A stretch of DNA of 64,000 nucleotides from Pirellulaceae bacterium (GTDB lineage: Bacteria; Planctomycetota; Planctomycetia; Pirellulales; Pirellulaceae). Under the pieces are notes generated by a model that had not been told where the DNA came from, did not search any database, and was given only the letters and a program-made list of their open reading frames with translations. Within the stretch, counting starts at the first letter, position 1; each line of letters starts with the position of its first letter. The stretch covers positions 25,689-89,688 of the forward strand of contig JBGTJE010000103.1 of the NCBI GenBank assembly GCA_041745295.1, read 5' to 3'. The position numbers were made by a program, and so were the translations under genes. Shown one piece after another: positions 1-64,000 of the stretch.

Positions 1-158
1 ACGGGGCGGACAATTTGATCCTTCGTATAAGCGACTCGTCGCAAATCGATCACGCACAAGCCATTGCTGACGCCGACTAGTCTAATAGCTCGATACTTGA
101 ATTAGGTTCTGAATTCGAGGCGCAATTGGTTCTGGTTTAACGTCAAAAAGGTGTTGCG

Positions 159-3100
159 ATGGCCTCTGGTGAAAACGACTCCAAGAATCCATCTGACACC
201 GAGAAACCAAAACGCGTCGATGAGATTGCCGAGGCGTACCTGAAATCGCTGCATAAACGGCCCGATTCGACGTCGTTGCGCGAGATTGTGGACCAACATC
301 CGGATCTTGCACCCGATTTGGAAAGGCGCCTTCGGTTTATCGAGTCTGTGTTTCGTGCGCTGCAAAGCGACTCGAGCGCAGCTGCAGCTGCCGGCGACGA
401 AGCGGATTTGGCGGTGCCTTCTTTATCCCCGAGCAGAGACGATCCAAGGTCGGGTGACGGCGATGGAATTCTGAACGACCGCGTCGTCAGTGTCCGCTGC
501 CCGCATTGCGGGAATATGCTCAAAGTCGTTTCGCAGGGGCCCGTCGAAGTTACCTGCGGGAGCTGCGGCAGCGCAGTCAGTGTCGACCCGAACGCCACGC
601 GGACGGACGCTCAGTCCCGGACTCCGAAGTTTATCGCACACTTCAAAATCCTCGGCAAACTTGGGCAGGGGGCATTCGGAACCGCTTATAAGGCCGAAGA
701 CACTCGCCTGGGCCGAACGGTGGCAGTCAAAATCCCCCGGGCCGGAAGCTTTGCAACCGCCAACGACGAACTTCGATTCGTCCGCGAAGCCCGCCACGCG
801 GCACAATTGAGACACCCTAATATCGTCCAGGTCCACGAGATCGCCACCGATCATGGCATACCCTATCTCGTGAGTGATTTCATCGATGGGATCACCCTCG
901 CCGATTTAATCAGCGGACGACGTCTCTCGTTTCGTGAATCGGCTGAAATGATTGTCGCAATCGCCGAAGCGGTTCAGTTCGCGCACGCTCACAATGTGAT
1001 CCACCGGGATCTCAAGCCGAGCAATGTGCTCCTGGATGCCAATCGCAAGCCCTACATCACCGATTTTGGTTTGGCTCGTCAGTCCGAGGGCGAATTCACG
1101 ATCACGCTGGAAGGTGAAGTTCTAGGCACGCCGGCGTACATGTCCCCCGAGCAAGCGTCGGGCAAAGACGTTGACCCACGCGCGGACATTTACAGCCTGG
1201 GAGTCATCTTCTATCGGCTCGTCTGCGGCGAACTCCCGTTTCGCGGCAGCCAGCGGATGATGATCCACCAAGTCCTGCACGACGACCCGCGCCCGCCACG
1301 GCGATTGGACGAACGGATCCCGCGCGACGTGGACACAATCATTCTCAAGGCCATGGCCAAGGAACGAGATCGTCGCTACGCGTCCGCGGCAGACTTTGCG
1401 GCCGACGTGCTCCGTTGGCTGCAATCGCAACCGATCACTGCTCGACCCGTGGGAATCGTTGGTAAGTCCATACGCTGGTGCCGCCGTAATCCGTCCGGGA
1501 CCTTGGTCATCGCCGGAACTTCGGCATTGCTCCTCACGATTGCGGGGATTTCCGCGGCTTGGGCTTTTCGTGAACGGGCGGTCCGCGACGTGATGATTGA
1601 AAGCGCAAAAAACCGCGTTGAAGCGCTCCGCCGGCTGGTTGGTGCTCACGAGCAGAACGGGCTGGAGCGGCTCAAAGCGGGTGATTCGTTCGGCGCTTCG
1701 TCCTGGTTCTCAAAGGCATTGACTGCGGAAAGCGACGCAGTTGTTGATCCGTCGGACGCATTGGTCGCCGCGGATATGGATCGGCAACGGTTCCGCATCG
1801 GAATGATTCACCAGTCGCTACCTAAACTTCTCCAGGTGTGGCCTTCGGCGGGAAAAGTGACTCGCCTCGAATTCAACGCCGACGGAAGGACTCTTTTGGC
1901 AACGTCTCAAGCCGGCGTGGTGCAGGCGATCAACCCGGACTTGGATGAGCCGGTCGTCCTCCAAGCGGAAAACGGCTCCGAGATTTGGAACAGCGACCTT
2001 GACCCAAGCGGCACCCGGGCGTGCACAGCGACATTGGAAAACCATGCCGACTTGTGGGATGTGACCAACAAAACGCGAATTGCTCGCTTGCCCCACGACG
2101 CTCGGGTTTGGTCTGCCAATTTCAGCCCAGACGGCAAATCGATTGCAACGGCTGGCGCCGACCACAACGCGGGTGTTTGGAAATCCGAAGATGGATCCTT
2201 GATTGACAAATTCGAACATTCGGGGAAATACATCAGTTTTGCAAAATTTTCGCCGGATTCCCAAACCCTTCTTACCGTGTCAACAGAGCCCGAGCAGCCG
2301 ATCGAGCTGCGACTGTGGGATATCGCTGGCAAGAAACTGCGGACAGCCATTTTTCAATGTCCCGCGCAGGTTAATGACATTGCATTCGACAATTCGGGCA
2401 ATCGAATCTACGCTGCTTGCGAAGACGGAACGGTCGTCATTTGGAACGCGCAATCCGGCGAGGTGGATGGTGATCCGCTGCGGCACGATGCCAGTCTCGG
2501 CCGCTTGCGATTCGTCGACGATGGTCACACGCTAATTACCGTCACGCGGGAGGGGAAGATTGCTTTTTGGGACCTTCGAAAAAAGTTCCGAAAAGAAGTA
2601 AACATTCAGTCACTATCCGCTGTTAACGACGTTGCCGTCGATCCGCGCGGCAACTTCCTTGCCATCGCAAATAACGACAAACGGGCCCGCGTTTTTTGGA
2701 AGTATTGCGCCGAGCCGGCGTGCCCCGAAATCCCGTTGGGGGGCCACGCACTGGCGGTCGCGTTTCATCCCGACGGCCGTCGATTGGCGGTCGGGGGGGA
2801 CGACGGCGTCGTACGCCTTTGGGATTTGGCCGGCCTGGCGCCTCGTCATGATGCAATTCGAACTTCCGCGGAAATCACCGCACTCCATTATAGTCACGAC
2901 GGGAAGCGGCTGCTCGTTGCGGATCGAGCTCGCACTGCGTCGCAGTGGGACGCAACGACTCTCCGGCCGATTGGCGAACCGATGAAGCACGAGGATGAAG
3001 TCATCTATTGCGAATACGATTCCGCTAATGAACTTGTGGTTACCGCAAGTTCGGACAACACCGCTCAAGTCTGGAATGCGAACACGGGACAGCCGGTCGG

Positions 3101-4127
3101 GCCGCGATGGAAACACGAAAGTCCGGTACTTCGCGCAAGATTTGTTCCCGAAACCGATCGCGTTATTACAACGACGCTTGATGGAAATGGCGCGATTTGG
3201 ACTGTCGGGTCCGATAAGCCACTGCACCAGTTCAGTCAGGATTCGCGATTGGTCGGGCTGAGGATCCACCCGAACGGAAAATGGTTTGCGTTATCGGGCG
3301 AGAGTCCATTTCTACAGATCCGCAGCACCGAGGATGGCAAGCCGCTCGGCGAACGGATCAATCATCTCGGATTGGTGGGTGATGCGGAATTTAGCTCAAC
3401 GGGCAAACATCTTGTCTCCGTTAGTTTCGACGAAGGGTCAGTTGTCGTGACGGAACTGAACGACCACAAATTCCCAGAGACTCGTTGGAAGCTGGGAACC
3501 AGTATTTTCGCCTGCCAATTTGGACGTACCGACGACGACGTGATAACCGCGGATGGAGCCGGAGAATTGATACTTTGGAGTCGAGAAGGCTCTGGTTTTG
3601 TGCCCCAATGGTCCGCGGTGGATCCGGCCGTCAGCGTGGACCGCGTATCGATCCATCCAAAACTTCCGCTTGTGATCGTCAGCGCCCGGAAATCGGGCGA
3701 GTCTTTCCGCCCAGGTGTTTCCAGCATTCGATTTCACGATCTAGTCGCGGGTTCCCTGTTAGCGGAGCTACATGGGCACCTTCGTCCCATTCACAACGTG
3801 AATATCAATCCCGATGGAAAGCAATTTGCGACGGGATCGGCCGACGGCACGGTTCGCGTTTGGGATATTACCTCGGATGAACGGTCCCCCGAAATATTGC
3901 AGCGCTTGGCATTTTTCTACGAAGGAAAATCGGGAGGCGCGGGTCTGGAAACCAATTCGCTCGCCCCCCAAGCCCAAGTCGACGAGTTTGCGGCGTTGCG
4001 AATGCTATATCCCGAAACTTTCCGCTGTTCCGACGACGAAATCCGAAGATGGGAAGAAGAAGTTCAGTGGGTTCGAGAACAAGCCATCCCGGGTTCTGGC
4101 CAGGCAGTATCTCGAATCAAGAATTAG
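159..4127 (+). CDS. Ser/Thr protein kinase with N-terminal C4 zinc ribbon, one TM segment and C-terminal WD40/beta-propeller repeats (1322 aa)
   Basis: Zinc ribbon CPHCG...CGSCG. Kinase motifs GKLGQGAFG, VAVK, HRDLKPSNVLL, DFGLAR, SPE. Hydrophobic stretch LVIAGTSALLLTIAGISAAW after the kinase domain. Repeated WD-like units (LWD, IWN, VWN, FWD, LWS, VWD) over about 750 aa. Confidence 0.85.
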   Translation: MASGENDSKNPSDTEKPKRVDEIAEAYLKSLHKRPDSTSLREIVDQHPDLAPDLERRLRFIESVFRALQSDSSAAAAAGDEADLAVPSLSPSRDDPRSGDGDGILNDRVVSVRCPHCGNMLKVVSQGPVEVTCGSCGSAVSVDPNATRTDAQSRTPKFIAHFKILGKLGQGAFGTAYKAEDTRLGRTVAVKIPRAGSFATANDELRFVREARHAAQLRHPNIVQVHEIATDHGIPYLVSDFIDGITLADLISGRRLSFRESAEMIVAIAEAVQFAHAHNVIHRDLKPSNVLLDANRKPYITDFGLARQSEGEFTITLEGEVLGTPAYMSPEQASGKDVDPRADIYSLGVIFYRLVCGELPFRGSQRMMIHQVLHDDPRPPRRLDERIPRDVDTIILKAMAKERDRRYASAADFAADVLRWLQSQPITARPVGIVGKSIRWCRRNPSGTLVIAGTSALLLTIAGISAAWAFRERAVRDVMIESAKNRVEALRRLVGAHEQNGLERLKAGDSFGASSWFSKALTAESDAVVDPSDALVAADMDRQRFRIGMIHQSLPKLLQVWPSAGKVTRLEFNADGRTLLATSQAGVVQAINPDLDEPVVLQAENGSEIWNSDLDPSGTRACTATLENHADLWDVTNKTRIARLPHDARVWSANFSPDGKSIATAGADHNAGVWKSEDGSLIDKFEHSGKYISFAKFSPDSQTLLTVSTEPEQPIELRLWDIAGKKLRTAIFQCPAQVNDIAFDNSGNRIYAACEDGTVVIWNAQSGEVDGDPLRHDASLGRLRFVDDGHTLITVTREGKIAFWDLRKKFRKEVNIQSLSAVNDVAVDPRGNFLAIANNDKRARVFWKYCAEPACPEIPLGGHALAVAFHPDGRRLAVGGDDGVVRLWDLAGLAPRHDAIRTSAEITALHYSHDGKRLLVADRARTASQWDATTLRPIGEPMKHEDEVIYCEYDSANELVVTASSDNTAQVWNANTGQPVGPRWKHESPVLRARFVPETDRVITTTLDGNGAIWTVGSDKPLHQFSQDSRLVGLRIHPNGKWFALSGESPFLQIRSTEDGKPLGERINHLGLVGDAEFSSTGKHLVSVSFDEGSVVVTELNDHKFPETRWKLGTSIFACQFGRTDDDVITADGAGELILWSREGSGFVPQWSAVDPAVSVDRVSIHPKLPLVIVSARKSGESFRPGVSSIRFHDLVAGSLLAELHGHLRPIHNVNINPDGKQFATGSADGTVRVWDITSDERSPEILQRLAFFYEGKSGGAGLETNSLAPQAQVDEFAALRMLYPETFRCSDDEIRRWEEEVQWVREQAIPGSGQAVSRIKN

Positions 4128-4258
4128 TTGATTTTTCATCAGCCAAGGGACGGTAGCATCCGGCCTGAATCGATGACCAAGACGAAAACCGGGGGCTAGC
4201 GCCCTACGGCTGATGTTTTGAGACACAGCCTCGCGCAAACGAGCTCTGGCTTGAATTG

Positions 4259-5191
4259 TCATTCAGAGTATTTCGGGCCAAGGGCAGAAACCGGAAGTGC
4301 CTCGGCAAACGCTCCGCTGAGCACGATGATTTGCTCCACCGATAACTGTTCCGCGCGCGACGTAGCTTGATAACGAAGTCGCCCAAGCACCTCGTCGATC
4401 GCTGGCTTGTCAAGCTGATCGCTGAGCGCACTGACAAGCGCGCTGCGCAAAAATTTGCGACGATGACAAAACAACCCACGAATGAACTGGTGAAAGAACT
4501 CCAAATCGGCAATGCGGGCTCGCAATGAAGATTGCGGTCGAATTTGAATGATGGCCGATTCGACCTTGGGTCGGGGCCAAAATACAGTGGGGGGCATGAC
4601 CCGAATCAACTCGACTTCGCAAAGACTCTGGATCCAAATGCTCAGCGCACTGTAATCCTTGGTCGATGGTCGCGCCATGATTCGATCCGCTACCTCTTTC
4701 TGAATCGTGACGGTCATCGAGACGGGGACGATCGGCGTCGTCAACAAGTTTGAAAGGACCGGGGTTGCGATGCAGAACGGCAAGTTCGCGGCGACTTTCA
4801 ATTGCCGACTAGGATCAACGGCCAACTCGGCTTGAACCGCCTCTACAATGCTCTCGCTCAATTGGTTCTTGTTGCGGAGCGCGTCTTGTTGGAGAAATCG
4901 AATGTTCTCATGCGCTTCCAATTCTTCGCGGGCCAGCTGTTGCAAGTATCGATCCACTTCGACCGTTACGACGGAAGCCGCAAGTTTGGCCAGTTTTGCC
5001 GTGAGGCCCCCTAACCCCGTACCGATTTCCAGAACGACGTCGTGAGGTTGGATATCGGCCGCGCGAACGAGCAGATCGATCAGATTTAAGTCGATTAGAA
5101 AATTTTGGCCGAACCGGTTCTTCGGCCTCAGTCCGACACTGGCCAGCCGCCGAGTCAGATACGAAATTGTTTGTCGCGCGTTTTCCGTCAT
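4259..5191 (-). CDS. rsmA: 16S rRNA (adenine1518/1519-N6)-dimethyltransferase KsgA/RsmA
   Basis: FGQNFLID, SAM-binding VLEIGTGLGGLT and ANLPFCIATP motifs are typical of KsgA. 310 aa. Confidence 0.85.
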   Translation of the reverse strand: MTENARQTISYLTRRLASVGLRPKNRFGQNFLIDLNLIDLLVRAADIQPHDVVLEIGTGLGGLTAKLAKLAASVVTVEVDRYLQQLAREELEAHENIRFLQQDALRNKNQLSESIVEAVQAELAVDPSRQLKVAANLPFCIATPVLSNLLTTPIVPVSMTVTIQKEVADRIMARPSTKDYSALSIWIQSLCEVELIRVMPPTVFWPRPKVESAIIQIRPQSSLRARIADLEFFHQFIRGLFCHRRKFLRSALVSALSDQLDKPAIDEVLGRLRYQATSRAEQLSVEQIIVLSGAFAEALPVSALGPKYSE

Positions 5192-5539
5192 TATTCAAAT
5201 CCAAGGTTGTGCCAGAAGCCTATCCAAAAACCAAAATTGGTCCCTCGCCCCCGCTTCAGGCAACTTTATGCGAATGTGCTTGCAAGACTTGGCAATCGTT
5301 TACAACAAAATCCTCGTTCCCTGGCTCTGCCGGGGAACGCACTGTCTTCGAGGCTCTACCTCGTCCTGGGCTGGCAGAGCCAGCAATGCAGTGGGTTCCC
5401 AGGCGGGAGCCTGGGAACCAGAACTAAATTATTGCTATCAATCGTGCATAAAGTTGCCCGCTTTGGGGGAGAAGGAACCGGAAAATCGCAATATCAAAAC
5501 TTGCGCTTTGCGTTGGTGTTGGCACCAATTCGCTCCTGC

Positions 5540-6157
5540 TTAATTCGATCCTTCGCGTCGAATCACGCCAGAATTGATGAGCTGTCGTTCGACGTATTTG
5601 GCCAAAATATCGGATTCCACATTCACCTCATCTCCATCGCGAAGTCGACCCAAGGTCGTCATGGATAGCGTATGCGGAATTAGCGCCACGCTGAATTGAT
5701 CGTCACGAACATTCACGAGCGTCAAGCTCACTCCGTCGACCGCGACCGATCCTTTGCAGGCCATTTGCCGAGTCAACGACCGCGGGACACGAAACCAAAC
5801 GTCCGACCAATCGCCCGAATCGACCCGCTCGGTCACGATTCCGACGGCGTCGATATGGCCGGTCACCAGATGCCCGCCCAGCGGACTCCCGACGCTCGTC
5901 GCTCGCTCCAGATTCACTTGCGATCCGATCGTGAGTCGTCTCAAGTTGGTACGTTGCAGCGTTTCCGGGCCCGCTTCGAAACTTGCCCGATCGTGATCGC
6001 GTGACACCATCGTCAGGCAACAGCCGTCGATGGACACGCTGTCGCCAATCGCCAACGAATCGAAAAATCGAATGGCGGCAATCGTCAATCGTATCCCGGG
6101 ACCACTCGGTTCGATCCCGCAGATGGCGCCGCAGGCTTCAATCAAGCCGGTGAACAA
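5540..6157 (-). CDS. ribE: Riboflavin synthase (alpha subunit). The six-frame ORF runs to 6211, but a likely TTG start at 6157 gives MFTGLIE...
   Basis: Canonical N-terminus FTGLIEACGAI. Duplicated lumazine-binding repeats (DSVSIDGCCLTMV, GHLVTGHID). AGGAG sits 7 nt upstream of the TTG at 6157. No in-frame ATG gives a canonical N-terminus. Confidence 0.75.
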   Translation of the reverse strand: MFTGLIEACGAICGIEPSGPGIRLTIAAIRFFDSLAIGDSVSIDGCCLTMVSRDHDRASFEAGPETLQRTNLRRLTIGSQVNLERATSVGSPLGGHLVTGHIDAVGIVTERVDSGDWSDVWFRVPRSLTRQMACKGSVAVDGVSLTLVNVRDDQFSVALIPHTLSMTTLGRLRDGDEVNVESDILAKYVERQLINSGVIRREGSN

Positions 6158-6303
6158 AGGCAAACTCCTCGCGCGGCGGACCCAACGAAAGCGTCTGCTA
6201 CAAGGTGACACAAATCAATCAACAGTTCAACCGTCGGCCCCTTTTCGAACCCAAATCGTTGGCTGAGAATGTCTCGATTGAATCGCCCGTCGGCAGCTAA
6301 TAA

Positions 6304-7617
<1,314 letters not shown>

Positions 7618-7682
7618 CAGTTCTTTTTTGTGTGCCACTGGCTGTGCCCGTGTTGCGATCTGCTCGCGCTGTGCATGGGTCT

Positions 7683-7835
7683 CGAAAAGTAGGTCTCGCG
7701 AGCCGAGCGAGATCTGGCGCCATCCCGCAGGTTCTAATCCTTTGATGGTCAAACAACCGTTGGTTCCATTAGTCTTGAATCAACTATCCGGCTGACAGTT
7801 CAAGGTCTCGCTCGGCTCGCGAGACCTACTTTTCG
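7683..7835. repeat. MITE-like palindromic element, copy 1. Perfect 30-bp terminal inverted repeats (7683..7712 and 7806..7835) flank a 93-bp core.
   Basis: The left TIR cgaaaagtaggtctcgcgagccgagcgaga is the exact reverse complement of the right TIR. The same TIR core recurs at 13160..13330. It lies between the convergent eno and P-type ATPase genes, and the right TIR overlaps the ATPase stop codon. Confidence 0.7.
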
Positions 7836-9775
7836 AAATCAAAGAGCGCTTGCGATGGAACGGAAACCCGCAGGGCGTTGAGAACGGCCAAGACGTCGAT
7901 GATTTCTTGGCAAATGGCACCGGCGACGGGAGGGAGATAGCCGGCGGCTGCGGCGATCATCCCCAAGATGCTGAGCGCCATCCCGCCGATGGCACTTTGC
8001 AGCGCAATCCGCCGCATCCGGCGACTGATGTGCAAAAATTCGTCGACGCGTTGCAACGAGCTGTCGAGAACTACCACGTCGCCGGCTTCGGTCGTGACAT
8101 CGTTGCTTTGTCCAAAAGCGATGCCGACCGTTGCGGCCAACAATGCCGGCGCGTCGTTGATGCCGTCGCCGACGAAAATCGTCTTGGCCCGCGCTGTCTC
8201 CGCGTTCACGATCGCCAATTTTTGTTCGGGGCTTTGCTGAAAATACACATTGTCGATGCCGACTTGGTCGGCTAAATACTTCACTTCGGATTCCCGGTCG
8301 CCCGAGACGATCAGCGTCCGATTGATTAAGTGTTTCGGATAAAGATGATGGACAAACGAGGCGCCCTCTTTGCGCGGCTTGTCGCGAAACCGGACCATCG
8401 CGGCGAACTTGTTGTCGATTAATACGGCGCATTCCATTCCCCCGACTTGTGGCGGAAACTCCGACGCGAGTTGCGGTTGTGCTTTCAATAATTTGCCGCG
8501 ACTGGTGATCTGAATTTTCTTGCCGGAGACAAGCCCGCGCAGACCCTCACCCGGCCGCTCGCTCATTTCGCTGACGTCATAGACCGTCGAGCGCGATTGT
8601 TTGGCCGCCAAGAGAAACGGGGCGGACAGCGGGTGCTTGGAGTACCGCTCCAAACTACTCACCAAGGCAAGAATCTCGCCTGCGTTAAATCCCGGCGCCG
8701 GAAGGATCTGCTCGAGCCGAGGTTGGCCATAGGTCAGGGTCCCGGTCTTGTCAAAGATAATCGTGCGACAGGTATCCGCCGTCTCCAGCGCCGACGGATC
8801 GCGGACGATGATCGACCGCTTGGCCGCCAATGAAATCGAGCCGATGATCGCAACCGGAATCGCGATCAGCAAGGGACAAGGAGTTGCTACGACGAGGACC
8901 GAGAGAAATCGCACCGGGTCGCCGGAAAGCCACCACGCCACCAAGGCAATCGACAGCGCAATGGGGGTGTAGACGGCGCCGAGCGAATCGCCCAAGCGGC
9001 GAATCTGGGGCCGCTTCTCTTCCGACGCCTGCATGACTTTCATGATTTTGGCATAGCGCGAATCTCGGGCCAAAGCATCCGCGCGAATCACCAGCGCCAT
9101 TTCGCCGTTGATCGCTCCGGACAACACCGATGAACCGGGGGTCTTGCTCATGACGTAGGGTTCGCCGGTCAAGTAACTTTCGTCCATCGTGCCGTGACCT
9201 TCGATCACAGTTCCGTCGATGGGGCAGGTTTCGTGCGGAAAGACAACGACCGTGTCGCCGACGACAAGCTGCGCGAGCGGCACATCCTCGATGTTTGCCC
9301 CGACCTTGCGGTGTCCGATCGCCGGCATGCGTTTACTCAAGGCACGAAGTACCGATGAAGCACTACGGACTGCATAGGCCTCTAACGCTTCGCCGCCGGA
9401 AAGCATGAGCACAACGAGCGCGCCAGCCAGATACTCTCCCAGGAAAATCGACACGACGATCGAGATGCCCGCCAGCAGGTCGGAACCAAACTGGCGGCGC
9501 AGCAGTTTGAGCAGCAATTGCAGCACCAGCGGGCTGCCACCCGCAATCGCGGCCCCCAACGGCCAGTTGGCGGCTTCTGCCCAGGGCGATGCCTTCAACG
9601 CCAAGTGCAATCCGATCATCGAGATTGTCCATCCCGCGATGATCGCGTCGTGTGATCGCTTGAAAATACTAACCCATCGATTTTGCGCCATGTATTCGCC
9701 CCGGTACTTGGAACAATGTATCATTGCCAAGTAGCGGCCGTTAACCAGGCGGTTTGCGATTGGTACCGGTTCCAA
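7826..9775 (-). CDS. P1B-type heavy-metal-translocating P-type ATPase with a TPCP transmembrane motif and no N-terminal metal-binding domain
   Basis: DKTGTLT phosphorylation motif, [15 protein letters not shown], and TPCP in the metal-binding TM helix. The ORF start at 9775 is a TTG. In-frame ATGs at 9724 (MIHCS..) or 9691 (MAQNRW..) are more plausible starts. Confidence 0.8.
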
Positions 9776-9784
9776 GAGACTTCA

Positions 9785-10300
9785 ATGATCATTGAGAACC
9801 CGTTATTGCCGGCGCTTATCGGCGCAATTATTGGCCTAGCTTGTTTCGGTCTATGGTATGCGTTTCGACATTGGATGCCGTTGTTGGTCGGCAGCATCGC
9901 CGTATTTTGTGGGATCGCGGTCGTCGCGTTATCAGTGCTGATCGATAGCCCGCGCGAGGAAGTCGAACGAACCGTACATCGTCTTGCCATGGCGGCCCAA
10001 AACAACGATATCGAAATGTTATTGCGATACGTGTCGCCCTCGGCGGTCGAAGTTCGCAACGCTGCCAAATTGGAGATGGAGGCAACGCGATTCGTTAGCT
10101 GCTGGATCGCTAAGATTCACGACATCAAAATCGATGAAACGAAATCGCCGCCTGCGGCTCGAGCCAGTCTGGCAGTCATCGCCATCGTCGAAGGATCACG
10201 ATACGGCGACGGCCGAGGACGCGTGCAACTTTGGCTGGATTTGGTCAAAGAATCGGACGGCCAATGGCGTGTGGTCGGGTATCGTTACAGTATTGAGTAG
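9785..10300 (+). CDS. Hypothetical membrane protein with two N-terminal TM helices and a soluble C-terminal domain
   Basis: ATG at 9785 (MIIENPLLPALIGAIIGLACFGLWY...). The longer ORF from 9683 would overlap the ATPase start, so it was trimmed to this ATG. Confidence 0.5.
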   Translation: MIIENPLLPALIGAIIGLACFGLWYAFRHWMPLLVGSIAVFCGIAVVALSVLIDSPREEVERTVHRLAMAAQNNDIEMLLRYVSPSAVEVRNAAKLEMEATRFVSCWIAKIHDIKIDETKSPPAARASLAVIAIVEGSRYGDGRGRVQLWLDLVKESDGQWRVVGYRYSIE

Positions 10301-10635
10301 CCCCCACAAGGCAAAGTCGCTGCGGACTTTGCCACCGACACAGAACACTTCGGAGGCGTTGCCAATAAAAACTGGCCGTTCACAGCCATTCGCTTGCCCA
10401 ACGGCAACACGGTTTGCACTAGTTACGGCCAGCGTGAGCCAGATGCCGTTAAGCTATTCGAAGTCACCCGCGACAAGGCAGAGCCAGTGGCACACAAAAC
10501 CGCCTGCCTGGAGCGCGCATTTCGACTTGGTAGCCGAATTCGCCAGAATTAGGGCAAGGCGTCTTCATCCGCGCCCAAACGCTGGGGAATCCCGCTACAG
10601 TTTGCTGAGAGTGCCTTCCCGCTGAAAACTGAAAA

Positions 10636-11952
10636 CTATTCCTGTTTCCTCGCCACTTCGTGTTCCGGTTCGCTTCTGCCCAACACTCCTTGAGATTGCC
10701 TCAAGCGAACGACATCCTTTTCGAGTTCGACAATTTCGTGAATCAATTCTGAACGCAGAGTCAGCAGCCGCAATTTGAGTTCGAGGTCGGACTTGAGGTC
10801 GATTGGCTGCAGATCTTTCCCTTCGACCGAGGCTTCCAGAGATTCCTGAACACTAGCGATTGATTGGCGCTTTAGTTCAATTACGCGGAGACGGGTGGCG
10901 ATCGAGTCGACGGCATCGCTGACTTCCATTTCGATCATGTCGCGGCGAAGTCTGGCGAGGTTTTCGACTTGGCATCGCCGATTGGCCGCTTCGGATTCGC
11001 GGCTCTCTTCGGACTGTCGCGATCCAAAAAGTCCGCGGCCGCCGGCGATGATTCCCAACAAGGGACTTGTACTCCGCGCGGTGGCCCTCAGCCATTCCAG
11101 CATTTCGCTCGAGCCGCCGTCGTACGCCAAGCACCTTAAAGCCGCCAAATCAGTTCGGTTTTCAAACGCCACAGCTATCTCGGCGTTTCGGTCGAACGCG
11201 GCCACAGGTTGCGATTGATAATTGGTCCAAATCGGCGCGACGTATCGTTTGTCAAGTTGCAGCAGCGATTCTAGCTGGGCGTTGAGTTGATTCTGTTGAT
11301 GGTGGAGACGCTCGCTTCGTTCATCCAACTCGAGTCGTTGCCGAAAAAATTCGCGATCGTCGAACGGAACGCTGACCAAGTTTTCTCGAAGCTTGGCTAC
11401 GGTTGCCGTCGCGTCGTCGATTGGGACTTTGGATTGGATAAGGAGCTCGTGCTGCAGGTGGACTTCAACCAAATTCAAATAGGCCTCCATCGCCTGACCG
11501 GCGGATTGGTTTCGCTCGTACGCCGCCGTTAGGTCCAGCAGTTTCCGAGCAGCGGCAGGAGTCGTTGGCGAACGACAGAGAATCGCCTTCTCTTTTTGAA
11601 TCGCCTGAGCAATCGGCGACGAGCGAGCGGCCAAGTATTCGGTCTGCTGGATCGTCAAATCGCGCAGGCTTCCATTGGGCTCGTCGACAAAGGGAACGCC
11701 CGCGTGCGACCATTCAATCGCGCTCAATTGAATCGCGGCGCGACTCTCCAGGGAGATGGACGCCAGCCGATTGACCTCGGGAGTCGGGCAACACGTCGAC
11801 AATGACTCCGGAGGCCGGCGGCAGATCGTGCAGCCGGTCGCCATCAAGATGATCAACCCAATCGAAAATTGTCGGAGCGTAACCAATGTCGGTCTAAATC
11901 CGCGAAGGGGAGCCTGTCGAAAATTGCCGTTGCAACGCCTGCTAGCTTTCAC
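10636..11952 (-). CDS. Hypothetical secreted coiled-coil protein with a lipoprotein-like signal, possibly a TolC-like outer membrane factor
   Basis: N-terminal hydrophobic segment IGLIILMATGC. Long predicted helical and coiled-coil repeats. 438 aa, similar in size to TolC. No definitive motifs. Confidence 0.35.
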   Translation of the reverse strand: MKASRRCNGNFRQAPLRGFRPTLVTLRQFSIGLIILMATGCTICRRPPESLSTCCPTPEVNRLASISLESRAAIQLSAIEWSHAGVPFVDEPNGSLRDLTIQQTEYLAARSSPIAQAIQKEKAILCRSPTTPAAARKLLDLTAAYERNQSAGQAMEAYLNLVEVHLQHELLIQSKVPIDDATATVAKLRENLVSVPFDDREFFRQRLELDERSERLHHQQNQLNAQLESLLQLDKRYVAPIWTNYQSQPVAAFDRNAEIAVAFENRTDLAALRCLAYDGGSSEMLEWLRATARSTSPLLGIIAGGRGLFGSRQSEESRESEAANRRCQVENLARLRRDMIEMEVSDAVDSIATRLRVIELKRQSIASVQESLEASVEGKDLQPIDLKSDLELKLRLLTLRSELIHEIVELEKDVVRLRQSQGVLGRSEPEHEVARKQE

Positions 11953-12351
11953 TCACAAAAGCGACGGCTTCTATTAGTTATCGACTTCGTTTCGGCACTC
12001 ATTCAGCGATTCAAGTCGCAGGAAAAACACAGGCAGCAGCATCCCACTCCAAACGACTACATGATTATGGAAGAATGCATGTGCGAATTTACGCTCAATG
12101 TGCACATGGATTCACGCTTCGACGAATCTCGACTGTTAATTTGGGAAGTTTCGCTAGACGAGTTAAATCGATCGACGATCGAATTGATTCTGTTTCGCAA
12201 GACATTTTTTTGGGAATTTGAACTGACGTTCGCAACGATTGGCAATTTGGTGTGATCCATCTACCTTTGCTCGGGGACAGCGCTGGAGTCACCCGTAAAG
12301 CACAAGACAACGCTGTGAAGGACAATTGATTGAATATTTAGCAGGTTCAGA

Positions 12352-12412
12352 TCGTTTAACGGCAAGCCGACGGCGATTGCGTCACTCTTGCCTTCTGCTT
12401 GCCGTTAAACGA
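12352..12412. repeat. Perfect 16-bp inverted repeat (tcgtttaacggcaagc / gcttgccgttaaacga) with a 29-nt loop. Member of a GC-rich palindromic repeat family.
   Basis: It shares GTTTAACGGCAAGCCG..GGCGA with the reverse complement of 35864..35893, and the AGCCGA[AC]GGCG core with 27191..27201. Confidence 0.6.
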
Positions 12413-12685
12413 ACCAATGAAAGCTTCGTTGAGAACCTGTGGCCGGATGAGCAGCATCGAGGTCTAGATTCCGTCGGTCGGTCGGTACAACGAATCTGAT
12501 ATTGCATTTGCGGCCACCCATGCGCTCAAATGAGTGCTTCGATGCCATCGGCTAATTAGGTTTCATTGGTCGATCGACCGATTTTTGCGAACCAATGACG
12601 CGAATCATTCGTACAACCCCCGCGGCCCGCGAACAAACCGACGCAGGGCAAGCAACTGGGACTTAGCCACTTACAGGGGCGCACC

Positions 12686-13105
12686 ATGGTCAAAACCCAA
12701 AACCGACAATCGACGCGAGCACGGTTCGACGAGTTGTCTCACCACGACGTGACCGCAACGCAACTGATGTCGCAGCGTCAAGTCGACGCGACCCTCGTTC
12801 ACGCTGCGGTTGGCGGCGGCGAAATGGTCATCGTCGACGATGGCAAAATTAATGCGGCCGTCATTGAAGCCGCGCACGACGAGACGGACGAACTGGCGCG
12901 GATCGAACAGGAGACTCGCAAAGTACTTTGTGGTCGACCGATTCATTTCAAATTGGTTCAGGAAGAGAACGGCTGGGCGGTCTCGGCGGTCGTCCCCACC
13001 TATTATTCGAAGCAACTCTTGTTGCGAGCCGTCCAACACGCGTGCACGCCGGCCGTTGTCTTCGACCGCATCTGCGTTCCCTATCCGTCGTGTAATCGTC
13101 CGTAA
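12686..13105 (+). CDS. Hypothetical protein (139 aa)
   Basis: ORF with an ATG start that fills the gap between the repeat region and MITE copy 2. No recognisable motifs. Confidence 0.35.
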   Translation: MVKTQNRQSTRARFDELSHHDVTATQLMSQRQVDATLVHAAVGGGEMVIVDDGKINAAVIEAAHDETDELARIEQETRKVLCGRPIHFKLVQEENGWAVSAVVPTYYSKQLLLRAVQHACTPAVVFDRICVPYPSCNRP

Positions 13106-13159
13106 CGATGTGGGGCATTGCGTGTGTTGAAGTTGACGTTTTAGCGCGGGGCTTTTGTT

Positions 13160-13330
13160 GTAGGTCTCGCGAGCCGAGCGAGAACTTGCGCCAATACGAT
13201 TTCACCAATTCGATTGGCGTTCAATGTCAGTAACGTCTACCGAATTCTGTTTGGACGGCTCGGCGGGTTACGTGATTTGGACCAGCGAATTTATTGGTCG
13301 TGCGATGTCTCGCTCGACTCGCGAGACCGA
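13160..13330. repeat. MITE-like palindromic element, copy 2. It shares the gtaggtctcgcgagccgagcgaga left terminus with copy 1, has a degenerate right TIR, and a different core.
   Basis: The left end 13160..13183 is identical to 7689..7712. The right end is tctcgctcgactcgcgagacc (13308..13328), one mismatch in the TIR core. It lies between convergent genes. Confidence 0.6.
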
Positions 13331-13375
13331 CGGCCCAAATTGAACGATTGTGATGCCGCTCCTTCGCGAACACCA

Positions 13376-14980
13376 TCAGCGGACCATCGCCTGGGTTTCA
13401 AAATCTTGCAGGCGATCGGCAACGGCAAGGCGTTTGGCATCCTGCGACGTCTTTTCGTAGAACTTGGCTTTATTCCATAAGCACTGATAGGCCTGCTCCG
13501 GTTCTTGGCAAGCCTCGAATTCCTGCTGGACTTGATCCAATAACGGGATGCCTTCGTCTTCGCGTCCGCGAATCAACAATCCCAAACTGTAATCGGCTTG
13601 GGCTCGCAAACGATCGCGCGGGGGCCACGTGGCGCTCGAGGCCAATGCCGTTTTCAGCAGATTGAGGCCTTGGGCGACCGCGCCATTTTGCAATTTGATC
13701 GCGCCAAGGACCGCTTTAGCACGATCTTGCAGAGTCGCATCGGACGCTTCGCTGATCAGGCGAATCAAAATAGCGGATGCTGCCCCTGGTTGTCCCGTGG
13801 CGATCATCGCCCGAGCCTCGTGCAGGCGCAGTTCCGTTTGAAGCTCCAGCTTTGTGAACAAGGCCTCGGATTTTTTCAAGGCCAGCAGGGCATTTTGGCC
13901 TTCGTCGCGATTCAAATGCATTGCCCCAACCGTGAGCCAAACGACTGCTTCGGTACTTTCGCCGGAGATGGTTTCGCTATCTGGCAAAAATCCTTGGTTG
14001 ACCAAGAAGTCGACTTGCTGCGCCAGTATTTCTTGGGGCCAAGCGGCATTGCTGGGATGTAAATAGGCGGCTCGTGTCCAAAACACTGGGTCGAGCAGGT
14101 GGTCGTCGCCGAGCAATTGGGCGTGGTCGCTAACGGCTTGGGCCCAAGTCTGCCGCCACATTTCGAGATTGCCCGAATGGCGATAAAACTCGCCGAGCAA
14201 CAAGCGCAACTGCGACGCCAAATACATCGACGAACGATCGGCGATCGCGACAGCCTGATTCAGTTGCTGAATCGCAACGTCGCTTCGCCTTGACGTTAGG
14301 TGAGCAATCGATTGCAGGCGCCGACACTCGATGTCCACAAATGGCAGCGGATTTTTCGGCAGTAGCTTGTCGAGTTGCAGCGCCAACGCCTGCTCGGGTT
14401 GATCTTGTTCTAGATACGCCACAAACTTGGAGTGGCCTTGTAACCACCGCTCACGATCAGGACCCGTCCAGGCGTGGTAATCTCGACAGAGTCGCGAATC
14501 CGTTGTCGCCCAGTGCGAATCGAAGACATCCGCGATGACTCCCAGCGCAACGTCGGCTTGCGCGGCGTTTGGGTCACCCGACAATGCCGTTAACGCCATA
14601 TCGGGATATCGGAGGACCAAGGTTTGGGCCGAGCGAAAGCGTCGTTGTTCGATCAAGTCGGCGACGGATTGTTGAAATTCGTGGTCGGCAAACGCCAAGT
14701 GATCGGCTTCGCCTAAAACCACGCCGCCGCCATCCCAACGAAAATTTTTGCCCGTTTTGCTTGATGGGCCGAGTTGTTGAGCTTGATCTATGGCGCCACT
14801 CTGCGCGCCGTCCGGATGAGTCGCTGCGTTTTCAGTCGAATCCGCCAGATCGACATTGTCGGAGCTATTCCAATTTAAGAGCGAGCAACCGCCGACAAAT
14901 GCGAGCACCAACACCGCAGCACCTGAGGCCGATCGCGTCAAAGGATTGTGGTGCATCGGAGGTATTGATTGCATTGTCAA
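13376..14980 (-). CDS. Secreted TPR-like repeat protein (534 aa)
   Basis: N-terminal signal-like segment AAVLVLAFVGGCSLL. Repeated helical TPR-like units (ALALQLD..., YLEQDQPEQA...). Confidence 0.5.
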   Translation of the reverse strand: MTMQSIPPMHHNPLTRSASGAAVLVLAFVGGCSLLNWNSSDNVDLADSTENAATHPDGAQSGAIDQAQQLGPSSKTGKNFRWDGGGVVLGEADHLAFADHEFQQSVADLIEQRRFRSAQTLVLRYPDMALTALSGDPNAAQADVALGVIADVFDSHWATTDSRLCRDYHAWTGPDRERWLQGHSKFVAYLEQDQPEQALALQLDKLLPKNPLPFVDIECRRLQSIAHLTSRRSDVAIQQLNQAVAIADRSSMYLASQLRLLLGEFYRHSGNLEMWRQTWAQAVSDHAQLLGDDHLLDPVFWTRAAYLHPSNAAWPQEILAQQVDFLVNQGFLPDSETISGESTEAVVWLTVGAMHLNRDEGQNALLALKKSEALFTKLELQTELRLHEARAMIATGQPGAASAILIRLISEASDATLQDRAKAVLGAIKLQNGAVAQGLNLLKTALASSATWPPRDRLRAQADYSLGLLIRGREDEGIPLLDQVQQEFEACQEPEQAYQCLWNKAKFYEKTSQDAKRLAVADRLQDFETQAMVR

Positions 14981-14986
14981 CTCGGC

Positions 14987-17086
14987 TTAATAACGCTTCG
15001 GCACGACGTTGTGAAAACGGAACTCTTTGTGGAGCTGACACTGATCCGAGTCGACTTGCATGACCTCATCCGGTGAAAACGTGTGGAGCGTGTGCTCTTC
15101 GGTCCCTGCAATTGGATGAACACTCAAGGTCGCCACAAGTTCGCGGCTCAGGCAGGCGGATTCGGAGGGCGTGTTGAATATGTACGGGCGGATCATGACG
15201 ACGAGTTCTCTCCGATTGCGGCCCGTGTTTTGATTGCGAAAAAGGATTCCCACATATGGCAACTTGCCAAGGACTGGAATTTGGGTTCGCGTGTCAATGA
15301 CTTGCTCTTCGATTAACCCGCCTAATGCCACCGCCAACCCGTCTTTGGCAACGATCGTCCCGCTGATCGTGCTGCGATTCACAGTATCGACCGGCTGATT
15401 GATGACCGTTCCATTGGGGATGATTAGTGGAATTCGGCCTCCGTTCTGAACCCGCCGCGCATTTTCTTGAATCACGCGCAGCGTCACCGTGCGATCGGCG
15501 TTGATACTAGGTGTAATAAAAAGCGATTGGCCAACGTCCCGTAATTCGGTGATCGGCGTGCCCGTTATCGTCGTGTTGTTATTGCCCGCTGCGATAACCT
15601 GCGGCGGGTTGAAGCCCACGGTAAAGGGAATCGTATCGCCGATGAAGATTCGACTGACTTCATTGTTCGCGGTCAACAGTAGCGGCGTGTTGAGTACGGT
15701 AACCCGATTGTCATCCTCGAGTATTTGCATGCGGGCCCGAAAGCTATTGCTGACGACTTGAAATGTCAGATCGCCTTGGTTGAGCACGGCTCCGCCAGGC
15801 AGCATCGACGCCGTGCGCCGCGCGGCTCCGACGAGTGCGTCTGATGGCGTGGGCAAAATATCTCCCGACGTGAAACTTCCCGCGGCCGTCCCGCCGTCGG
15901 AAAACTCGAAGTCGAACATGCTGTGGAAATCATCATCCAATGCAATCGACATGACTTTGACTTCGAGCAACACTAAAGGCGTGGGCACGTCGAGATGTTG
16001 AATCAGATTCTCAATTTGTGTCATGGTGGCTTGGTCACCCGTCCGCACGATGACTTGGTTGTTTCGTCGGACGACGGTCACATAAATCGTGGCTTGCCGC
16101 TCTTCCAGCAATTTTGCCACAGCGTCCCCAGTTTCCGGCGATGGCTGGGTTTGCTCGGATGGCGAAGGCTGCCCGGACTGCAATGACTGGATGAGCTGTT
16201 GAATCTGTTCGGAACTCAGATCGCGGAGAGGCAGGTATTCGTTGCTGATGGCACCCGGTTGCGGAAACTGCCGCCGCGCATTGTTATTGGAGGTAAAGCC
16301 GCCCAGGCCGTTGATCGCGCTCATGGAAGGCCGCCCGCCAAAGGAATAATTGCCTTGAAAGGCGCCCAAGCCCAGGCTTCGCCCATCGACCAAATCGAAC
16401 CGGTTTAGTCGATACACCAAATCCATTACCGAGTCTTCGTCGCCGATCCCGAAATTCAGTCGGACGCGCTCGCCAAACAGATCCCGAATCGCCACCGCGA
16501 CGTCGACCGGGTTGGGGTAGAGCAACGTAAAAACTTGCGTTTGCTCATCGCGAAAACTGGCAAGGTTGCTTTCGTATTCTTTGGTCGTGAAGATGCGAAT
16601 GATGCCCGACGTTTCATCGATTCGAAAGTACAAATCGTGCGTTTTGGTGAGGCTCTCCAGGACATCCATCGCTCGGACGTCGTGGAGAAAAAGATTGACT
16701 GTAACTTTGTTGGCTTCCTGTGACGCCACGATGTTCAGTTTGGATTGCTCGGCAAACGCCCGAATGACTTCGTTGAGCGTTTGATCGCGAAAATCAACCA
16801 ACTCGATGATGTCGTCCGGCGGAATGAAGTTGGATGGGTAGCTGTTAGCCCGGGACACAACCTCCTGGGAACGAAATTGTTCGGCCGCTTCGAGGAATTT
16901 TGGATATTCGGCGCTGTCGCTGAGCGTGGTTTCCAACGGATCGGCAATTTCGCTGGCGGTCGATTCTTGGGCAAACGCGTTGCGCGGCAATCCGAAGGCC
17001 GCAATCCCAAAGATGACTGAAGCAAAGACGACTGGAATCGCTGTTGGGCGATCCAGGCAGCGAACGTGGCGAATCCTTTGCAACAT
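14987..17086 (-). CDS. Secretin of a type IV pilus / type II secretion system (GspD/PilQ family)
   Basis: Signal peptide, N-terminal N-domains, and a C-terminal secretin domain (VVSNSFRARMQILEDDNRVTVLNTPLLLTANNEVSRIFIGDTIPF ... IPVLGKLPYVGILFRNQNTGRNRRELVVMIRP). Confidence 0.85.
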   Translation of the reverse strand: MLQRIRHVRCLDRPTAIPVVFASVIFGIAAFGLPRNAFAQESTASEIADPLETTLSDSAEYPKFLEAAEQFRSQEVVSRANSYPSNFIPPDDIIELVDFRDQTLNEVIRAFAEQSKLNIVASQEANKVTVNLFLHDVRAMDVLESLTKTHDLYFRIDETSGIIRIFTTKEYESNLASFRDEQTQVFTLLYPNPVDVAVAIRDLFGERVRLNFGIGDEDSVMDLVYRLNRFDLVDGRSLGLGAFQGNYSFGGRPSMSAINGLGGFTSNNNARRQFPQPGAISNEYLPLRDLSSEQIQQLIQSLQSGQPSPSEQTQPSPETGDAVAKLLEERQATIYVTVVRRNNQVIVRTGDQATMTQIENLIQHLDVPTPLVLLEVKVMSIALDDDFHSMFDFEFSDGGTAAGSFTSGDILPTPSDALVGAARRTASMLPGGAVLNQGDLTFQVVSNSFRARMQILEDDNRVTVLNTPLLLTANNEVSRIFIGDTIPFTVGFNPPQVIAAGNNNTTITGTPITELRDVGQSLFITPSINADRTVTLRVIQENARRVQNGGRIPLIIPNGTVINQPVDTVNRSTISGTIVAKDGLAVALGGLIEEQVIDTRTQIPVLGKLPYVGILFRNQNTGRNRRELVVMIRPYIFNTPSESACLSRELVATLSVHPIAGTEEHTLHTFSPDEVMQVDSDQCQLHKEFRFHNVVPKRY

Positions 17087-17157
17087 CCTTGTCGCCTTTA
17101 GACCCTGTCCGGGTCACATCCGCGCTTCATGCGTCGGCATGCATCGACGGATAGTCG

Positions 17158-17670
17158 TCAATCGTAGATCACGACGGTGCGATCTAGCTCTGGGAACTTT
17201 AATTCGATCACGTCTTTAGTGATTTTCTCCACTCGCATCAAGATCCAAACCCCATTGGTGAGCGGGATTGTCATTTCGACGTTGTTGCGAATGCGGAAGC
17301 TCCGCTCGCCCAATTGCAGAACGGCCATCGACGATTCCCCTGCCAGCACTTTGGATTTCAGCGAGAAATTTGGCAATTCCAGGAGTTGCTTGCGCAGTCG
17401 TTCATTTTCCAGTTTGAGTTCCTGCGTCAGTTTGGCGACCTGGAGCGTCAAGCTAGCGAGCTCGGCCTTCAGGGTAATATTTTCCGTCTTGAGCAGGGTG
17501 TTTTCGCCGATGTACTTGTCCAATTTCTCGACGTCGCGAATTTTGGCTAGCGTTTGTTGGACGATGGTGCTCGGCGCCGCGGGGTCGGCCGCCGGCTCTT
17601 GGGCAATCGCGGCTGAGGTCGTCAGGACCCAAGCTAGAGTGAGCACAGTCAATCGAATCGTGTTACGCAT
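17158..17670 (-). CDS. Periplasmic secretin-associated protein, PilP/GspC-like (170 aa)
   Basis: Signal peptide ...SAAIAQEP, a coiled coil, and a C-terminal beta-rich domain. Lies between the secretin and the platform protein. Confidence 0.45.
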   Translation of the reverse strand: MRNTIRLTVLTLAWVLTTSAAIAQEPAADPAAPSTIVQQTLAKIRDVEKLDKYIGENTLLKTENITLKAELASLTLQVAKLTQELKLENERLRKQLLELPNFSLKSKVLAGESSMAVLQLGERSFRIRNNVEMTIPLTNGVWILMRVEKITKDVIELKFPELDRTVVIYD

Positions 17671-17691
17671 ATTTCACCCCCGAATGTTAGA

Positions 17692-18894
17692 TTAATTTCC
17701 CGCCGAAAAAAGGGCCAAGAAGAACGCGATGTAAATGTAGCCCACGACACCGCCGACCAATAACGTGATCGCTGGTGTCGCGATAGCCTGGAGACGTTGC
17801 ACCGATGCTTGAAACTGGTCCTCATGAAATTCGGCCGCTTCGCGCATGACACGTGCCATTTCGCCCGACTGTTGACCGACGGAGACCATCTTGTTGAACA
17901 TTGGTGTAAATCCTCGAGGGGACGTCACGGCTTCCGATAGACTGGTGCCGCGAATGATCTTCTCGCGAGCCGCGGCCACGATTTGGGAAAGCGAGCTATT
18001 TCGCAGAAGCGTTTGCACTGTTCCCAGGGCTTCCGTCAGCGTGAGTCCGCTCTCGAGCATCATATGCAACCCACGTGCGAACGTCGCGGTTTCTTGATTT
18101 CTGATCAGCGGTCCGAGCACGGGGATCCTGAGCAATCCGCGGTCGATCCACAGCCGACCTCGCTCCGAGCCATAGGCAAACGCCATCAAGGCAAACGCGG
18201 CGACTCCACAGCCGGCGATGGCCACGAAGTTGTCACGCAGCCATTGCGTCCCGCGAATCAATTGCTGGGTCATCGCGGGCATCTCGCGTCCCAAGCTTTC
18301 CAAATAAACTTGAAGCCGAGGCATCAAATAGACGACCAAGTACACGGTCACGAACAGCGCGAGGAGCAGAACGAGCGCCGGGTAAATCGTCGCCGACCAA
18401 AACTGTTGCCTCGCTTTGCGGTGTTTTCGCATCGTGTTGGCCGCGCGAAGTACGACCGGCTCGAGGTCCCCCGTTTGCTCTCCGACTTCGATCAGGCGAA
18501 CGGCAAAATCTGGGAGTCGAGCCTGCCGGCGGAGGGCCTGGCTCAAGCCCATGCCGTTTTGAATGCTCTGGCCGACCTCGCGCCACATCCGGGCCAGCGT
18601 GCGGACGTCGGCTTGCTCGACGATCGTGTCAATTGCCGCCAGCAGCGTCATTCCACTACGAATCATGATCGCCAGTTGCTGCAACGAGATTTCGATCTGA
18701 AGGTCGCTCGGACCGAGCGTCCACGTCCAGCGATTCGATTGGGCTTGGGCCAAGACAATTGCCTGTTCGATTCGCAACACAATCCAACCTCGATCGCGCA
18801 ATTGCGATGTGGCGACATGTCGCGACGCGGCTTGGATGACACCGCTGCGTGCGATTCCTTGGTCGTCGCGAGCTTTGAATGCGAATTCGGGCAT
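17692..18894 (-). CDS. Inner-membrane platform protein GspF/PilC family
   Basis: 400 aa. Duplicated GspF domains with three TM segments. Lies next to GspE. Confidence 0.8.
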   Translation of the reverse strand: MPEFAFKARDDQGIARSGVIQAASRHVATSQLRDRGWIVLRIEQAIVLAQAQSNRWTWTLGPSDLQIEISLQQLAIMIRSGMTLLAAIDTIVEQADVRTLARMWREVGQSIQNGMGLSQALRRQARLPDFAVRLIEVGEQTGDLEPVVLRAANTMRKHRKARQQFWSATIYPALVLLLALFVTVYLVVYLMPRLQVYLESLGREMPAMTQQLIRGTQWLRDNFVAIAGCGVAAFALMAFAYGSERGRLWIDRGLLRIPVLGPLIRNQETATFARGLHMMLESGLTLTEALGTVQTLLRNSSLSQIVAAAREKIIRGTSLSEAVTSPRGFTPMFNKMVSVGQQSGEMARVMREAAEFHEDQFQASVQRLQAIATPAITLLVGGVVGYIYIAFFLALFSAGN

Positions 18895-18908
18895 CAGCGA
18901 AAGGGCCT

Positions 18909-20414
18909 TTACGGATTGACGGTGGCAATCGTTTCGGCAAACGCGGTCGTGCCGCCGCGCAGTTTCTCGATCGCGTCATCGACCAAAAACGGATTCCCTT
19001 GGTTTGCCAAATAGGTGACGAGCTCGCCCTCGGGCTTTCGATCGGCGACTAGTTTTGCGAGCGCGCGATCGAACGGCACAAGTTCAAAGATCCCCGTGCG
19101 CCCGTCGTAACCGGTACCTGCGCAGAACTTGCAGCCGATCGGTTCAAAGACCGGCGATCCAGCCAACTCGGGACGTGCGATGCCGGCCGCTTGATCGTCG
19201 CTCATTGGAACCGCCCGGCGGCAATGCGCGCAGATTTTGCGCACCAACCGCTGCGCGACGAACAACCGCGCGATGGCGCCGACGAGAAAAGGCTTGATTC
19301 CCATATCGACCAGTCGGCTGACTGTTGTTGTCGCTGAATTGGTGTGCAGCGTCGTGAGCACGAGGTGCCCGGTCAAAGCGGCTTTGACGGCGATCTCGGC
19401 GGTCTCCTCGTCTCGAATTTCGCCGATCATGAGGACGTCGGGGTCGTGCCGTAATACGCCGCGCAAGGCCTTGTGAAAGTTGACTTTGTCGGCCGTATCC
19501 ACTTCCACCTGGGATACCCCGTCGATGACATACTCGACCGGATCCTCGATCGTGATTACGTTCAGCGATCGCTTGGCGATCATCGTGCGAATCGCAGCGT
19601 ACAGCGTCGTCGTTTTGCCGCATCCGGTCGGACCGGTGAGCACAATCAGGCCGTTGGGTTGCTGGATGGCTTGGGCGAATGTCCTCAGATCCCGCTGCGA
19701 CATGCCGAGCATTTCCAAGGTCAATTGATGCGTGCGCGTGGCCAAAAGCCGCAGCGTCATGCGTTCCCCGTGTTTGGTTGGAATCGTGGCAGCCCGCACG
19801 TCCGTGGCTTGAGAAGTCTCCTGCCCGAGGGTCAAACGGCCGTCTTGCGCGGCGCGGCGCTCCGCGATATCCATTCCCGCGAGGACTTTGAGCCGCGAAA
19901 TGAGGGCGTGGTGCACGACACTGGGAATGCGTCGATAATCTTCCAGCAATCCGTCGACTCGGAGGCGAATGCGGACATCCCTTTCGCCCGGTTCGATGTG
20001 AATATCGGTGGCTTCGCGAATCAAAGCGGCGTGAAAGATCTCATCGCTCAGAGCGACCAGATCGAGACCGTCCAGGTCACCGTCTGAAGCGCGTTGAGCG
20101 AACGAAATGCGCATCGGGACCGATTGATTTGCCGAGTTTCCCGATTCGCGAAAAACCCGCTGAATGGCCCGTTCCAGCGAATCGGGCTCCGCGAGTTGGA
20201 CTTCGATCGGCGACTCGACGTACCGTTCAACCGCTTGCAGACCTTGGACATCGCCAGGGTCTTTGCAAGCAACTAGGACTTTGTTGGAGAGCTTGGCAAA
20301 GGGGAGCAGCTGTCGGCGGATCGCCAGATTTGCCGGGATGCGCAGCGCCCAACTTGGGTCAATTTTGACTTGATCCAAATCTAACAGTTCGGATTCAGTT
20401 TCCTGGATCGTCAT
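18909..20414 (-). CDS. Assembly ATPase GspE/PilB family
   Basis: Walker A GPTGCGKTT, Asp and His boxes (IGEIRD, LTGHLVLTTLHTNSA), and a C-terminal tetracysteine motif CAHC...CKFCAGTGYDGR. Confidence 0.9.
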   Translation of the reverse strand: MTIQETESELLDLDQVKIDPSWALRIPANLAIRRQLLPFAKLSNKVLVACKDPGDVQGLQAVERYVESPIEVQLAEPDSLERAIQRVFRESGNSANQSVPMRISFAQRASDGDLDGLDLVALSDEIFHAALIREATDIHIEPGERDVRIRLRVDGLLEDYRRIPSVVHHALISRLKVLAGMDIAERRAAQDGRLTLGQETSQATDVRAATIPTKHGERMTLRLLATRTHQLTLEMLGMSQRDLRTFAQAIQQPNGLIVLTGPTGCGKTTTLYAAIRTMIAKRSLNVITIEDPVEYVIDGVSQVEVDTADKVNFHKALRGVLRHDPDVLMIGEIRDEETAEIAVKAALTGHLVLTTLHTNSATTTVSRLVDMGIKPFLVGAIARLFVAQRLVRKICAHCRRAVPMSDDQAAGIARPELAGSPVFEPIGCKFCAGTGYDGRTGIFELVPFDRALAKLVADRKPEGELVTYLANQGNPFLVDDAIEKLRGGTTAFAETIATVNP

Positions 20415-21616
20415 CGTGCTTGTCGACTTACGGCAATCGGTCGGACACTGCCTTGATAGGTTCGCGATCGCTCGACCAACAGTTTGGAGTTTCGGGCCAA
20501 GGACCGCGCAGTCACTTCACTAATTCGTTGTTGGCCGAGCAAATCGGCCAAGCACTGGTCCAAGGTATACATGCCTTCGGCACCGCTCGTCTCAATAATC
20601 GAGCGTATTTGTTTGAGGTTGGCTTGGGCGATCAAGTTGGATACGGCGGGCGTTACGTGCAACACTTCGCTGGCGAGGACTCGTTGTGTGCGTTGTTCGG
20701 TTCCGGGTCGGCGGCCGGCAGGGCTTTCGCCGATCAACAAGTGCTGGGCAATAATCGACCGCAACGTCGCCGAAATCTGGTGTCTAACCATTTCTTGTTC
20801 GTCGCCCGGAAAGACGCTCGACAATCGCTCGATCGCGCCGACGCAATCGCCGGCGTGCACGGTCGCCAAAACCAAATGGCCCGTTTCGGCCGCGGTGATG
20901 GCAGTACGAATCGTTGGGAGGTCGCGAATTTCACCCACCAAGATGACGTCCGGATCTTGCCGCACGGCGTCCACGAGGGCGCGGTGAAAATCAGGCGTGT
21001 CGAGTCCGACTTGGCGTTGGGTCACCATCGAGCGGCGCGACGCATGGACATACTCGATCGGATCCTCAATCGTGACGATGCGACAGGCCTGGGTCTGATT
21101 GATGTAATCGATCAAGGCGGCCTGCGTGGTACTTTTTCCTGAGCCCGTCGGTCCCGCCACGAGGATTAAACCGTGCTTCAAGTTGCAGATCTTGTACAAG
21201 TCTTCGTTCAGTCCCAATTCTGAAAGTTTTCGAAAATGATTTTCCAACCGCCGTAGGGCCAGCGACCAGGCATCGGACGATTTGAACAAATTGAATCGAA
21301 ACCGGGTCGCAGCATCGAGCGAAAATGCGCCGTCAACCGATCCCCTCTCGTCCAATTGCCGGTGCAATTCCGCGCTCAGGAACGAATTCGCCATCGACTT
21401 GACTTGCTCGTTGGAGAGGCGTTCGGCCTTTGCCGGTTGCCAAGGGACCAAGTCTCCTTGGATTCGCACATGCGGAACTTGCCCCGCCGAGAGATGCACA
21501 TCGCTGGCGCCGTGTTCGACCGCCGACTTTAACAGCGATTTGAGTGACTCATCGAGCGTGATGTCGTTCATTGACGATTGTCCTTTGCGGCGATTGGATG
21601 GGGGGTTAGACCCCAA
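20411..21616 (-). CDS. pilT: PilT/PilU-family retraction ATPase
   Basis: Walker A AGPTGSGKST, GEIRD, ATGHLVLATVHAGD. 401 aa with a short N-terminal extension; the start is possibly the ATG giving MNDITLD. Its stop overlaps the GspE start in an ATGA. Confidence 0.8.
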   Translation of the reverse strand: MGSNPPSNRRKGQSSMNDITLDESLKSLLKSAVEHGASDVHLSAGQVPHVRIQGDLVPWQPAKAERLSNEQVKSMANSFLSAELHRQLDERGSVDGAFSLDAATRFRFNLFKSSDAWSLALRRLENHFRKLSELGLNEDLYKICNLKHGLILVAGPTGSGKSTTQAALIDYINQTQACRIVTIEDPIEYVHASRRSMVTQRQVGLDTPDFHRALVDAVRQDPDVILVGEIRDLPTIRTAITAAETGHLVLATVHAGDCVGAIERLSSVFPGDEQEMVRHQISATLRSIIAQHLLIGESPAGRRPGTEQRTQRVLASEVLHVTPAVSNLIAQANLKQIRSIIETSGAEGMYTLDQCLADLLGQQRISEVTARSLARNSKLLVERSRTYQGSVRPIAVSRQAR

Positions 21617-22214
21617 ACACGATCGTCCATTTGTGCTGCCCTTTATCCAGTTCCGTCGCTTTGAGCGAAAAGGACAATGGGATGATTTTGAGTCGTTTCA
21701 AATCCAAACTTGAGAAAAATCCTGCCATGCCGGTCCATCCACCTTCGAATTCAACGTGCCAGTATTCGATCGGCGTTGCCGGCGTCTGCTCCTCCATCAC
21801 GCGGATAATTTCCTCGAAGTATTCAGAGAGTTGGGGCTTTTCCGCAAACTTCTGGCTCAGAATTGAGAGGTCGTGTTTGCGGGCAAGCTCTGTGACTTCC
21901 TTGGCCGCTTCCAGGCGAGACTCGTTCCCGCGCCAAGTCTGGCTGATGAAGCCAATTTGTTTTTGGTCGTCGGCCATTCGAGTCTTGAGCCGTTGCAGGT
22001 TATCGCGAGCGTAATCCAGATTCTGACGGGCCGCATCGGCGACGGATTTATCGACGGCGACCAGGGAGGCGGCGGCGAGGTCGCTCGAATGGTCATCCAA
22101 CGCGCTCCGTTTGGGAATGGCGTACAACGTGAAATAAAGCGCCAGCACGGCAGCGGCTGGAAACAACGCCAACAGGTTGCGCTCTCGGTTAGTTCGGGTG
22201 GCTTTAGGGACCAT
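21606..22214 (-). CDS. PilO/GspM-like bitopic membrane protein
   Basis: 202 aa with one TM helix (LLALFPAAAVLALYFTLYAI), a coiled coil, and a periplasmic domain. Sits in the PilO/GspM position of the operon. Confidence 0.5.
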   Translation of the reverse strand: MVPKATRTNRERNLLALFPAAAVLALYFTLYAIPKRSALDDHSSDLAAASLVAVDKSVADAARQNLDYARDNLQRLKTRMADDQKQIGFISQTWRGNESRLEAAKEVTELARKHDLSILSQKFAEKPQLSEYFEEIIRVMEEQTPATPIEYWHVEFEGGWTGMAGFFSSLDLKRLKIIPLSFSLKATELDKGQHKWTIVFGV

Positions 22215-23649
22215 CGGCGGCCTCTGCGAGTTGTATCGTTACGGGAGCATTTCCCTCGGTCGGTTTTTCGTCCGCCACTGGCGTTGTGCCACTCGCTGGA
22301 ATCGAAGCTACTTCACTCGGCCCGATGTCTTCCAAGAGAATTTTGAATTGCCACGGGCCGCCGCTGGTCATCTTTTTCTCGCCGATTTGCGTCGCCGGAT
22401 TGACTTGCCAGCCCAGCGGGCGGGCCAAGTCGCGGAGGCGATTTGCAAACAATGGCGCCGATTCGCCGTTGAGCGAAATTCCTGAAATCATCGTTCCTTT
22501 TTCATTGGGCAAGAGTTCTTCGATTAGCAAATCGTCGGTGCGCACTTGCACCAATAAGTCCAGCAATCGCGAAAATCGCACCGTCTGTTGATTAAACAAG
22601 AACTGAATGCGTTGCACTTGTTCTTGTGTTTTCGCGGCCAGCGACGCAAGATCGGCGCGTTCTTGGGTGATCCGGTTGAGATCCTCATCGTAGCGACGCT
22701 TGGCTGCCGCGGGGACCTGCAACAGTGCGATCTGATCCACGACGCGCTCGATGCGTCGATTCAACCAAAGCGCGTGCCAGAGACATGCTCCCAACGCCAG
22801 CAGGATAATGGCAACGCCGACGGCAAGTCGCGCATTCGGAACCGATGACGTTCGTCGCGTGGTAAGGATTGGGATTCGGTCGGCCAAATCCGCGGCGGCC
22901 GCGTCCGTCAGCCAATCGCGGATGCGCTGTTCGTCCTCCAACAATTCCAAATTGGCATCGGGCAACATCCGCGAGGCATTGGGCCCGATGACAAATCTCG
23001 TTGTGTGCGTCAGATCATCGACTTGGCTCAACCCCATATCCTCCATCCAGCGAAGTGAATCGCCGGCACAATGACTGGTGGAGGATGGAATCGAACTCCC
23101 TTCCGGAAATGCGGCTACTAAGTTTGCCCAAAACTCAATGCGGCGAACCAACGTGGGATTTTCCCCAATGCGAGCTTGAACACCCGTGGGATGAGCCATT
23201 CCGATCGAGCGCACTTTGCTCGCGATAAGTTGATCGCTGATCGCGGACCATTCGGTTTGTGGCAACACGGTGATCCAATAGAAATCGTTAGCGCCGTCGT
23301 CGCCGGCGTGCCTGGCCGCCAAGATGACTTCGTCCGCCTCGATACCCGCTAGGGTCTCGACTTCGTATTTGAGGGCTTGTTCCAACTCGTGCTGCTCGAG
23401 CCCAACGACGGTCTGTCGTGGCAGCGAAATTCGACTGGTCCAAAGGCTGGAGGAAAACAATAGCAATCGACGACCAAGCGGGTTTTTCGCATTCTGAACC
23501 GCGTGAAATCCCTGCAATACGGTCGCCGACGGATCGAGATCCGCGCGAACCGAATTCGTCATGCGGGGGTGCGATTTGCCCACGAAATCTCCGCGCATGA
23601 CGAAGCCGCCACTGCAAAGAATCACGGTAACATCCGGTCGCCTACTCAT
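22204..23649 (-). CDS. PilM-PilN fusion, GspL-like (cytoplasmic actin-like domain + TM + periplasmic domain)
   Basis: 481 aa. N-terminal domain of about 270 aa, a central TM helix AVGVAIILLALGACLWHALWL, then a coiled coil and C-terminal domain. Confidence 0.5.
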   Translation of the reverse strand: MSRRPDVTVILCSGGFVMRGDFVGKSHPRMTNSVRADLDPSATVLQGFHAVQNAKNPLGRRLLLFSSSLWTSRISLPRQTVVGLEQHELEQALKYEVETLAGIEADEVILAARHAGDDGANDFYWITVLPQTEWSAISDQLIASKVRSIGMAHPTGVQARIGENPTLVRRIEFWANLVAAFPEGSSIPSSTSHCAGDSLRWMEDMGLSQVDDLTHTTRFVIGPNASRMLPDANLELLEDEQRIRDWLTDAAAADLADRIPILTTRRTSSVPNARLAVGVAIILLALGACLWHALWLNRRIERVVDQIALLQVPAAAKRRYDEDLNRITQERADLASLAAKTQEQVQRIQFLFNQQTVRFSRLLDLLVQVRTDDLLIEELLPNEKGTMISGISLNGESAPLFANRLRDLARPLGWQVNPATQIGEKKMTSGGPWQFKILLEDIGPSEVASIPASGTTPVADEKPTEGNAPVTIQLAEAADGP

Positions 23650-24521
23650 GGTTGGGTCGCCACCGCCGGTTCCAAATTGAGATTCAAGGTAAGGCCCCCG
23701 CGCGGGACTTGAACGTATTTCACGATCCGTTGACTGCCCGACCGCAAACAGATCGCGCGAAGGCCGATTGGAACGGACGAGAAACGAAAGGAATTCGCGT
23801 TGGGGTCTTCGTCGCTGAGTACGAAGAGTGCATCCGTCGAGCGATCGGGTTGAGGCACGAGCATCACGACATCGATGGTCGCGCCGGGGGGCTGATTCGT
23901 ACTCACTGTCCCCGCAACTACAACCATACCGCTCGACAAATCCAAACGCAGCGGCTCATGCAACGGGGGAGGGGTGCGACACTCGACTGCCAGGATCGTT
24001 CCGCGCGGATCGGTTTGCAACTCCAACGGTCGAGCCCAAGGATCGACGATCTCGCGGTGCCCGACCGCCAACGTCAAATAGGGCGCACGCCAGCCACAGG
24101 GCAAACGAATGTCGGAATAGTCAACCGGTTGTTTCGGTCCCGGGCGAAACTGAAATGGATAAGCAACCGCCAAGGCGCACTGCGGATTCCAAAGCTCCTC
24201 GAACGCTCCCGACGAAGTCGAGTCAGTCCTCGCCGCTGCAATATGCTGTGGCGGACGTCCGATGTCGGCGACGAATCCTTGGATCATCGGGGTGCCATCG
24301 GGCTGCCGTGCTTCGGCAGAACCAAGTGCCGCGGCGCCAATTTCGCGCAACAGTGCGCACGCTTGGTCAAATCGATTGCTTTCGATGCGCGGTTGCAGCG
24401 AGTGCACCGCCAACGTTGCGACGATCGACAAAATGACCAGCACCGCCAACAGCTCAAGCAGCGTCAGAGCGCGTGTGCGACGACGGACGAGGGCAACTCG
24501 ACATAGGAGTGGACGAGGCAT
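23646..24521 (-). CDS. Prepilin-type (class III signal) pilin/pseudopilin-like protein
   Basis: N-terminus RRTRALTLLELLAVLVILSIVA, with Glu at +5 and a hydrophobic helix. 291 aa. Confidence 0.7.
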   Translation of the reverse strand: MPRPLLCRVALVRRRTRALTLLELLAVLVILSIVATLAVHSLQPRIESNRFDQACALLREIGAAALGSAEARQPDGTPMIQGFVADIGRPPQHIAAARTDSTSSGAFEELWNPQCALAVAYPFQFRPGPKQPVDYSDIRLPCGWRAPYLTLAVGHREIVDPWARPLELQTDPRGTILAVECRTPPPLHEPLRLDLSSGMVVVAGTVSTNQPPGATIDVVMLVPQPDRSTDALFVLSDEDPNANSFRFSSVPIGLRAICLRSGSQRIVKYVQVPRGGLTLNLNLEPAVATQP

Positions 24522-24622
24522 GGGCAGACGAGGTCAGTTCAAAATCGAACCGCGAGGCGGCGCCGATCGCTTTCGGGGACCTGGCGCATCTCGCGCAATG
24601 CATCGGTTTGGCAGTCATCGAG

Positions 24623-25300
24623 TTATCGTCGGGCATCGGGCACAAGCAAAAACATCACCAAATCATCTCCGCAATCCTTCATCGTAAGCTCGTGCGTTTC
24701 GCTGATTCCCGGACGCATATTGTCAGGATCGGCCGGCGTGTCCACTTTGCCGTTCGGGCCTGCGGAAACGACGCGCATAAAAGTCGCCTCGGTTTCGTCG
24801 ACACGGCCGTTCGAATCGTAATCGACCTGTACTTCAATCTCGTGGCCCCAGCCATCCACGACCGTGGGTTGACCGGCTGTCCCTTTGCCCGTCGGCAAGA
24901 GGTACGGCCCGCGCCACCCAACGCCAAACAAAGGATTGTATTTCGCCAAGTTGGGCGCGGTGTTTTGAATTTGTGCCGGCGCCTCGGTTTCGACCAATTC
25001 CGAGATGGTTCTGGGAACGGCGTTCGGGTGATGAATCAGGTTTTCCAATACACCTTGTTCCCCGATCATCGCGTCCCGAATTACGGTCATCGATGACGCC
25101 GTGACGATTTCCGAAGGGGATTTCTTGTACTCGCCAAGCTGAATCGCGCTATGATCAAAGAAAATAGGCTGCAAGAGGGCCGCGGTCGCGACCAATATGA
25201 ACAACACGACCACCAGCTCAAGTAACGAGAATCCGCCGCGCAAGGTCGCTTCCAGTTGCGAATTCCACATCGCAATCGAGTTCTTTCGATCGCTCTTCAT
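24623..25300 (-). CDS. Prepilin-type pseudopilin-like protein
   Basis: N-terminus GGFSLLELVVVLFILVATAALL, with the G|FxxxE class III signal. 225 aa. Confidence 0.7.
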   Translation of the reverse strand: MKSDRKNSIAMWNSQLEATLRGGFSLLELVVVLFILVATAALLQPIFFDHSAIQLGEYKKSPSEIVTASSMTVIRDAMIGEQGVLENLIHHPNAVPRTISELVETEAPAQIQNTAPNLAKYNPLFGVGWRGPYLLPTGKGTAGQPTVVDGWGHEIEVQVDYDSNGRVDETEATFMRVVSAGPNGKVDTPADPDNMRPGISETHELTMKDCGDDLVMFLLVPDARR

Positions 25301-25414
25301 TTTTGACTCCTAGCACCGACGAGGTAATTCCGTTTCGTTCATCGCATGACCATGCCGATCGTCCGAATCTCGGACTTTCGCTAGCTTCGCAGCGACGAAT
25401 CGAGCGACGGGCTG

Positions 25415-26239
25415 TTATTGAGTCGCGTAAAAATCCTCAAGTTGTCCGGATAATCCTTGTATTCCCTTGGACGATGCAACGACCGGACCGATATAGCGAG
25501 CCGCCGATCGCTGTGAACTCTCTCGCTTCAGTTCCACGACTACCAGGAATCGGGCGTAAGTCGCTTGTGGGTTGGCTGTCGGTTGATCACTTAAATACAA
25601 TGGCGCTTCGGCAAACATCGCCGTTGACGCCTGACCCACTAACGAACATTGGTTTCCCAAGCCAAACACTAAAAGGGCCCCGTTGGAAGGCGGGTCCATA
25701 TTCCACAGTGCTCGGGACACCGTCAAACTGCGTTCAGGTTTAATCGCAGCCACCTTGGCGGAAGCTGAAATCCTGACCGAAGGCTGCTGGTGGGAGTCAA
25801 AAGTCGCGTTTTGCGGTGATTTTTCCGCAGGAATGAGTTCAGTTACGCCAATTTGTGCCAATGCCGTGACGTCTTCAGCGGTCAACGAAACCGCAGAGAT
25901 TTCATCGGCTAGGCCAATGTAATCGGCCAAACCACCGTTTAAGTTGCCGGTCGACGCGATTAGCGAATCGAATCGGTCGCCAATCGACCCCTGATTCATA
26001 AGCTGACTTCGTCGAATTCCCGCATCAATCTCTTTGAGGTTCGTCGCCGACGCCGTCAGTTGCGTCTGACGAAGCAATCCGGGCAAAGTCGCGACGACAA
26101 TGCCGCTCAACGCTATCAAAATCGTCAAAACGACCAGCAATTCCAACAGCGTTAGCCCCGACGACTTTAAAAAGCCGGACACTTGCCGCTCGCGAGAACT
26201 ACCTGAAATCATGGCCGGATATAGGATTTCTTGTTTCAT
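25415..26239 (-). CDS. Prepilin-type pseudopilin-like protein
   Basis: N-terminus SSGLTLLELLVVLTILIALSGIVVA, a class III signal. 274 aa. First gene of the operon. Confidence 0.7.
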   Translation of the reverse strand: MKQEILYPAMISGSSRERQVSGFLKSSGLTLLELLVVLTILIALSGIVVATLPGLLRQTQLTASATNLKEIDAGIRRSQLMNQGSIGDRFDSLIASTGNLNGGLADYIGLADEISAVSLTAEDVTALAQIGVTELIPAEKSPQNATFDSHQQPSVRISASAKVAAIKPERSLTVSRALWNMDPPSNGALLVFGLGNQCSLVGQASTAMFAEAPLYLSDQPTANPQATYARFLVVVELKRESSQRSAARYIGPVVASSKGIQGLSGQLEDFYATQ

Positions 26240-26639
26240 GCTGGGACGACTTCCGCTGTCGGTTAATATGCTGACAATCGGCTTCCGCCTCTACAGTTCG
26301 GGCTATTTTATCGAATCGCCTTATAACAAACACTAAGCCAACCCTTGTTTCGTGGCTTGGCTCACATTTTTAATGAAGTTTTTTAAAGTAGTGGTTAGAT
26401 TCGTAATGGAAACGCCAAATTAGTCTGTTCGTCGTCAAATTGACTCCAAATTCCGTTTTGTAGTCTGCTCCTTGCTCGCCGTCTCTTTGCGAACAACTCG
26501 AAATCGACATGAAATCGAAAAGGTTTTACGGGAAATGATGGAACCGGCGTCGCTTTACGCAACTTCGTCAAATGATAAGCTTAGCCCGTTTTATCGCGCG
26601 TTTTGACCACGCGAGCCATTGCCAAGGGAATAGCGACCC
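26240..26639. promoter_or_regulatory. AT-rich divergent promoter region between the pilus operon (minus strand) and apt (plus strand)
   Basis: 400 bp of clearly lower-GC, non-coding sequence between divergent gene starts. Confidence 0.5.
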
Positions 26640-27173
26640 ATGAACAAAGCCGGGACGATTGAGCTGAAGGATTTCATTCGCGACATCCCCAATTATCCGA
26701 AGCCGGGAATACTTTTTAAGGACATTACACCGTTGTTGCGACATCCGGAAGCGTTCAAATTGGCGGTCGATCGGATGGCAAATCACCATCGCGACTTGTC
26801 GATTGACGTGGTCGTCGCGGTGGAGGCACGGGGCTTCATTTTTGCGGCGCCGATCGCAGTGGCGCTGGGGGTTGGGTTTGTTCCGGTGCGCAAGCCTGGC
26901 AAGCTTCCTTACCTGCGGCACTCGCATAGCTACGAACTCGAATACGGATCCGACACGTTGGAAATGCACATCGACGGAGTCGAACGCGGTCAACGGGTTT
27001 TGATTGTGGACGATTTATTGGCGACCGGAGGCACCGTCGACGCGTGTTGTCAGATTGTGGAAAAAAGCGAAGCCTACATTGTTGGATGTACGTTTTTGGT
27101 GGAACTTTTGTTTCTCAAAGGCGCCGAGCGTTTACGGCCGCGTCCGGTCTTTAGCCTGATGCAATACTCGTGA
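26640..27173 (+). CDS. apt: Adenine phosphoribosyltransferase
   Basis: 177 aa. DFIRDIPNYPKPGILFKDITPLL, and the PRPP-binding motif VLIVDDLLATGGT. Confidence 0.9.
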   Translation: MNKAGTIELKDFIRDIPNYPKPGILFKDITPLLRHPEAFKLAVDRMANHHRDLSIDVVVAVEARGFIFAAPIAVALGVGFVPVRKPGKLPYLRHSHSYELEYGSDTLEMHIDGVERGQRVLIVDDLLATGGTVDACCQIVEKSEAYIVGCTFLVELLFLKGAERLRPRPVFSLMQYS

Positions 27174-27183
27174 TAATTTGTTT

Positions 27184-27241
27184 AACGCCCAGCCGAAGGC
27201 GCCGGCATTTTGAATCGCCCAATCGCCTTCGGTTTGGCGTT
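27184..27241. terminator. GC-rich palindrome in the convergent apt / deacetylase intergenic region. Likely a bidirectional terminator or REP-like element.
   Basis: aacgcccagccgaaggcg ... cgccttcggtttggcgtt, a 16/18 inverted repeat with a 22-nt loop. It shares AGCCGAAGGCG with 35826..35836. Confidence 0.5.
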
Positions 27242-27271
27242 GAACGAATCAGTTCACTTTTACGTGCTTCT

Positions 27272-27979
27272 TCAAAATAGTTCGCGAAAGCCGCGCAATG
27301 CAACGGGTTCGCGACTGGCAAACGGTTCGCCAAACCTCGTGCCGATCATTTTTCCCCAATACGACGCCTCGTCGCGCAGCTGATCCAGGAATGTCGGCGT
27401 CTCGCTTTGCCGACCGACGATGAACTGACTAGCATAACAGCGAATCGAGTTCAGCTTCTGCTCAAATTGTTCTGAGATATCGAGCACGAACGACGGCTGC
27501 GCGTTGTGTTTCAGATGGACACAATAATAGTAATAGAGTCGCGCGGGATGATGGGGTGTTCCCGGCATGTCCGTCTTCGTGAGCTTGGCCCAGAATCGGG
27601 CCGCGTCCACGAGCTGCGTAGCTGCTGCGTGGTCGGGATGCGCGTCGATCCAAAATGGTCCGAACAACCATTTGGGTTGTGTCAATCTTATCACGGTTGC
27701 CAATTGTCGACGCGCATCGAGCGTTGGCTCCAGGCTGCGATTAGGTAGGCCCAAATTCTCGCGCCACGTCAGTTGCAGCACGTGGGTGGCAGCTTCGGTT
27801 TCGGCAGCTCGGGTCTGTTCGGTTCCGTGCGGCGTTGGTTCGCCGTTGGTCAGGTCCAGGACGCCCACTCGAAGGCCTTGGTCCATCATCTTGATCATCG
27901 CGCCGCCCATCCCCAACTCGGCGTCGTCCGGATGCGGTGCGATAATAAGCACGTCCAATGGCGTATGCGAGATTTTCAT
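27272..27979 (-). CDS. PIG-L/LmbE-family N-acetylglucosaminyl deacetylase
   Basis: VLIIAPHPDDAELGMGGAMIKMMDQGLRVGVLDLTNGEPTPHGT is the hallmark PIG-L N-terminus. 235 aa. Confidence 0.75.
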   Translation of the reverse strand: MKISHTPLDVLIIAPHPDDAELGMGGAMIKMMDQGLRVGVLDLTNGEPTPHGTEQTRAAETEAATHVLQLTWRENLGLPNRSLEPTLDARRQLATVIRLTQPKWLFGPFWIDAHPDHAAATQLVDAARFWAKLTKTDMPGTPHHPARLYYYYCVHLKHNAQPSFVLDISEQFEQKLNSIRCYASQFIVGRQSETPTFLDQLRDEASYWGKMIGTRFGEPFASREPVALRGFRELF

Positions 27980-28179
27980 GCCGAGCTTCCAAGTTGCAAA
28001 ATGTCAACTGTTATGCGGCCGCTCGTCGGCCAATTTGGCCTAGACGCGCGCGGAACGCATTGTCACACTCTCCATCCGATTTGAAACCGCCCTCACTGGA
28101 CTGCTCAGTCGGCATCTGGTCAAGGGCCATTGTTGGTCTCGTCCAAGGCGCAAGACGACAAAAATAGGAAGCTGTCCTG

Positions 28180-28422
28180 ATGCGATTCGTCATCCTTACA
28201 ATCCTGCTTGCGTTGACGGTAACCGACGTCGGCTGCGCTACCAATCCCTGGTCTCGACCCCACGACACGCACGCCGCGGAGCTCGGCGGCACGCAATCCC
28301 CAACCGGCGACGACGCCGAATCGAAAGCCGCGAAAACCCGACCTTGGAATACGAGCATTTGGGGATCCGACGCTCGGGCCAGGGAAGTCGAACGAAGCCT
28401 TGGCTATGACGGATCTAATTGA
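28180..28422 (+). CDS. Small secreted/lipoprotein-like hypothetical protein (80 aa)
   Basis: Signal peptide MRFVILTILLALTVTDVGCA. Confidence 0.4.
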   Translation: MRFVILTILLALTVTDVGCATNPWSRPHDTHAAELGGTQSPTGDDAESKAAKTRPWNTSIWGSDARAREVERSLGYDGSN

Positions 28423-28596
28423 CCTAATGGTGTCATTGGGGACGGGAAGCATTTCGTTCCAGCCCGTGGTTTGCATTTCTCAAGTTTCGCTTATGCTCGG
28501 TTAAGTGACTCACCAAAATGAGCTCGACCAGCAAGTGCGGCAATCGATAAAATCGTTCAATCATTACAATGCTTGTGGGCGCGCTTGCAACCCAAC

Positions 28597-29013
28597 ATGG
28601 GCAATCAAATTAAAACGGACGAACCGGTGGTTGCCGTCGACCATGATACAAAGACGAGTGATGGCAAGTTATTTTGCCGCCGGTGCTGGCGAGTCGAGTA
28701 CCATTTTCATACTTACCGCGAGCGGAGTCGAAGTGGGTTTGCATTTTTGCGAATCATGACGTTGGGCATGCTTGACCTGGTCGGCCCTTACCGATGCCGC
28801 TGTTGCGGCCATCGACGATTTTTGGGACTGGACATCAGCGACGCGCAAAGCGCCCGGCAAGGGGCGCCGACATGGAAGGCCCGGCCGAAGTCGCGGGAAA
28901 GCCATAAACCGTTTCGGAAATCGTTTTCAGTTTCGCGATTCGTGCGCAAGCTGTGGCGAGGTTGCAAACGTTGGATCCCTGGATTTCGCAGCCGTCGCCG
29001 TCGTCGACCTTGA
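28597..29013 (+). CDS. Hypothetical small basic Cys-rich (possible zinc-ribbon) protein
   Basis: CRRC ... CRCC motifs and a highly basic C-terminus. Weak call in an otherwise gene-poor stretch. Confidence 0.2.
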   Translation: MGNQIKTDEPVVAVDHDTKTSDGKLFCRRCWRVEYHFHTYRERSRSGFAFLRIMTLGMLDLVGPYRCRCCGHRRFLGLDISDAQSARQGAPTWKARPKSRESHKPFRKSFSVSRFVRKLWRGCKRWIPGFRSRRRRRP

Positions 29014-29359
29014 ATTCGTCGGCAACTTTTTATTCAAGGATTGCATCGCTCATCGCCCGGTCTGGATGGAACTCGAAATCGGGCTGACGAGTTGGCTACT
29101 CGCGCCGCGCTTCGTGTCGCGTGGTCACTTGGATTGATCGTCGTCGTTCGCTCCGCGAAAGGCCGTTCTTTTGCGGAGCAATAGACGGCACTCCCGCGCT
29201 GCGTACCGTATTGACGATTTTCCGAGAAAAAGCTTAAGCTACACGTGTCCTGGGTGCCCTGCCGCGGATGCTCGCAGCGACTTGCGATGTTCGCGAGACG
29301 TTCCACCGCAAACGGCGGTCGTGCCATTTCAGATTCAGCTTTGTGGGAACTTGAATTCG

Positions 29360-30157
29360 ATGACGAAACCCAAACATTTTCACAAGGCGCCGGTTCAAGC
29401 GCCTGTCGACCCGCTGGCGAAATTCGAACCCTACGTCAAACCCGTACTCATTGGGATCGGCGTATTGGTGGTAGGCATGTCGGCGATTGCATTGTGGCGG
29501 TCGCGGGTTGATTCCCGCTCGGCAAATGAATGGCGCGAGTTCAGCTTGGCGTATTTTGAAACGTCGAACACCCGCGGCCCAGATGCCATGTCACAATTCA
29601 GCGAGCGATTTCCCGCAACGACGGCTGGTTTGGCCGCGGAACAGATCGCCGGCGATATTTCCATGCGGAATGGCTTGGGCAAACAAATTCAAGACGAGGC
29701 CGGTTCGAAAAAAGATTTGGAGACCGCGCGAAAGAAATTCGAAAAGGTCGTCGATGGTTCCCCGCAAAAGAGCGGGCTGATGTACGAGCGAGCCGTCTAT
29801 TCATTGGCCTATGCCAATGAATCGCTGCGCAATTGTGACGAAGCGGTTCGCCGATACGAAGAATTGGCGAACAACGAAGAGTCGACGTTTGCCGAACTAG
29901 CGCGGCGCGGGATCGAACGATGTAAGCTTGCACAGTCCGTCGGTTTTTTTGAAGCGTTGGATAAATTCGAACAAGAACTTTCGGGGCCTGCCCCTGGCGT
30001 CGGGCTCCCCGAGCGGCCGGATATTTCCTATCCCATGCCCGCCCCGAGCGGCGAATTCGCCCCGAACGAACCAGCGGTCCCATCGGGACAAGAGAAATCG
30101 AACGACCCGGCTCCAGCGCCCAACGATTCGGCGACCGCACCGAACGGAAACAAATAG
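29360..30157 (+). CDS. Hypothetical membrane-anchored protein with a helical (TPR-like) domain and a Pro/Ala-rich C-terminus
   Basis: ATG at 29360 (MTKPKHF...). TM helix VKPVLIGIGVLVVGMSAIALW. 265 aa. The upstream extension from 29171 is probably not translated. Confidence 0.5.
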   Translation: MTKPKHFHKAPVQAPVDPLAKFEPYVKPVLIGIGVLVVGMSAIALWRSRVDSRSANEWREFSLAYFETSNTRGPDAMSQFSERFPATTAGLAAEQIAGDISMRNGLGKQIQDEAGSKKDLETARKKFEKVVDGSPQKSGLMYERAVYSLAYANESLRNCDEAVRRYEELANNEESTFAELARRGIERCKLAQSVGFFEALDKFEQELSGPAPGVGLPERPDISYPMPAPSGEFAPNEPAVPSGQEKSNDPAPAPNDSATAPNGNK

Positions 30158-30315
30158 CCCCGATGATCCGACGGTACGCACCCCGCGTTCTCCGTCGGTT
30201 TTCGATTCTCGTTTAAAACTAGCGTCCCCGCCGGCTTTTTCCGAAAACAGCACTGGCAGAGCCAGTGCTGGAGTATCACGTTTTGAGCAAAGCTGTTCCA
30301 GCAAAAGCGGAACCT

Positions 30316-30657
30316 ATGAGCGATTGGCTGGTTTCACTTGCAGCTGCCCGCGTCGCGCCACCGGAGCCGGGTCGGCGAACGCCGCTGTTGCTTCGCCATG
30401 GAACGATGACGCTTCGCTATTACGCGCCGCGCAACGTCGACCCGCAGACTCCGCACGATCAAGACGAAATCTACATTGTTGAATCCGGCTCGGGGTATTT
30501 TGTCCAAGGCCCAGACGAAGCCCATCTGGCGCGGGCAGCGTTCGGTCCGGGGGATGCTATTTTCGTTCCAGCCGGTCAGGTGCACCGCTTTGTGGATTTT
30601 ACGAATGATTTTGAAACGTGGGTAATTTTCTGGGGAAAACCAGGCGGCGAACGATAG
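30316..30657 (+). CDS. Cupin-domain protein
   Basis: Small beta-barrel protein with GDAIFVPAGQVHRFVDFTNDFETWVIFWG. The start was taken at MSDWLV. Confidence 0.55.
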   Translation: MSDWLVSLAAARVAPPEPGRRTPLLLRHGTMTLRYYAPRNVDPQTPHDQDEIYIVESGSGYFVQGPDEAHLARAAFGPGDAIFVPAGQVHRFVDFTNDFETWVIFWGKPGGER

Positions 30658-30670
30658 GCGCCGGATCGCC

Positions 30671-31102
30671 ATGCTCAATTGGTGGGATCGCGTGTTGTTG
30701 CGTTGGACGTTTTATTTCCGACCCGCTGCCTTAGGAAAAAAGGGGGAATGGGTTGCGCAGCGCGTCCTGATCCGAAAGGGAATGAGAATCGTCGCCCGCT
30801 CGATGCGCAATGCGTACGGCGAAATCGACTTGGTTGCCGTCGACAAGCGAACGGTGGTTTTCGTCGAGGTCAAAACTCGTTCCTCCGATCTGGCAGGCGA
30901 ACCTGCGGAGGCGATTGACAGCAACAAGCAGCGGCACATGACGACCGCGGCGCTGGCCTTTCTGAAGTCCAAACACCTCCTGGAGCAGGCAGCTCGGTTC
31001 GACGTCGTATCGTTGATTTGGTCGAACGATCACGAATTTCCCGAAATCGAACACATTGAAAACGCATTCGAACCGACCGGCGAATTCCAGATGTTCCGGT
31101 AG
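30671..31102 (+). CDS. YraN/UPF0102-family endonuclease-like protein
   Basis: GEWVAQRVLIRKGMRIVARSMRNAYGEIDLVAVDKRTVVFVEVKTRSS matches the YraN family pattern. Confidence 0.65.
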   Translation: MLNWWDRVLLRWTFYFRPAALGKKGEWVAQRVLIRKGMRIVARSMRNAYGEIDLVAVDKRTVVFVEVKTRSSDLAGEPAEAIDSNKQRHMTTAALAFLKSKHLLEQAARFDVVSLIWSNDHEFPEIEHIENAFEPTGEFQMFR

Positions 31103-31205
31103 TGAACCGTCATGCAATGAAATTTGCGTGGAGCATTGTCGCCCGTCTTTGTGTGAGGCACATCGACCGGCATCGAAACTCGGCCGAGTTCCGCTCCCGA
31201 AAACT

Positions 31206-32795
31206 CTACGATTTGGCAGGGGTCTTTGGGGTGGATTTCGCGCTCGCCTCAGCCGTTTCTTCGGGTTGCATTTTCAATAGGGTCTCGGGAAGTTCGATCC
31301 CGGCAACGTCGCGCATGACTTGCATCATGGGGGGCAGCGTGCGGGCCATGTTCTGCAAAAAGTTCGCCGTGCTCGAACCATCTTTGCCGCCGTTTTCCCA
31401 AACAACGATCTTGTCGAATTTAATCTGTGAGATTGCTTTCGCCGAGGCTTCGGTTAGTTTGTCGAGGTGTTCGAGCATTAATAGTTCGAAGGCCGCGCGG
31501 GAGCCGCCGCAGGCATCGATGATTTGTCGCAGACCGTCGGCCTTCTTGGCGAGTATTTCGTAATTGCCACGAGCTTCGGCATCGAGTTTAGCGAAGATGG
31601 CGGAGGCGTCTCCTTCAGCTTCGATGCGCCGCTGGGCCGATAGCGCTTCGGCGTCCACGATAACTTTTGCCTTTTGGGCCTTGGCGGGCGCTTCGAATTC
31701 CGCGCGTCGTTCGGCCTCGATCCGTTCGGCTTGGGCGATTGCGGCTTTGGCCATCGCGCGATTTTGGGCTTCGATGACAGCGGCTTCGGCTTCGCGCTTT
31801 TTGGTTTCCGCCAACTGATAGGTTTCGGCTTGCCGCACCGCCAAACTGGCTTTCGAGGTCGCGATTTCCTGTTCGGCGGTGTTCTCGCCGCTGACTGCTT
31901 TCGCGTTGGCGTCCGCCAACCGCACGCGCATCTCCCGTTCGGCATCTTTGATTTCGGCATCGCGCAGATAGGCAGCCGATTGCTCGCCGACCGTCTGCGC
32001 TTTTTCCAATTCGGCGAGTCGGATCAACTGTTCGCGCATCGCGTCCTTGGTGCCGATTTCTTTCTCTTTTGCGGCGTTGGCGACCTGGATCACGCGATCT
32101 CGCTCGGCCTGGGCGACCCGGGTCTCACCCATTCTTAATTGTTCGGCGACGTCGCCGCGCGCTTGTTGAATCGCTTGCGAGGCCGCCTTTTGGCCGATCG
32201 CATCGATATATCCGGCCTCATCTGTGATGTCGGTGATATTAACGTTAATCAGGACGAGGCCGATTTTTCGGAGTTCCGGCTCCAACGAGTTTTGCACATG
32301 CGACAAAAACGTCTCACGATCGCGATTGATGTCTTCGATCCGCATCGACGCGATGACTTGACGCAACTGGCCAAAGATAATTTCCTGGGCCTGCTTTTCG
32401 ACTTGGGTGACGTTTAATCCGAGCAAGCGGACGGCGGCGTTCTGCATGACTTCGGGCACGGTGCCGACCGCGACGGTAAACACGCTCGGAACATTGACGC
32501 GAATATTTTCCGCTGACAATGCACCGCGGAGGGGAATTTCGATCTGGATTGGCTCTAAATTAAGATAGGCATGATCTTGGATTAATGGCCAGACAAACGT
32601 GGCTCCACCGTGCAGACATTTGACCGCCCGTCCTCCACCCGCCTTGCCGTAAATCACGAGCACGCGATTGCTCGGGCAGCGTCGGTAGCGTTTGGCCAAG
32701 AGAATCACAAACGTGACAAAAACAAGGACCACAGTTAAGACGAGCAAACCCATCCATTGGATCGACGAGTTGAGTTGGGCAAGCGAGGTGATCAT
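31206..32795 (-). CDS. Flotillin-family SPFH/band-7 protein
   Basis: N-terminal TM helix, an SPFH domain, and a long Ala/Glu-rich coiled coil (AEAAVIEAQNRAMAKAAIAQAERIEAERRAEFEAPAKAQKAKV). 529 aa. Confidence 0.85.
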   Translation of the reverse strand: MITSLAQLNSSIQWMGLLVLTVVLVFVTFVILLAKRYRRCPSNRVLVIYGKAGGGRAVKCLHGGATFVWPLIQDHAYLNLEPIQIEIPLRGALSAENIRVNVPSVFTVAVGTVPEVMQNAAVRLLGLNVTQVEKQAQEIIFGQLRQVIASMRIEDINRDRETFLSHVQNSLEPELRKIGLVLINVNITDITDEAGYIDAIGQKAASQAIQQARGDVAEQLRMGETRVAQAERDRVIQVANAAKEKEIGTKDAMREQLIRLAELEKAQTVGEQSAAYLRDAEIKDAEREMRVRLADANAKAVSGENTAEQEIATSKASLAVRQAETYQLAETKKREAEAAVIEAQNRAMAKAAIAQAERIEAERRAEFEAPAKAQKAKVIVDAEALSAQRRIEAEGDASAIFAKLDAEARGNYEILAKKADGLRQIIDACGGSRAAFELLMLEHLDKLTEASAKAISQIKFDKIVVWENGGKDGSSTANFLQNMARTLPPMMQVMRDVAGIELPETLLKMQPEETAEASAKSTPKTPAKS

Positions 32796-32918
32796 CGAAA
32801 TTCAGCTCCGACAAAGTCCAAGAAGAGTTTTCGCCGAACCACGCCATTTGTTCGGGCGTTACGACGTCGGATCGACGACGGTCAAGCAAACCCGCGCGTG
32901 GTTGAAACTCATTATATT

Positions 32919-33545
32919 TCAAGCGTTTGGGATATGTTCCACCGAATTGGCGGGAATAACCTCGACGATATCGCCCACGACGCGCGTAACCTGCACCTTT
33001 GTTCCGGTGGGAATCGTGTCTTGAGGCGTCCGCGCTTCCAGTTCGATAGATCGCGATTGCAGATGTAATGTGACTTTGCCCAATCCTTGGTTGTTTCCGG
33101 GAATCGTCAGATAGACGGTACCCAACGCCCCAACGGCCCGCTCGATTCGAATCGTCCCATCCGCTCGCAACAGCGCGAGTGACTTCATCATCCATGTTAG
33201 TAAATACATCGCGGCCAACCCGGCGGCAACGGCGCCGGCGAGGGTTGCGATCGACGACATGCCCGCGGACTTGAGCGCCAGCCCGGCCAGCCCAAAAAAC
33301 GCCAGCGCCGCAGTGACCGTGCGAAACGTGATCACGCCGAAAAACCAGTTCGGCCCGTGATGGGAGTGATTCCCCTGTTCGTGTGCGGCACCGTGATCGC
33401 CGCCGTGAACATCGCCACCGGCGCCATGTGCAACATCCCCACCACCCATGTCATCACTGCCCCCCAATCCAATGAGGGTCAGCGCGAATTGACAGACTAA
33501 GAGCGTCACGCCAATCGTCGCGCAAATTCCAAAAAGCAAGGTCAT
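32919..33545 (-). CDS. NfeD-like membrane protein (flotillin-associated)
   Basis: Multiple TM helices, a His/Gly/Asp-rich loop, and a C-terminal OB-fold-like domain. Lies directly upstream of the flotillin gene, as in yqiJ-yqiK pairs. Confidence 0.65.
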   Translation of the reverse strand: MTLLFGICATIGVTLLVCQFALTLIGLGGSDDMGGGDVAHGAGGDVHGGDHGAAHEQGNHSHHGPNWFFGVITFRTVTAALAFFGLAGLALKSAGMSSIATLAGAVAAGLAAMYLLTWMMKSLALLRADGTIRIERAVGALGTVYLTIPGNNQGLGKVTLHLQSRSIELEARTPQDTIPTGTKVQVTRVVGDIVEVIPANSVEHIPNA

Positions 33546-33883
33546 GACTGGTACTCCTCATTCAAATCGCGAGCGGTGCAATGGAATTCGCCGGGTGCCG
33601 GGAATTCTTCGCGCCTATCGATGTCCCGACGGCTGAAAATTCGGATCACGCTCAATTCTATTCTGTAAAGAAGTTTCGCCCATTGGCGAAGCAAATGCAA
33701 AGCAGTGAACTCATTTCTGCCGCTTTGTGGGTTTTCGCTCTACGGCTGTGAATTAATTCATTTTGCACGTAGTGCTGCCGTTCTGGGCCGCGTTTTCAAG
33801 TCATTCGACGGCATGGAAAGGCCCTCCTACGAATAAGTGCACAGCCTCTGCACGAAAGACCACGATTAGTGATCGGACGCTCG

Positions 33884-34543
33884 TTAGAACTCGCCGAGCG
33901 AGCGTTCCAATTGCTGAACTTGCGCCCGGACGTTTTCCAGATCGGGATAGATGGCCAGTGCTCGGCGGAAGGTGATCAACGCTTGAGCGCCGTCCTCCAA
34001 ATGCATATGGCAATGGGCTTCCGTCATCGCCGCCGGAAAATGATAAGGATTCAGGTCGAGAGCCGTTTGGCAATCCATGGCGGCGTCGGCGAACGATTCT
34101 TGAGCGTAAAACGCGATCGAACGTTGATTAAAGGCTTCGGCAATCAACGGATCGTCGCCAATGATTTCGGTGGCGACATCCAACGCGTCGTGAAATCGTC
34201 CCCGTTGATTGAGTCGTGCCGCATGCCCAAGGCGATGCCGAATCACATTATCGCTGACGCGGAACCAAAGTTGGCGAATGCCGTGATCGCCGAGCAACCG
34301 CACGGCTCGATCGCGATCCCGCAGCGCTTCGCCTAGAATTTCGTTATGCGAATAATCACCCAAAAAACCCAACGCCAGGATCGCCGCGCGGCGACTAATG
34401 CGTTGACCATAGATTGCCAAGCGCTCGAGGGTTCCCAGGTTGTAATGCTGGGACACCGAACGGATGAACGCCGCCGAATTCTCGTCGCTCAGGTATTGGT
34501 GATATAGTCGATCTAGTTTCGCGTACTTCATCGATCGCAGCAT
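33884..34543 (-). CDS. TPR-repeat protein
   Basis: TPR units, for example AEAFNQRSIAFYAQESFADAAMDCQTALDLNP. 219 aa. Confidence 0.55.
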   Translation of the reverse strand: MLRSMKYAKLDRLYHQYLSDENSAAFIRSVSQHYNLGTLERLAIYGQRISRRAAILALGFLGDYSHNEILGEALRDRDRAVRLLGDHGIRQLWFRVSDNVIRHRLGHAARLNQRGRFHDALDVATEIIGDDPLIAEAFNQRSIAFYAQESFADAAMDCQTALDLNPYHFPAAMTEAHCHMHLEDGAQALITFRRALAIYPDLENVRAQVQQLERSLGEF

Positions 34544-34696
34544 TCACAAACGAGAAACTTGGGTTCCGCAGGCTTGAGTTTAATTGCCGATCCAAGCTCG
34601 CACAATGTTTGCAAGTACTTCCGCTTTGTACTTTGTACAGAATCTCTGTTAAAATGCGGAGAACAGGGGCGTCCGTACCGGATTTGACGACGGCAC

Positions 34697-35794
34697 ATGA
34701 TCTGCAAGCAGGGAATCTCACTCATCGGGCTGATCATTGCGGCCCCATGGTTCGCTCAAACCAGCGACGAATCGTGGCACCGAAATAGCGAATTGCAGAA
34801 AGCACTCGCGGCTCAGCTGGAAATTCACTCGTCCAGCGAATCATTGCGCTCGTTCGTTTTACGACTCTCGCAAAGCCAACGCGTCGCTGTCTTTTTGGAC
34901 CGAAGGCTGGATCCGACCACGCCCCGCGACTTTACATTGCATGGTCGGAGCCTGAAGTCGATTCTTTACTTAGCGGCCGCGCAAAGTGGCGGCGGCGCGA
35001 GTTTGTTTGCCGACGCCATTTACATCGGCCCGGGGGACGTAGTCGCCGTTTTGCCCGAGGCGCTGACGACGCTTCGTACTCGAGTAAAATCCCTGCCGCC
35101 GGAATCCAGAAAAGTTTGGCAACGGGCGGAAGCGTGGCAGATGGCTCGCCTCAGTCGGCCCGCAGACCTCGTAAAGCAACTGGCCGCCGACCACGAATTG
35201 AACGCGATGGGTATCGAAAAAATCCCTCACGATCTTTGGCCAGAGGTCGACCTGCCGCCGTTATCATTGGCCGAAAAATTCGCCTGCATACTCTTGGGAT
35301 TCGGCTTGTGGCCCGAAATCTCGGCGGATGGAAAAGCGGTTCGAATCACCGAATTTGTAGTACCCGAAACGATTACGCGAACGCATTCGAGCCAGCCACT
35401 CGGTGAATTTACTTCCTGGTTGCGCGAGAACTTCCCCAACGCCCAGGTCAAAAAGAAATCGTCGAGCCTTGTCATTACAGCACCTCCCGCCGACCATCAT
35501 CAAATCGCCCTTTGGTTGGCCGAACACGAAACGCCAAAAAAAGCGGCCTCGCCCGCTGCCAAAAAAGTCGTCACTTTGAACGCCACGGCGACGGCTGGAA
35601 ACATCGCCACTCAAGTCGCCGCGCAATTGGGGGTCGAGCTGGTTTGCGATCCCAAATTGCAGAAGCAATTGGAAACCCGCGTCGAGATTCACGTCGAGCA
35701 AGTAACGTATCCTGAACTATTGAGCAAGGTTTTCGCCGACACCGGATTGTCGTTTCAGCTCGATGACCGACAATTGCGGATCTTCGCCAAATAG
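34697..35794 (+). CDS. Hypothetical secreted protein (365 aa)
   Basis: Signal peptide MICKQGISLIGLIIAAPWFAQT. No recognisable motifs. Confidence 0.5.
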   Translation: MICKQGISLIGLIIAAPWFAQTSDESWHRNSELQKALAAQLEIHSSSESLRSFVLRLSQSQRVAVFLDRRLDPTTPRDFTLHGRSLKSILYLAAAQSGGGASLFADAIYIGPGDVVAVLPEALTTLRTRVKSLPPESRKVWQRAEAWQMARLSRPADLVKQLAADHELNAMGIEKIPHDLWPEVDLPPLSLAEKFACILLGFGLWPEISADGKAVRITEFVVPETITRTHSSQPLGEFTSWLRENFPNAQVKKKSSSLVITAPPADHHQIALWLAEHETPKKAASPAAKKVVTLNATATAGNIATQVAAQLGVELVCDPKLQKQLETRVEIHVEQVTYPELLSKVFADTGLSFQLDDRQLRIFAK

Positions 35795-35821
35795 ACGGTC
35801 CGCTTCTTAACTTCGTTTGAC

Positions 35822-35893
35822 GCCGAGCCGAAGGCGACGGCCCAACTCCGTAACACGGGGATGGCGTCGCCTACGGCTTGCCGTTAAACAACC
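35822..35893. repeat. GC-rich palindromic repeat, same family as 12352..12412 and 27184..27241
   Basis: gccgaaggcgacg / cgtcgcctacggc, a 12/13 inverted repeat. The reverse complement of 35864..35893 matches 12352..12380 at 23 of 25 positions (GTTTAACGGCAAGCCG..GGCGA). Confidence 0.55.
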
Positions 35894-35934
35894 GCGACGC
35901 GATTTGAGCAGACCTATTACTCGATGCATCCAAC

Positions 35935-37485
35935 ATGAACGCGATCGAAACCGCCTTTCGCCAACTTTGTCAGCACTCCAGCGACACCAAAAAGCTTTCG
36001 ACGACCCAAGCCCTCTTGGAATGGGATCAGCAGACCTATCTTCCCCCAGCGGCGGGTGAATACCGGGCCGAACAGGTTAGTTTCTTGGCGGGGTTCATTC
36101 ACCAACGTCAAACCGATCCGCGAGTCGGTCATTGGCTCGACGAGCTCGTTGGCTCGGACCTTGCCCGGGACCGCGCCACTGCGTCCGGTGCCTCGATCTT
36201 TCATTGGCGCCGCCAATTCGAAAAACAAACAAAACTCCCGCAAGCATTGGTCGAGGAACTTGCCCGGACGTGTTCCCTGGCACAGCTGGTTTGGATTGAA
36301 GCCCGTCGGGAAAACGAATTTAAGAAATTTTCGCCTCACTTGGTTCGCATTATTGAACTGAAGCGACAGCAAGCTGATGCGATTGGCTTTGCCGAATGCC
36401 GCTACGATGCGTTGTTGGATGACTACGAGCCATTGGCCAAGACGAGCGAAATCAGCGAAGTCTTGGCGCGGTTGCGGCAGGAGCTTGTTCCACTTGTGCG
36501 GCAAATCGCGGCGGCCCGCGGCGGTCCCGCGGCGGATTTGTTGCATCGACATTTCCCGCGCGGCAAACAAGAGGAATTGGGAAAAACCATCGCCGCGGCG
36601 ATCGGCTTTGACTTTTCACGCGGCCGCTTGGATACGACGAGCCATCCGTTCTGCACGGAATTGGGAAAAGACGACTGTCGCATAACTACGCGCTACGACG
36701 AGTCTTTTTTCTCGAGCTCGTTTTTTGGCATTCTGCACGAAGCAGGACACGGGATGTACGAACAAGGCCTGCCGAGGGACGAATACGGTTGGGCCAGCGG
36801 CGATTATTGCAGTTTGGGAATCCATGAGTCTCAGTCCCGCTTGTGGGAAAACCTCGTCGGCCGCAGCCGTGGATTTTGGGAGTTCGCGTTTCCGCTCGTC
36901 CGCGCATCGTTTCCAGAGGCCGTATCGGATCTCAAACCAGAGCATTGGTACGCGGCCGTCAATCAGGTCCGCCCCAATCTGATCCGTGTCGAAGCCGACG
37001 AAGCGACGTACAACATGCACATCATCATTCGGTTTGAACTGGAACAAGCCCTGCTCGATGACCGGTTGGCGGTCACCGATTTGCCGCAGGCTTGGAACGA
37101 CGCTTACGAACGGGATGTCGGCATTCGGCCGTTAACCGATTCGGATGGTGTCCTGCAAGATATCCACTGGAGCGCGGGTCTGCTCGGCTATTTTCCGACG
37201 TATTCCCTTGGAAATATTTACGCCAGCCAATTGTTTGAGCAGGCCGGCAAGGAATTAGGTAATTTGCCTACGGCGTTTGCCAAAGGTGAATTTCGCCCGT
37301 TGCGCGAGTGGCTGCGAGTCAATGTTCACAATCTCGGCAATCGGTACTCGTCCCAAGAACTGATCGCAAAAGTCACCGGCCGGACGATGGACATTCGGCC
37401 TCTGATCAATCATTTGCGCAGCAAACTCCTGCCGATTTACGGATTGTCTGGCGATGCTCACGCGGAATGCGCGGATCGTCCCTAG
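35935..37485 (+). CDS. Carboxypeptidase Taq-like M32 zinc metallocarboxypeptidase
   Basis: HEAGHGMYEQG (HExxH), DYCSLGIHESQSRLWEN, IRVEADE.TYN.HII.RFELE, and YSLGNIYASQLF are typical M32 signatures. 516 aa. Confidence 0.85.
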   Translation: MNAIETAFRQLCQHSSDTKKLSTTQALLEWDQQTYLPPAAGEYRAEQVSFLAGFIHQRQTDPRVGHWLDELVGSDLARDRATASGASIFHWRRQFEKQTKLPQALVEELARTCSLAQLVWIEARRENEFKKFSPHLVRIIELKRQQADAIGFAECRYDALLDDYEPLAKTSEISEVLARLRQELVPLVRQIAAARGGPAADLLHRHFPRGKQEELGKTIAAAIGFDFSRGRLDTTSHPFCTELGKDDCRITTRYDESFFSSSFFGILHEAGHGMYEQGLPRDEYGWASGDYCSLGIHESQSRLWENLVGRSRGFWEFAFPLVRASFPEAVSDLKPEHWYAAVNQVRPNLIRVEADEATYNMHIIIRFELEQALLDDRLAVTDLPQAWNDAYERDVGIRPLTDSDGVLQDIHWSAGLLGYFPTYSLGNIYASQLFEQAGKELGNLPTAFAKGEFRPLREWLRVNVHNLGNRYSSQELIAKVTGRTMDIRPLINHLRSKLLPIYGLSGDAHAECADRP

Positions 37486-37570
37486 AGAATGCAACGCGAG
37501 ATCGCGTTTCGTGTTCTTTGCGTTTAATAAATAGGAGAATAGGGCAAGCACGGTGCTGACATCCAACTTA

Positions 37571-39817
37571 TTACTTGAACGGCGCACCGGGTTTCCGCGA
37601 CGAGAACCACAAAGCGCCTATTGCGACGACGGCCACTCCCAACGCAGCAATGAGCCACGGCCAGGGAAGTTGATCGCCTTTGAGCGGGAACCAATCGAGC
37701 CCTTGTAGGTCTTCGTTCAAGTACGCGAGACTTACAAGCGTCGCATTGTTCAGCATGTGCAAGAAAATTCCTGGGATCAGGGAACCGGTGCGCCAACAGA
37801 CCAAGGCTAATAACATGCCCATCAAAGTGGTTGGGATAAACCGATCGAACGCGATGACGCTTTGGGTGAGCAAATGAAACGCACCAAAAATAATCCCCGA
37901 GATCACGATCGGTCCAACCGCGGTCTTGCTGCGGGAGAGAAGCGAGCGCAGAAGAAAGCCGCGAAAGAACCACTCTTCGGCAATCGCGGGAATGACGGCG
38001 TGAGTTAATAGAATCGCCCCAAGCGGTAATTCGCGCCACCGCCTCACGTAACCTTCGCTTGCACCGATCACGCGTTGTTGCCAGGCTGCACCGGATTCGA
38101 CGCCGCCAAACCAAATGACCAACTGTTCGGTAATCGAGACGGACAAAATGGCCAGCGGCCAAGCGGTGAGGCCCACGACAATGGCGGCCAACAGGGGAAC
38201 GAAGCCGGGCCAGCGGAGCGCAAACCCGGTCGCGATGCGAACCCGTTGATGCCAGGCAAACAACAATGGAACTCCGATAAAGAAGAGAACCGTGACGATC
38301 GAGAGGATGACCAACGGAAGACGGATATCTTCATCGGCAATTCGGCTGATCACGGAAATCGCCACGAAGTTGGCGGGGAACAAGCAGGTCAAACAAAAAA
38401 TCGCCGCCAGCGGCGACGCCGTTTCCTGCGGATGCTTGGGACGCCGCAACGAATCCTGAATACTCGTGTGGCTACCGTAGAGAATCGCGTCGGTGCCGAA
38501 GATCCGCGCGGCGATCGCGATCGCCAACACCGCGTACAACAATGTTGAAAGGATCGCGACGATCGCCGGTGCCGTGGCAACTTGGCCATGTAAAATGTCC
38601 CGGGCAAGCAAAACGAAGTTGAGTAATGGAACGAGGCAAATGGGTCCGCTCAACGATAGGTCCGGTGCCAAGCTGACGACGCCGGGTGCGAGCGACAGCA
38701 AGATCAGCGGAATCAGGTAGGCTTGGGCTTCTTTAAAGCTGCGGGCGAAACTGGTTACCGCCAACAGCACGGCGGAAAAAAATGCCGCAAATAATAGCAA
38801 CAGCCCAAAGACTTGTGCGACCGACACGAAGGAGAACTTTCCCGATTCGAATATCATCCCTTCTAAGCGAAAGGCCCAAATCGTCGCCAGCATCCCGATC
38901 AAGTTCAGCGTTGCCGTAAGCATCGCCACGGTTAACACCGCGACGAACTTAGCAAACAAGATCCGCATGCGCGGAATCGGCGCCGCGACGAGCGCCTCCA
39001 TCGTTCCCCGTTCTCGCTCGCCCGCCGTGAGGTCGATCGCTGGATAGACCGCCCCTGTGATCGTCATCAGTACCAAAATGAACGGGATCAACGTCGCAAA
39101 GGAGATCGCGGGTTTTGCTTTTTGCCGCGCGATTACTTCTGTGGACTGGACCAGGAAATCCATTTGGCCCAAGACTCCACGCCGCTGCATTCGATAGCGA
39201 TTGACCGATTCGAGGTAGTCGCGCATATACTCGGCGGCTTGGCGCGAGAGCGCACTGTTGACGTTGGATACGATTTCGATGGTCGGCGGAGCGCGCGTTT
39301 GGGACCTGGAATTCGGCCGCTTCGCCAGGGAGTTGGCCACGTCGAAATGCACGGTGACTCCAGCATCCACCGTTCCCGCAGCTACCCCGTTCGAGACAAA
39401 ACTCCAATCGTTTTCGGCGCTCGGTTCTGAGAATTCGTGTTCGACGAATTTCGCAATGGACGGGGACGTACGATTGAGGTGTTTTTCAATGAGCGTGGCC
39501 TTTTGTTCCTCTAAAAGTCGAACATCCTGCATGAACTCGTCGAACCAGCGTGCGAATTCGTTTCTCGGTCCTCGGTAGTCGATTGCGAAGCGATATGTAA
39601 GCGGTTTGTCGCCGGACGCTGCAATCACTCCGGTCAACAAAAACGTACGAAATATCAAGCTGAGGATTGGATAGACCAAGAGCGGCATCAACAGCAGCGT
39701 GATCACAGTGCGACGATCGCGCAGCGTTTCGCGGAGTTCCTTTTGGGCCAATCGACCCAGCCGCGCAAACTCAAATCCCGACCAGGAACGTCGAGGCCCC
39801 ACCTGCCCCTGTTTCAT
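37571..39817 (-). CDS. ABC-2-type transporter permease fused to a C-terminal CPBP (CAAX/Abi) intramembrane metalloprotease domain
   Basis: Six or more TM helices with a large extracytoplasmic loop after TM1. C-terminal CPBP motifs EEWFFRG, FGAFH and HMLNN. The start was taken at the ATG (39817) that forms an ATGA overlap with the upstream ATPase stop. The ORF-finder start at 39838 is a GTG. Confidence 0.75.
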   Translation of the reverse strand: MKQGQVGPRRSWSGFEFARLGRLAQKELRETLRDRRTVITLLLMPLLVYPILSLIFRTFLLTGVIAASGDKPLTYRFAIDYRGPRNEFARWFDEFMQDVRLLEEQKATLIEKHLNRTSPSIAKFVEHEFSEPSAENDWSFVSNGVAAGTVDAGVTVHFDVANSLAKRPNSRSQTRAPPTIEIVSNVNSALSRQAAEYMRDYLESVNRYRMQRRGVLGQMDFLVQSTEVIARQKAKPAISFATLIPFILVLMTITGAVYPAIDLTAGERERGTMEALVAAPIPRMRILFAKFVAVLTVAMLTATLNLIGMLATIWAFRLEGMIFESGKFSFVSVAQVFGLLLLFAAFFSAVLLAVTSFARSFKEAQAYLIPLILLSLAPGVVSLAPDLSLSGPICLVPLLNFVLLARDILHGQVATAPAIVAILSTLLYAVLAIAIAARIFGTDAILYGSHTSIQDSLRRPKHPQETASPLAAIFCLTCLFPANFVAISVISRIADEDIRLPLVILSIVTVLFFIGVPLLFAWHQRVRIATGFALRWPGFVPLLAAIVVGLTAWPLAILSVSITEQLVIWFGGVESGAAWQQRVIGASEGYVRRWRELPLGAILLTHAVIPAIAEEWFFRGFLLRSLLSRSKTAVGPIVISGIIFGAFHLLTQSVIAFDRFIPTTLMGMLLALVCWRTGSLIPGIFLHMLNNATLVSLAYLNEDLQGLDWFPLKGDQLPWPWLIAALGVAVVAIGALWFSSRKPGAPFK

Positions 39818-40602
39818 GTCCGCTCCTTGGACATCCACGACTCATCGACCGGACGCGCCAACAACGAATCGCCCTCGGGGCGGAGTAGTCCGATGAAAAT
39901 GTCAACTAAGTTTTCGTGTCCCGTTTGCTGTTGAAGTTGCGGCATCGTTCCCTCATGCACCAAGCGCCCTTGGTGAATCAAGCCAAAGCGTTGGCAGACG
40001 TGCTGGGCTTGTTCCAATCGATGCGTGCACAAGATAATGGCCTTGTTCTCGCGGCAGAGCATTTGCATATAGTCAAAGATGATTTGGCTGCCGACCACAT
40101 CCAGGCCCAGCGTCGGTTCGTCCAAGAGCATGATCGGCGGGTCGTGCATGAGGGCTCGAGCCAAGTTAATTCTTTGTCGCTGTCCGGTGCTCAGCGTCGC
40201 ACTCCGCTGATCCAAATACGGATGGATAGCCAGCAAATCGCCCAAGCGTTCGACTTGCTGCTGTATCCGCCCGTAGGGCAATCCATAGACGTCGCCAAAA
40301 AAGCTGAGTATTTCCCGCGCCGTGAGCCATTGATAAGTTCCGGCATTCGCCGAGACAAATCCAACGCGGCGCTTGATTTCGTCGGCTGAAATATCGGAGC
40401 GAATCGTGTCGATTTCGGCGTAACCGGAGTCGGGTTGCAACAAACCCAGGATCATCCGCATGGTCGTGGTCTTGCCGGCGCCGTTGGGGCCCAAAAGGCC
40501 ATAGATTTCCCCCGGGCGAACCTCGAATGAGACGTTGTCCACGGCTTGAATCGTCTGATCATACGTCACGAATTTCTTGCAAAGTTCGACGACGCGGATC
40601 AT
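39814..40602 (-). CDS. ABC transporter ATP-binding protein
   Basis: Walker A GPNGAGKTT, signature LSTGQRQR, Walker B LLDEP. The start was taken at MIRVVELCKKF (ATG at 40602). Confidence 0.85.
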   Translation of the reverse strand: MIRVVELCKKFVTYDQTIQAVDNVSFEVRPGEIYGLLGPNGAGKTTTMRMILGLLQPDSGYAEIDTIRSDISADEIKRRVGFVSANAGTYQWLTAREILSFFGDVYGLPYGRIQQQVERLGDLLAIHPYLDQRSATLSTGQRQRINLARALMHDPPIMLLDEPTLGLDVVGSQIIFDYMQMLCRENKAIILCTHRLEQAQHVCQRFGLIHQGRLVHEGTMPQLQQQTGHENLVDIFIGLLRPEGDSLLARPVDESWMSKERT

Positions 40603-40721
40603 GGAGCATAGCGGGAAAGGGGCAGGGAGGGACGAGCACGCGGGGGACCGCCCCCCAATCATTGCAAGGTCGGCATTATAATCGACGCGGTTCAACGGCA
40701 TAACCACAACTGGGAGCAGGC

Positions 40722-43424
40722 GTGGACTACCCCGAGTTATTGACTCGCTTCGGTCTGGGCGAATTCCGAATCGGTCAGCGCGAAGTCATCGACGCGGTGA
40801 TGGCCGGACGCGACTGTCTGTGCATCATGCCGACGGGGGGCGGCAAGAGTCTGTGTTTTCAGCTTCCCGCGATCGCTCGACCTGGTCTGACAGTCGTGAT
40901 TTCGCCCTTGATCGCCTTGATGAAAGATCAAGTCGACGGGCTACTCAAGCTGAAATTTCCGGCGACGTTTATCAACAGTTCGCTCGACCCGCAACAGCAA
41001 AGCCAGCGCACCCAGGGGATGATCCGCGGCGACTACGCTCTGGTTTACGTCGCGCCCGAACGATTGCGCAGCGCTTCCTTCTTGAACGCGATTCGGCAAA
41101 GCAACGTCACGCTCCTGGCGATCGACGAAGCCCATTGCATCAGCCAATGGGGACACGACTTTCGACCGGACTACGCGCGTTTGGGAACTTTTCGCCGCCG
41201 CATCGGTTCGCCGCAGACAGTTGCCTTGACCGCCACCGCGACCAAAATCGTTCAGGGCGACATCGCCAAAGTCCTGGAGTTGAAAAACCCGGTGACGTTT
41301 GTCTCGGGCTTTGCCCGCGACAATTTGTCGCTCCGCGTGGAGTCGCCCTCAAGCAATTCTGACAAAGACCGCCGCCTGCTCGAGTATCTCGAATCCGAAC
41401 AAGGATCGGGGATCATCTACGCCGCAACAAGGAAATCGTGCGAGCACTTGGTCGAGCTCATCCAAGCCCAGGGCAAGCGGCCGGTGGCGTTCTACCACGC
41501 TGGAATGGAGCCCGAGGAGCGAAAGCGAATTCAAGAAGCGTTCATGACCAATCGCGTTCCGCTCATCGTCGCGACCAATGCGTTTGGCATGGGCATCGAC
41601 AAGCGAGCGCTTCGTTTCGTCGTCCATTACAACATGCCCGGAAGCGTCGAGGCCTATTACCAAGAGGCGGGCCGCGCGGGGCGCGACGGGCAACCCGCCG
41701 AATGCCTGCTCTTGTTCTCCTATCAAGATCGCTTCATCCAAGAGTTTTTCATTGAAAATGCCTATCCGACTCGCGAGATCGTGCGCGACGTTTTTCAATT
41801 TCTAAAATCATATCGCGTCGATCCCATCGAACTCTCACTGCAACAGATTCAAGCGGAGCTAAAAGTTTCGACGGGAACGGAAGGAATCCGCGTCTGTGAA
41901 ACATTGCTCGAGAAAGCCGGCGCCATCGAACGGATGGATTCGCAGCAAAACCTGGCATCGATTCGGATCGACTTGCCCCATCCAAACTTGCCGGAATTGC
42001 TGCCGCGCGAGGCCCGCGCCCAGCGGGCCGTCATGCGCGGGCTCGAATTACTGGTCGGCGACCTACGCGGCGAACGCGTCTACTTCAGCCCAACCCGCTT
42101 TTCGGAATCGGTCGAAATGAAATGGGACTCGATTGCGCGAGCGCTGCGCGAATTGACCAAGCTGGACGGCGTCGACTATGTTCCGCCATTTCGCGGTCGA
42201 GCGATTCACGTCCTGCGGCCCGACGCCTCGTTTGACGAATTGGAAATCGACTTTGATGAACTGGAGCGACGACGAAAGAGCGAATACGAAAAGCTCGACC
42301 AAATTGTCCGTTTTGTCAACTCGCGACGCTGTCGGCAATTGGAGATCTTGGAGTATTTTGGAGATCCGCTGCGGCGAATTTGTCACCGCTGCGATAATTG
42401 CAGCGGTAGCGGTGCCGCGGTCGCAACCGGTACGCAGACGAAACTAACGGAAATCGGGAGGGAACGTGTGTGGTTCGCCGTTCAAGTCGCACTCAGTGGT
42501 GCCGCGCGAACCCACGGCCGAATCGGAAAACAATTGCTGGTGCAGATGCTCACTGGCTCGAATTCCAAAAAGCTCAAGCCGTTGCGATTGGATCGAATCG
42601 CCACGTTCGGTCGCCTAAAACAACTTCGACAGGAAACCGTCACCGATTTGGTTTCGCAACTGCTCACCGCCGGTTGGCTTATCCAAACCGAGGCCACCCG
42701 GTATCGACCGGTGATTCAAATCAGCGACGAGGGACGAACACTGCTCCAGTCCGCGATGGATCTGCGCGTGTTTGATGCCATTTCCGCCGACGTAGCTTCG
42801 ACGATCGCGAGAACTCTTTCGGATATCGATCGTCCGGACGTCCCGCCCAAAGCGCCCGAAACCCGGATCGTCGCAGACGCACCCGAGCTCAGCTGCGATT
42901 CTCAATCCGCTCCGCCGGCGGACCTCGAATCGCGTCGACAAGAACCAGACTCGATCGGCTCGAACGACCTGAGCGATCGGCGAGTCTCACCGGCGAAGGC
43001 ATCGAGTGACACGGCGGCCTCGACTTTGCACACCTCGATTGCGACGGCAAGCGAACCACGTTTGGAGACCGCGCGGACGACCGCTCCAGCGGAAGCCACT
43101 GTGGCCACCTCAATGGATCCTCGGCCGGCGGCCGCCAAGCCATCTTATTATTGGACCTGGCGACTTTTCACCGACGGATACGAAGCCGCGCAGGTGCAGC
43201 AGATCCGCCAAATCGACTTGTCCCAAATCGTCGAAGAGCTAACGGTCGCTGCGGAGCGCGGGCATGTCACCGAACGCAGTTGGATTTTGACTCCGCGACA
43301 GCTTGCGGAATTGGGGAAAGTTTCGCCGGGGATCGGCAATCGGACCGCCACTCGTGGCTTGCGCGAGGTGCCCAATGGTGTGACTCCGGGGGAGTACATG
43401 TACTATCTTCGGTCGACTCGCTAG
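40722..43424 (+). CDS. recQ: ATP-dependent DNA helicase RecQ with a long C-terminal extension
   Basis: GQREVIDAVMAGRDCLCIMPTGGGKSLCFQLPA, DEAHCISQWGHDFRPDY, zinc-binding CRRQ...CDNC, and HRDC-like regions. 900 aa. The C-terminal region of about 300 aa is Ser/Ala/Pro-rich and contains one globular segment. Confidence 0.9.
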   Translation: MDYPELLTRFGLGEFRIGQREVIDAVMAGRDCLCIMPTGGGKSLCFQLPAIARPGLTVVISPLIALMKDQVDGLLKLKFPATFINSSLDPQQQSQRTQGMIRGDYALVYVAPERLRSASFLNAIRQSNVTLLAIDEAHCISQWGHDFRPDYARLGTFRRRIGSPQTVALTATATKIVQGDIAKVLELKNPVTFVSGFARDNLSLRVESPSSNSDKDRRLLEYLESEQGSGIIYAATRKSCEHLVELIQAQGKRPVAFYHAGMEPEERKRIQEAFMTNRVPLIVATNAFGMGIDKRALRFVVHYNMPGSVEAYYQEAGRAGRDGQPAECLLLFSYQDRFIQEFFIENAYPTREIVRDVFQFLKSYRVDPIELSLQQIQAELKVSTGTEGIRVCETLLEKAGAIERMDSQQNLASIRIDLPHPNLPELLPREARAQRAVMRGLELLVGDLRGERVYFSPTRFSESVEMKWDSIARALRELTKLDGVDYVPPFRGRAIHVLRPDASFDELEIDFDELERRRKSEYEKLDQIVRFVNSRRCRQLEILEYFGDPLRRICHRCDNCSGSGAAVATGTQTKLTEIGRERVWFAVQVALSGAARTHGRIGKQLLVQMLTGSNSKKLKPLRLDRIATFGRLKQLRQETVTDLVSQLLTAGWLIQTEATRYRPVIQISDEGRTLLQSAMDLRVFDAISADVASTIARTLSDIDRPDVPPKAPETRIVADAPELSCDSQSAPPADLESRRQEPDSIGSNDLSDRRVSPAKASSDTAASTLHTSIATASEPRLETARTTAPAEATVATSMDPRPAAAKPSYYWTWRLFTDGYEAAQVQQIRQIDLSQIVEELTVAAERGHVTERSWILTPRQLAELGKVSPGIGNRTATRGLREVPNGVTPGEYMYYLRSTR

Positions 43425-43549
43425 GATTCACGAACGGCAAGATAGCATTTCGCACGAGTCGCCGATCGATGCCGATTTGGCTAGAATTCCCACTTTCGTT
43501 TCCCTACTCATTCCTCGCGATAATTCCCCATCCATAAAACGAGATTTTT

Positions 43550-45556
43550 TTGATGAGTGAACTTCCGCCGAACAATTCAAACGACCCTGAAGCAAAGCCG
43601 GGAAAGCGACCCAGACCCGGACTGGGTTGGGGTTTAATGTTCCTATTGACGATGGCAGTTGCGTTCATGCTGTACCTGAACTGGGTTCAGATGCCATCGA
43701 AAATCAGCTTGTCGTATCTGGAGAATTTGATCGAAGGCAAGGATTTTCAGGGGAATGTAATCCTCGGTGTCGACGGCAAACCGGTCGGACCCAATATCGA
43801 TCGTCTTCAAATTGTCGGCGAGCAGGCGTACGGCGTTTTCAAAGTCATTCCGCCGGCGGAGCCGACGTTTGACACGGAGGGGACGATGGTCCCCAGCACA
43901 CGCCCACTCAAGAAGCAGTTTACCGTCCAGATTCCCAGCCCCAACTCGCAGGCCGGCGCGAATTTGTACGATCGGCTGCGGGCCAAAAATATCTCGGTCG
44001 AAAAGGAACAACAGTCTGCTTATGACCTGACTTCGATCATTATTTTGGCAATGATTTTCATCCTGCCGATCGTGATCATGTTTTACTTGTTGCGGCGGAT
44101 GCAGAATCAGGTCATGGGGGGTGGAAACTTCCTTTCAAATTTTTCGCGTAGTCCGGCCAAGCGGTTCGAACCCTCGGATAAACGCGTAACGTTTAGCGAT
44201 GTTGCCGGGTTGGACAATGTCAAAGGAGATTTGTTTGAGATCGTGGACTATTTGCGCGATCCCAAAAGGTTTCAGCGGCTCGGGGGCCAGATCCCCAAAG
44301 GCGTGTTGCTATTTGGACCACCCGGTACAGGCAAGACATTGATGGCTCGGGCGGTCGCCGGCGAAGCTGGCGTTCCGTTCTTCAGCGTGAATGGCTCGGA
44401 GTTCATCCAAATGTTTGTGGGCGTCGGAGCAAGTCGCGTCCGTGATTTGTTCGCCAGCGCCAAAAAGCAAGCTCCTGCCATCGTATTCATCGATGAGATT
44501 GACGCCGTCGGGCGCCAGCGCGGCGCGGGCTTGGGCGGCGGTCACGACGAGCGCGAGCAGACGTTGAACCAGATTCTCGGCGAAATGGATGGCTTTCAAA
44601 AAAACGAATCGGTCATCGTCTTGGCGGCGACGAATCGCCCCGACGTGCTCGACCCTGCGTTGCTTCGGCCCGGGCGTTTTGATCGCCACGTCATGGTATC
44701 ACGCCCGACGCAGTCTGGGCGTTTGGCCATTTTCAAAGTCCACGTGCGCGACGTCCCGCTTGCGCCAGACGTCGACTTAGAGGTCATGGCCAGCGCGACC
44801 TCGGGATTGACCGGCGCGGACATCGAGAACTTGGTCAACGAAGCCGCGCTGTGGGCAGCCCGGCACGACAAGAACCAAGTCGAAATGAAGGATTTCTATT
44901 ACGCCCACGACAAAGTGCTGATGGGCGCGCGGCGCGAGGAGATTCTCAGCGAAAAGGAGAAACGACGGACTGCATTCCATGAATCGGGACACACCATGGC
45001 GGCTTGGTATTTGCCCGGCGCACTGCCGGTCCACAAGGTCACTGTGATCCCGCGCGGGCACACTCTGGGAGTGACGCAGATGACGCCGTTGGAAGATCGG
45101 CTCAATATTTCGGAAAACGAGTTGCGCGATCAGCTCATCGTGGCGCTGGCCGGCCGCGCGGCGGAACAGCTGGTTTACGACGAGCTTACGGTCGGCGCTG
45201 AAAACGACTTGGAACAAGCCACGAATATCGCCCGCCGGATGGTGACCCATTGGGGAATGAGCGGTCGCCTCGGTCCGGTTAGCTTCAAGATGTCGGATGA
45301 GGATCCGTTTCTGGGGCGCGAGATTCACAAGAATCGCCAATTCAGCGAACACACGATGGAGCTGATCGACGACGAAGTCACGAACATCTTGCAGAACGCC
45401 GCCAAGGCGGCTTATCAATTGCTGGCCGATCGCCGAGAAGCGCTCGATCGGTTGGCCGAGCAATTGGTCAAGTCGGAAGAACTCGATACCAAAGTACTGG
45501 AGACCATCCTCGGTCCGTCGGTGCACAAGCGCGACGCCAATGGACAATACAAGTAG
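43550..45556 (+). CDS. ftsH: ATP-dependent zinc metalloprotease FtsH
   Basis: Two TM helices, AAA Walker [12 protein letters not shown] motif, and zinc site HESGHTM. 668 aa. Confidence 0.95.
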
Positions 45557-45568
45557 AAAGATGGGCGG

Positions 45569-48500
45569 TTAATTTATTTGCTCGACACTAGTTCGAACGA
45601 GCACGTCTTCCAGCAGGCTGACAAAATACCAATCCTGGTCGCTGCCGCCAAACAGCGCGTCGCGGGCGCCGTCGTCCTGCACGCTGACGCCGTGTTGCAA
45701 AAAGATTGGCGTGTCTTCGAGGACCGGTCCGTTGCCGTCGCGGATGTTCGTCACGCGTTCCGAATAGCCGCGGCTGGACGTCCATTCAGCCAGGATGGCC
45801 GTCAGGGCAGACGCGCTTTGGTCATGCGAAGTCGTTCCAGCGATGAGCAGATCATCGTTCCAATGGCCTAACAGCGTATCGCCGCCCCTCCCACCGATCA
45901 GGATGTCGCGGCCGTGACTCCCGATAAGCGCATCGTCGCCGAGTCCCCCGAGCAGAATGTCGTTCCCCTGATTGCCGTACATCTCGTCGTTGCCCGTGCC
46001 GCCATCGAGGCGGTCGTTCCCTTTGCCGCCGCTGAGTACGTCATTGCCCGCACCACCAAATAGGTTGGCGGCTTGGACGATGCTTGAATGGACGATAATT
46101 TCGTCGTTGCCGGCCAGTCCGAACGCTGCGATGCGATCGAATTGGACAAACTGAGCCTCCCCGATCACGATGTTGTTTCGCTTTACGAAGACAATGCCGT
46201 CGTCGCTTGGTTTAACGAATCGGATCCGGTCGTCGTCTTTCGTTCCAACCACAACCCAAACGTTTTGCCCGGGATTTTCCGGATCGGGAAGAAGACGCGA
46301 GCCGCCTACGGGGACTCGTTCAAGAGAGACGCGATAGTCTTCGATTTCGCCGTCAGGGGCCGATCCTGTCGGTCCAAGTCCGCCGTCGGTGCTAAGGCGA
46401 AAGCGAGCGTAGCTGGTTCCGGTGCGCGCGCTGGCTGGGACGGTAAACGTGACCGTATTCGCACCGGCCTGTACGGCCAGTCCGGTCGCGATTTGCTCCG
46501 CGGCTTCAAAGATCCCATTCCGATTGAAATCGATCCAGGCGTCTAGCCTACCGACTTGCGATGCGGTTACTATTGCCGCTGCATTGAGCCGGGCAATGAG
46601 GGCGCTCGGCAGCGCAACGCCGTCTTCGTCGCCTGGCGTACCGGCGAGATCATCGCCGTCGGCCAAAAGACTGGGCTGGCCGTCAGTCTCGCCGTCACGC
46701 TGGCTTCCCAGTCGCAGGTCCGAGCCCGATAGGTGGACCGCCCCGTCACTTGTCAGCAGTGTCCCGTAGCTATCCGGCGCGTCGCCAAAATCCCCTTCTG
46801 TGGCGACCAAGACCACGGTCGTCGTGGCGTCTGCCTCGGTAGGCAGGTCCTCGCTGTGTCCCACGTTGTCCGTTGCCGCGCTAATGAAGGCATAAGCGTG
46901 GCCAGCAGCGCCGGTAAAGATCGCGGAAGACTCGGTTGTGTCGAGTAAAAATGGCGAGAAGGCTCCGCCGTCGACCGAAACGAAAATGTCGAAGAACGAA
47001 ATGCCCGAGCCATTTGGATCATCGTTGCCGGTCCAATTCACCGCGAAAGTTTCGCTGCCGGTCGTGGCCGGAAGTGGATCGACATTGCTCGTCGGCGTGC
47101 CGGCGTCGATGGTGTTGAAGATCGCCGGCGTGTCGATCGCGGCGTTCACGTCGAAGACGATGCTGGCCTGAGCGTCGATTCGTGTTCCGGTTGGCAGGCC
47201 CGGTTTTGGCCGCACGATGTACGTGACGAAGCCTTCCCCTTCCGGCGGGATCTGGTTGGGGGGCAGGAAGCCGATGTCGCCCTCCGCGTCCGTCGGTATT
47301 TCCAGCGTCGCCGGGTCGAGCGACGTGAAAGTCCAGGTGATGACGCCGGTCTCGAAGTTGAGGTCGCCGCTAACGTCGAGAAAGAGGTTTCGATCGGGTC
47401 GAAGATCATATCGCCGCAAGAAGGAGCTGCGCTTGGCCGGCAGATTAACGAGACTCGAGCCGATGCCGAAGCTGAACAACTCAAAGGTCGCCAGATCGAG
47501 ATCGGGATCGAGCGTCTGCGTGACAACGACCGTCTGGGCCGGCGCCGTCGCCGCCACGTCGTTTTCGAAGCGGATCGTATAGAAGAGGGACGAATCCGCC
47601 GGTAGGAAACCTTCCGGGCCGAAGCCCGCCGGTCCGATGATGTCGTTGGGGTCGTGGGCAAAGACCTGGAGGATTTCAGCTTCGTCGACTTCCTCGCCGG
47701 GAGGCGGCGGGAAGTCGTGATCGGGGTTGAAGCAGTCGAAAAAGTCACAGAGATTCCATAGAGCATAAAGGGGCGGGAATTGTGAACCAACGTTAATACC
47801 AACTGGTGAATCCGGGTCCAACGCTACGATCAGCGCCAGAGGGTTAATGGACAGCAACGGGTTTGCAGTGACGAGCGTGTCCGCCGCGTCGAACGCAGCC
47901 GCCTCCGCATCAATCAACTCAGCCTCGGCCAGCGCAGCTCTAGCTTCGGCCAGCTCAGCGGCCTCAAGTTTAGCCAAAGCCTCCCTTCCTGAGGGTGTCA
48001 GTTTATGGCCAAGCTCCAAAGCCTTTCGGGCTACTTGGCCGGCAATGGCTTCCCTAGCATGTTGGATCCCGCCCTTCGCAACGCCGCCAATTACGCGTAT
48101 GAAAACTGGCACTAGTGTCGGCGACAAGCCTGACGGGTCAATGTAGTTCACAGGATCGTTCGTGACGTAGCCGTAAAGATTAAGGCCGCCGGCGATGCCG
48201 ATCGGATCCTCATTGATGTAGCGCCCATCGTCCGAGGAGTAGTACCGTGCCCGCATGAAATCCAGCCCGTTGCCATCTCGCTGGACGCCGAACTGGCCGA
48301 CGAACTCGAACGGGTTGGCGATCGTTTCGCTGATCGTGAGCGCCTCGCCGAAGGGCAGATAGCTGTATTGGTTCGCAATGACGCCACTGGCGTCCGTCAT
48401 CGCCACGGTCGAGCCAACGCCGTCGAAATCGTAGAACGCCGCCGCTCCGCCGGAATCATGCCGGCTGACCAGACCGAAGCCGCCGTGGACATAACGGGCG

Positions 48501-51500
48501 ATCAGATTGCCGCCGGTGTCGTATTCGGCGACGACATTCGTCAGGCCCAGTGGGTCGATGAGGTACTCGGTGCGAACGCCTCCATCGACTTTGGCGACGC
48601 GATTGCCCAGCGCGTCGTATTCGTAACCGACCCTGAGCACTCCATCGACCCAGCTCAGCAGGCGGCTCTCATCGTCGTAGGTATAGGTCGTGCCGCCTCC
48701 GGCTTCATCCGTGATCAGGTTGCCGTCCTTATCGTAGGTTCGGTCGAACGAACCGATCCGCTCGTACTGGTTCAGCTTGTTGGTCGTGTAGTTGGTCGGA
48801 GCGCCATTGTCGATCACCGCCGTGCGGTTGCCAACGGCGTCGTACTGATACTGAATAATCCGGCTGTCGGGGAGTACGACCAACGTCAGTTGCCCGATGG
48901 CGTCGTAGCCGAACGTCGTCAAGCCTTCCAACGTCGTGACGCTCGTCCGCCGGCCCAAGTCGTCATAGGTGTAATCGAACCGCGAACTGACGGTGCCATC
49001 GGGAAGATGATTCACCAGGCTCGTAAGCTGGCCTGCGTCATCGAACCCATACGTGGTGAACGTGAGGTTGCCGTTGTCTTCGCGGCTGAGCCGCCCGACC
49101 GAGTCATAGGTGTAGAGAACCAGCCGGATGTCCGAGCCGTCCGTCAACTCACCAATTCGGCCGGCTGCGTCGTATCGGTACTGGACGATGAAACCGGATT
49201 GGTCTTCGAGCCGGATTCTCCGCCCGCCGGCGTCATATGTGTATTGGAGGAAGCGGGCATCGGGGTACGTCACTTTGGTCAAACGATCCGCGGCGTCGTA
49301 GTCGAACGTCGTCGTCCCGGCTTCATCGGTCGCCGTCCGCAGGTTGCCCCGGTCGTCGTAGGTGAACACCTCAAACGTGCCGTCGGCGTGGTCCTTGCGG
49401 AGCAGGAGGCCGCGGTCGTCGTAGGCGTAGTCGATCACCTGGATGCGGCGGTTGATGGATTGCGTGATGTTGCCGTCGGCGTCTGGCGTGACCTGCTCCA
49501 CGGAGCCGTCCACGTGGATGATGCCCGTCAGATTGCCCTGGGCGTCATAGGTGTAGCGGAGGGGGATGCTGCCCTCGTCGCGAATCGTGGTCGGCAGGTT
49601 GAACGTGGTGTCGTAAGTGAAGCTGAGCGAACGGCCGTCCGGCTTCACGACGAACGTGAGATTGCCGTTGCCATCGAAATCGAAGAGTGAGACCGTATCG
49701 AGCGGTTGCGTCACGCGGTCGAGCCGATGCAGAGCGTCGTAGTCGAACCGCGACGAGCGGTCGAGCGCATCGCGCGTTTCCAGGAGTTGGCCGAATTCAT
49801 TGAAGAAGAGCGACGTGGTCTTGTTGAAGGCGTCGGTGATGAAGACTTCGCCGACGCTGCCATAAGCCAACGTCACGGCTTCGGCGTTTCCGTCACGGGA
49901 GGAGCCGACGAGCCGGCCCTGGGCGTCGTATTCATAGAAAACGTGCGTCTCGTCGGGCGTACCGTCGGCTCGCGTCACCGAGGTCAGCGCGTGCTCCGCC
50001 GACGAACCGGCAGTCGTTTCGTAGGTATACGCGATCGTGCTGTCGGGGCCGGTGACGCTCATCAAGTGCTCGCCGGCGGCATCGTATACAAACGTCGTGA
50101 GCCGCCCAACCTGATCGGTGAGTTGGGCAAGCCGACCCGCGGCGTTGTAGCCAAAGACGAACTGGTCGCCGTTGGAGTGCGACAAGCTCACGAGCCTCCC
50201 GTCGTCGTAGTTCAGCGTGACCTGGTGCCCGTTGCGATCGGTTACGTCGAGCAGACGCCCCGTCACTTCGTCAAAGCGGCTGATCGTTCCATTGGTCTCA
50301 CGCAGCGAAAAAACACCGCTTGCCAGTGTGAGTTGAGCGTGATCGAGGAGCGAACTCCTGAAGAGGCCAGGGAAGAAGACCACCTCGTCGAACCGCCGCG
50401 TGCCGCCCGGCGTGCGGATCAGGACGTCGTTCGTGACCCCGTTGTCGTTCGGTACGCGCGACAGGCTGATGTCCCACGGGTCGGACCAGCCGCGGCCGAG
50501 GATGCCCATGTCAAAGCGCCGCGAGATCGTCGGGGCGAACGTCCGACCCCAGACCAGCGGCACCCCACTGGCGGGCGCGGCGGCGTCGATGGCCGAGTGC
50601 GGGCTGCCGCCCGGTAGTGCGTTATCCGCTTGCGCGAAGTGGACGCTCAGCAGCCGGTCAATGTCGGTCGTGTAAATCTCGTAGCGACTGAGATAAGTGG
50701 CGGCGTCCCGGAGCGCTTGCAGGTACGAGCCAACGGTCGTGCCGACTCGCGTGAGGAGGTTTCTGAAAACCACGTCCCACGCGGCGGGCGAGACGGTGGG
50801 CGGGCGCAACTCGTCCTTGTGCGAGGCCAGAGCGAAAGGCTTATCGTCCGGTCCGGCCTGGATCAGCCGGAACAGGAGTGGGTTACGATCCAGCGCGTCG
50901 AGATCCTCTATGAAGCGAACCTCCTGGAGTTCGTGGGTGCCCGGGGGAAGCACGCCCGCCGGGCCGGATGTGCTGGTCGCAAAAAACTGGATCACGTTTT
51001 TGGCAGGCGACTCTAAGTCTTCCGGTAGGGGCCGCGGCCCCTGGGGGGGGAGCGAAGTACCGCTGCCCGTAGACCCGCCTCCGCCACCGCCATCTCCGCT
51101 TCCGACTCTTATTTGTCTTGGGACTGGGGGGACGATGACATTGGCGTTTGGCGACTCGATCAGCAGCAGGGGTGCCGGAACGTCCGTCTCTCCGACGTTC
51201 GAATACTCGATGAACAGGCTATCCTCGCGGCCTCCGAGAGTCGTCGCCGCCGCAAACAGTCGAACTGCAAACACGCCGGGGTTCCCGGTCGTCACCGTGA
51301 ACGCGCTCGCCAACTCCGTCGAGCTGGCACCATCCACGGCGCGCACGCTGTAAGAGCCGGTCGCTAATCCCGCGAGATTGAACGTCACGAAAAAGGTCGT
51401 CTCACTCTGCTGCACGACGTTCGCCGCCGGCAGGCTACTCGCCTGACCCACCAGACTGAAGACGGTCTCGGTCGAGAAGCCGGTCCCGATAATCGTGGTC

Positions 51501-53821
51501 GTGACCTGTCCGACATTGCTGCCACGGTTGGGCGTAACTTGATTAATCTCCATCCCCACCGAATCGGCCGTGAGCGAGAAATGCCCGAGCGGCACGCCCG
51601 CCGTCGAGGTCCCGCGCACTCGGATGAAGGACGGAACCGGCGCGCCGGCCAGCGAGAACTCAGGGTTAGGATTGACGAACGCGACCACGCGCTCGAAGAA
51701 GTTGTTCGCATCCGGCAGGTCGCCCATGCGCACGAGAATCTCGCCCATTTGGGGATCCGTGAAATGGGCCGTCAGCCGGGCATTGGTCCCCGGCGGGACA
51801 TTCAGCCGGAACGTGAACTCCTGCCCTAGTAACAAATCTCGCTCGATCGTCGGGCCGTCCAATTCCAGGATCGAAGCGGCCCCGCTGACCGTTCGCGAAA
51901 ACTCGGAAGTGTCGGTCGGCACAGACGGCGTGGCTGAATTGGAGTCGTGGTCGAAAAGCAGCGTGGCGGTTGAAGTGACCTGTTGGTCCGGCGTGAGCAG
52001 CGCCGGCATTTCGGCGGAGAAGCTCACGTTGCCTGCCGAGTCGGTATGGACGATGGTCTCGCCGAGAAATGTCTGCCCCTCGCCAAAACCCGAAGGATCG
52101 GCCGCGTCGCTGGCGAAGAACTGGATCAAGAAATCGGTTTGCGCCATGCTGTTGAGCGAGCCGAAGATGGTCGAATCCACCGCGCTGCTCAGGACCTCGA
52201 CCAGAACCGGGAAATTTTGCCCGTTGTTGCCAATGAAGATGAAGTTGCCGGAGTGGTCGGCGTCGCCGGGGTCGTTGGCCGTCACACCGGCGGCGTTTTC
52301 GCTGCCTCCAGGCAGGTTAATTCCTAGGCGACCGTTGGCAAAGATGGAGTTTCCCAGGATGGGATACGAGCCAAGGCCACCAATCAGGATCCCGTCGTTG
52401 CCGTTGGAAAATATCGTGTTTCCCAGGATGGGCATCGGGTTACCGACCGAAACCCCAATCCCGGTGTTGAAAGCGATGACGTTCCCCGCACCGGGCGCCG
52501 TTCCGCCAACTTGGGAAGAAAGGGGAGAGCCCGATATACCGTGGCCAACGAAAGGGGAAGGACTGCCATTACCAAGCGGGCTAATGCCATCGGCTTGCGT
52601 GCCAATGAAGTTGCCCAACACCAAGATCCCCGACGAGGATCCCTGCCCCACGAACGTCTGGGCGCTGATTCCATTCCCCGGGTTGCCGGAAATGACATTG
52701 CGCGCGTGGACGATCCCGTCGAGCATCCCGTCGTCGTCATCGTCTCCTCCAATCATGATGTTTCCAGATACGAAGAAGGAAATGCCCCCCGCTCCGTTGC
52801 CGATCGCCACCGTGCCCGTCACGTCCGTGCCGATGTAATTGCCTTGGATGAAGAGGCCACTCTGGCGGGCGACATTTACGCCAAAAAAGCCATTGCCCGA
52901 GATGATGTTGCGCGCCCCGGCAACCGTCCCACCGATGACAGTTCCGCTGCTATCGATGTCTCCAATTCCCAAGCTCACGCCAGTATCCCCATTCCCCAGG
53001 TCTTGGGTGCCAGTGATGTCGGTGCCGATGAAGTTGCCTTGCACCTGGTTGAATTTGCCGTGGTTACTCCCCTCGACCCCGATTCGGTTGTTGCCCGAGA
53101 TGACATTGCGGGCGGCCGGTGTCGTCCCGCCGATCCGGCTGCTAGTCTCATTGAAATTGATGACCACACCGGAGCCGTTGTTGCCCAGATCAACCGTGCC
53201 GCTGGCATCGGTGCCGATGAGGTTGCCTTCGACCACGTTGCTGGTTGAAACCACCAAGTTAATTCCGTGTCCTGTGAAACGGTTGACGACCAGTCCTCGG
53301 ATCGTGCTGCCCCCCCCGCCGCTGATTGTCAGCCCATCCACGCTGCCGGCGCTGGTTCCATCAAGCTCGATTCGCAGCACCGTGTTGAGGCCCAGCAGGG
53401 ACTCGACCGAATTGGTGTTTATGCTGGTCCCTGGCTGCGTGTAGCCGTCGATGATCACCGAGCCGGTTATGGTCGGCAGGGCGGAGGTCGGGGCGATCGT
53501 TTGAACGCCGGAACCGGGGATATTGAAATTGATGGCGTCTGTCCCAACAGTCTCGTAGGGCTCCAAAGTCACCACGTCCGCATTGACGTTCGCGTTATTG
53601 TTCGCGGAAGTAATGGCCTCGCGAAGAGTCACCAGACCATCGACAGCGATTGTGTCACCGATGCCGGTAACGATGATCGTCGCAAGAAGTACGCGGTCTT
53701 CCAGCTGCTCGATTCCCGGTTGGTAATGCCGTGGTGCGGGGCGCCGCAATTGCGCGTCCGCGCGTTTTCGGAGCCGAAGAGATCTCGTGGAGAACCGCTT
53801 ACGTAATCTTGACCAATTCAT
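45569..53821 (-). CDS. Giant secreted multi-domain protein (2750 aa). It has an N-terminal LEDRVLLA motif, a CSLREA-like segment, parallel beta-helix repeats, Ig/IPT-like domains, RHS/YD repeats with an RHS core (DPxGL), a GEVED-like domain and C-terminal RTX repeats.
   Basis: [13 protein letters not shown] (CSLREA-like). Many NxIxGN/GTxxxGN beta-helix repeats. YD repeats (YDxxGRL, YTYDxxG). RHS core [74 protein letters not shown]. Its ATG overlaps the upstream kinase stop in an ATGA. Confidence 0.9.
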
Positions 53822-56763
53822 TGCTTACCCTTTTCTGATTCTTGACTCTTTAGCTCGTCGAACTTCTTCCGCCACTCGGCGGCCTTTTCTTCGTTGCCCG
53901 TCGCTTCGTAGAGTTGCGCCAATCTCTCGAGAGACTCTCGTAACCGCTGATCTCCATCCCGCTGAGGCGTCTTGGCTTCGACTTGTTTCAGCCCCTCGTA
54001 GCCGGCCAGCAACAGCGGTTCGGCCTCGGCGAATTTTTTCTGGCCGAGCAGACTGCCGCCGAGCACGGACTTGGTGCAAAAGGTGGCCCAGGCGTCTGGC
54101 TCCGTCTTCTCACGGATCGCCAAACACTCGCGCAGGAGCGGCTCGGCGTCGGCGGGCTTGTTTTGCGCCAGCAGGCTTGCTCCGATTGGGTGTAGTTCTG
54201 CAGCGTATTGCGGCGAGTCAGCACCGGCTTTCTCTTTCCAAAACGTGGCCAGTTCGCGCCAAATAAGTTCGGCTTTTTCCGACTGGTGCAATCTGTCGTA
54301 GCAGTCTGCCAAGTTTCGCATGTATGTCTGGGTGAAGGAGTGCTCAAGTCCAAGCTTGGCACGTGCTCCAGCGACTGCGTCTCGGAAAAGCGGTTCGGCC
54401 TCGGCCACCTGGCCCATTTCCCGGTAGTCAGTTGCCAGGTTGTTCATGCTGTTGAGCGTATCGGGGTGGTCGGGGCCGACCGTCGCTTTCCGCCTCTCCA
54501 ACGTCTCTACGTCGAGTGCCATTGCTTTGTCGAACTTGCCGGCGGCCTTATATGTTGCGGCGAGGTTGCTCATGCTGCCGAGCGTGTGGGGATGGTCGGG
54601 GCCAATCGCCACCCGTTGTTTTTCGAGCGCCTTTTCCAAGAGTGGCAAAGCTTGGTCGAACTTGCCGGCGGCTTGGTACGCGGTGGCCATATTGTTCATG
54701 CCGATAAGAGTGTTGGGATGGTCGGGGCCGACCGTTGCCAACAGTTTCTCCAGAGACTGTTCGCGAAGCGGCAGGGCTTTGTCAAGCTTGCCGGTGGCAT
54801 GGTACGCAGTCGCCACGTCGCTCATGCTGGTGAGCGTGTCAAGATGATCGGGGCCCAGCGTCGCTTTCCGCTTCTCCAGAGTCTGTTCCCAGAGTTGGCG
54901 GGCCTGATCGAGCTTGCCGGCGGCATAGTATGTCCCGGCTAGATCGTTCATGCTGGTGAGTGTGTCGGCATGGTCAATGCCGAGTGCCACCTTTCGCTTC
55001 TCTAGAGTCTGTTCGCCGAGCAGCAGGGCCTCGTCAAGCCGCCCGGCATCTACGTACGCCCAAGCCAGGTTGTTCATGCTGGTGAGCGTATCGGGGTGAT
55101 CGGGGCCAAGCTGCTCCAAACGGAGTTGTCGGCTTCGCTCGAGCTGCCGAGTGGCCAGCGCCGGTTCGCCCAGGTACAGGTACGATTCTCCCAATGAGTT
55201 GCGGATCGAGGCCTCAACGAGCGGCCTGTCAAGAAAGGCGGGAGCGATTTGTGGCTCGGCTGCGTCGACCGCCGCGCGAATGCTGGCGTCGATGCCCAAT
55301 CCACCGTCGAGATCCTCGGGCCGTGCCGCTGCCAGCACCTTCTCCTGGAAAAATTCAAGGACCGCGCGGGTGTCGGATTCTGACTCCTTCGCTCTGCGGG
55401 CCTCGTCGCGCGCCTTCGCCTCGCTGATCTTGGCCGCATCCTCGGCCGCGACGGCACGATTGCAGTCGTCGTTGGCCTTGCCTTCGGCAACGGTCGCGCG
55501 AACTGCCTGCCAGGCGCTGACCACGGCGCCGCTGACCAACAATGCCATAAAGGCCGCGGCCAACAGGACGCCGCTCTTATGTTTGTGGAAATATTTCCGG
55601 AATTTATAACCCGCCGACGGCGGACAAGCTTGGACCGGTTCGTCGTTCAAGTAGCGTTGCACGTCGGCCGCAAAGCCGTTGGCTGTCTCGTAACGATCGT
55701 TGCGGTCCTTTTCCAGCGCCTTCATTACAATCCAGTCCAGCTCGCCGCGGACCAACCTTGTTAGTTTGGCCGGCTCCGTTTGCCGCTGCGCCGAGATCGA
55801 CGCCAGGGCCTCACCCGAGTCCGAGAGCCGCGTGCTCGGCTTGGGAGGTTCCTCCTCCTTGATCATGCGGAGGATCTCGCCATAAGCCGCCTCCTTCATC
55901 CGCGAATGCGAGAGCGGCGTGCTGCCTGTCAACAGTTCATACAACAGGACGCCCAACGAATAAATATCGCTGCGAGTATCGACGCCCAGGGCGCTCATCT
56001 CCGCCTGCTCCGGGCTCATGTATTCAAAGGTGCCGACCATAGTTCCGTACTGCGTGAACAAAGTACGCTCGGTTAGCGTTTGCTCGGTCGCCTTGGCCAC
56101 GCCGAAGTCAATTACCTTGGCGACGGGCTTGCCGTCGTAAAGCGTGATCATCACGTTGGACGGCTTGATGTCGCGATGGATGATCCCTTTCTGGTGGGCG
56201 TGTTGAATTGCCTGGCAAACCGGCACGAACAGTTCCAACCGCTGGCGCGGCGTCAAGCGGTTGCCGTCGCAGTATTTAGTAATTGGCAGACCATGTACCA
56301 GTTCCATAACGAAGTACGGCCGGCCCGATTCCGTGGCTCCGGCGTCGAGCACGCGAGCAATGTTAACGTGATCCATCATCGCCAAGGCCTGTCGCTCAGC
56401 TTCAAAGCGGGCGATCACCTGGCGGCTGTCCATGCCTGGCTTGATGACCTTAAGGGCTACCTTGCGCTGCACAGGATGCGTTTGCTCGGCCATGAAGACA
56501 GTTCCCATGCCTCCTTCGCCGATTTGCTGCAAGAGCCTGTACGGACCGATGACTGTACCGGGGCGTTCTAGGGGGGACGAGTCGAGCGTTTCCACCCGGG
56601 ACAACACGTCCATGAAACTGCCGAGATGACCATGTTCAGACAGAAGTGACTCGACCCGTTGGCGCAATGAGGCGTCCCCCGCGCAGGCCTCATCGAGGAA
56701 GGCGGCTCGCTCGGCTGGACTCCCCTTGGTCAAGGCAGCAGTAAAGATTTCTCGCTCGGTCAT
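53818..56763 (-). CDS. Ser/Thr protein kinase with one TM helix and C-terminal TPR repeats (981 aa)
   Basis: [34 protein letters not shown] helix [17 protein letters not shown]. At least eight TPR units ([28 protein letters not shown], and so on). Confidence 0.9.
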
Positions 56764-56851
56764 CGCGCAACCCTTTCGGAGTTGGGTCTATACACAGTGC
56801 GTAATTCGGCGGCCAACTCGGCAAGAAAAATGGTCGGCCGGTGGAAAAGGC

Positions 56852-57409
56852 TCATTCAGCAGCTATTTTTTGATGGAGCCAACTACGGGCATAGGCCCAG
56901 ATATCGTGCGCCGTTCGCACCGAGATTCCTAAGGCCTCGGCGATCTCGCTCATATTAAGGCCCACAAAGAATCGCAGTTTGACCAAATTGGCAGCCGCGG
57001 GGTCGATCTCGGCCAGTCGATCGAGAAGTTCGTCGACGGCCAGCATTTCTTCCGCCGGGCGATCCGTGCTGATCGCCGATTCGTGCAGTTCCTCGCGTTG
57101 CGCGTCGCCTCCACGTTTGGCCGCGCTTTTTCGACGGGCTTGTTCCACGAGAATCCGCCGCATCGCCTCGCCGGCGGCAGCAAAAAAATGCCCTCGGCTG
57201 TTCCAATGTTGAGCCTTCTCCACGTCCACGAGCCGGATATAGGCATCGTGTACCAGCGCCGTCGCCTGCAACGTCTGACCTGGCTTTTCCTGAGCCAGTT
57301 TCGCGGCCGCCAGCTTCCGCAGTTCGTCATAGACCAGCGGCAGCAGCTGCTCCGCCGCCGACGGATCGCCCGACTCGATCTGCGACAGGATGCGGGTGAC
57401 ATCGGACAT
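56852..57409 (-). CDS. ECF-type RNA polymerase sigma factor (sigma-70 family), kinase-associated type
   Basis: 185 aa. Region 2 (LVHDAYIRLVD) and region 4 HTH (LNMSEIAEALGISVRTAHDIWAYARSWL). The N-terminal MSDVTRILSQIESGDPSAAEQLLPLVYDELRKLA pattern is typical of ECF sigmas encoded next to Ser/Thr kinases. Confidence 0.8.
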   Translation of the reverse strand: MSDVTRILSQIESGDPSAAEQLLPLVYDELRKLAAAKLAQEKPGQTLQATALVHDAYIRLVDVEKAQHWNSRGHFFAAAGEAMRRILVEQARRKSAAKRGGDAQREELHESAISTDRPAEEMLAVDELLDRLAEIDPAAANLVKLRFFVGLNMSEIAEALGISVRTAHDIWAYARSWLHQKIAAE

Positions 57410-57555
57410 GGCACGAGCGTAGTCTGTAGCGCCGCCAATAGCAAGAAGCGAGCCGGCAAGGTCGCCGCCTGACGGCGCGGGGAAATAAACGCAAGCTGAT
57501 TTATCGCGATGACGGGGACCGGCTCCGATTTCTAGAGACCTATGAGGAGACGATC

Positions 57556-57828
57556 GTGCGGTTGGGCTGCGAATTCTCGCCTATCGAGTCCAACGCGGCA
57601 TTGGCAAAAACGTACAAACTTATCGACAAGCTAATGAGCAAGCCGGAGTTGAGTCGCGCCGAAAGCCATATGCTAAAACTACTATCGATGTTGGTTGAAC
57701 AATATGAAAGCCGTGAGCACCCAACGCCGGAAGTTTCGGCCGCCGACTTGCTTGCCCATCTCCTCGAGTCGCGGAATTCGTCCGCCGTGGCGGACGATCC
57801 AAATTTTGGCGAATTCGACTACCTCTGA
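57556..57828 (+). CDS. Small hypothetical protein resembling the N-terminal domain of HigA-like (COG5499) antitoxins. It lacks the HTH and may be a remnant.
   Basis: GTG start preceded by GAGGAG. PIESNAALAKTYKLIDKLMSKPELSRAESHMLKLLSMLVEQYESREHP follows the I..E..Y..AL..ID.LM.......E...LELL..LVE.YE..H.P pattern of HigA N-terminal domains. The ORF ends before any HTH. Confidence 0.3.
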   Translation: MRLGCEFSPIESNAALAKTYKLIDKLMSKPELSRAESHMLKLLSMLVEQYESREHPTPEVSAADLLAHLLESRNSSAVADDPNFGEFDYL

Positions 57829-57864
57829 CGCTTCGGTTCGTGGGACGCGGTGCATCCAAACGTG

Positions 57865-58677
57865 TTACAGATCGTCGGCACGGACGCCGCTCGGGCTGTA
57901 GTTTCGGCCGGTCGTGGGGAGCCTTGAGAAATTGGGTCTCGGCCAGCGCGTCGATTCGAGATCGATTTCCCCCAAATACTTTTCCTTCACTCCGGGGTGC
58001 CGAATGATGTCTTCGGCGGTCCCGCTGCACAGGATCCTGCCGTCGCTGACCACGTACGTTCGATGGGTGATTTGCAGGATCTCGCGGGCCGCGTGGTCGG
58101 TTATCAAGATGGAAATCCCTTCGCGGCTGAGCGTGCGGATAATCGTCTGAATGTTCTGCACGGTGACCGGATCGATGCCCGCAAACGGTTCATCGAGCAT
58201 GATGATTTCCGGACGCGAGACGAGACAGCGTGCGAGTTCGAGTCGCCGCCGTTCGCCTCCCGAGAGTCGGCCGGCCCGCGTCCGGCGGACGTGCGAGATT
58301 TTGAACTGTTCGAGCAACTCGTCGCATCGAGTCCGCCGCACCTGCCGCGGAAAGTTAAGCAGTTCCATCATGGCGATCAAGTTCTGTTCGGTCGTGAGTT
58401 TGCCAAACACGCTCGACTGTTGCGGCAAATAACCCATGCCGCCGTCGCGTCCGCGCACATACATCGGCCAGTCCGTGACGTCCTGATCGCGCAACAAGAC
58501 CTGGCCTTGGTCCGGGGCGAGCATTCCGCAGATCATACGGAACGTCGTCGTTTTTCCCGCGCCGTTTGGTCCCAACAATCCGACGATTTCGCCGGCGTCA
58601 ATTTCCAGCGTCACGCCGTCCACAACTTTGCGGCGACCGAAGCTCTTCTCCAGTCCGTTGGCCTTTAAGATTGTCAT
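57865..58677 (-). CDS. lptB: LPS export ABC transporter ATP-binding protein LptB
   Basis: MTILKANGLEKSFGRRKVVDGVTLEIDAGEIVGLLGPNGAGKTTTF, signature LSGGERRR, Walker B IMLDEPFAGIDP. 270 aa. Confidence 0.85.
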   Translation of the reverse strand: MTILKANGLEKSFGRRKVVDGVTLEIDAGEIVGLLGPNGAGKTTTFRMICGMLAPDQGQVLLRDQDVTDWPMYVRGRDGGMGYLPQQSSVFGKLTTEQNLIAMMELLNFPRQVRRTRCDELLEQFKISHVRRTRAGRLSGGERRRLELARCLVSRPEIIMLDEPFAGIDPVTVQNIQTIIRTLSREGISILITDHAAREILQITHRTYVVSDGRILCSGTAEDIIRHPGVKEKYLGEIDLESTRWPRPNFSRLPTTGRNYSPSGVRADDL

Positions 58678-58705
58678 GGAGTACTCCTCCCTGAGTGGAT
58701 CTCGC

Positions 58706-60406
58706 TTAGCGGATAAATTTCATCCGCGAAAAATCAGGAAAGCCGAAAAACGGACTGTTCCAACTGTGCGGCCAATAGAGGAACAATCCTCGCCCGAGTA
58801 GCAAATCGCGCGTTACGTACGGGGGATCGCCCCACAAGCGAGCGTCTTGGCTCGCCGGGCTATTGTCGCCCATGGGAAAGTATTGGCCCTCGGAAAGCGG
58901 ATGAAGATCGCGATCCGAGCGGCGCTGGCTCGCGAATAAAATTGCCGTTTCGTTCGACGCCCATTGGGTCGGTTCGTCTAACAGATCGTTCAAAGTATCG
59001 TCGTCGAAATTGATTCGATACTCGAAATCTCCACTCCGTTGCGGCGCCGTCACCGATGTGTAATAAACGTCGCGCCAGACCTTGAGCCGTGAAACGCGCA
59101 GCTTGCCGGATTGGCAACCGATTGCCAGGGGCAAGGCATCGCCTGGATCATCGACAGAATATTGCGGTACGACAGTCTCTGGTCGATCAAAATCCTGGTA
59201 AGGAGTTTGGCCAAACACGACGGGCTTGTCGTCAACCCAAAGAAATAAGCGATTGTCGCCGTTCATGAACAAGATGCGATTCGTTCCGCGCCCGCGAATC
59301 GAACAGCTTCCAACTGACTGTTGCATTTTGAGGCCTTGGGCGTCGTTGAATTCGACCTGCGGATTGGAACTGCTGAGGGAAACGTTGCCCGTCGCGATAT
59401 CGATGTCGCAATTGAAATGCGTGCCGCCTTCCGTCGTTTCCAGTAACAATCGACCTGTATCCGATTCGATTTGGACCCACGCTTCGACGCCGAGGTCGCC
59501 GACCCAATGGCGACCGCTCACTTCAGTGCCTTCGCCGCCAGCGCGAGAGGCGACGTACTCGTTATAGGAATAATGGTCCCGAACTAGTCCGCCGCCGAGA
59601 ATTCCGCTCGACAAGAACTCTGACATCCGCTCGGGCAACTGCCCCTCGGCCAGCGAGTCCCAATCCTCGATCCGCGGTTGGAGGTGACGGTATTTGAGCC
59701 AATGCGATTCTGGGGATTGGGTCGCATCGATTTCGAAGACGAGGCTGGGTTCGACTTGGCCGGACCACGTGGGAGCAGCGGATTGCGGTTCAGCGGTCGT
59801 CCAGCGGAGGGGCCATTTTGCGGCCGTCAATTTTTTTCCGACATGCGACGTATCGTCGACCAATTGCATCATGGATCGCATTTTGGAGGGCGATTTCCGC
59901 GCAATACGTCGATGGTCGAAGGATTCGCTGCGCGAATCAAAGGTAAAAATGTCTCCCTGTTCAATCAGCAGCGATTCATTGGGAAGTCCGACCAAGCGCT
60001 TGATGTAGTTTTGTTTGGCATTCTTTGGATTCTTAAAGACGATCACATCCCAGCGGTGCGGCTCGGCGAAGTCATAAATGAACTTATTGACCAGAATTCG
60101 ATCGCCGTCAAATGAACTGTGATCGGAGAGTCTCTCCGGCGATAAAACGGTTCGGTAGCGGCAGATGGGGCAAAAGGCCGTTCGCACATCCGATCGCCTC
60201 GAACTGCAATTCGTTTGGTAGCGGAAACCGCATTGATCGCAGGCGAGGTCGAAGTGTTCACCGCGCAGCGTGGTGGCCATCGATCCCGTCGGAATGATGT
60301 ACGCCTCGGCCTCAAACGCCTTAAACATCAGGGCCAGCATGATCGCTACGAGGATCGATTCGATCGTTTCGCGCACGCCAGGGTCTTTGAAAAAACGGAT
60401 CACCAA
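58706..60406 (-). CDS. lepB: Signal peptidase I, an unusually long form with a Cys4 zinc-ribbon insertion and a large inserted domain
   Basis: N-terminal TM helix. Box B IPTGSMATTL, GDRILVNKF, box D RLVGLPNESL, box E GDNSPASQDARLWG. A CDQCG...CPIC zinc ribbon between boxes B and C. About 350 aa inserted between boxes D and E. 566 aa. Confidence 0.8.
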   Translation of the reverse strand: MVIRFFKDPGVRETIESILVAIMLALMFKAFEAEAYIIPTGSMATTLRGEHFDLACDQCGFRYQTNCSSRRSDVRTAFCPICRYRTVLSPERLSDHSSFDGDRILVNKFIYDFAEPHRWDVIVFKNPKNAKQNYIKRLVGLPNESLLIEQGDIFTFDSRSESFDHRRIARKSPSKMRSMMQLVDDTSHVGKKLTAAKWPLRWTTAEPQSAAPTWSGQVEPSLVFEIDATQSPESHWLKYRHLQPRIEDWDSLAEGQLPERMSEFLSSGILGGGLVRDHYSYNEYVASRAGGEGTEVSGRHWVGDLGVEAWVQIESDTGRLLLETTEGGTHFNCDIDIATGNVSLSSSNPQVEFNDAQGLKMQQSVGSCSIRGRGTNRILFMNGDNRLFLWVDDKPVVFGQTPYQDFDRPETVVPQYSVDDPGDALPLAIGCQSGKLRVSRLKVWRDVYYTSVTAPQRSGDFEYRINFDDDTLNDLLDEPTQWASNETAILFASQRRSDRDLHPLSEGQYFPMGDNSPASQDARLWGDPPYVTRDLLLGRGLFLYWPHSWNSPFFGFPDFSRMKFIR

Positions 60407-60696
60407 CGGAAACTCCTACGAAGCGCTAACACAATTTGGGCAGGGTGCTGCCCCGCCGAATTATAGCCAAATGATTCGGATCGCGGTACGCGAACTTTTC
60501 GGCAAAATCATCACCGCAGAATACAGAACGCTGCCGCTCAAGGACAGCGATGCGGCGATCAGCGTGGGAATCACCGGAGGACGTCACGTTGTCGATTTGG
60601 ATTACGCAGTTGACGCGGGTCCAAGCTTATCCAAAAGACTAAGCGCCTCGCACCCGACCCACTCCCGCGAAGCGGGGGCGAGGGAACGATTCTTTC

Positions 60697-62541
60697 TTAG
60701 CGATAGAACTCGACGCCGGCGAACACGCCGTGGAAGACGGCGTTATCGTCGTCTTGATAAACGAGTCCAGTTGACGGTGTAATAACCGAGGTGTAATTGT
60801 CCGCCGCCGTCACGACGTCAAACAACCCAAGCGCATCGTAGCCGAATCGGGCGCGAACGCGGGGCAAAATTTGGAAGTGACCGTGCAATCCGACTTCGCC
60901 CGCGAACGAAAATGATGTTTCCTCCTCGGCATTGTTCAGTTCGACGTCGTTGTCATTGAGAATCGAGGTTGTTCCGCGATGAACATTGGCGTAGGCGCCG
61001 ATCTTAGAAACCATCGAGAACGAGAGTCGATAACCGACATCGTAGAACAATTCCAAACCGAGTTGCGGTCCGATCAGCCGATTCTCGGTCTCTAGGGAAT
61101 AGATTCCTTGCTCGCCGAGCGTGTTGGCACTCGACAGTCGGAACTCATCGTCAAACAGAATATAACGAACGCCAAGCGAGGTCTTGATGACATCCCAACC
61201 CCATTGCGTTCGATTAAATTCAAAGCTCTGCAGATCGGTTTTTTGAAACTGCTCGAGAAACGTCGCGTTGTCGAAGGCGCTCAGCGAACTTGCGACGAAA
61301 CCAGGACCCGCAACGAGATTTCCCGACAATCCGCCGCCGGCGTCCGTCTCCGTCGTCACGACAATCCAAGGGTCAAACCCCATGTAACTAATTTCGTCCC
61401 CGGACGTTGCATCAAAACGATGTCCCAAAGTCACACGACCGCCACGAGCAAAATCGAAGTCGTTATACCCCGAGAAGTTACCGCTTAAGATGAGATCTCC
61501 GTTTCGTTCGTAATAGAGGTAATCCACGGAAGCGTAATGTTTTGCCGAGATCATGAAGCCGCAGCAGTCGTAGGCTTGCGTTGCGCCTCCGGACACCTCG
61601 GGCGAGACCACGGCTGATTCATAGGGCATGACCGGGGCGGTCCCGATGCATTGATTGCAGCCAGCGCCCCCGCAATGGGCGCATTGGCCTCGAGAGTTGA
61701 ATCCGCTCGACAAGCTTCCAGTCGAAGCGTCATCCGTTGAATGCAATCCCCAGACGATATCGGAAGCGTCGGCCGGCGTGGCCATCTGAGGATCGATCAA
61801 ATCCTGACGAGTTGAAATCGTGGGAGAACTCTGCGGTGAGCGATTGGTTTCCGTCGTGCTCGATGGATTTCCGGTCAATGGAAACCCGCCGGTCGGTCCG
61901 GCGGGAACAGCAAACTGAGCTTGCAAATCGCCTACGTCGACGACGTCTTGAGTTTGAGCCGGGGGCTGCGCCGCCAGGTCGGCGGGTGAATAAATCAGCG
62001 GCACATTGTGAGCGGGAATTGTCGTGCTAATTTGCTGCGGAAAATTCGCTGGCGTGCTTGGATCGACGGACGCCGTTTGAATCATTGTATTTGGCGATAG
62101 CATCGGCTTGAGCGGCTGCAGGCCAAACGGCCAACTGGTCGAGTGCGAGCCGAATGGCGATGGAGCGCTGCTGGCACCTTGCCGGGGCATTTCCTGGGCA
62201 TGGTTAAAGGCGGCGGGTTCTTGGGGTTGGTCGGCATCCTTTGCCGCTTGAATGATCGGCGGCAACGGCGCATTAGCCGAGCTCGCCCCGTTGGCTTCGT
62301 TGGCAGCCGATTCCTCGCCGCTTGTCTCGGCGGCTTGGACGATGGGCGGCAACGCATCCAGCGTTTCGTCCGCATTCAAATCATCGGAGGGTCCTGTTTC
62401 GGTTGGATTATCAGCGGCCTGAACAATGGGCGGAAGACCTTGCGGCGGCTCATCCGTCGATTGAGCAAGAGCGAAGCTGCACGAGATGGTGAGCGAGGAA
62501 CAAGCCAACCCGTAGCGTAATAGGAATTTGATTTTTCTCAT
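60697..62541 (-). CDS. Putative outer-membrane beta-barrel protein (BBP7-like) with an N-terminal low-complexity region carrying three LPPI(V/I)QAA repeats
   Basis: Signal peptide. Pro/Ala/Gln/Ser-rich N-terminal half. A Cys-rich cluster CAHCGGAGCNQCIG. C-terminal beta-rich half ending ...GVEFYR, an aromatic terminus typical of OM barrels. Confidence 0.55.
   Translation of the reverse strand: MRKIKFLLRYGLACSSLTISCSFALAQSTDEPPQGLPPIVQAADNPTETGPSDDLNADETLDALPPIVQAAETSGEESAANEANGASSANAPLPPIIQAAKDADQPQEPAAFNHAQEMPRQGASSAPSPFGSHSTSWPFGLQPLKPMLSPNTMIQTASVDPSTPANFPQQISTTIPAHNVPLIYSPADLAAQPPAQTQDVVDVGDLQAQFAVPAGPTGGFPLTGNPSSTTETNRSPQSSPTISTRQDLIDPQMATPADASDIVWGLHSTDDASTGSLSSGFNSRGQCAHCGGAGCNQCIGTAPVMPYESAVVSPEVSGGATQAYDCCGFMISAKHYASVDYLYYERNGDLILSGNFSGYNDFDFARGGRVTLGHRFDATSGDEISYMGFDPWIVVTTETDAGGGLSGNLVAGPGFVASSLSAFDNATFLEQFQKTDLQSFEFNRTQWGWDVIKTSLGVRYILFDDEFRLSSANTLGEQGIYSLETENRLIGPQLGLELFYDVGYRLSFSMVSKIGAYANVHRGTTSILNDNDVELNNAEEETSFSFAGEVGLHGHFQILPRVRARFGYDALGLFDVVTAADNYTSVITPSTGLVYQDDDNAVFHGVFAGVEFYR
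62220..62440 (-). repeat. Three imperfect tandem coding repeats (unit about 96 bp) encoding [AP]LPPI[VI]QAA.. in the N-terminal region of the BBP7-like protein
   Basis: Protein-level repeats GLPPIVQAADN / ALPPIVQAAET / PLPPIIQAAKD spaced about 32 aa apart. Confidence 0.5.
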
Positions 62542-62861
62542 GTGCGACTGCGATAGCGAGGGTCAACGAAATGAGCACGCGATGTCTTTGCTATTTTCGG
62601 TCCGGACAAAATTGCAACTTTTACGGTTCTTAACGATTTTTCGTTTTCTGCCAATTGTTCCCAAGAAAATGATGGCATTTTGCCCAGAGGCCCGTTCGCA
62701 GCTTCTCAAGATTGTCCATGTTGATTGACCGGAAAGAACGATCTAAATTGCGCCTCTTTGCCGGTTTGTTGCCTAGTCGAATCGGCACGGATTGGTAAAC
62801 TGAATTCCATAGAACGTTGGCGCGGCCGGTCCCCCTATTAAATGTCCGAGCGAGGTTGTGG

Positions 62862-64000
62862 ATGAATTTTCTGCGCGGAATTTTCTTTGGCTTGGTCCAA
62901 GTCATCGAATTGCCAGTCAATGTGCTGTTGGAGCTCTGGCGGTTGCCGGGACGCGGTCGCGGACTATTGTTCGGGTTCCCTTCCTTCTTGGTCTTGATGC
63001 TCACCCTGCTAGCGATTGGATGGGCGAAGTACGGTTCGAACCAAGAATTGATCAGCGATTATTGGCGGTCACATCGCATCGACAAGGAACGCCTGAGCGA
63101 ATTGAACCGGCTGATTGGTGATGTTGACGACAACGCATCGTCGTTGGGCGTTCCTGACGACTCCGACGCACCGGCCGTGGCGGCCGCTCCAGTGGTGAAC
63201 GAAGGAGTGGCGAGTGACATTGTGACGTTGGTTCAGCGCGAAATCGTTGAACCGCGGAATAACGACTTTATCGGCAATCCTCGGGTGGCGGTGCGTGTGG
63301 CTCTCAACGATCGCCGCAGCGTCGAGCAGGTCGAGATTCTGCAGCCGAGTAGTTTTCCCAGCTGGGATGAAAGGGTTCGTAACGCGCTGTTGCGAACCGA
63401 GGCGTTTAGGCGAGCCCAGGGCGAGGAAAATATGGCCAAGAGTATGGATCTCGTTTTTGGCCTGTTAGAGACTCAGCGTGAGAAGCTGCTGTACACGATG
63501 ATCATCGGGCTCAAAAAACTGATCGATTTGGATCCGTCCAAGCCGCAATTTAAATTCGAATACGCAATACTTTCGGCTGCCATGCGCAAACCCCTTGAGG
63601 CGAAACTGATGATGGACCAAGTCGCGCCCCCAGAAAAACCCGGGTTGTGCGAAGGCCACATTTGGCAAGCTCGACAGATTTGGTCCGATAAATCCAGCGT
63701 CGAGGCGGTTGCTTCGCGCCAGCAACGCTGCATGAATCATTTGCGGTTGGCACTCGCGTCGGATCCGATCAATCTCGAAGCGAACGAGGGTTTGGGCGAA
63801 CTATACTTTTCGCTAGGAAACCTTGCCGTGGCGGAAAAACACTATCGCATCGTCTGGGACAAACAATTGTCGACTACGCTGCGATTGGTGGCGATTTACA
63901 AGCAGCAAAACGACTTGGTGAAGCTCGATGAGATCTTGAGCAAAACGAAGATCCGCCTGGAGGAGGCGTTAAAAAACGATCCAAATAACGTCATTTACAT
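62862..64000 (+). CDS. Membrane protein with a C-terminal TPR-like domain. 5' partial, runs off the window end.
   Basis: ATG at 62862 (MNFLRGIFFGLVQ...). TM helix LLFGFPSFLVLMLTLLAIGW. An open reading frame with no stop continues through position 64000. TPR-like unit ANEGLGELYFSLGNLAVAEKHYRIVWD. Confidence 0.55.
   Translation, partial: MNFLRGIFFGLVQVIELPVNVLLELWRLPGRGRGLLFGFPSFLVLMLTLLAIGWAKYGSNQELISDYWRSHRIDKERLSELNRLIGDVDDNASSLGVPDDSDAPAVAAAPVVNEGVASDIVTLVQREIVEPRNNDFIGNPRVAVRVALNDRRSVEQVEILQPSSFPSWDERVRNALLRTEAFRRAQGEENMAKSMDLVFGLLETQREKLLYTMIIGLKKLIDLDPSKPQFKFEYAILSAAMRKPLEAKLMMDQVAPPEKPGLCEGHIWQARQIWSDKSSVEAVASRQQRCMNHLRLALASDPINLEANEGLGELYFSLGNLAVAEKHYRIVWDKQLSTTLRLVAIYKQQNDLVKLDEILSKTKIRLEEALKNDPNNVIY

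Follow-up and report, generated by a model that had tools for sequence, protein, structure and literature searches.

Both inverted-repeat pairs in the window, which is the whole 64,000-nt stretch of Pirellulaceae DNA analyzed in this study, are best interpreted as GTAG-type REP doublets (REPIN- or BIME-like) of a planctomycete family associated with RAYT genes, and we give this interpretation a probability of roughly 0.87. Their arms are copies of a 25-base unit, composed of GTAG and a hairpin, that is dispersed in planctomycetes and flanks RAYT genes. Each pair is thus best regarded as an ordinary REP doublet and not as the MITE proposed in an earlier sequence-only reading. The repeated entity is the unit of 25-26 nt and not the 153-bp block, and in annotation the loci should carry the label of REP doublets instead of MITEs.

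Inverted repeats and hairpins of the window

The window contains exactly two copies of the 30-nt sequence CGAAAAGTAGGTCTCGCGAGCCGAGCGAGA, one on the plus strand (7683-7712) and one on the minus strand (7806-7835), with none expected from 100 shuffles. The perfect 30-bp inverted repeat described from the sequence is thereby confirmed by exact string search. When one mismatch is allowed, this first inverted repeat grows to 34 nt (7682-7715 and 7803-7836), with 87 nt between the arms. A 24-nt core is matched at four positions, namely 7689 and 13160 on the plus strand and 7806 and 13308 on the minus strand (the last with two mismatches), and none was expected. A second pair with the same terminus, as had been claimed, is indeed present from 13160, its right end being 13331 and not 13330. 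The 10-bp palindrome tctcgcgaga, said to be embedded in each arm, is absent from the whole window by string search. Inside an arm, the actual symmetry is that of a split stem, GGTCTCGC-GAGCCGA-GCGAGACC, with the 8-bp palindrome CTCGCGAG within it.

Each arm is its own hairpin, GTA-GGTCTCGC-GAGCCGA-GCGAGACC, with a stem of 7-8 bp and a loop of 7 nt, and a single unit folds alone as DNA with -9.9 to -10.9 kcal/mol. The short (20-40 nt) GC-rich stem-loop palindrome and the conserved GTAG at the 5' foot of the hairpin, both expected of a GTAG-type REP, were found here; GTAG is present in three of the four window units and replaced by GTCG in one. The units of a doublet lie tail to tail with their GTAG heads directed outward, at the flanking genes. 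As in a REPIN, the two inverted REPs of the window pair can form one hairpin: the whole first pair can fold into a stem of 30-34 bp, for which the energy is -91 kcal/mol in RNA (z-score -9.3) and -45 kcal/mol in DNA. When the window region and eight repeat-rich loci were scanned against Rfam, only sub-threshold, spurious matches to miRNA and snoRNA hairpins were returned. Other GTAG-tagged hairpin families do not exceed chance in the window, where the scan gave five matches against 2.1 in shuffles, three of the five being units of the two doublets. Coordinates are listed in Table 1.

Table 1. Positions of the two REP doublets and of the genes next to the first doublet in the window.
Feature	Position	Strand	Remarks
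Enolase gene (eno)	6316..7617	+	Left neighbour; convergent with the ATPase gene; Pfam
Head-side extension of unit 1L (TCGAAAA)	7682..7688	+	Inverted copy at 7830-7836
REP unit 1L	7689..7714	+	GTAG head 7689-7692; hairpin fold and family covariation
Stem of unit 1L	7692-7699 with 7707-7714		One G.T wobble
Loop of unit 1L	7700-7706		GAGCCGA
Spacer of doublet 1	7715..7803		Unique; without homology to doublet 2 or any fetched locus
REP unit 1R	7804..7829	-	Perfect T-type unit GTAGGTCTCGCGAGCCGAGCGAGACC on the minus strand; head toward the ATPase gene
ATPase stop codon TAG	7826..7828	-	Positions 2-4 of the GTAG head of unit 1R
Head-side extension of unit 1R	7830..7836	-	Codes part of Phe and Glu-Lys of the ATPase C-terminus
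Heavy-metal P-type ATPase gene	7826..9775	-	Right neighbour; Pfam
REP unit 2L	13160..13185	+	GTAGGTCTCGCGAGCCGAGCGAGAAC
Spacer of doublet 2	13186..13305		Unique
REP unit 2R	13306..13331	-	GTCGGTCTCGCGAGTCGAGCGAGACA; one mutated position each in head and loop

The repeat family and its RAYT genes in planctomycetes

The unit was found in more than 140 planctomycete contigs overall. Among species-representative genomes, the T-type unit occurs in two Planctomycetaceae MAGs and on 19 contigs of CB6_Bottom.34, a Planctomycetota MAG, and a metagenome scan detected the exact unit in at least 120 contigs with GC contents of 0.53-0.74. Four units of the family lie in the 64 kb of the window, and close relatives of the organism show no units in 39 kb. 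Searching the window proteins against the REP-rich MAG contigs by tblastn revealed no orthologues, and a literature search for the unit sequence found nothing. Alignment of 285 units shows that the conserved block is restricted to positions 1-25 with random flanks, and that the consensus bases G, T, A and G of head positions 1-4 are each kept in 276-280 units.

Within this repeat family the hairpin is maintained by covariation. Among 102 distinct unit sequences, both-side changes were observed at all eight stem pairs, in 59 cells compared with 13.4 ± 3.1 in shuffles, and none of 500 shuffles reached 59. Pairing is seen in 89.8% of the stem cells and drops to 27-47% if the partner is shifted by 1-3 columns. 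Over the same sequences, the loop hardly varies.

Doublets predominate. Inverted pairs arranged tail to tail make up 246 of 326 units (about 75%), the gap within a pair being 30 nt at the median and ranging from 2 to 200 nt. Of the remainder, 45 are singlets and 35 belong to clusters of other kinds, same-strand arrays among them. With 91 and 122 nt, the window pairs have two of the four longest gaps in the set of 123 pairs, equal to 3-4 times the family median. A doublet conserved together with its spacer as one replicative unit, as a REPIN requires, was not observed, the window spacers being unrelated and the gaps of the family so variable. Since the window spacers are very long and not conserved, each doublet may derive from two separate unit insertions rather than from one REPIN, i.e. 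from two independent single units that came to bracket pre-existing intergenic DNA. The restriction of family-wide conservation to the 25-nt unit agrees with this possibility, whereas the share of units in tail-to-tail pairs is far above the prediction from independent insertion, and identity between the two arms of doublet 1 extends over 30 nt, of which 6-7 nt lie beyond the family core. We regard independent insertion as a real possibility, though it is not the origin we favor for the doublets.

In CB6_Bottom.34, the partner of the T-type unit is a C-type unit (GGTCCCGC...GCGGGACC) at a distance of about 31 nt, the tails of the two facing each other, and what distinguishes the types is a compensatory change from T:A to C:G. 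The T-type/C-type pairs of this MAG contrast with the window, where each doublet combines two T-type units. The TCGAAAA extension of the units of doublet 1 is similar to the (G)CGAAA found ahead of GTAG in the MAG doublets. We also observed extra conserved outer flanks in the CB6_Bottom.34 doublets (L001-L023), in the form ...ACGACAGCGCTAAGTCGTGCGAAA-GTAGG ... CCTAC-TTAGCGCTGTCG. Given the heterodimers and these flanks, the entity repeated in that lineage looks to be a composite of about 120 nt.

Same-strand tandem arrays of three to four REP units with a period of 30-33 nt, unlike the usual inverted pairs, were noted in L111 (2290-2374), L115 (496-619) and L116 (197-314), with identical linkers of 5-8 nt. 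A CRISPR-like nature of these arrays was considered and rejected: the gaps, no longer than 5-8 nt, do not vary within an array, units elsewhere are of mixed orientation, and RAYT genes are flanked by the arrays. A conserved neighbour sequence with short direct repeats (GGGACATTTTGGGACA or GTGACATTTCGTGACATTT) was also seen beside REP units in six loci (L034, L115, L118, L125, L130 and L133). It recurs across several unrelated metagenome contigs and may be the end of another repeated element.

RAYT genes were identified between the unit arrays. Loci L068 and L073 each encode a 202-aa ORF in this position, and their proteins match the NCBIfam model REP_Tyr_transpos (REP-associated tyrosine transposase) with E values of 7e-19 and 8e-20, at 68-71 bits, which is under the equivalog cutoff of 80 bits. 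Scores to Pfam Y1_Tnp are 22 and 25.5 bits with a cutoff of 23. The best match of the RAYT among solved structures is E. coli TnpA-REP (4ER8, E 0.026), with an alignment spanning the HUH and YxxxNP motifs. A database search yielded 689 RAYT homologues at E<1e-10, many of them named 'REP element-mobilizing transposase RayT' by JGI, and NCBI assigns some to Gemmataceae, Pirellulales and Pirellulaceae. Four further homologues were chosen on long contigs (L148-L151). All six RAYT proteins possess the HxH motif and the catalytic Tyr without variation, and all six loci have unit arrays on both sides of the gene, which is the arrangement of a REPtron, in related genomes.

The arrays of L148-L151 contain lineage-specific compensatory stem variants (GTGCCGC/GCGGCAC and GTCCGGC/GCCGGAC) or other loops (CTGCCGG and TTGCCGA). 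In L149 (9871-10822) and L151 (9917-11278), where the RAYT is 56-57% identical to the L068 protein, the flanking units keep the same head and stem and carry the loops CTGCCGG and TTGCCGA. Judged from these sequences, REP and RAYT appear to co-vary. The units of the family would be substrates of RAYT (TnpA-REP), a HUH/Y1 enzyme. RAYT recognizes GTAG together with the hairpin folded in single-stranded DNA, and cuts and rejoins nearby without target duplication. No RAYT gene was detected by tblastn in the 64-kb window; we infer that a RAYT of the window's genome placed the units, by mobilizing them as folded single-stranded DNA.

The view of the window pairs as MITEs denotes a 153-bp deletion derivative of an IS with 30-bp terminal inverted repeats, moved by a DDE transposase, and it would suit the perfect inverted repeat, a size within the MITE range and the second copy with the same ends. 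The interiors are difficult to reconcile with it. Measuring 91 and 122 nt between the 25-nt units, they are unique and unrelated to each other, with no homologous interior from a parent IS; the two pairs have in common only the arms plus about 9 nt (family D16), the shared stretch at one end measuring 34 nt. Searching the spacers by blastn-short against about 150 fetched loci, for homology or degenerate units, gave no match. Target-site duplications are absent at both copies, as no direct repeat flanks either pair (...catgggtc/TCGAAAAG...CTTTTCGA/aatcaaag for pair 1; ...cttttgtt/GTAGG...CCGAC/ggcccaaa for pair 2). Moreover, the arms are repeat units themselves, found alone, in same-strand tandem arrays and in pairs at the variable gaps given above; their covariation keeps a hairpin within each arm, which a transposase-binding terminal repeat does not need; and the gene linked to them encodes a Y1/HUH RAYT, not a DDE enzyme. 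Bacterial MITEs such as Correia elements are likewise small, non-coding and intergenic with inverted ends, and can alter gene ends, but they possess target-site duplications, a conserved interior and DDE-transposase ends. The MITE model is already largely refuted, and we consider it extremely improbable.

Relation to known REP systems

The combination of GTAG with a hairpin, an alternating orientation and the flanking of a RAYT gene defines REPs, BIMEs and REPtrons (PMC2817692, PMC3479197, PMC8266576). In the GTAG-tagged REP superfamily, some families of which come from three planctomycetes (Rhodopirellula baltica, Planctomyces limnophilus and P. brasiliensis; Di Nocera et al. 2013, PMC3733652), dimers predominate, REPs placed between convergent ORFs are within 20 bp of both 3' ends, and the REP head often provides the TAG stop codon (PMC3733652). 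The family described here is alike in its 5' GTAG stem-loop, in the mostly opposite orientation of its dimers, in its location near convergent 3' ends, in the frequent use of the head TAG as a stop and in RAYT genes flanked by repeats (PMC3733652). Its consensus, GTAGGTC[C/T]CGCGAGCCGAGCG[G/A]GAC, is likened by description to the 24 families of the superfamily, whose consensus sequences are given as a figure (PMC3733652).

A perfect palindrome directly preceded by GTAG is the mark of the class typified by S. maltophilia (PMC8266576). REPtron Sm of Stenotrophomonas maltophilia, with a 'group 3' TnpA-REP (Corneloup et al. 2021, PMC8266576), shares with the planctomycete system this GTAG-perfect palindrome without a bulge, the bracketing of tnpA-REP by REP/BIME arrays, and stem and loop variants that track RAYT lineages. 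The planctomycete loop differs, with 7 nt against 3-4, as does the phylum of the host. The REPINs of Pseudomonas fluorescens SBW25 (Bertels & Rainey 2011, PMC3116915) are also two inverted REPs able to form a long ssDNA or RNA hairpin, with doublets outnumbering singlets and RAYT as the partner. Their spacing is fixed (71 bp between 16-mers) and their spacer alignable, in contrast to the 2-200 nt of the planctomycete family and the unique spacers of the window. The window copies thus fall outside the strict definition of a REPIN, a conserved doublet with a conserved spacer (PMC3116915). E. coli REP/BIME elements with TnpA-REP (RayT/YafM; 4ER8) similarly show GTAG followed by a hairpin in alternating orientation, and their y/z mosaics correspond to the T-type/C-type pairing of CB6_Bottom.34 in having two unit subtypes. 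Unlike the planctomycete units, the REPs of E. coli have imperfect palindromes in which a bulge is conserved, and the protein match to 4ER8 is weak.

The breadth at which the 25-nt unit is conserved within the phylum is the only mildly unusual feature of the system. The unit spans Gemmataceae, Pirellulales and Planctomycetaceae-like contigs with GC contents of 53-74%, while the RAYT proteins have diverged to 56-66% identity. An ancient, phylum-wide REP-RAYT partnership, in which an almost invariant unit was kept with RAYT across several planctomycete orders under strong sequence constraint, can be conceived from this span, and we regard it as rather unlikely. If true, the partnership would be unusually old, unlike the REP classes usually reported, and the head would serve as the stop of host genes at many loci. 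To our knowledge, the REP classes usually reported are specific to a species or genus, and we know of REP-RAYT systems studied almost only in Proteobacteria. The 25-nt consensus, the stem covariation and the RAYT family of at least 689 members provide a handle on these systems in Planctomycetota; the current understanding of how REPs work is unchanged by these results.

The eno/ATPase junction

Pfam matches to enolase and P-type ATPase bear out the position of doublet 1 between the convergent eno and ATPase genes. The ATPase ORF ends with ...DFEK*, and its TAG is that of the GTAG in the right arm. The NCBI protein P0001, which is 100% identical to the window ATPase and likewise ends with DFEK, has 597 aa, and the true start of the ATPase is therefore probably internal to the ORF. 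Because the inverted repeat starts within the Phe codon, the head of the unit supplies Glu-Lys-stop. The earlier claim that the right arm provides the last two codons (Glu-Lys) and the stop of the gene is thus correct. Its extension, that an insertion remodelled the 3' end of the ATPase gene, holds as far as the donated codons are concerned and overstates the rest. ATPase orthologues are conserved through ...L-[I/S]-D-F, followed by 0-20 variable residues, and some of them end with DFEK as in the window, so that the ending lies within orthologue variation and no meaningful remodelling is seen. The Glu-Lys-stop of the ATPase is best read as derived from a REP and functionally neutral.

The junction was compared with those of two relatives. 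Locus L145 has the same gene order as the window (kinase, ksgA, ribE, eno and ATPase), with about 80% identity to the window ATPase and 87.5% to the enolase. Its eno and ATPase stop codons (3032-3045) are 12 bp apart without any unit, compared with 208 bp (7617-7826) in the window. In L146 (11860-14763), a PIN-domain gene and two hypothetical genes occupy the junction, which covers 2.9 kb. The junction is a variable spot, measuring 12 bp, 208 bp and 2.9 kb in the three genomes.

The absence of the element at the orthologous site of a relative bears on the alternative of a conserved, immobile hairpin that serves the convergent eno and ATPase genes as a bidirectional terminator or mRNA stabilizer. 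The placement between convergent genes and the very stable RNA fold of the whole pair fit such a function, and a terminator scan gave one borderline minus-strand match at 7712-7694, where one unit is followed by the tail CCTACTTTTC. However, the T-run is no longer than four bases, and the scan did not call the symmetric site of the plus strand. The syntenic junction of L145 lacks the element, that of L146 differs in content too, and copies of the unit are scattered among hundreds of unrelated loci. A terminator role could be secondary for a REP and would leave its origin unexplained. We consider a conserved terminator quite improbable; the part of the sequence-only reading that saw a dispersed, apparently non-autonomous repeat here is supported by the L145 junction.

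For the REP doublet, we propose that one unit landed at the 3' end of the ATPase gene directly after the conserved Asp-Phe, whereby its A-rich head and TAG would now encode Glu-Lys-stop. When transcribed, the doublet may act as a 3'-end structure, i.e. a stabilizer or weak terminator, for both convergent mRNAs. The donation of stop codons was also observed elsewhere in the family. Across 147 loci (L001-L151), an open frame of at least 120 codons ends exactly on the head TAG in 46 of 328 units, and every other offset accounts for at most six. Stops backed by gene calls on the head TAG include the RAYT gene in L150 and the neighbouring cytochrome c and FAA-hydrolase genes in L150/L151, and the RAYT ORF in L068 also stops there. 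Our tally agrees with PMC3733652, in which the phenomenon is already published.

Two further repeats were noticed in the window. A 23-nt inverted repeat, TTTTGTGTGCCACTGGCTGTGCC, is located at 7626-7648 and 10477-10499 with one mismatch, in two copies only (0.01 expected), and its first copy begins 9 nt past the stop codon of eno and shares its intergenic region with the REP doublet; the repeat has no GTAG head, and no obvious hairpin was found in it. Direct repeats with a period of 126 nt, in six copies with 75-95% identity to the reference copy, lie at 54434-55107 and 48661-49555 together with a looser repeat family of about 126 nt, and they are probably inside large minus-strand ORFs for repeat-domain proteins (one ORF at 53818-56787).

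Follow-up and report, generated by a model that had tools for sequence, protein, structure and literature searches.

Do an ECF sigma factor gene, a Ser/Thr kinase gene and a giant exoprotein gene that follow one another on the same strand form a dedicated signalling module with its own output gene? The question is raised by a locus of a Pirellulaceae bacterium (GCA_041745295.1, JBGTJE010000103.1:25689-89688), for which a stretch of 64,000 nucleotides was analysed (the window). Few regulators have expanded in the planctomycetes as much as the kinase-linked ECF sigma factors; on their outputs, and on the regulation of the giant surface proteins of this phylum, the locus and its relatives offer a concrete, testable pairing of one sigma factor, one kinase and one exoprotein gene.

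Layout and products of the three-gene locus

The three co-directional open reading frames were found at the positions and in the shared orientation given in the original prediction, and their features are summarized in Table 1. At the junction of the kinase and the giant gene (GGGTAAGCAATGAATTGG, minus strand), the TGA of the former and the ATG of the latter overlap in the ATGA that had been described, and a Shine-Dalgarno-like AAAGGG run ends 7 nt 5' of this ATG. The gap reported between the sigma factor stop codon and the kinase start codon is likewise present; the description of the locus as one translationally coupled unit thus fits the kinase/giant overlap, and is overstated for the sigma factor and kinase genes, which lie 88 nt apart. 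No significant RNA structure was predicted in this spacer (z = -0.29), and neither terminator-like sites (16, against 13.0 +/- 3.5 in shuffled sequence) nor promoter-like sites (1, against 3.8) exceeded expectation in the region 45000-58800. A TTG in frame at codon 25 of the giant gene is a possible alternative start, which would abolish the ATGA overlap.

Table 1. Features of the sigma factor/kinase/giant gene locus in the window
Feature	Position	Strand	Basis
Giant exoprotein gene, 2750 aa	45569..53821	-	profile matches; orthologue alignment
RTX nonapeptide calcium-binding repeats, seven, aa 2589-2651	45869..46057	-	PF00353 (HemolysinCabind) E=1.9e-9
GEVED domain, aa 2426-2498	46328..46546	-	PF20009 E=8e-18
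Post-core region with DUF7619, aa 2057-2337	46811..47653	-	DUF7619 E=6.8e-19
RHS/YD-repeat shell and RHS-associated core ending DPSGL, aa 1076-1899	48125..50596	-	RHS_repeat, TIGR03696
Export motif, LExLEDRxLLA type, aa 37-47, after basic N-terminus (RLRKR)	53681..53713	-	pattern match
ATGA overlap, kinase stop/giant start	53818..53821	-	junction read; not conserved in relatives
Receptor Hanks-type Ser/Thr kinase gene, 981 aa	53818..56763	-	Pkinase residues 75-339, E=7.7e-44
Putative extracytoplasmic TPR sensor region, aa ~518-800	54364..55212	-	8 TPR_10/TPR_12 repeats
Transmembrane segment, single, aa 396-421, basic stretch before it	55501..55578	-	Kyte-Doolittle peak 2.39
Kinase N-terminal ~70-aa extension, candidate sigma-docking region	56554..56763	-	outside any Pfam model
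Sigma factor-kinase spacer, 88 nt	56764..56851	-	no significant fold, no terminator-like site above chance
ECF sigma factor gene, STK-associated, ECF43-like, 185 aa	56852..57409	-	TIGR02999/PF07638
Sigma2.2 motif Q48-A49-T50-A51, in place of acidic DAED/DxxD	57257..57268	-	sequence; T50 predicted phospho-acceptor

The neighbours of the triad include an ABC ATPase gene and, on the plus strand, a small ORF without Pfam match, and a convergent FtsH gene is the next gene after the giant; a second, lone kinase gene lies elsewhere in the window. No anti-sigma domain was detected by Pfam scan in the genes adjoining the triad. Its GC3 (0.67-0.74) is inside the range of the neighbouring genes and shows no horizontal-transfer or island signature.

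The sigma factor matches PF07638 (Sigma70_ECF; E=8.2e-66, residues 1-182 of 185) and TIGR02999 (E=5.5e-63; 212 bits, cut-off 126), is also above the cut-off for TIGR02937, and comprises sigma2 and sigma4 regions only. Its QATA motif sits within GQTLQATALVHDAY (GQTLQATALV, found at residue 44), and the QATA pattern is kept in all six sigma factors of this class (class A) that were compared, those of related loci included. In group ECF43 (consensus QTTA), a phosphorylated threonine restores the negative charge at this position (PMC13147305, PMC8999054, PMC8103513). The adjacent Hanks-type kinase gene, the lack of an adjacent anti-sigma factor and the uncharged threonine motif in place of the acidic sigma2.2 patch are all found here; the label ECF43-like is based on TIGR02999/PF07638 membership as a proxy for ECF Hub group assignment.

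The catalytic motifs of the kinase are intact (GEGGMG82, VALK102, HRDIKPSN196, DFG219, SPE250). Its N-terminal extension follows the pattern IFxxALxxxxxERxAFLDxACxGDxxLRxxVExLL, and the type of extension co-varies with sigma factor class across 11 kinases; a comparable helical N-terminal extension of 81 aa is known for PknS (PMC13147305). All 11 related kinases have one transmembrane segment at aa ~395-440. Hydropathy and the positive-inside rule place the catalytic domain in the cytoplasm and the TPR region (TPR_10, E=5.6e-87; TPR_12, E=9.5e-78; eight stretches each) probably outside the membrane. The C-terminal tail of the kinase was considered as read-through of a former leader, which was rejected, as the tails of related kinases are similarly long.

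The giant protein consists, in order, of the export signal, beta-helix-like repeats, PPC/IPT/CARDB-like modules, the RHS shell, DUF7619, GEVED and RTX repeats, and its orthologues (44-69% identity) are colinear with it from residue 1 to ~2337. The export motif was found in 12 of 12 orthologues, and a regex census of the 64-kb window detected no other such ORF; the HMM of PF07595, the planctomycete export signal RRLxxExLExRxLLA (Studholme 2004, as cited in PMC8567305), was not significant on the giant of the window, and reached E=0.0012, below cut-off, on a protein of a related locus. In the Tuwongella genome, with a total of 52 export-signal genes, eight of the ten longest proteins carry the motif (PMC8567305). 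The RHS shell is represented by 11 stretches of RHS_repeat (PF05593, E=4e-62), a TIGR01643 match, and Rhs_assc_core (E=1.8e-20; TIGR03696 at residues 1821-1899), with DPSGL at residue 1895 and a PxxxxDPxGL-type end at 1899; a DUF6531 plug is weakly predicted at 1076-1128. Among solved structures, the Rhs proteins 8h8a and 7q97 and the teneurin-like 9pt5 come out as the best relatives. GEVED lies in the orthologue-variable tail, since the orthologue alignments end at ~2337, and the seven RTX units are of the GGxGxDxUx type. No HlyD- or TolC-type genes for type I secretion were seen adjoining the triad, and the sole ABC component nearby is a soluble ATPase of 270 aa (57865-58677) without transmembrane or C39 domain.

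The module beside giant and other export-signal genes

Synteny was proposed with the original prediction as a check of the triad. Sigma factor and kinase genes lie directly upstream of the giant and co-directional with it in six of the nine giant loci with readable context (the window, L002/P0003, L012/P0009, the P0011 contig, L013/P0012 and L014/P0006), a kinase alone in a seventh (L005, Gemmataceae), and neither in the other two (L001, with a DUF772 transposase gene at this place, and L003), a small sample whose loci are kin by descent, not nine independent events, and represent about three module types. Of the three closest giant orthologues whose context could be read, two are at these loci without the module (L001, L003), and the giant can therefore exist without the sigma factor and kinase. 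Flanking genes outside the triad differ at every locus, and cyanobacterial plasmid homologues of the giant, as a control from outside the phylum, have no sigma factor or kinase gene upstream. Planctomycete genomes carry about 40 ECF sigma factors on average (PMC7826278), which puts the probability of finding any given gene immediately 3' of such a pair at about 1% or less.

The synteny is not only conserved but repeatedly re-formed. Among the giants of the clade with 64-69% identity, the sigma factor and kinase are of class A in the window and L002 and of a second class (class B) in L014; the sensor region is of WD40 type in L013 and of TPR type in the others. Since two sigma factor classes and two sensor types occur among the giant loci, the upstream module was swapped among them and not merely inherited. 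The class-B sigma factors (L012, L014, P0011 contig) have D(V/A)SD with a serine in the sigma2.2 patch, and their genes overlap the kinase start. They correspond to the planctomycete kinase-linked groups ECF59, ECF61, ECF62 and ECF217 (NCBIfam TIGR02984, 'Planctomycetaceae-specific subfamily 1'), for which no description of conserved downstream targets was found in the accessible literature; phosphorylation on serine has been suggested for ECF59/60 (PMC8103513). The sigma factor of the window falls outside these groups, though they adjoin some orthologues of the same giant. The spacer between sigma factor and kinase genes is 55-88 nt at the equivalent place in class-A relatives, and the gap between kinase and giant genes is 148 nt in L002, 624 in L012, 184 in the P0011 contig, 129 in L013 and 123 in L014. 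The ATGA overlap is specific to the lineage of the window, and translational coupling of kinase and giant is thus not a conserved feature of the arrangement.

Nor is the partner specifically a giant RHS gene, as had been predicted: the closest relatives of the kinase precede unrelated genes that share only the N-terminal export signal. Export-signal genes follow five of seven independent kinases or sigma factor-kinase pairs that were not selected through the giant (L009, L010, L011, the second kinase of L002, and the Paludisphaera borealis plasmid PALBO1); as a further control from outside the phylum, the ECF43-like pairs of Eleftheria and Persicobacter have no exoprotein gene downstream. The plasmid database yielded one planctomycete class-A module only and no match to a class-B sigma factor. 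No description of a link between such modules and exoprotein genes was found, nor any mention of it in the work on export-signal genes (PMC8567305), though an earlier account of the neighbourhood may exist.

The adjacency might also be read in the opposite direction, with the giant, its export signal or its secretion state as the input. The TPR or WD40 ectodomain of the kinase would bind the co-encoded exoprotein during its export or display, and the module, which may also regulate this protein, would report on it by cell-surface signalling or as a feedback on secretion stress, with a logic like that of FecA-FecR-FecI. Both TPR and WD40 domains serve as scaffolds for protein binding, every module adjoins one export-signal gene, and the N-terminal export motif is the sole feature common to all partner proteins. 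However, the sensor type does not follow the partner: members of this one giant family have TPR_10/12, other TPR or WD40 sensors beside them, and the kinase of the window, taken over its whole length, is 60-68% identical to kinases beside unrelated exoproteins. We consider the exoprotein unlikely as the input; such a role would be compatible with a function of the same gene as output.

Similarly unlikely is an adjacency without any regulatory link, in which the triad would be an inherited or mobile block, or abundant sigma factor-kinase pairs would have landed near large genes, with the giant under unrelated regulation of its own. Kinase candidates are indeed very abundant (at least 8000 at E<=1e-20), a second kinase occurs in L002, a second sigma factor-kinase pair in L008 and the lone second kinase in the window, giants exist without the module, and transposase genes are found at some junctions. 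Against this, the triad alone is conserved with all flanks different, the base composition gives no sign of an island, the exchange of module class and sensor type among close giant orthologues is unexplained by co-inheritance, and the enrichment is far over the background of about 1% and reaches unrelated export-signal genes (PMC8567305, PMC7826278). The prediction of a dedicated or co-expressed module hence withstands the comparison of relatives in which its absence would have counted against it; the part that assigns control of the giant to the sigma factor is one that we infer.

Transcription of the giant gene and the proposed switch

In the related loci, six export-signal genes, including the giant of L013, are preceded by a conserved leader of ~130 nt with CGGTCTGCGCGCC at a fixed distance of ~65-90 nt 5' of the start codon, which plausibly represents separate regulated promoters. 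The leader element matches no Rfam family. A degenerate copy in L013 was considered for autoregulation of the sigma factor and was rejected, as it precedes a Calx-beta pseudogene remnant and not the sigma factor gene. The window contains no match to the nhmmer profile of the element (E<10), and with two mismatches allowed the leader pattern occurs 29 times against 45 expected; one of these matches, GTCTGCTCGGC, lies within the kinase gene (54043-54053) and was rejected as evidence for an internal promoter. A recognisable sigma-dependent promoter was found neither 5' of the sigma factor gene nor inside the kinase gene at its 3' end. In the window, the intergenic leader of the relatives has been lost in front of the giant.

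With the first ATG as start codon, the giant gene abuts the kinase gene, and a private promoter could lie only within the kinase coding sequence. Given this start, the lack of a leader, the ATGA abutment and the failure to detect a promoter in the kinase gene make it most likely that the giant is produced from the sigma factor-kinase transcript; a promoter inside the kinase gene is a possible alternative source. A huge exoprotein encoded on the transcript of its own regulators would be unusual; this counts against the giant as an attached output gene, as do the lack of a sigma-dependent promoter and of the leader element in the window, the giants without the module, the small sample of loci, and the possible internal promoter and TTG start.

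On balance, the locus is probably a phosphorylation-switched module of ECF43 type with the giant as its attached output gene. The membrane kinase, whose catalytic domain would face the cytoplasm and whose TPR region would lie extracytoplasmically, beyond its single transmembrane helix, would sense an envelope or extracellular cue. It would phosphorylate the sigma factor at Thr50, part of the uncharged QATA patch found here instead of the acidic contact to core RNA polymerase. The phosphorylated sigma factor could then bind core polymerase and drive the adjacent exoprotein gene. For export, the product of this gene would rely on the N-terminal LExLEDRxLLA signal specific to planctomycetes, and it would display the RHS shell, along with its adhesin-like and its calcium-binding modules, on the cell surface or beyond it.

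That the giant is instead a polymorphic RHS toxin for contact-dependent competition, with sigma factor and kinase as a danger-sensing switch like PknS/EcfK, is very unlikely. The intact RHS core with its DPxGL autoproteolysis motif, the type VI Rhs effectors as best solved matches, the precedent of EcfK/PknS and type VI secretion (PMC8999054) and the small ORFs after some giant orthologues would fit a toxin, but the part after the core is not short and hypervariable: over 2024/2052-2337 it is 54-62% identical to P0006 and P0011, with conservation reaching residue ~2337. Its total of ~850 aa with DUF7619, GEVED and RTX is too large for encapsulation, the convergent FtsH gene leaves no co-directional downstream gene for immunity, a scan of the giant detected neither PAAR nor VgrG, one of the 18 larger ORFs of the window detected no type VI genes, and the N-terminus carries the planctomycete export motif.

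For the switch with attached output gene, a wider generalization is tentatively put forward. Planctomycetes may use swappable ECF sigma factor/Ser-Thr kinase cassettes as one-to-one switches for LExLEDRxLLA genes, many giant genes included, with the N-terminal region of the kinase (~60-70 aa) as class-specific sigma factor docking site and conserved leader/promoter cassettes as the wiring; we hold this to be rather less probable than the reading of the single locus. If true, it would account for the joint expansion of kinases, ECF sigma factors and giant surface proteins in the phylum and would give the kinase-linked ECF groups of the phylum their long-missing targets; if the association is confirmed, sequence alone would allow targets to be predicted for dozens of orphan modules in each genome. 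Pfam-based analysis of neighbourhoods would miss the association because the partners share only a short N-terminal motif.

Comparison with known systems

The mechanism of sigma factor and kinase is already established elsewhere; the locus adds to its wiring and scope and not to the principle. The original prediction held that the coupling to a giant gene was undescribed for kinase-linked ECF sigma factors and that their targets were largely unknown; described targets, also adjacent ones, exist for two pairs elsewhere: EcfK/PknS, which is encoded inside the type VI secretion cluster of Xanthomonas citri and switches it on, and EcfP/PknT, which controls a polymyxin-resistance regulon (PMC8999054, PMC13147305).

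As in EcfP/PknT of Vibrio parahaemolyticus (ECF43), the sigma factor of the window has sigma2 and sigma4 only, with a transmembrane Hanks-type kinase adjacent and no anti-sigma factor (PMC8999054, PMC13147305); the acidic DAED is replaced by QATA in the window, STTA in EcfP and QTTA in the ECF43 consensus, all within TIGR02999/PF07638. Unlike in EcfP/PknT, the sensor is a TPR solenoid, and the locus appears to have as its output one giant exoprotein gene next to it, whose start overlaps the stop codon of the kinase gene, whereas that of EcfP is a dispersed regulon. With EcfK/PknS the locus shares an ECF43-type sigma factor and a receptor kinase beside extracellular or antagonism machinery (its regulation being presumed here), and an extension before the catalytic domain of the kinase (81 aa in PknS, ~70 aa in the window; PMC13147305, PMC8999054). 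It differs from the EcfK/PknS locus in the absence of type VI genes, with one exoprotein with a planctomycete-specific export signal as partner, and in the sigma factor motif: with QATE, EcfK retains an acidic residue, and it also uses a phosphosite in its linker, the second one, whereas the window sigma factor has QATA.

The giant shares YD repeats, the RHS core and the DPxGL autoproteolysis motif with the type VI Rhs effectors (8h8a, 7q97), TcB/TcC, teneurins and 9pt5. In contrast to the type VI Rhs and Tc proteins, it lacks PAAR/VgrG or a Tc partner and has a very long N-terminal beta-helix/adhesin-like region before the shell; in place of their short variable toxin it has a conserved post-core region, with no immunity gene after it. 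By overall layout, the giant resembles the teneurin-like surface proteins more than the polymorphic toxins, and, like many of the longest proteins of Tuwongella, it carries the N-terminal export motif (PMC8567305), here by pattern match and without a significant hit of the PF07595 model.

Layout of the triad and the predicted sigma–kinase switch

The ECF sigma factor (185 aa), the Ser/Thr kinase (981 aa) and the giant RHS/RTX exoprotein (2750 aa) are encoded by three minus-strand ORFs, which ORF calls and translations located exactly where the original prediction had placed them. The only overlap is at the kinase–giant junction, where the stop codon of the kinase gene (TGA) and the start codon of the giant gene (ATG) share an ATGA; an AAAGGG Shine-Dalgarno-like run ends 7 nt before this ATG, and codon 25 of the giant gene is an in-frame TTG, a possible alternative start. 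The spacer between sigma and kinase genes is 88 nt, and no significant RNA fold was found in it. Consensus promoter and terminator scans over the triad gave no excess over shuffled expectation, and no promoter was identified upstream of the sigma gene. A small ORF diverges from the sigma gene, with its frame open upstream to ~57480, and leaves only ~70-150 nt for a sigma promoter; judged by eye, its product (...ALAKTYKLIDKLMSKPELSRAESHMLKLLSMLVEQYESREHP...) is similar to HigA-type antitoxins over their N-terminal half and lacks the helix-turn-helix, and the ORF may be a gene remnant. GC3 reaches 0.83 at nt 3001-4500 of the giant gene, a segment that runs up to and into the RHS shell; elsewhere in the gene it is 0.68-0.76, and the neighbouring genes have 0.61-0.75.

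Positions of features in the window and in fetched loci of relatives (L numbers)
Feature	Source	Position	Strand
Sigma gene	window	56852-57409	-
Kinase gene	window	53818-56763	-
Kinase N-terminal extension	window	56554-56763	-
ATGA, kinase stop/giant start	window	53818-53821	-
Giant gene	window	45569-53821	-
GC3 maximum	window	49322-50821	
Small divergent ORF	window	57556-57828	+
Second Ser/Thr kinase gene	window	159-4127	+
Type II secretion/type IV pilus-like genes	window	14987-21616	-
Secretin	window	14987-17086	-
Two T2SSE ATPases	window	18909-20414; 20411-21616	-
Leader cassette	L010	3162-3316	
Leader cassette	L011	6453-6597	
Leader cassettes	L013	822-961; 2731-2885; 9563-9708	
Leader cassette	L002	21413-21560	-
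11-mer, exact	L010	3235	
11-mer, exact	L011	6521	
11-mer, exact	L013	2801; 9634	
11-mer, near-exact	L013	894	
11-mer, near-exact	L002	21488	-
Class-B sigma; kinase	L008	9306-9998; 10001-12931	
Region of ~60-nt repeat	L005	6117-7342	
Giant homologue, C-terminal part	L006	89-7120	
Group II intron D1-D4 match	L002	15945-16157	+
Giant counterpart, Nostoc sp. C052 plasmid pC052_B	L015	10638-19808	
Giant counterpart, Gloeothece verrucosa plasmid	L016	11304-19412	

The sigma factor is a full-length PF07638/TIGR02999 match of ECF type. Ordinary ECFs carry an acidic DAED/DxxD at sigma2.2, which contacts the beta' clamp; ECF43-type sigmas lack it and are inactive until a neighbouring Hanks-type kinase phosphorylates a conserved Thr, as in EcfP/PknT and EcfK/PknS (PMC8999054, PMC8103513, PMC13147305). 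The sigma2.2 region in the window reads GQTLQATALVHDAY (Q48-A49-T50-A51), and the pair is, by its motifs, a predicted member of this ECF43-like phospho-switch kind. All catalytic motifs are present in the kinase, and one transmembrane segment (aa 396-421, with a basic cluster ahead of it) is followed by eight TPR_10/TPR_12 repeats; it is thus a predicted receptor kinase whose TPR sensor lies outside the cytoplasm. Its N-terminal extension of ~70 aa is covered by no Pfam model and is comparable to the helical N-terminal extension of PknS (PMC13147305).

Synteny, module exchange and export-signal genes

Orthologues of the giant at 44-69% identity were found in metagenomes. The gene order of the original prediction recurs among them: upstream of the giant, sigma and kinase are present at six of the nine loci with readable context (window included), a kinase only at one, and neither at two. 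No gene outside the triad is common to different loci. With a mean of about 40 ECFs in planctomycete genomes (PMC7826278), the probability that a given gene lies directly downstream of an ECF–kinase pair is of the order of 1% or less. A homologue on a Pirellula MAG contig (L006, 37% identity) was counted neither way, its upstream side being cut by the contig end; a co-directional kinase gene lies 283 nt downstream of it, with no sigma gene in between. Directly downstream of the giant at L002 is a group II intron RNA match (RF02005, 113 bits), and the ORF after it looks like a reverse-transcriptase fragment.

Upstream context of the giant gene in relatives (P numbers, giant orthologues; identity to the window giant)
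Locus	Identity	Upstream genes	Kinase–giant gap	Class
L002 (P0003)	66%	PF07638 sigma, TPR kinase	148 nt	A
L012 (P0009)	63%	213-aa sigma overlapping TPR kinase	624 nt	B
P0011 contig	44%	213-aa sigma, 1292-aa kinase	184 nt	B
L013 (P0012)	45%	PF07638 sigma, WD40 kinase	129 nt	A
L014 (P0006)	64%	sigma (cut by contig end) overlapping TPR kinase	123 nt	B
L005, Gemmataceae MAG	39%	TPR kinase, no sigma	~1.2 kb	
L001 (P0002)	69%	no module; DUF772 transposase gene in place		
L003 (P0004)	64%	no module		

The modules are of two classes. In class A (the window and, besides the tabulated loci, L009, L011 and L008b), a TIGR02999 sigma with Q-x-T-A/G at sigma2.2 is separated by a 55-88-nt spacer from a kinase with the N-terminus IFxxAL...ERxAFL..AC.GD..LR..VE.LL; in class B (also at L008a), a TIGR02984-like sigma with D(V/A)SD overlaps the start of a kinase with the N-terminus ..EFxxR...G..P...EY..R.P. 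The first ~60-70 aa of the kinase are thus of two types, matching the class of the adjacent sigma. At L008 the sigma and the kinase N-terminus are class B and the catalytic domain is 86% identical to that of the class-A kinase of the window, which suggests that the N-terminus is a modular sigma-docking region. A second Ser/Thr kinase in the window (1322 aa) combines an N-terminus resembling class B with a zinc-ribbon-like insert (CxxC...CxxC) and a WD40 propeller; the 158 nt before its gene contain no sigma gene and no co-directional gene follows, so that it is a lone kinase and an internal contrast to the triad.

In the giant clade of 64-69% identity, the module is class A in the window and at L002, and class B at L014. 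Outside this clade, at L013 (45% identity), the sensor is WD40, not TPR as in the others. Co-inheritance of a single ancestral block does not explain this mixture; repeated recruitment of the kinase–sigma switch before the same giant gene family would. It is possible that the exoprotein is the sensed input of the kinase, a role compatible with regulation of the exoprotein, but the sensor type does not follow the partner.

The giant begins with a basic stretch followed by an 11-residue export motif recognised by pattern, LExLEDRxLLA. The motif RRLxxExLExRxLLA (PF07595) is a planctomycete-specific N-terminal signal for cell-surface export, found in 52 proteins of Tuwongella, among them 8 of the 10 longest (PMC8567305). 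Among the matches listed, the closest relatives of the window kinase are 60-68% identical overall and at most 86% in the catalytic domain, and RHS giants are absent downstream of them. The export motif starts the downstream genes at all three of L009 (LEPLEDRRLLA), L010 (VEQLTDRIVPTA, then LETLEDRTLPA) and L011 (CEALEQRTVPA, then VEALEDRCVPA). Downstream of the second kinase at L002 is the gene for a 1339-aa protein with a beta-lactamase domain (start ...VEAFEDRVVPA), and on plasmid PALBO1 of the cultured isolate Paludisphaera borealis PX4 an ECF-type sigma and a kinase (63% identity within its first 396 aa) precede an SBBP-repeat protein starting RRRALRPRLESLEGRVVLS. The class-B pair at L008 has an IS element breaking its downstream side; just before the pair lies the gene for an RTX protein with VEAFEDRMVLS. 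An export-signal gene is directly downstream of five of the seven kinases or sigma–kinase pairs not chosen via the giant, only the kinase being visible at the second L002 kinase (sigma beyond the locus end) and at L010 (sigma cut by the contig end). The 64-kb window contains exactly one export-signal gene, the giant; ECF43-like pairs on plasmids of the non-planctomycetes Eleftheria and Persicobacter have no export-signal neighbour. A non-functional adjacency of module and giant is disfavoured by the module swapping and by this wider enrichment. In this small sample, the linkage appears to be conserved and repeatedly re-formed.

Architecture of the giant protein

After the export motif, the giant comprises beta-helix-like repeats (the first ~20% draws many matches called 'right-handed parallel beta-helix' or 'CSLREA domain'), adhesin-like modules, an RHS/YD shell whose intact core ends in DPSGL (1895-1899), and ~850 further residues with DUF7619, GEVED and seven RTX nonapeptides. 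The best solved relatives of the RHS shell are Rhs effectors and teneurin-like proteins. A classical RHS toxin is disfavoured: the post-core region is oversized and kept among orthologues to residue ~2337, and no immunity-like gene follows, because the next gene, FtsH, is convergent. The giant therefore does not seem to behave as a polymorphic toxin and has the appearance of a large extracellular or surface protein. Type II secretion/type IV pilus-like genes lie ~25-30 kb from it.

Residues 955-1262, just before the RHS shell, have counterparts of 32-35% identity in cyanobacterial plasmid proteins of ~2700-3050 aa, annotated as Calx-beta or CARDB proteins. The architecture of the giant is thus apparently not limited to Planctomycetes; the sigma–kinase module is absent at these distant homologues on the Nostoc and Gloeothece plasmids, and the link to it appears confined to Planctomycetes.

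Leader cassette, proposed mechanism and precedent

Across all fetched loci there are four exact copies of the 11-mer GTCTGCGCGCC, each on the coding strand and shortly before an export-signal gene; the copy at L013:9634 precedes the giant P0012, and near-exact copies stand upstream of two further export-signal genes. The element of L013-type loci is CGGTCTGCGCGCC. Alignment of copies from several unrelated metagenomes revealed a ~130-nt cassette. It is made up of a hairpin, CGCCCCGGCGCnCGGTCTGCGCGCC, another conserved block (ATCGCAGGCCG) and a ribosome-binding site, AAGGAG; its core lies at a constant ~65-90 nt upstream of the start codon, and the hairpin shows a compensatory G:C to T:A change between loci. 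No Rfam family matches it. We infer a terminator plus a regulated promoter/leader; possible readings are a sigma-dependent promoter/leader and a structured 5' UTR. The cassette suggests that the exoprotein genes are separate, sigma-dependent transcription units in cassette-bearing genomes. The whole 64-kb window lacks it; with no intergenic region left there, the giant gene abuts the kinase gene, and co-transcription of the giant with sigma and kinase is the most economical reading. In the Gemmataceae locus L005, a ~60-nt sequence (GAAGAAAACC...CTGACGTGTTTC...GCCG.GTCGCA.A.GAGG) occurs twice, before a 288-aa ORF and before the giant, as a distinct, lineage-specific candidate promoter pair.

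By analogy with the ECF43 paradigm, and judging from motifs and synteny, a signal sensed at the TPR ectodomain would activate the kinase, which would phosphorylate Thr50 of the sigma factor; the sigma factor would then bind core RNA polymerase, and the operon, giant included, would be transcribed. The giant, as its described export motif predicts, would be exported via the planctomycete signal, and this RHS/adhesin/calcium-binding protein would be presented at the surface or released from it; it may serve adhesion, defence or predation.

The literature searched gave no description of a linkage of planctomycete ECF–kinase modules to a giant RHS exoprotein family, of the wider linkage to phylum-specific export-signal genes, or of a kinase N-terminus co-varying with sigma class, an earlier mention of each being possible. 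The linkage makes targets of an expanded regulator family testable. The original interpretation, a sigma–kinase module that controls or is co-expressed with the giant, is partly supported, as sigma–kinase pairs stand beside most of the giant's homologues with readable context; its view that such coupling is undescribed for kinase-linked ECFs is too strong in general, given the precedent of EcfK/PknS, an ECF43 pair embedded beside the extracellular machinery that it controls, a T6SS (PMC8999054, PMC13147305).

Follow-up and report, generated by a model that had tools for sequence, protein, structure and literature searches.

In the accepted picture, an Rhs cage is a closed container that frees a C-terminal toxin into a target and is accompanied by an immunity gene. 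What, then, is the role of an Rhs core that is followed by hundreds of residues of other domains, with no immunity gene behind it? This question is raised by a 64,000-nucleotide stretch of contig JBGTJE010000103.1 from a Pirellulaceae bacterium (assembly GCA_041745295.1; the whole stretch is called the window here). A single minus-strand open reading frame at 45569..53821, identified from the ORF list and its translation, encodes a multidomain Rhs protein of 2750 aa with a computed mass of 290 kDa and a pI of 4.4. An earlier note on this DNA had described an RHS core followed by an 851-aa tail that it considered non-toxin-like, and had proposed either the reuse of an RHS shell in a giant, adhesin-like protein or a very large C-terminal payload.

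The Rhs cage and its gene neighbourhood

The cage occupies aa 1076–1899 (48125..50596, minus strand), where Pfam and NCBIfam profiles detected 12 RHS repeats closing with an Rhs-associated core. RHS_repeat (PF05593) matched 12 stretches (E = 4e-62) and TIGR01643 matched 11, and the NCBIfam profile TIGR03696 (Rhs_assc_core) was matched over its full length (1–76 of 76) at aa 1821–1899 (E = 1.8e-20). The DPxGL motif that the earlier note had placed at about 48125..48208 was found there, at the end of a 28-residue segment (48125..48208) that closes the core with IDPSGL; DPSGL corresponds to aa 1895–1899. At the cage entrance (aa 1076–1128), a DUF6531-like match scored 23.7 bits, below the cutoff of 24.1 bits. 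The AF2 model of the shell had pLDDT values of 80–95, and its best Foldseek matches were T6SS Rhs cores, TLP, teneurins and TcB-TcC, with E-values down to 3e-51. The catalytic residues were kept in nearly all of 36 relatives bearing the DUF7619 domain described below (R1859 in 35, D1872 in 35 and D1895 in 36). Judged from its sequence, the core is probably protease-competent, with self-cleavage after L1899. Canonical Rhs/YD toxins (RhsA, Tse5, RhsP and Tse15; 7Q97, 8QJA and 7PQ5) likewise have a three-layer YD cage of ~820 aa and an Rhs-associated core with the R…DPxG…x18…DPxGL aspartyl-protease motif.

Unlike these toxins, the protein starts with a 1075-aa extension (aa 1–1075; 50597..53821, minus strand) that matched zero Pfam families at E ≤ 0.001. 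Its translation has a basic start with the motif LEDRVLLA, followed by Gly/Asn/Ile-rich repeats and Ig-like stretches, and lacks a classical hydrophobic signal peptide at the N-terminus; a faint Beta_helix match in an ortholog fragment (L086) also bears on this region. We propose that the gene product is a secreted or surface protein. A further difference from canonical Rhs toxins is that PAAR, VgrG and other T6SS markers were absent from the 2750-aa protein by Pfam and from the window ORFs scanned.

The surroundings of the gene were also unlike those of canonical Rhs toxins in that no immunity gene was present. Convergent ftsH (43550..45556, plus strand; Pfam AAA and Peptidase_M41) occupies the place expected for one. 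The convergent ftsH at the gene end had been noted earlier with a 13-bp gap; the spacer between the Rhs stop codon and ftsH is in fact 12 nt (45557..45568), so there is no space for an immunity gene, and no co-directional ORF lies downstream of the Rhs gene. Upstream and co-directional are a Ser/Thr kinase with TPR repeats (53818..56763, minus strand; Pfam Pkinase and TPR_10/12) and an ECF sigma factor (56852..57409, minus strand; Pfam Sigma70_ECF). The kinase stop codon and the Rhs start codon overlap by 4 nt, and co-transcription of these two genes is therefore probable. No further RHS, DPN-motif (see below) or RTX sequence and no orphan cassettes were found across the window.

The adhesin-like arm

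The tail after the core was exactly 851 aa, as claimed earlier (aa 1900–2750; 45572..48124), with a mass of 89.2 kDa and a volume of ~108,000 Å3. It is thus not a small terminal toxin domain of about 15–38 kDa, and its toxin-sized part is internal. From aa 2057 onward, the tail was modelled by AF2 with a mean pLDDT of 83.7. DUF7619, a CnaA/CLIPPER-related Ig-like domain (aa 2057–~2240; 47102..47653, minus strand), was matched by PF24595 from aa 2057 (E = 7e-19) and starts with an invariant 12-residue motif, the DPN motif. It is followed by an FN3-like β-sandwich (aa ~2241–2340; 46802..47101, minus strand), which was assigned from AF2 strands at model residues 205–297 (pLDDT > 90) and from Foldseek matches to FN3, and which is co-conserved with DUF7619 in homologs. 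The GEVED-like GEIEDYRV segment of the earlier note was borne out by a PF20009 match at aa 2426–2498 (E about 1e-18 to 8e-18); with the AF2 model, it defines a GEVED region at aa ~2341–2500 (46322..46801, minus strand) in which GEIEDY lies at 46334..46351 and the acidic N-terminal loops are poorly modelled. A β-sandwich cap (aa 2501–2567) and an RTX β-roll (aa 2568–2651) come next (together 45869..46321, minus strand). The RTX repeats reported earlier are present, but they number eight rather than five or six: seven contiguous GGxGxDxUx nonapeptides at 45869..46057 and an eighth at 46094..46120, with a HemolysinCabind match in the tail (Pfam, E = 4e-12). The C-terminal ~100 aa (aa 2652–2750; 45572..45868, minus strand) form two helices and extra β-roll turns (…EW…Y…RV…GGSDQDWYF…; AF2 helices 631–656 and strands 683–702), and this end is common to other RTX-ended homologs such as P0018.

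Both DUF7619 and GEVED belong to the domains of fibrillar adhesins (PMC12617251, PMC10952558). Across aa 2040–2750, Foldseek searches with the model returned adhesin, pilin, FN3, CLIPPER and RTX folds only; no toxin fold was found there, and no Pfam or NCBIfam toxin family was found after the core. Since the region from aa 2057 onward is adhesin-like and an immunity gene is missing, the idea of a reused RHS shell in an adhesin-like giant fits the bulk of the tail. RTX and fibrillar adhesins (LapA, MpIBP and SiiE, CshA-type GEVED proteins and CLIPPER-stalk adhesins) share with it an Ig-like stalk, GEVED and a C-terminal Ca2+-binding RTX β-roll; they differ in that the stalk domains here are single-copy rather than in long tandem arrays, and in that an Rhs cage lies upstream of the arm. 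An isopeptide-stabilised stalk of the CLIPPER type was considered and set aside: in the first β-strand of DUF7619 (YTI-R-FEN), the position where Lys would be expected, by analogy with the triad tabulated in PMC12617251, lacked K in all ten aligned sequences and held R, H, N or S instead.

DUF7619 is carried by most of the closest Rhs shells. The module occurs in at least 429 loci in species-representative genomes, and in ~40 of 67 parsed loci it stands, with its Cys-pair and DPN prefix, in a context that lacks YD repeats. It is thus not specific to Rhs proteins but an adhesin module of general use, present in giant surface proteins of non-Rhs type as well. The distal end of the arm is variable. 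In the closest paralog (P0007), BLASTP homology stops at the C-terminal edge of the FN3-like domain (tail aa ~440), and cadherin-like domains and a dockerin stand where the window protein has GEVED and RTX. Many homologs that share cage, slot (the segment between core and DPN motif) and DUF7619 end in dockerin, cadherin, Calx-β or other domains, and several end in RTX.

These ends bear on how the protein might be exported. If the protein were an RTX adhesin secreted by the type I route with the Rhs cage as its passenger, the T1SS signal would be formed by the RTX block and the C-terminus, export would proceed C-terminus first and the cage would fold extracellularly, which would be compatible with either a cargo role or a structural role for the cage. 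The lack of a classical hydrophobic signal peptide and the RTX ends of several homologs would agree with this route. However, the scan of all listed ORFs of at least 250 aa in 1..40000 and of the genes next to the Rhs gene found no T1SS ABC transporter, HlyD-type or TolC-type gene and no N-terminal retention module; what it did find were small ABC ATPases and a cluster resembling a T2SS/type IV pilus. This is a further difference from RTX adhesins. In addition, the many non-RTX ends among cage-slot-DUF7619 homologs indicate that RTX is not required for the family, and we consider type I secretion quite unlikely.

The size of the tail bears on the other proposal of the earlier note. The cavity of a three-turn Rhs core is ~25,000 Å3, with the core end 'well inside the container' (bioRxiv 10.1101/2024.02.26.582050). 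In favour of an unusually large encapsulated payload, the tail does start at the canonical cleavage site, and some Vibrio Rhs toxin domains reach ~38 kDa. However, 89 kDa and ~108,000 Å3 are about four times what this cavity holds, and the tail is made up of β-sandwich and β-roll domains, modelled with confidence, that are typical of extracellular stalks. Encapsulation of the entire tail was thus rejected on volume and is very improbable; a 16-kDa slot would fit, and so only the slot is likely to be caged.

A hypervariable slot between cage and arm

[quoted passage not shown] Its mass is 15.7–16.5 kDa and its volume about 19–20,000 Å3. In order, it contains a 20-residue segment, an Ala/Glu-rich helix, a 15-residue hydrophobic stretch, a Cys pair (LCDFFDC) and an acidic, Pro-rich stretch. 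AF2 predicted helices with pLDDT < 50. No Pfam family was matched, and with the slot alone as query both a homologous-protein search and an exhaustive representative search returned zero homologs; by BLASTP, the only known relative is the slot of P0007. As P0007 shares the slot and the searches nevertheless came back empty, the Ala/Glu-rich composition probably suppressed scoring. The slot has a single borderline, proline-containing hydrophobic 19-mer (KD19 maximum 1.78, at aa 1983–2001) and no glycine-zipper motif, and from its sequence the case for this particular slot as a toxin looks weak. The tail was therefore only partly non-toxin-like as described earlier: the description suits aa 2057–2750, but the 'helical linker' of aa 1900–2056 has the position and length of a toxin and is hypervariable, and it is the most informative part of the tail.

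The slot varies independently of its flanks. The window protein and P0009 are 65% identical up to DPSGLS, cannot be aligned over aa 1901–2038, and regain high identity at PPPGEE…DPNDIIGP, a pattern that reads as cassette replacement of the slot. Such wholesale exchange was found between homologs with flanks 65–80% identical. In total, at least 61 proteins have an Rhs core, a slot of 62–306 aa (median ~147; one count of at least 61 proteins gave 66–251 aa, median 147) and the DPN motif in this order, so that homologous tails do occur in other RHS proteins. Their slots are hypervariable, with 64 linkers falling into 53 BLAST clusters. Proteins built on the cage-slot-DUF7619 plan are common in Planctomycetota, in Cyanobacteria and in further phyla; the window protein, one of hundreds, is not an oddity but a member of a large clade. 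Our literature searches found no description of an Rhs cage-slot-DUF7619 adhesin architecture.

The number of independent proteins also bears on whether the gene is an artefact, either an assembly chimera or an Rhs toxin gene and an adjacent adhesin gene that fused when a stop codon was lost. In two long-read metagenome assemblies, the orthologs are indeed broken into 4–6 ORFs. However, the same continuous core-slot-DUF7619 order was seen in the at least 61 proteins, which come from many phyla and data sources, and the DUF7619 fragment of the split orthologs (P0007) still opens with YD repeats, the Rhs core and the slot, so the splits look like frameshifts and not gene borders. An assembly chimera was rejected because the architecture recurs; the domain E-values are far beyond chance, and we regard an artefact of either kind as close to negligible.

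We then examined what the slots contain. TM-like segments were present in 24 of 64 slots vs 0 of 57 shell controls, and at least three glycine-zipper motifs in 29 of 64 slots vs 3 of 57 controls. A subgroup of five slots shares an invariant His and the Cys of NCQxW (HExYFFDDG…NCQxW). The subgroup gave a single, marginal LRAT match (E = 0.011), and a profile search of the PDB returned noise only; an 'LRAT/NlpC-like' reading of the five sequences is a marginal lead. Scanned against Pfam, 44 family slots yielded five matches, each in a single member: one to Lnb_N (E = 1.6e-5) and four to coiled-coil families, Lnb_N being the sole family among the scanned slots that suggests an enzyme. Candidate PLA2-like motifs were seen by eye in P0138 and P0147.

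No conserved co-directional small, immunity-like gene was found across six homologous loci with gene calls (L001–L005 and L086), in agreement with the earlier claim that this locus lacks one. A crude ORF scan for immunity candidates downstream of 54 genome loci (21 RHS-linked and 33 not) was very noisy in high-GC DNA. The missing gene is unusual if the slots are antibacterial toxins.

Some of these observations would suit a purely structural or adhesive cage. Here the cage would serve a fibrillar adhesin as a bulky scaffold, much as it does in metazoan teneurins, and aa 1900–2056 would be an inert plug or spacer that evolves fast through weak constraint, with no effector delivered. The adhesin folds of the tail, the missing immunity gene, a window slot whose searches returned neither domain nor homologs, the occurrence of the DUF7619 module in non-Rhs giant surface proteins and the teneurin precedent all speak for it. 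In contrast, the protease residues are kept in 35–36 of the 36 relatives and were lost in teneurins, and the slot lengths centre on toxin size with a median near 147 aa. Furthermore, a free spacer is expected to be hydrophilic and of low complexity, whereas the slots are enriched in TM-like and glycine-zipper segments over shell controls and some form conserved families with invariant His and Cys. We consider a purely structural cage possible but doubtful.

Proposed topology, probable self-cleavage and the relation to teneurins

The layout we favour, with about even confidence, is teneurin-like, with the slot caged, the arm outside and a toxin-type self-cleavage site retained; the slot would be cargo or at minimum an anchor. 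The complete three-layer Rhs cage (aa 1076–1899) would cleave itself after L1899 and enclose just aa 1900–2056 (~150 residues), an orphan, helical, hydrophobic and hypervariable cargo slot. After the slot, the chain would exit the cage, and ~700 residues would fold externally as a Ca2+-stiffened adhesin-like arm in the order DUF7619, FN3, GEVED, β-sandwich cap, eight-repeat RTX β-roll and C-terminal cap. The binding partner of the arm may be a surface or a second cell. After cleavage, the caged segment would still be covalently attached to the arm, and it may be a shielded membrane-active or effector peptide; its minimal role would be that of an anchor tethering the cleaved arm to the cage.

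The size argument and the teneurin precedent together make this inside/outside topology the likeliest one. [quoted passage not shown] Teneurins and TLPs (6FB3, 9IFO) also have a YD shell followed by a post-core segment of ~130–150 aa, and in teneurins, as we suppose by analogy for the window protein, C-terminal domains stand outside the shell in the context of an adhesion molecule. The TLP superfold is defined by FN-plug, NHL and YD-shell (PMC13018210); the window protein shares the YD shell, but no NHL domain was detected by Pfam in the 2750 aa at E ≤ 0.1. The protease residues were lost in metazoan teneurins and are intact here, and the outside domains of teneurins are ABD and Tox-GHH rather than DUF7619, FN3, GEVED and RTX. 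Bacterial TLPs have small CTDs of ~15 kDa and immunity proteins, whereas the window protein has 89 kDa after its core and no immunity gene. The TcB-TcC cocoon of Tc toxins is likewise an RHS cocoon that encapsulates a hypervariable region and has an aspartyl autoprotease at its C-terminus; however, Tc cocoons have four turns, two proteins and a cavity of ~37,000 Å3 and dock to the TcA translocator, and no TcA- or TcB-type elements were found here. Canonical Rhs toxins also have a hypervariable segment of ~150 aa directly after the cleavage site, but here this segment is internal instead of C-terminal and is followed by a conserved DUF7619-FN3 module and ~400 more residues of adhesin domains.

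Under the teneurin-like layout, a cut at L1899|S1900 seems counter-productive, as the arm would detach unless the slot were physically trapped. The cleavage and any activity of the slot peptide are inferred. A bolder reading, which we consider unlikely as a whole, is that the Rhs-DUF7619 clade is a distinct contact-dependent delivery device in which a short, caged, interchangeable and often membrane-active peptide is released by the arm as by a rip-cord. After cleavage, the peptide would be covalently linked solely to the external adhesin arm, and binding of the arm to a target surface would pull the cargo from the cage onto the target membrane. The Rhs core on one side of the cargo cassette and the Cys-pair/DPN/DUF7619 module on the other would be conserved handles for recombination. 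As the producer would at no time contain the free peptide, cargo could be exchanged with no immunity gene to match. Conditional cleavage might also occur at a second site, the invariant Asp-Pro that borders DUF7619.

Taken together, these results describe a large and phylogenetically broad clade that departs from the Rhs plan: cage and protease are kept, the variable segment is internal and joined to a conserved Ig-like module with interchangeable adhesin ends, and the immunity gene is absent. Hundreds of entries annotated as 'RHS repeat-associated core domain-containing protein' are probably not ordinary toxins. To our knowledge, metazoan teneurins are the only solved case of a chain that leaves the shell with its C-terminal domains outside, and the Rhs-DUF7619 clade would be their bacterial counterpart. 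It makes testable how a polypeptide threads through an Rhs wall, what purpose autoproteolysis has when most of the product is external, and how a toxin cage becomes an adhesion molecule. The architecture looks like the stage at which toxin cages turned into adhesion molecules of the teneurin kind, and if the rip-cord reading is true, the clade would be a transitional form, still living today, that links Rhs toxins to adhesion receptors of the teneurin type.

The Rhs cage and its oversized tail

The Rhs gene is a single minus-strand ORF (45569..53821) encoding a protein of 2750 aa with a computed mass of 290 kDa and a pI of 4.4. Pfam searches identified 12 RHS repeats (E=4e-62), a DUF7619 domain from aa 2057, a GEVED domain (aa 2426-2498), RTX repeats and a sub-cutoff match to DUF6531 (aa 1076-1128; 23.7 bits vs a 24.1-bit cutoff), while the NCBIfam Rhs-associated core (TIGR03696) matched over its full length at aa 1821-1899, ending exactly at IDPSGL. 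The earlier note had described an RHS core followed by a non-toxin-like tail without an immunity gene, and this observation as a whole was confirmed with small corrections. The quoted core motif was found at 48125..48208 and the tail (aa 1900-2750) has exactly the 851 aa proposed; RTX repeats do follow GEVED, but eight nonapeptides (45869..46057 and 46094..46120, minus strand) were found rather than five or six. The rest of the 64-kb window had no further RHS, DPN-motif or RTX sequence. The N-terminal region (aa 1-1075; 50597..53821, minus strand) starts with a strongly basic stretch that contains an LEDRVLLA motif and lacks a classical hydrophobic signal peptide. Pfam gave no match over the next ~1000 aa; these contain Gly/Asn/Ile-rich repeats resembling a parallel β-helix, and an ortholog fragment showed a faint Beta_helix match. 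Over 46001..52000, the Rhs gene has a GC content of 0.60-0.64, and most of the window 0.53-0.58; horizontal acquisition could explain this, as could a Gly/Ala/Asp-rich composition.

In an AF2 model of aa 1076-2250, the shell reached pLDDT 80-95, and Foldseek matched the model best to the T6SS Rhs cores 8QJA, 7Q97 and 7PQ5 (E about 1e-50), followed by the bacterial teneurin-like protein (TLP) 9IFO, teneurins and TcB-TcC. Of the aspartyl autoprotease residues, the conserved Arg corresponds to R1859 and the two Asp to D1872 and D1895; these are kept in 35, 35 and 36 of 36 aligned relatives, respectively. The protein thus contains a real Rhs cage that seems to be protease-competent, and since these three residues are conserved, autocleavage after L1899 is predicted as likely.

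A three-turn Rhs core encloses about 25,000 Å3 and ends well inside the container (bioRxiv 10.1101/2024.02.26.582050). By computation, the 89.2-kDa tail needs about 108,000 Å3 and its first segment, the slot directly after DPSGL (aa 1900-2056), about 19-20,000 Å3. From these volumes and the position of the core end, we infer that the folded tail cannot be accommodated in the cage and lies outside, but that its first residues must start within it. Teneurin-2 is the solved precedent for this layout: a ~126-residue internal linker follows the Rhs core inside the shell, the chain exits by an opening in the wall, and its C-terminal domains are outside (PMC5851990). The protease motif that the window protein keeps is lost in metazoan teneurins. 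Bacterial TLPs retain it, but their CTDs are about 15 kDa and are accompanied by immunity proteins; moreover, Pfam detected no NHL domain in the 2750-aa protein, which was therefore not classed as a TLP.

A variable slot after the core

The slot runs from a moderately hydrophobic start through an Ala/Glu-rich helix, a hydrophobic stretch (KD19 1.78 at aa 1983-2001) and a Cys pair to an acidic/Pro-rich run, and AF2 predicted long helices at low confidence. It had no Pfam family match, and as a query against very large protein databases it returned no detectable homolog. The window protein and its homolog P0009 share 65% identity as far as DPSGLS, show no alignment at all over aa 1901-2038, and are highly identical again from PPPGEE…DPNDIIGP on. 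In addition, 64 family slots, including the window's, fell into 53 BLASTP clusters. By sequence comparison, the slot behaves like a polymorphic cassette swapped between conserved flanks. The closest paralog, P0007, has the same slot and DUF7619-FN3 module (60% identity, BLASTP) and carries cadherin-like domains and a dockerin instead after tail residue ~440; therefore, the distal end is exchangeable too.

We compared the slots with 57 equal-length shell segments. A TM-like 19-mer (KD>=1.6) occurred in 24/64 slots vs 0/57 controls, and three or more glycine-zipper motifs in 29/64 vs 3/57. Five slots form one family with an invariant His and the invariant Cys of NCQxW, for which one marginal LRAT match (E=0.011) and no PDB match were found; another slot matched Lnb_N in Pfam. 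Both are possible enzyme families. The question is whether the caged segment serves as a plug and anchor only or as an effector; the family-level evidence leads us to prefer a putative effector, and activity of the window's own slot is weakly suggested.

The adhesin-like arm and its family

AF2 modelled aa 2040-2750 with confidence (mean pLDDT 83.7) as, in order, the DUF7619 β-sandwich, an FN3-like domain, GEVED, whose acidic loops were modelled poorly, a further β-sandwich, the RTX β-roll and a helical/β cap. In a Foldseek search of the PDB, the matches were Ig or FN3 folds of adhesins and pilins (AgI/II C-terminal domains, BcpA, SpaD, CbhA FN3 and SiiE), and no fold of an enzymatic or pore-forming toxin was returned. 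A CnaA-like domain related to DUF11/CLIPPER, DUF7619 occurs in Gram-negative surface proteins (PMC12617251), and GEVED is a domain of fibrillar adhesins (PMC10952558).

The tail as query matched 340 proteins (E<=1e-5). Of the 120 listed, many join RHS repeats and TEN_YD-shell to DUF7619 and vary in their distal domains (dockerin, cadherin-like, Calx-β, Big, RTX). With the cage as query, most of the closest Rhs shells bore DUF7619. In 61 retrieved proteins, a stretch of 66-251 aa (median 147) separates an intact core motif from the DPN…FEN motif that opens DUF7619, and D2057 and P2058 were invariant among aligned relatives. The core-slot-DUF7619 architecture is thus a family and not a single oddity. 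An incomplete literature search gave no description of an RHS protein with a DUF7619/GEVED/RTX adhesin architecture and, for DUF7619, the isopeptide survey only (PMC12617251), which does not establish novelty.

Across species-representative genomes, the DUF7619 module was encoded at 429 loci or more, in Planctomycetota, Cyanobacteria (Calothrix, Nostoc, Trichodesmium, Microcystis, Prochloron), Burkholderiales, Verrucomicrobiota, Chloroflexota, KSB1 and others; the best genome matches, a Planctomycetota MAG (81%) and a Pirellulaceae MAG (75%), suggest that the window probably comes from a planctomycete outside the representative set. YD repeats lay upstream in the same ORF in about 27 of 67 parsed loci, and about 40 encoded other giant surface proteins. 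Since DUF7619 mostly occurs without YD repeats, it forms, together with its prefix of Cys pair, acidic/Pro run and DPN, a general surface-protein module, which one Rhs clade has taken up.

At seven loci encoding giant DUF7619 proteins without an Rhs cage (L010, L012, L014, L015, L016, L021, L044), in the about 330 aa examined before the DPN motif, the domain always follows a short Cys pair and an acidic/Pro-rich run (e.g. PEECCDDDPKNDPPPPPP or VCDEPDEMPCDDD). Asp-Pro-Asn at the border is invariant. Upstream partners include a GHSLG lipase and cadherin-like repeats in Prochloron and β-propeller-like repeats in Burkholderiales, Verrucomicrobiota and TA06. Cyanobacterial (Calothrix/Nostoc) Rhs proteins P0193, P0195, P0211, P0215 and P0221, with a core end near aa 590-600 and tails of 1100-1230 aa bearing PF26745 and RTX repeats, are a separate class of very long post-core tails. 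The closest orthologs (L001, 3556..12709; L086, 6821..14547; cage identity 74-79%), from two long-read metagenome assemblies, are broken into 4-6 consecutive ORFs, reflecting either frameshift error or pseudogenisation; their neighbourhoods are unlike the window's, without synteny with ftsH.

Gene neighbourhood and overall reading

The convergent FtsH gene lies 12 nt downstream of the Rhs gene, so that, as the earlier note had argued, there is no room for an immunity gene; a downstream one is impossible in the window. No downstream gene was conserved among the six homologous loci for which genes had been called: they had convergent genes, a DUF1501 gene, an amidase gene, a reverse transcriptase of a group II intron and, in one locus, an uncharacterised 230-aa ORF. 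Two of these loci have a DDE transposase gene within or immediately before the Rhs-DUF7619 gene (L004, 3195..4451; L005, 3675..4841), with the reverse transcriptase after it in one, which hints at a mobile or rearranging setting for such genes.

The genes directly upstream, in the same orientation, encode an ECF sigma factor (PF07638) and a TPR-containing Ser/Thr kinase (53818..57409, minus strand). The kinase (981 aa, eight TPR_10/12 repeats) has a stop codon overlapping the Rhs start codon by 4 nt; thus, ECF/kinase control of the Rhs gene is possible. At L002 (1..2926), which is a distant Rhs-DUF7619 locus, Pkinase and sigma70_r2 genes also lie within 6 kb upstream. The window encodes a second large eukaryote-like kinase, a Ser/Thr kinase fused to a long WD40 β-propeller array (159..4127, plus strand; 1322 aa).

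No T6SS or T1SS genes were found among the window ORFs scanned. A type II secretion/type IV pilus-like cluster (14987..24521, minus strand) lies about 25-30 kb from the Rhs gene and comprises a secretin (14987..17086), T2SSF (17692..18894), two T2SSE ATPases (18909..20414 and 20411..21616) and an N-methyl pilin-like gene (23646..24521). Taken together, our analysis suggests that the Rhs gene product is most likely secreted or located at the surface, with a teneurin-like topology in which the cage would cleave itself, an interchangeable ~150-aa segment would be caged, and an adhesin arm stiffened by Ca2+ would extend outside.
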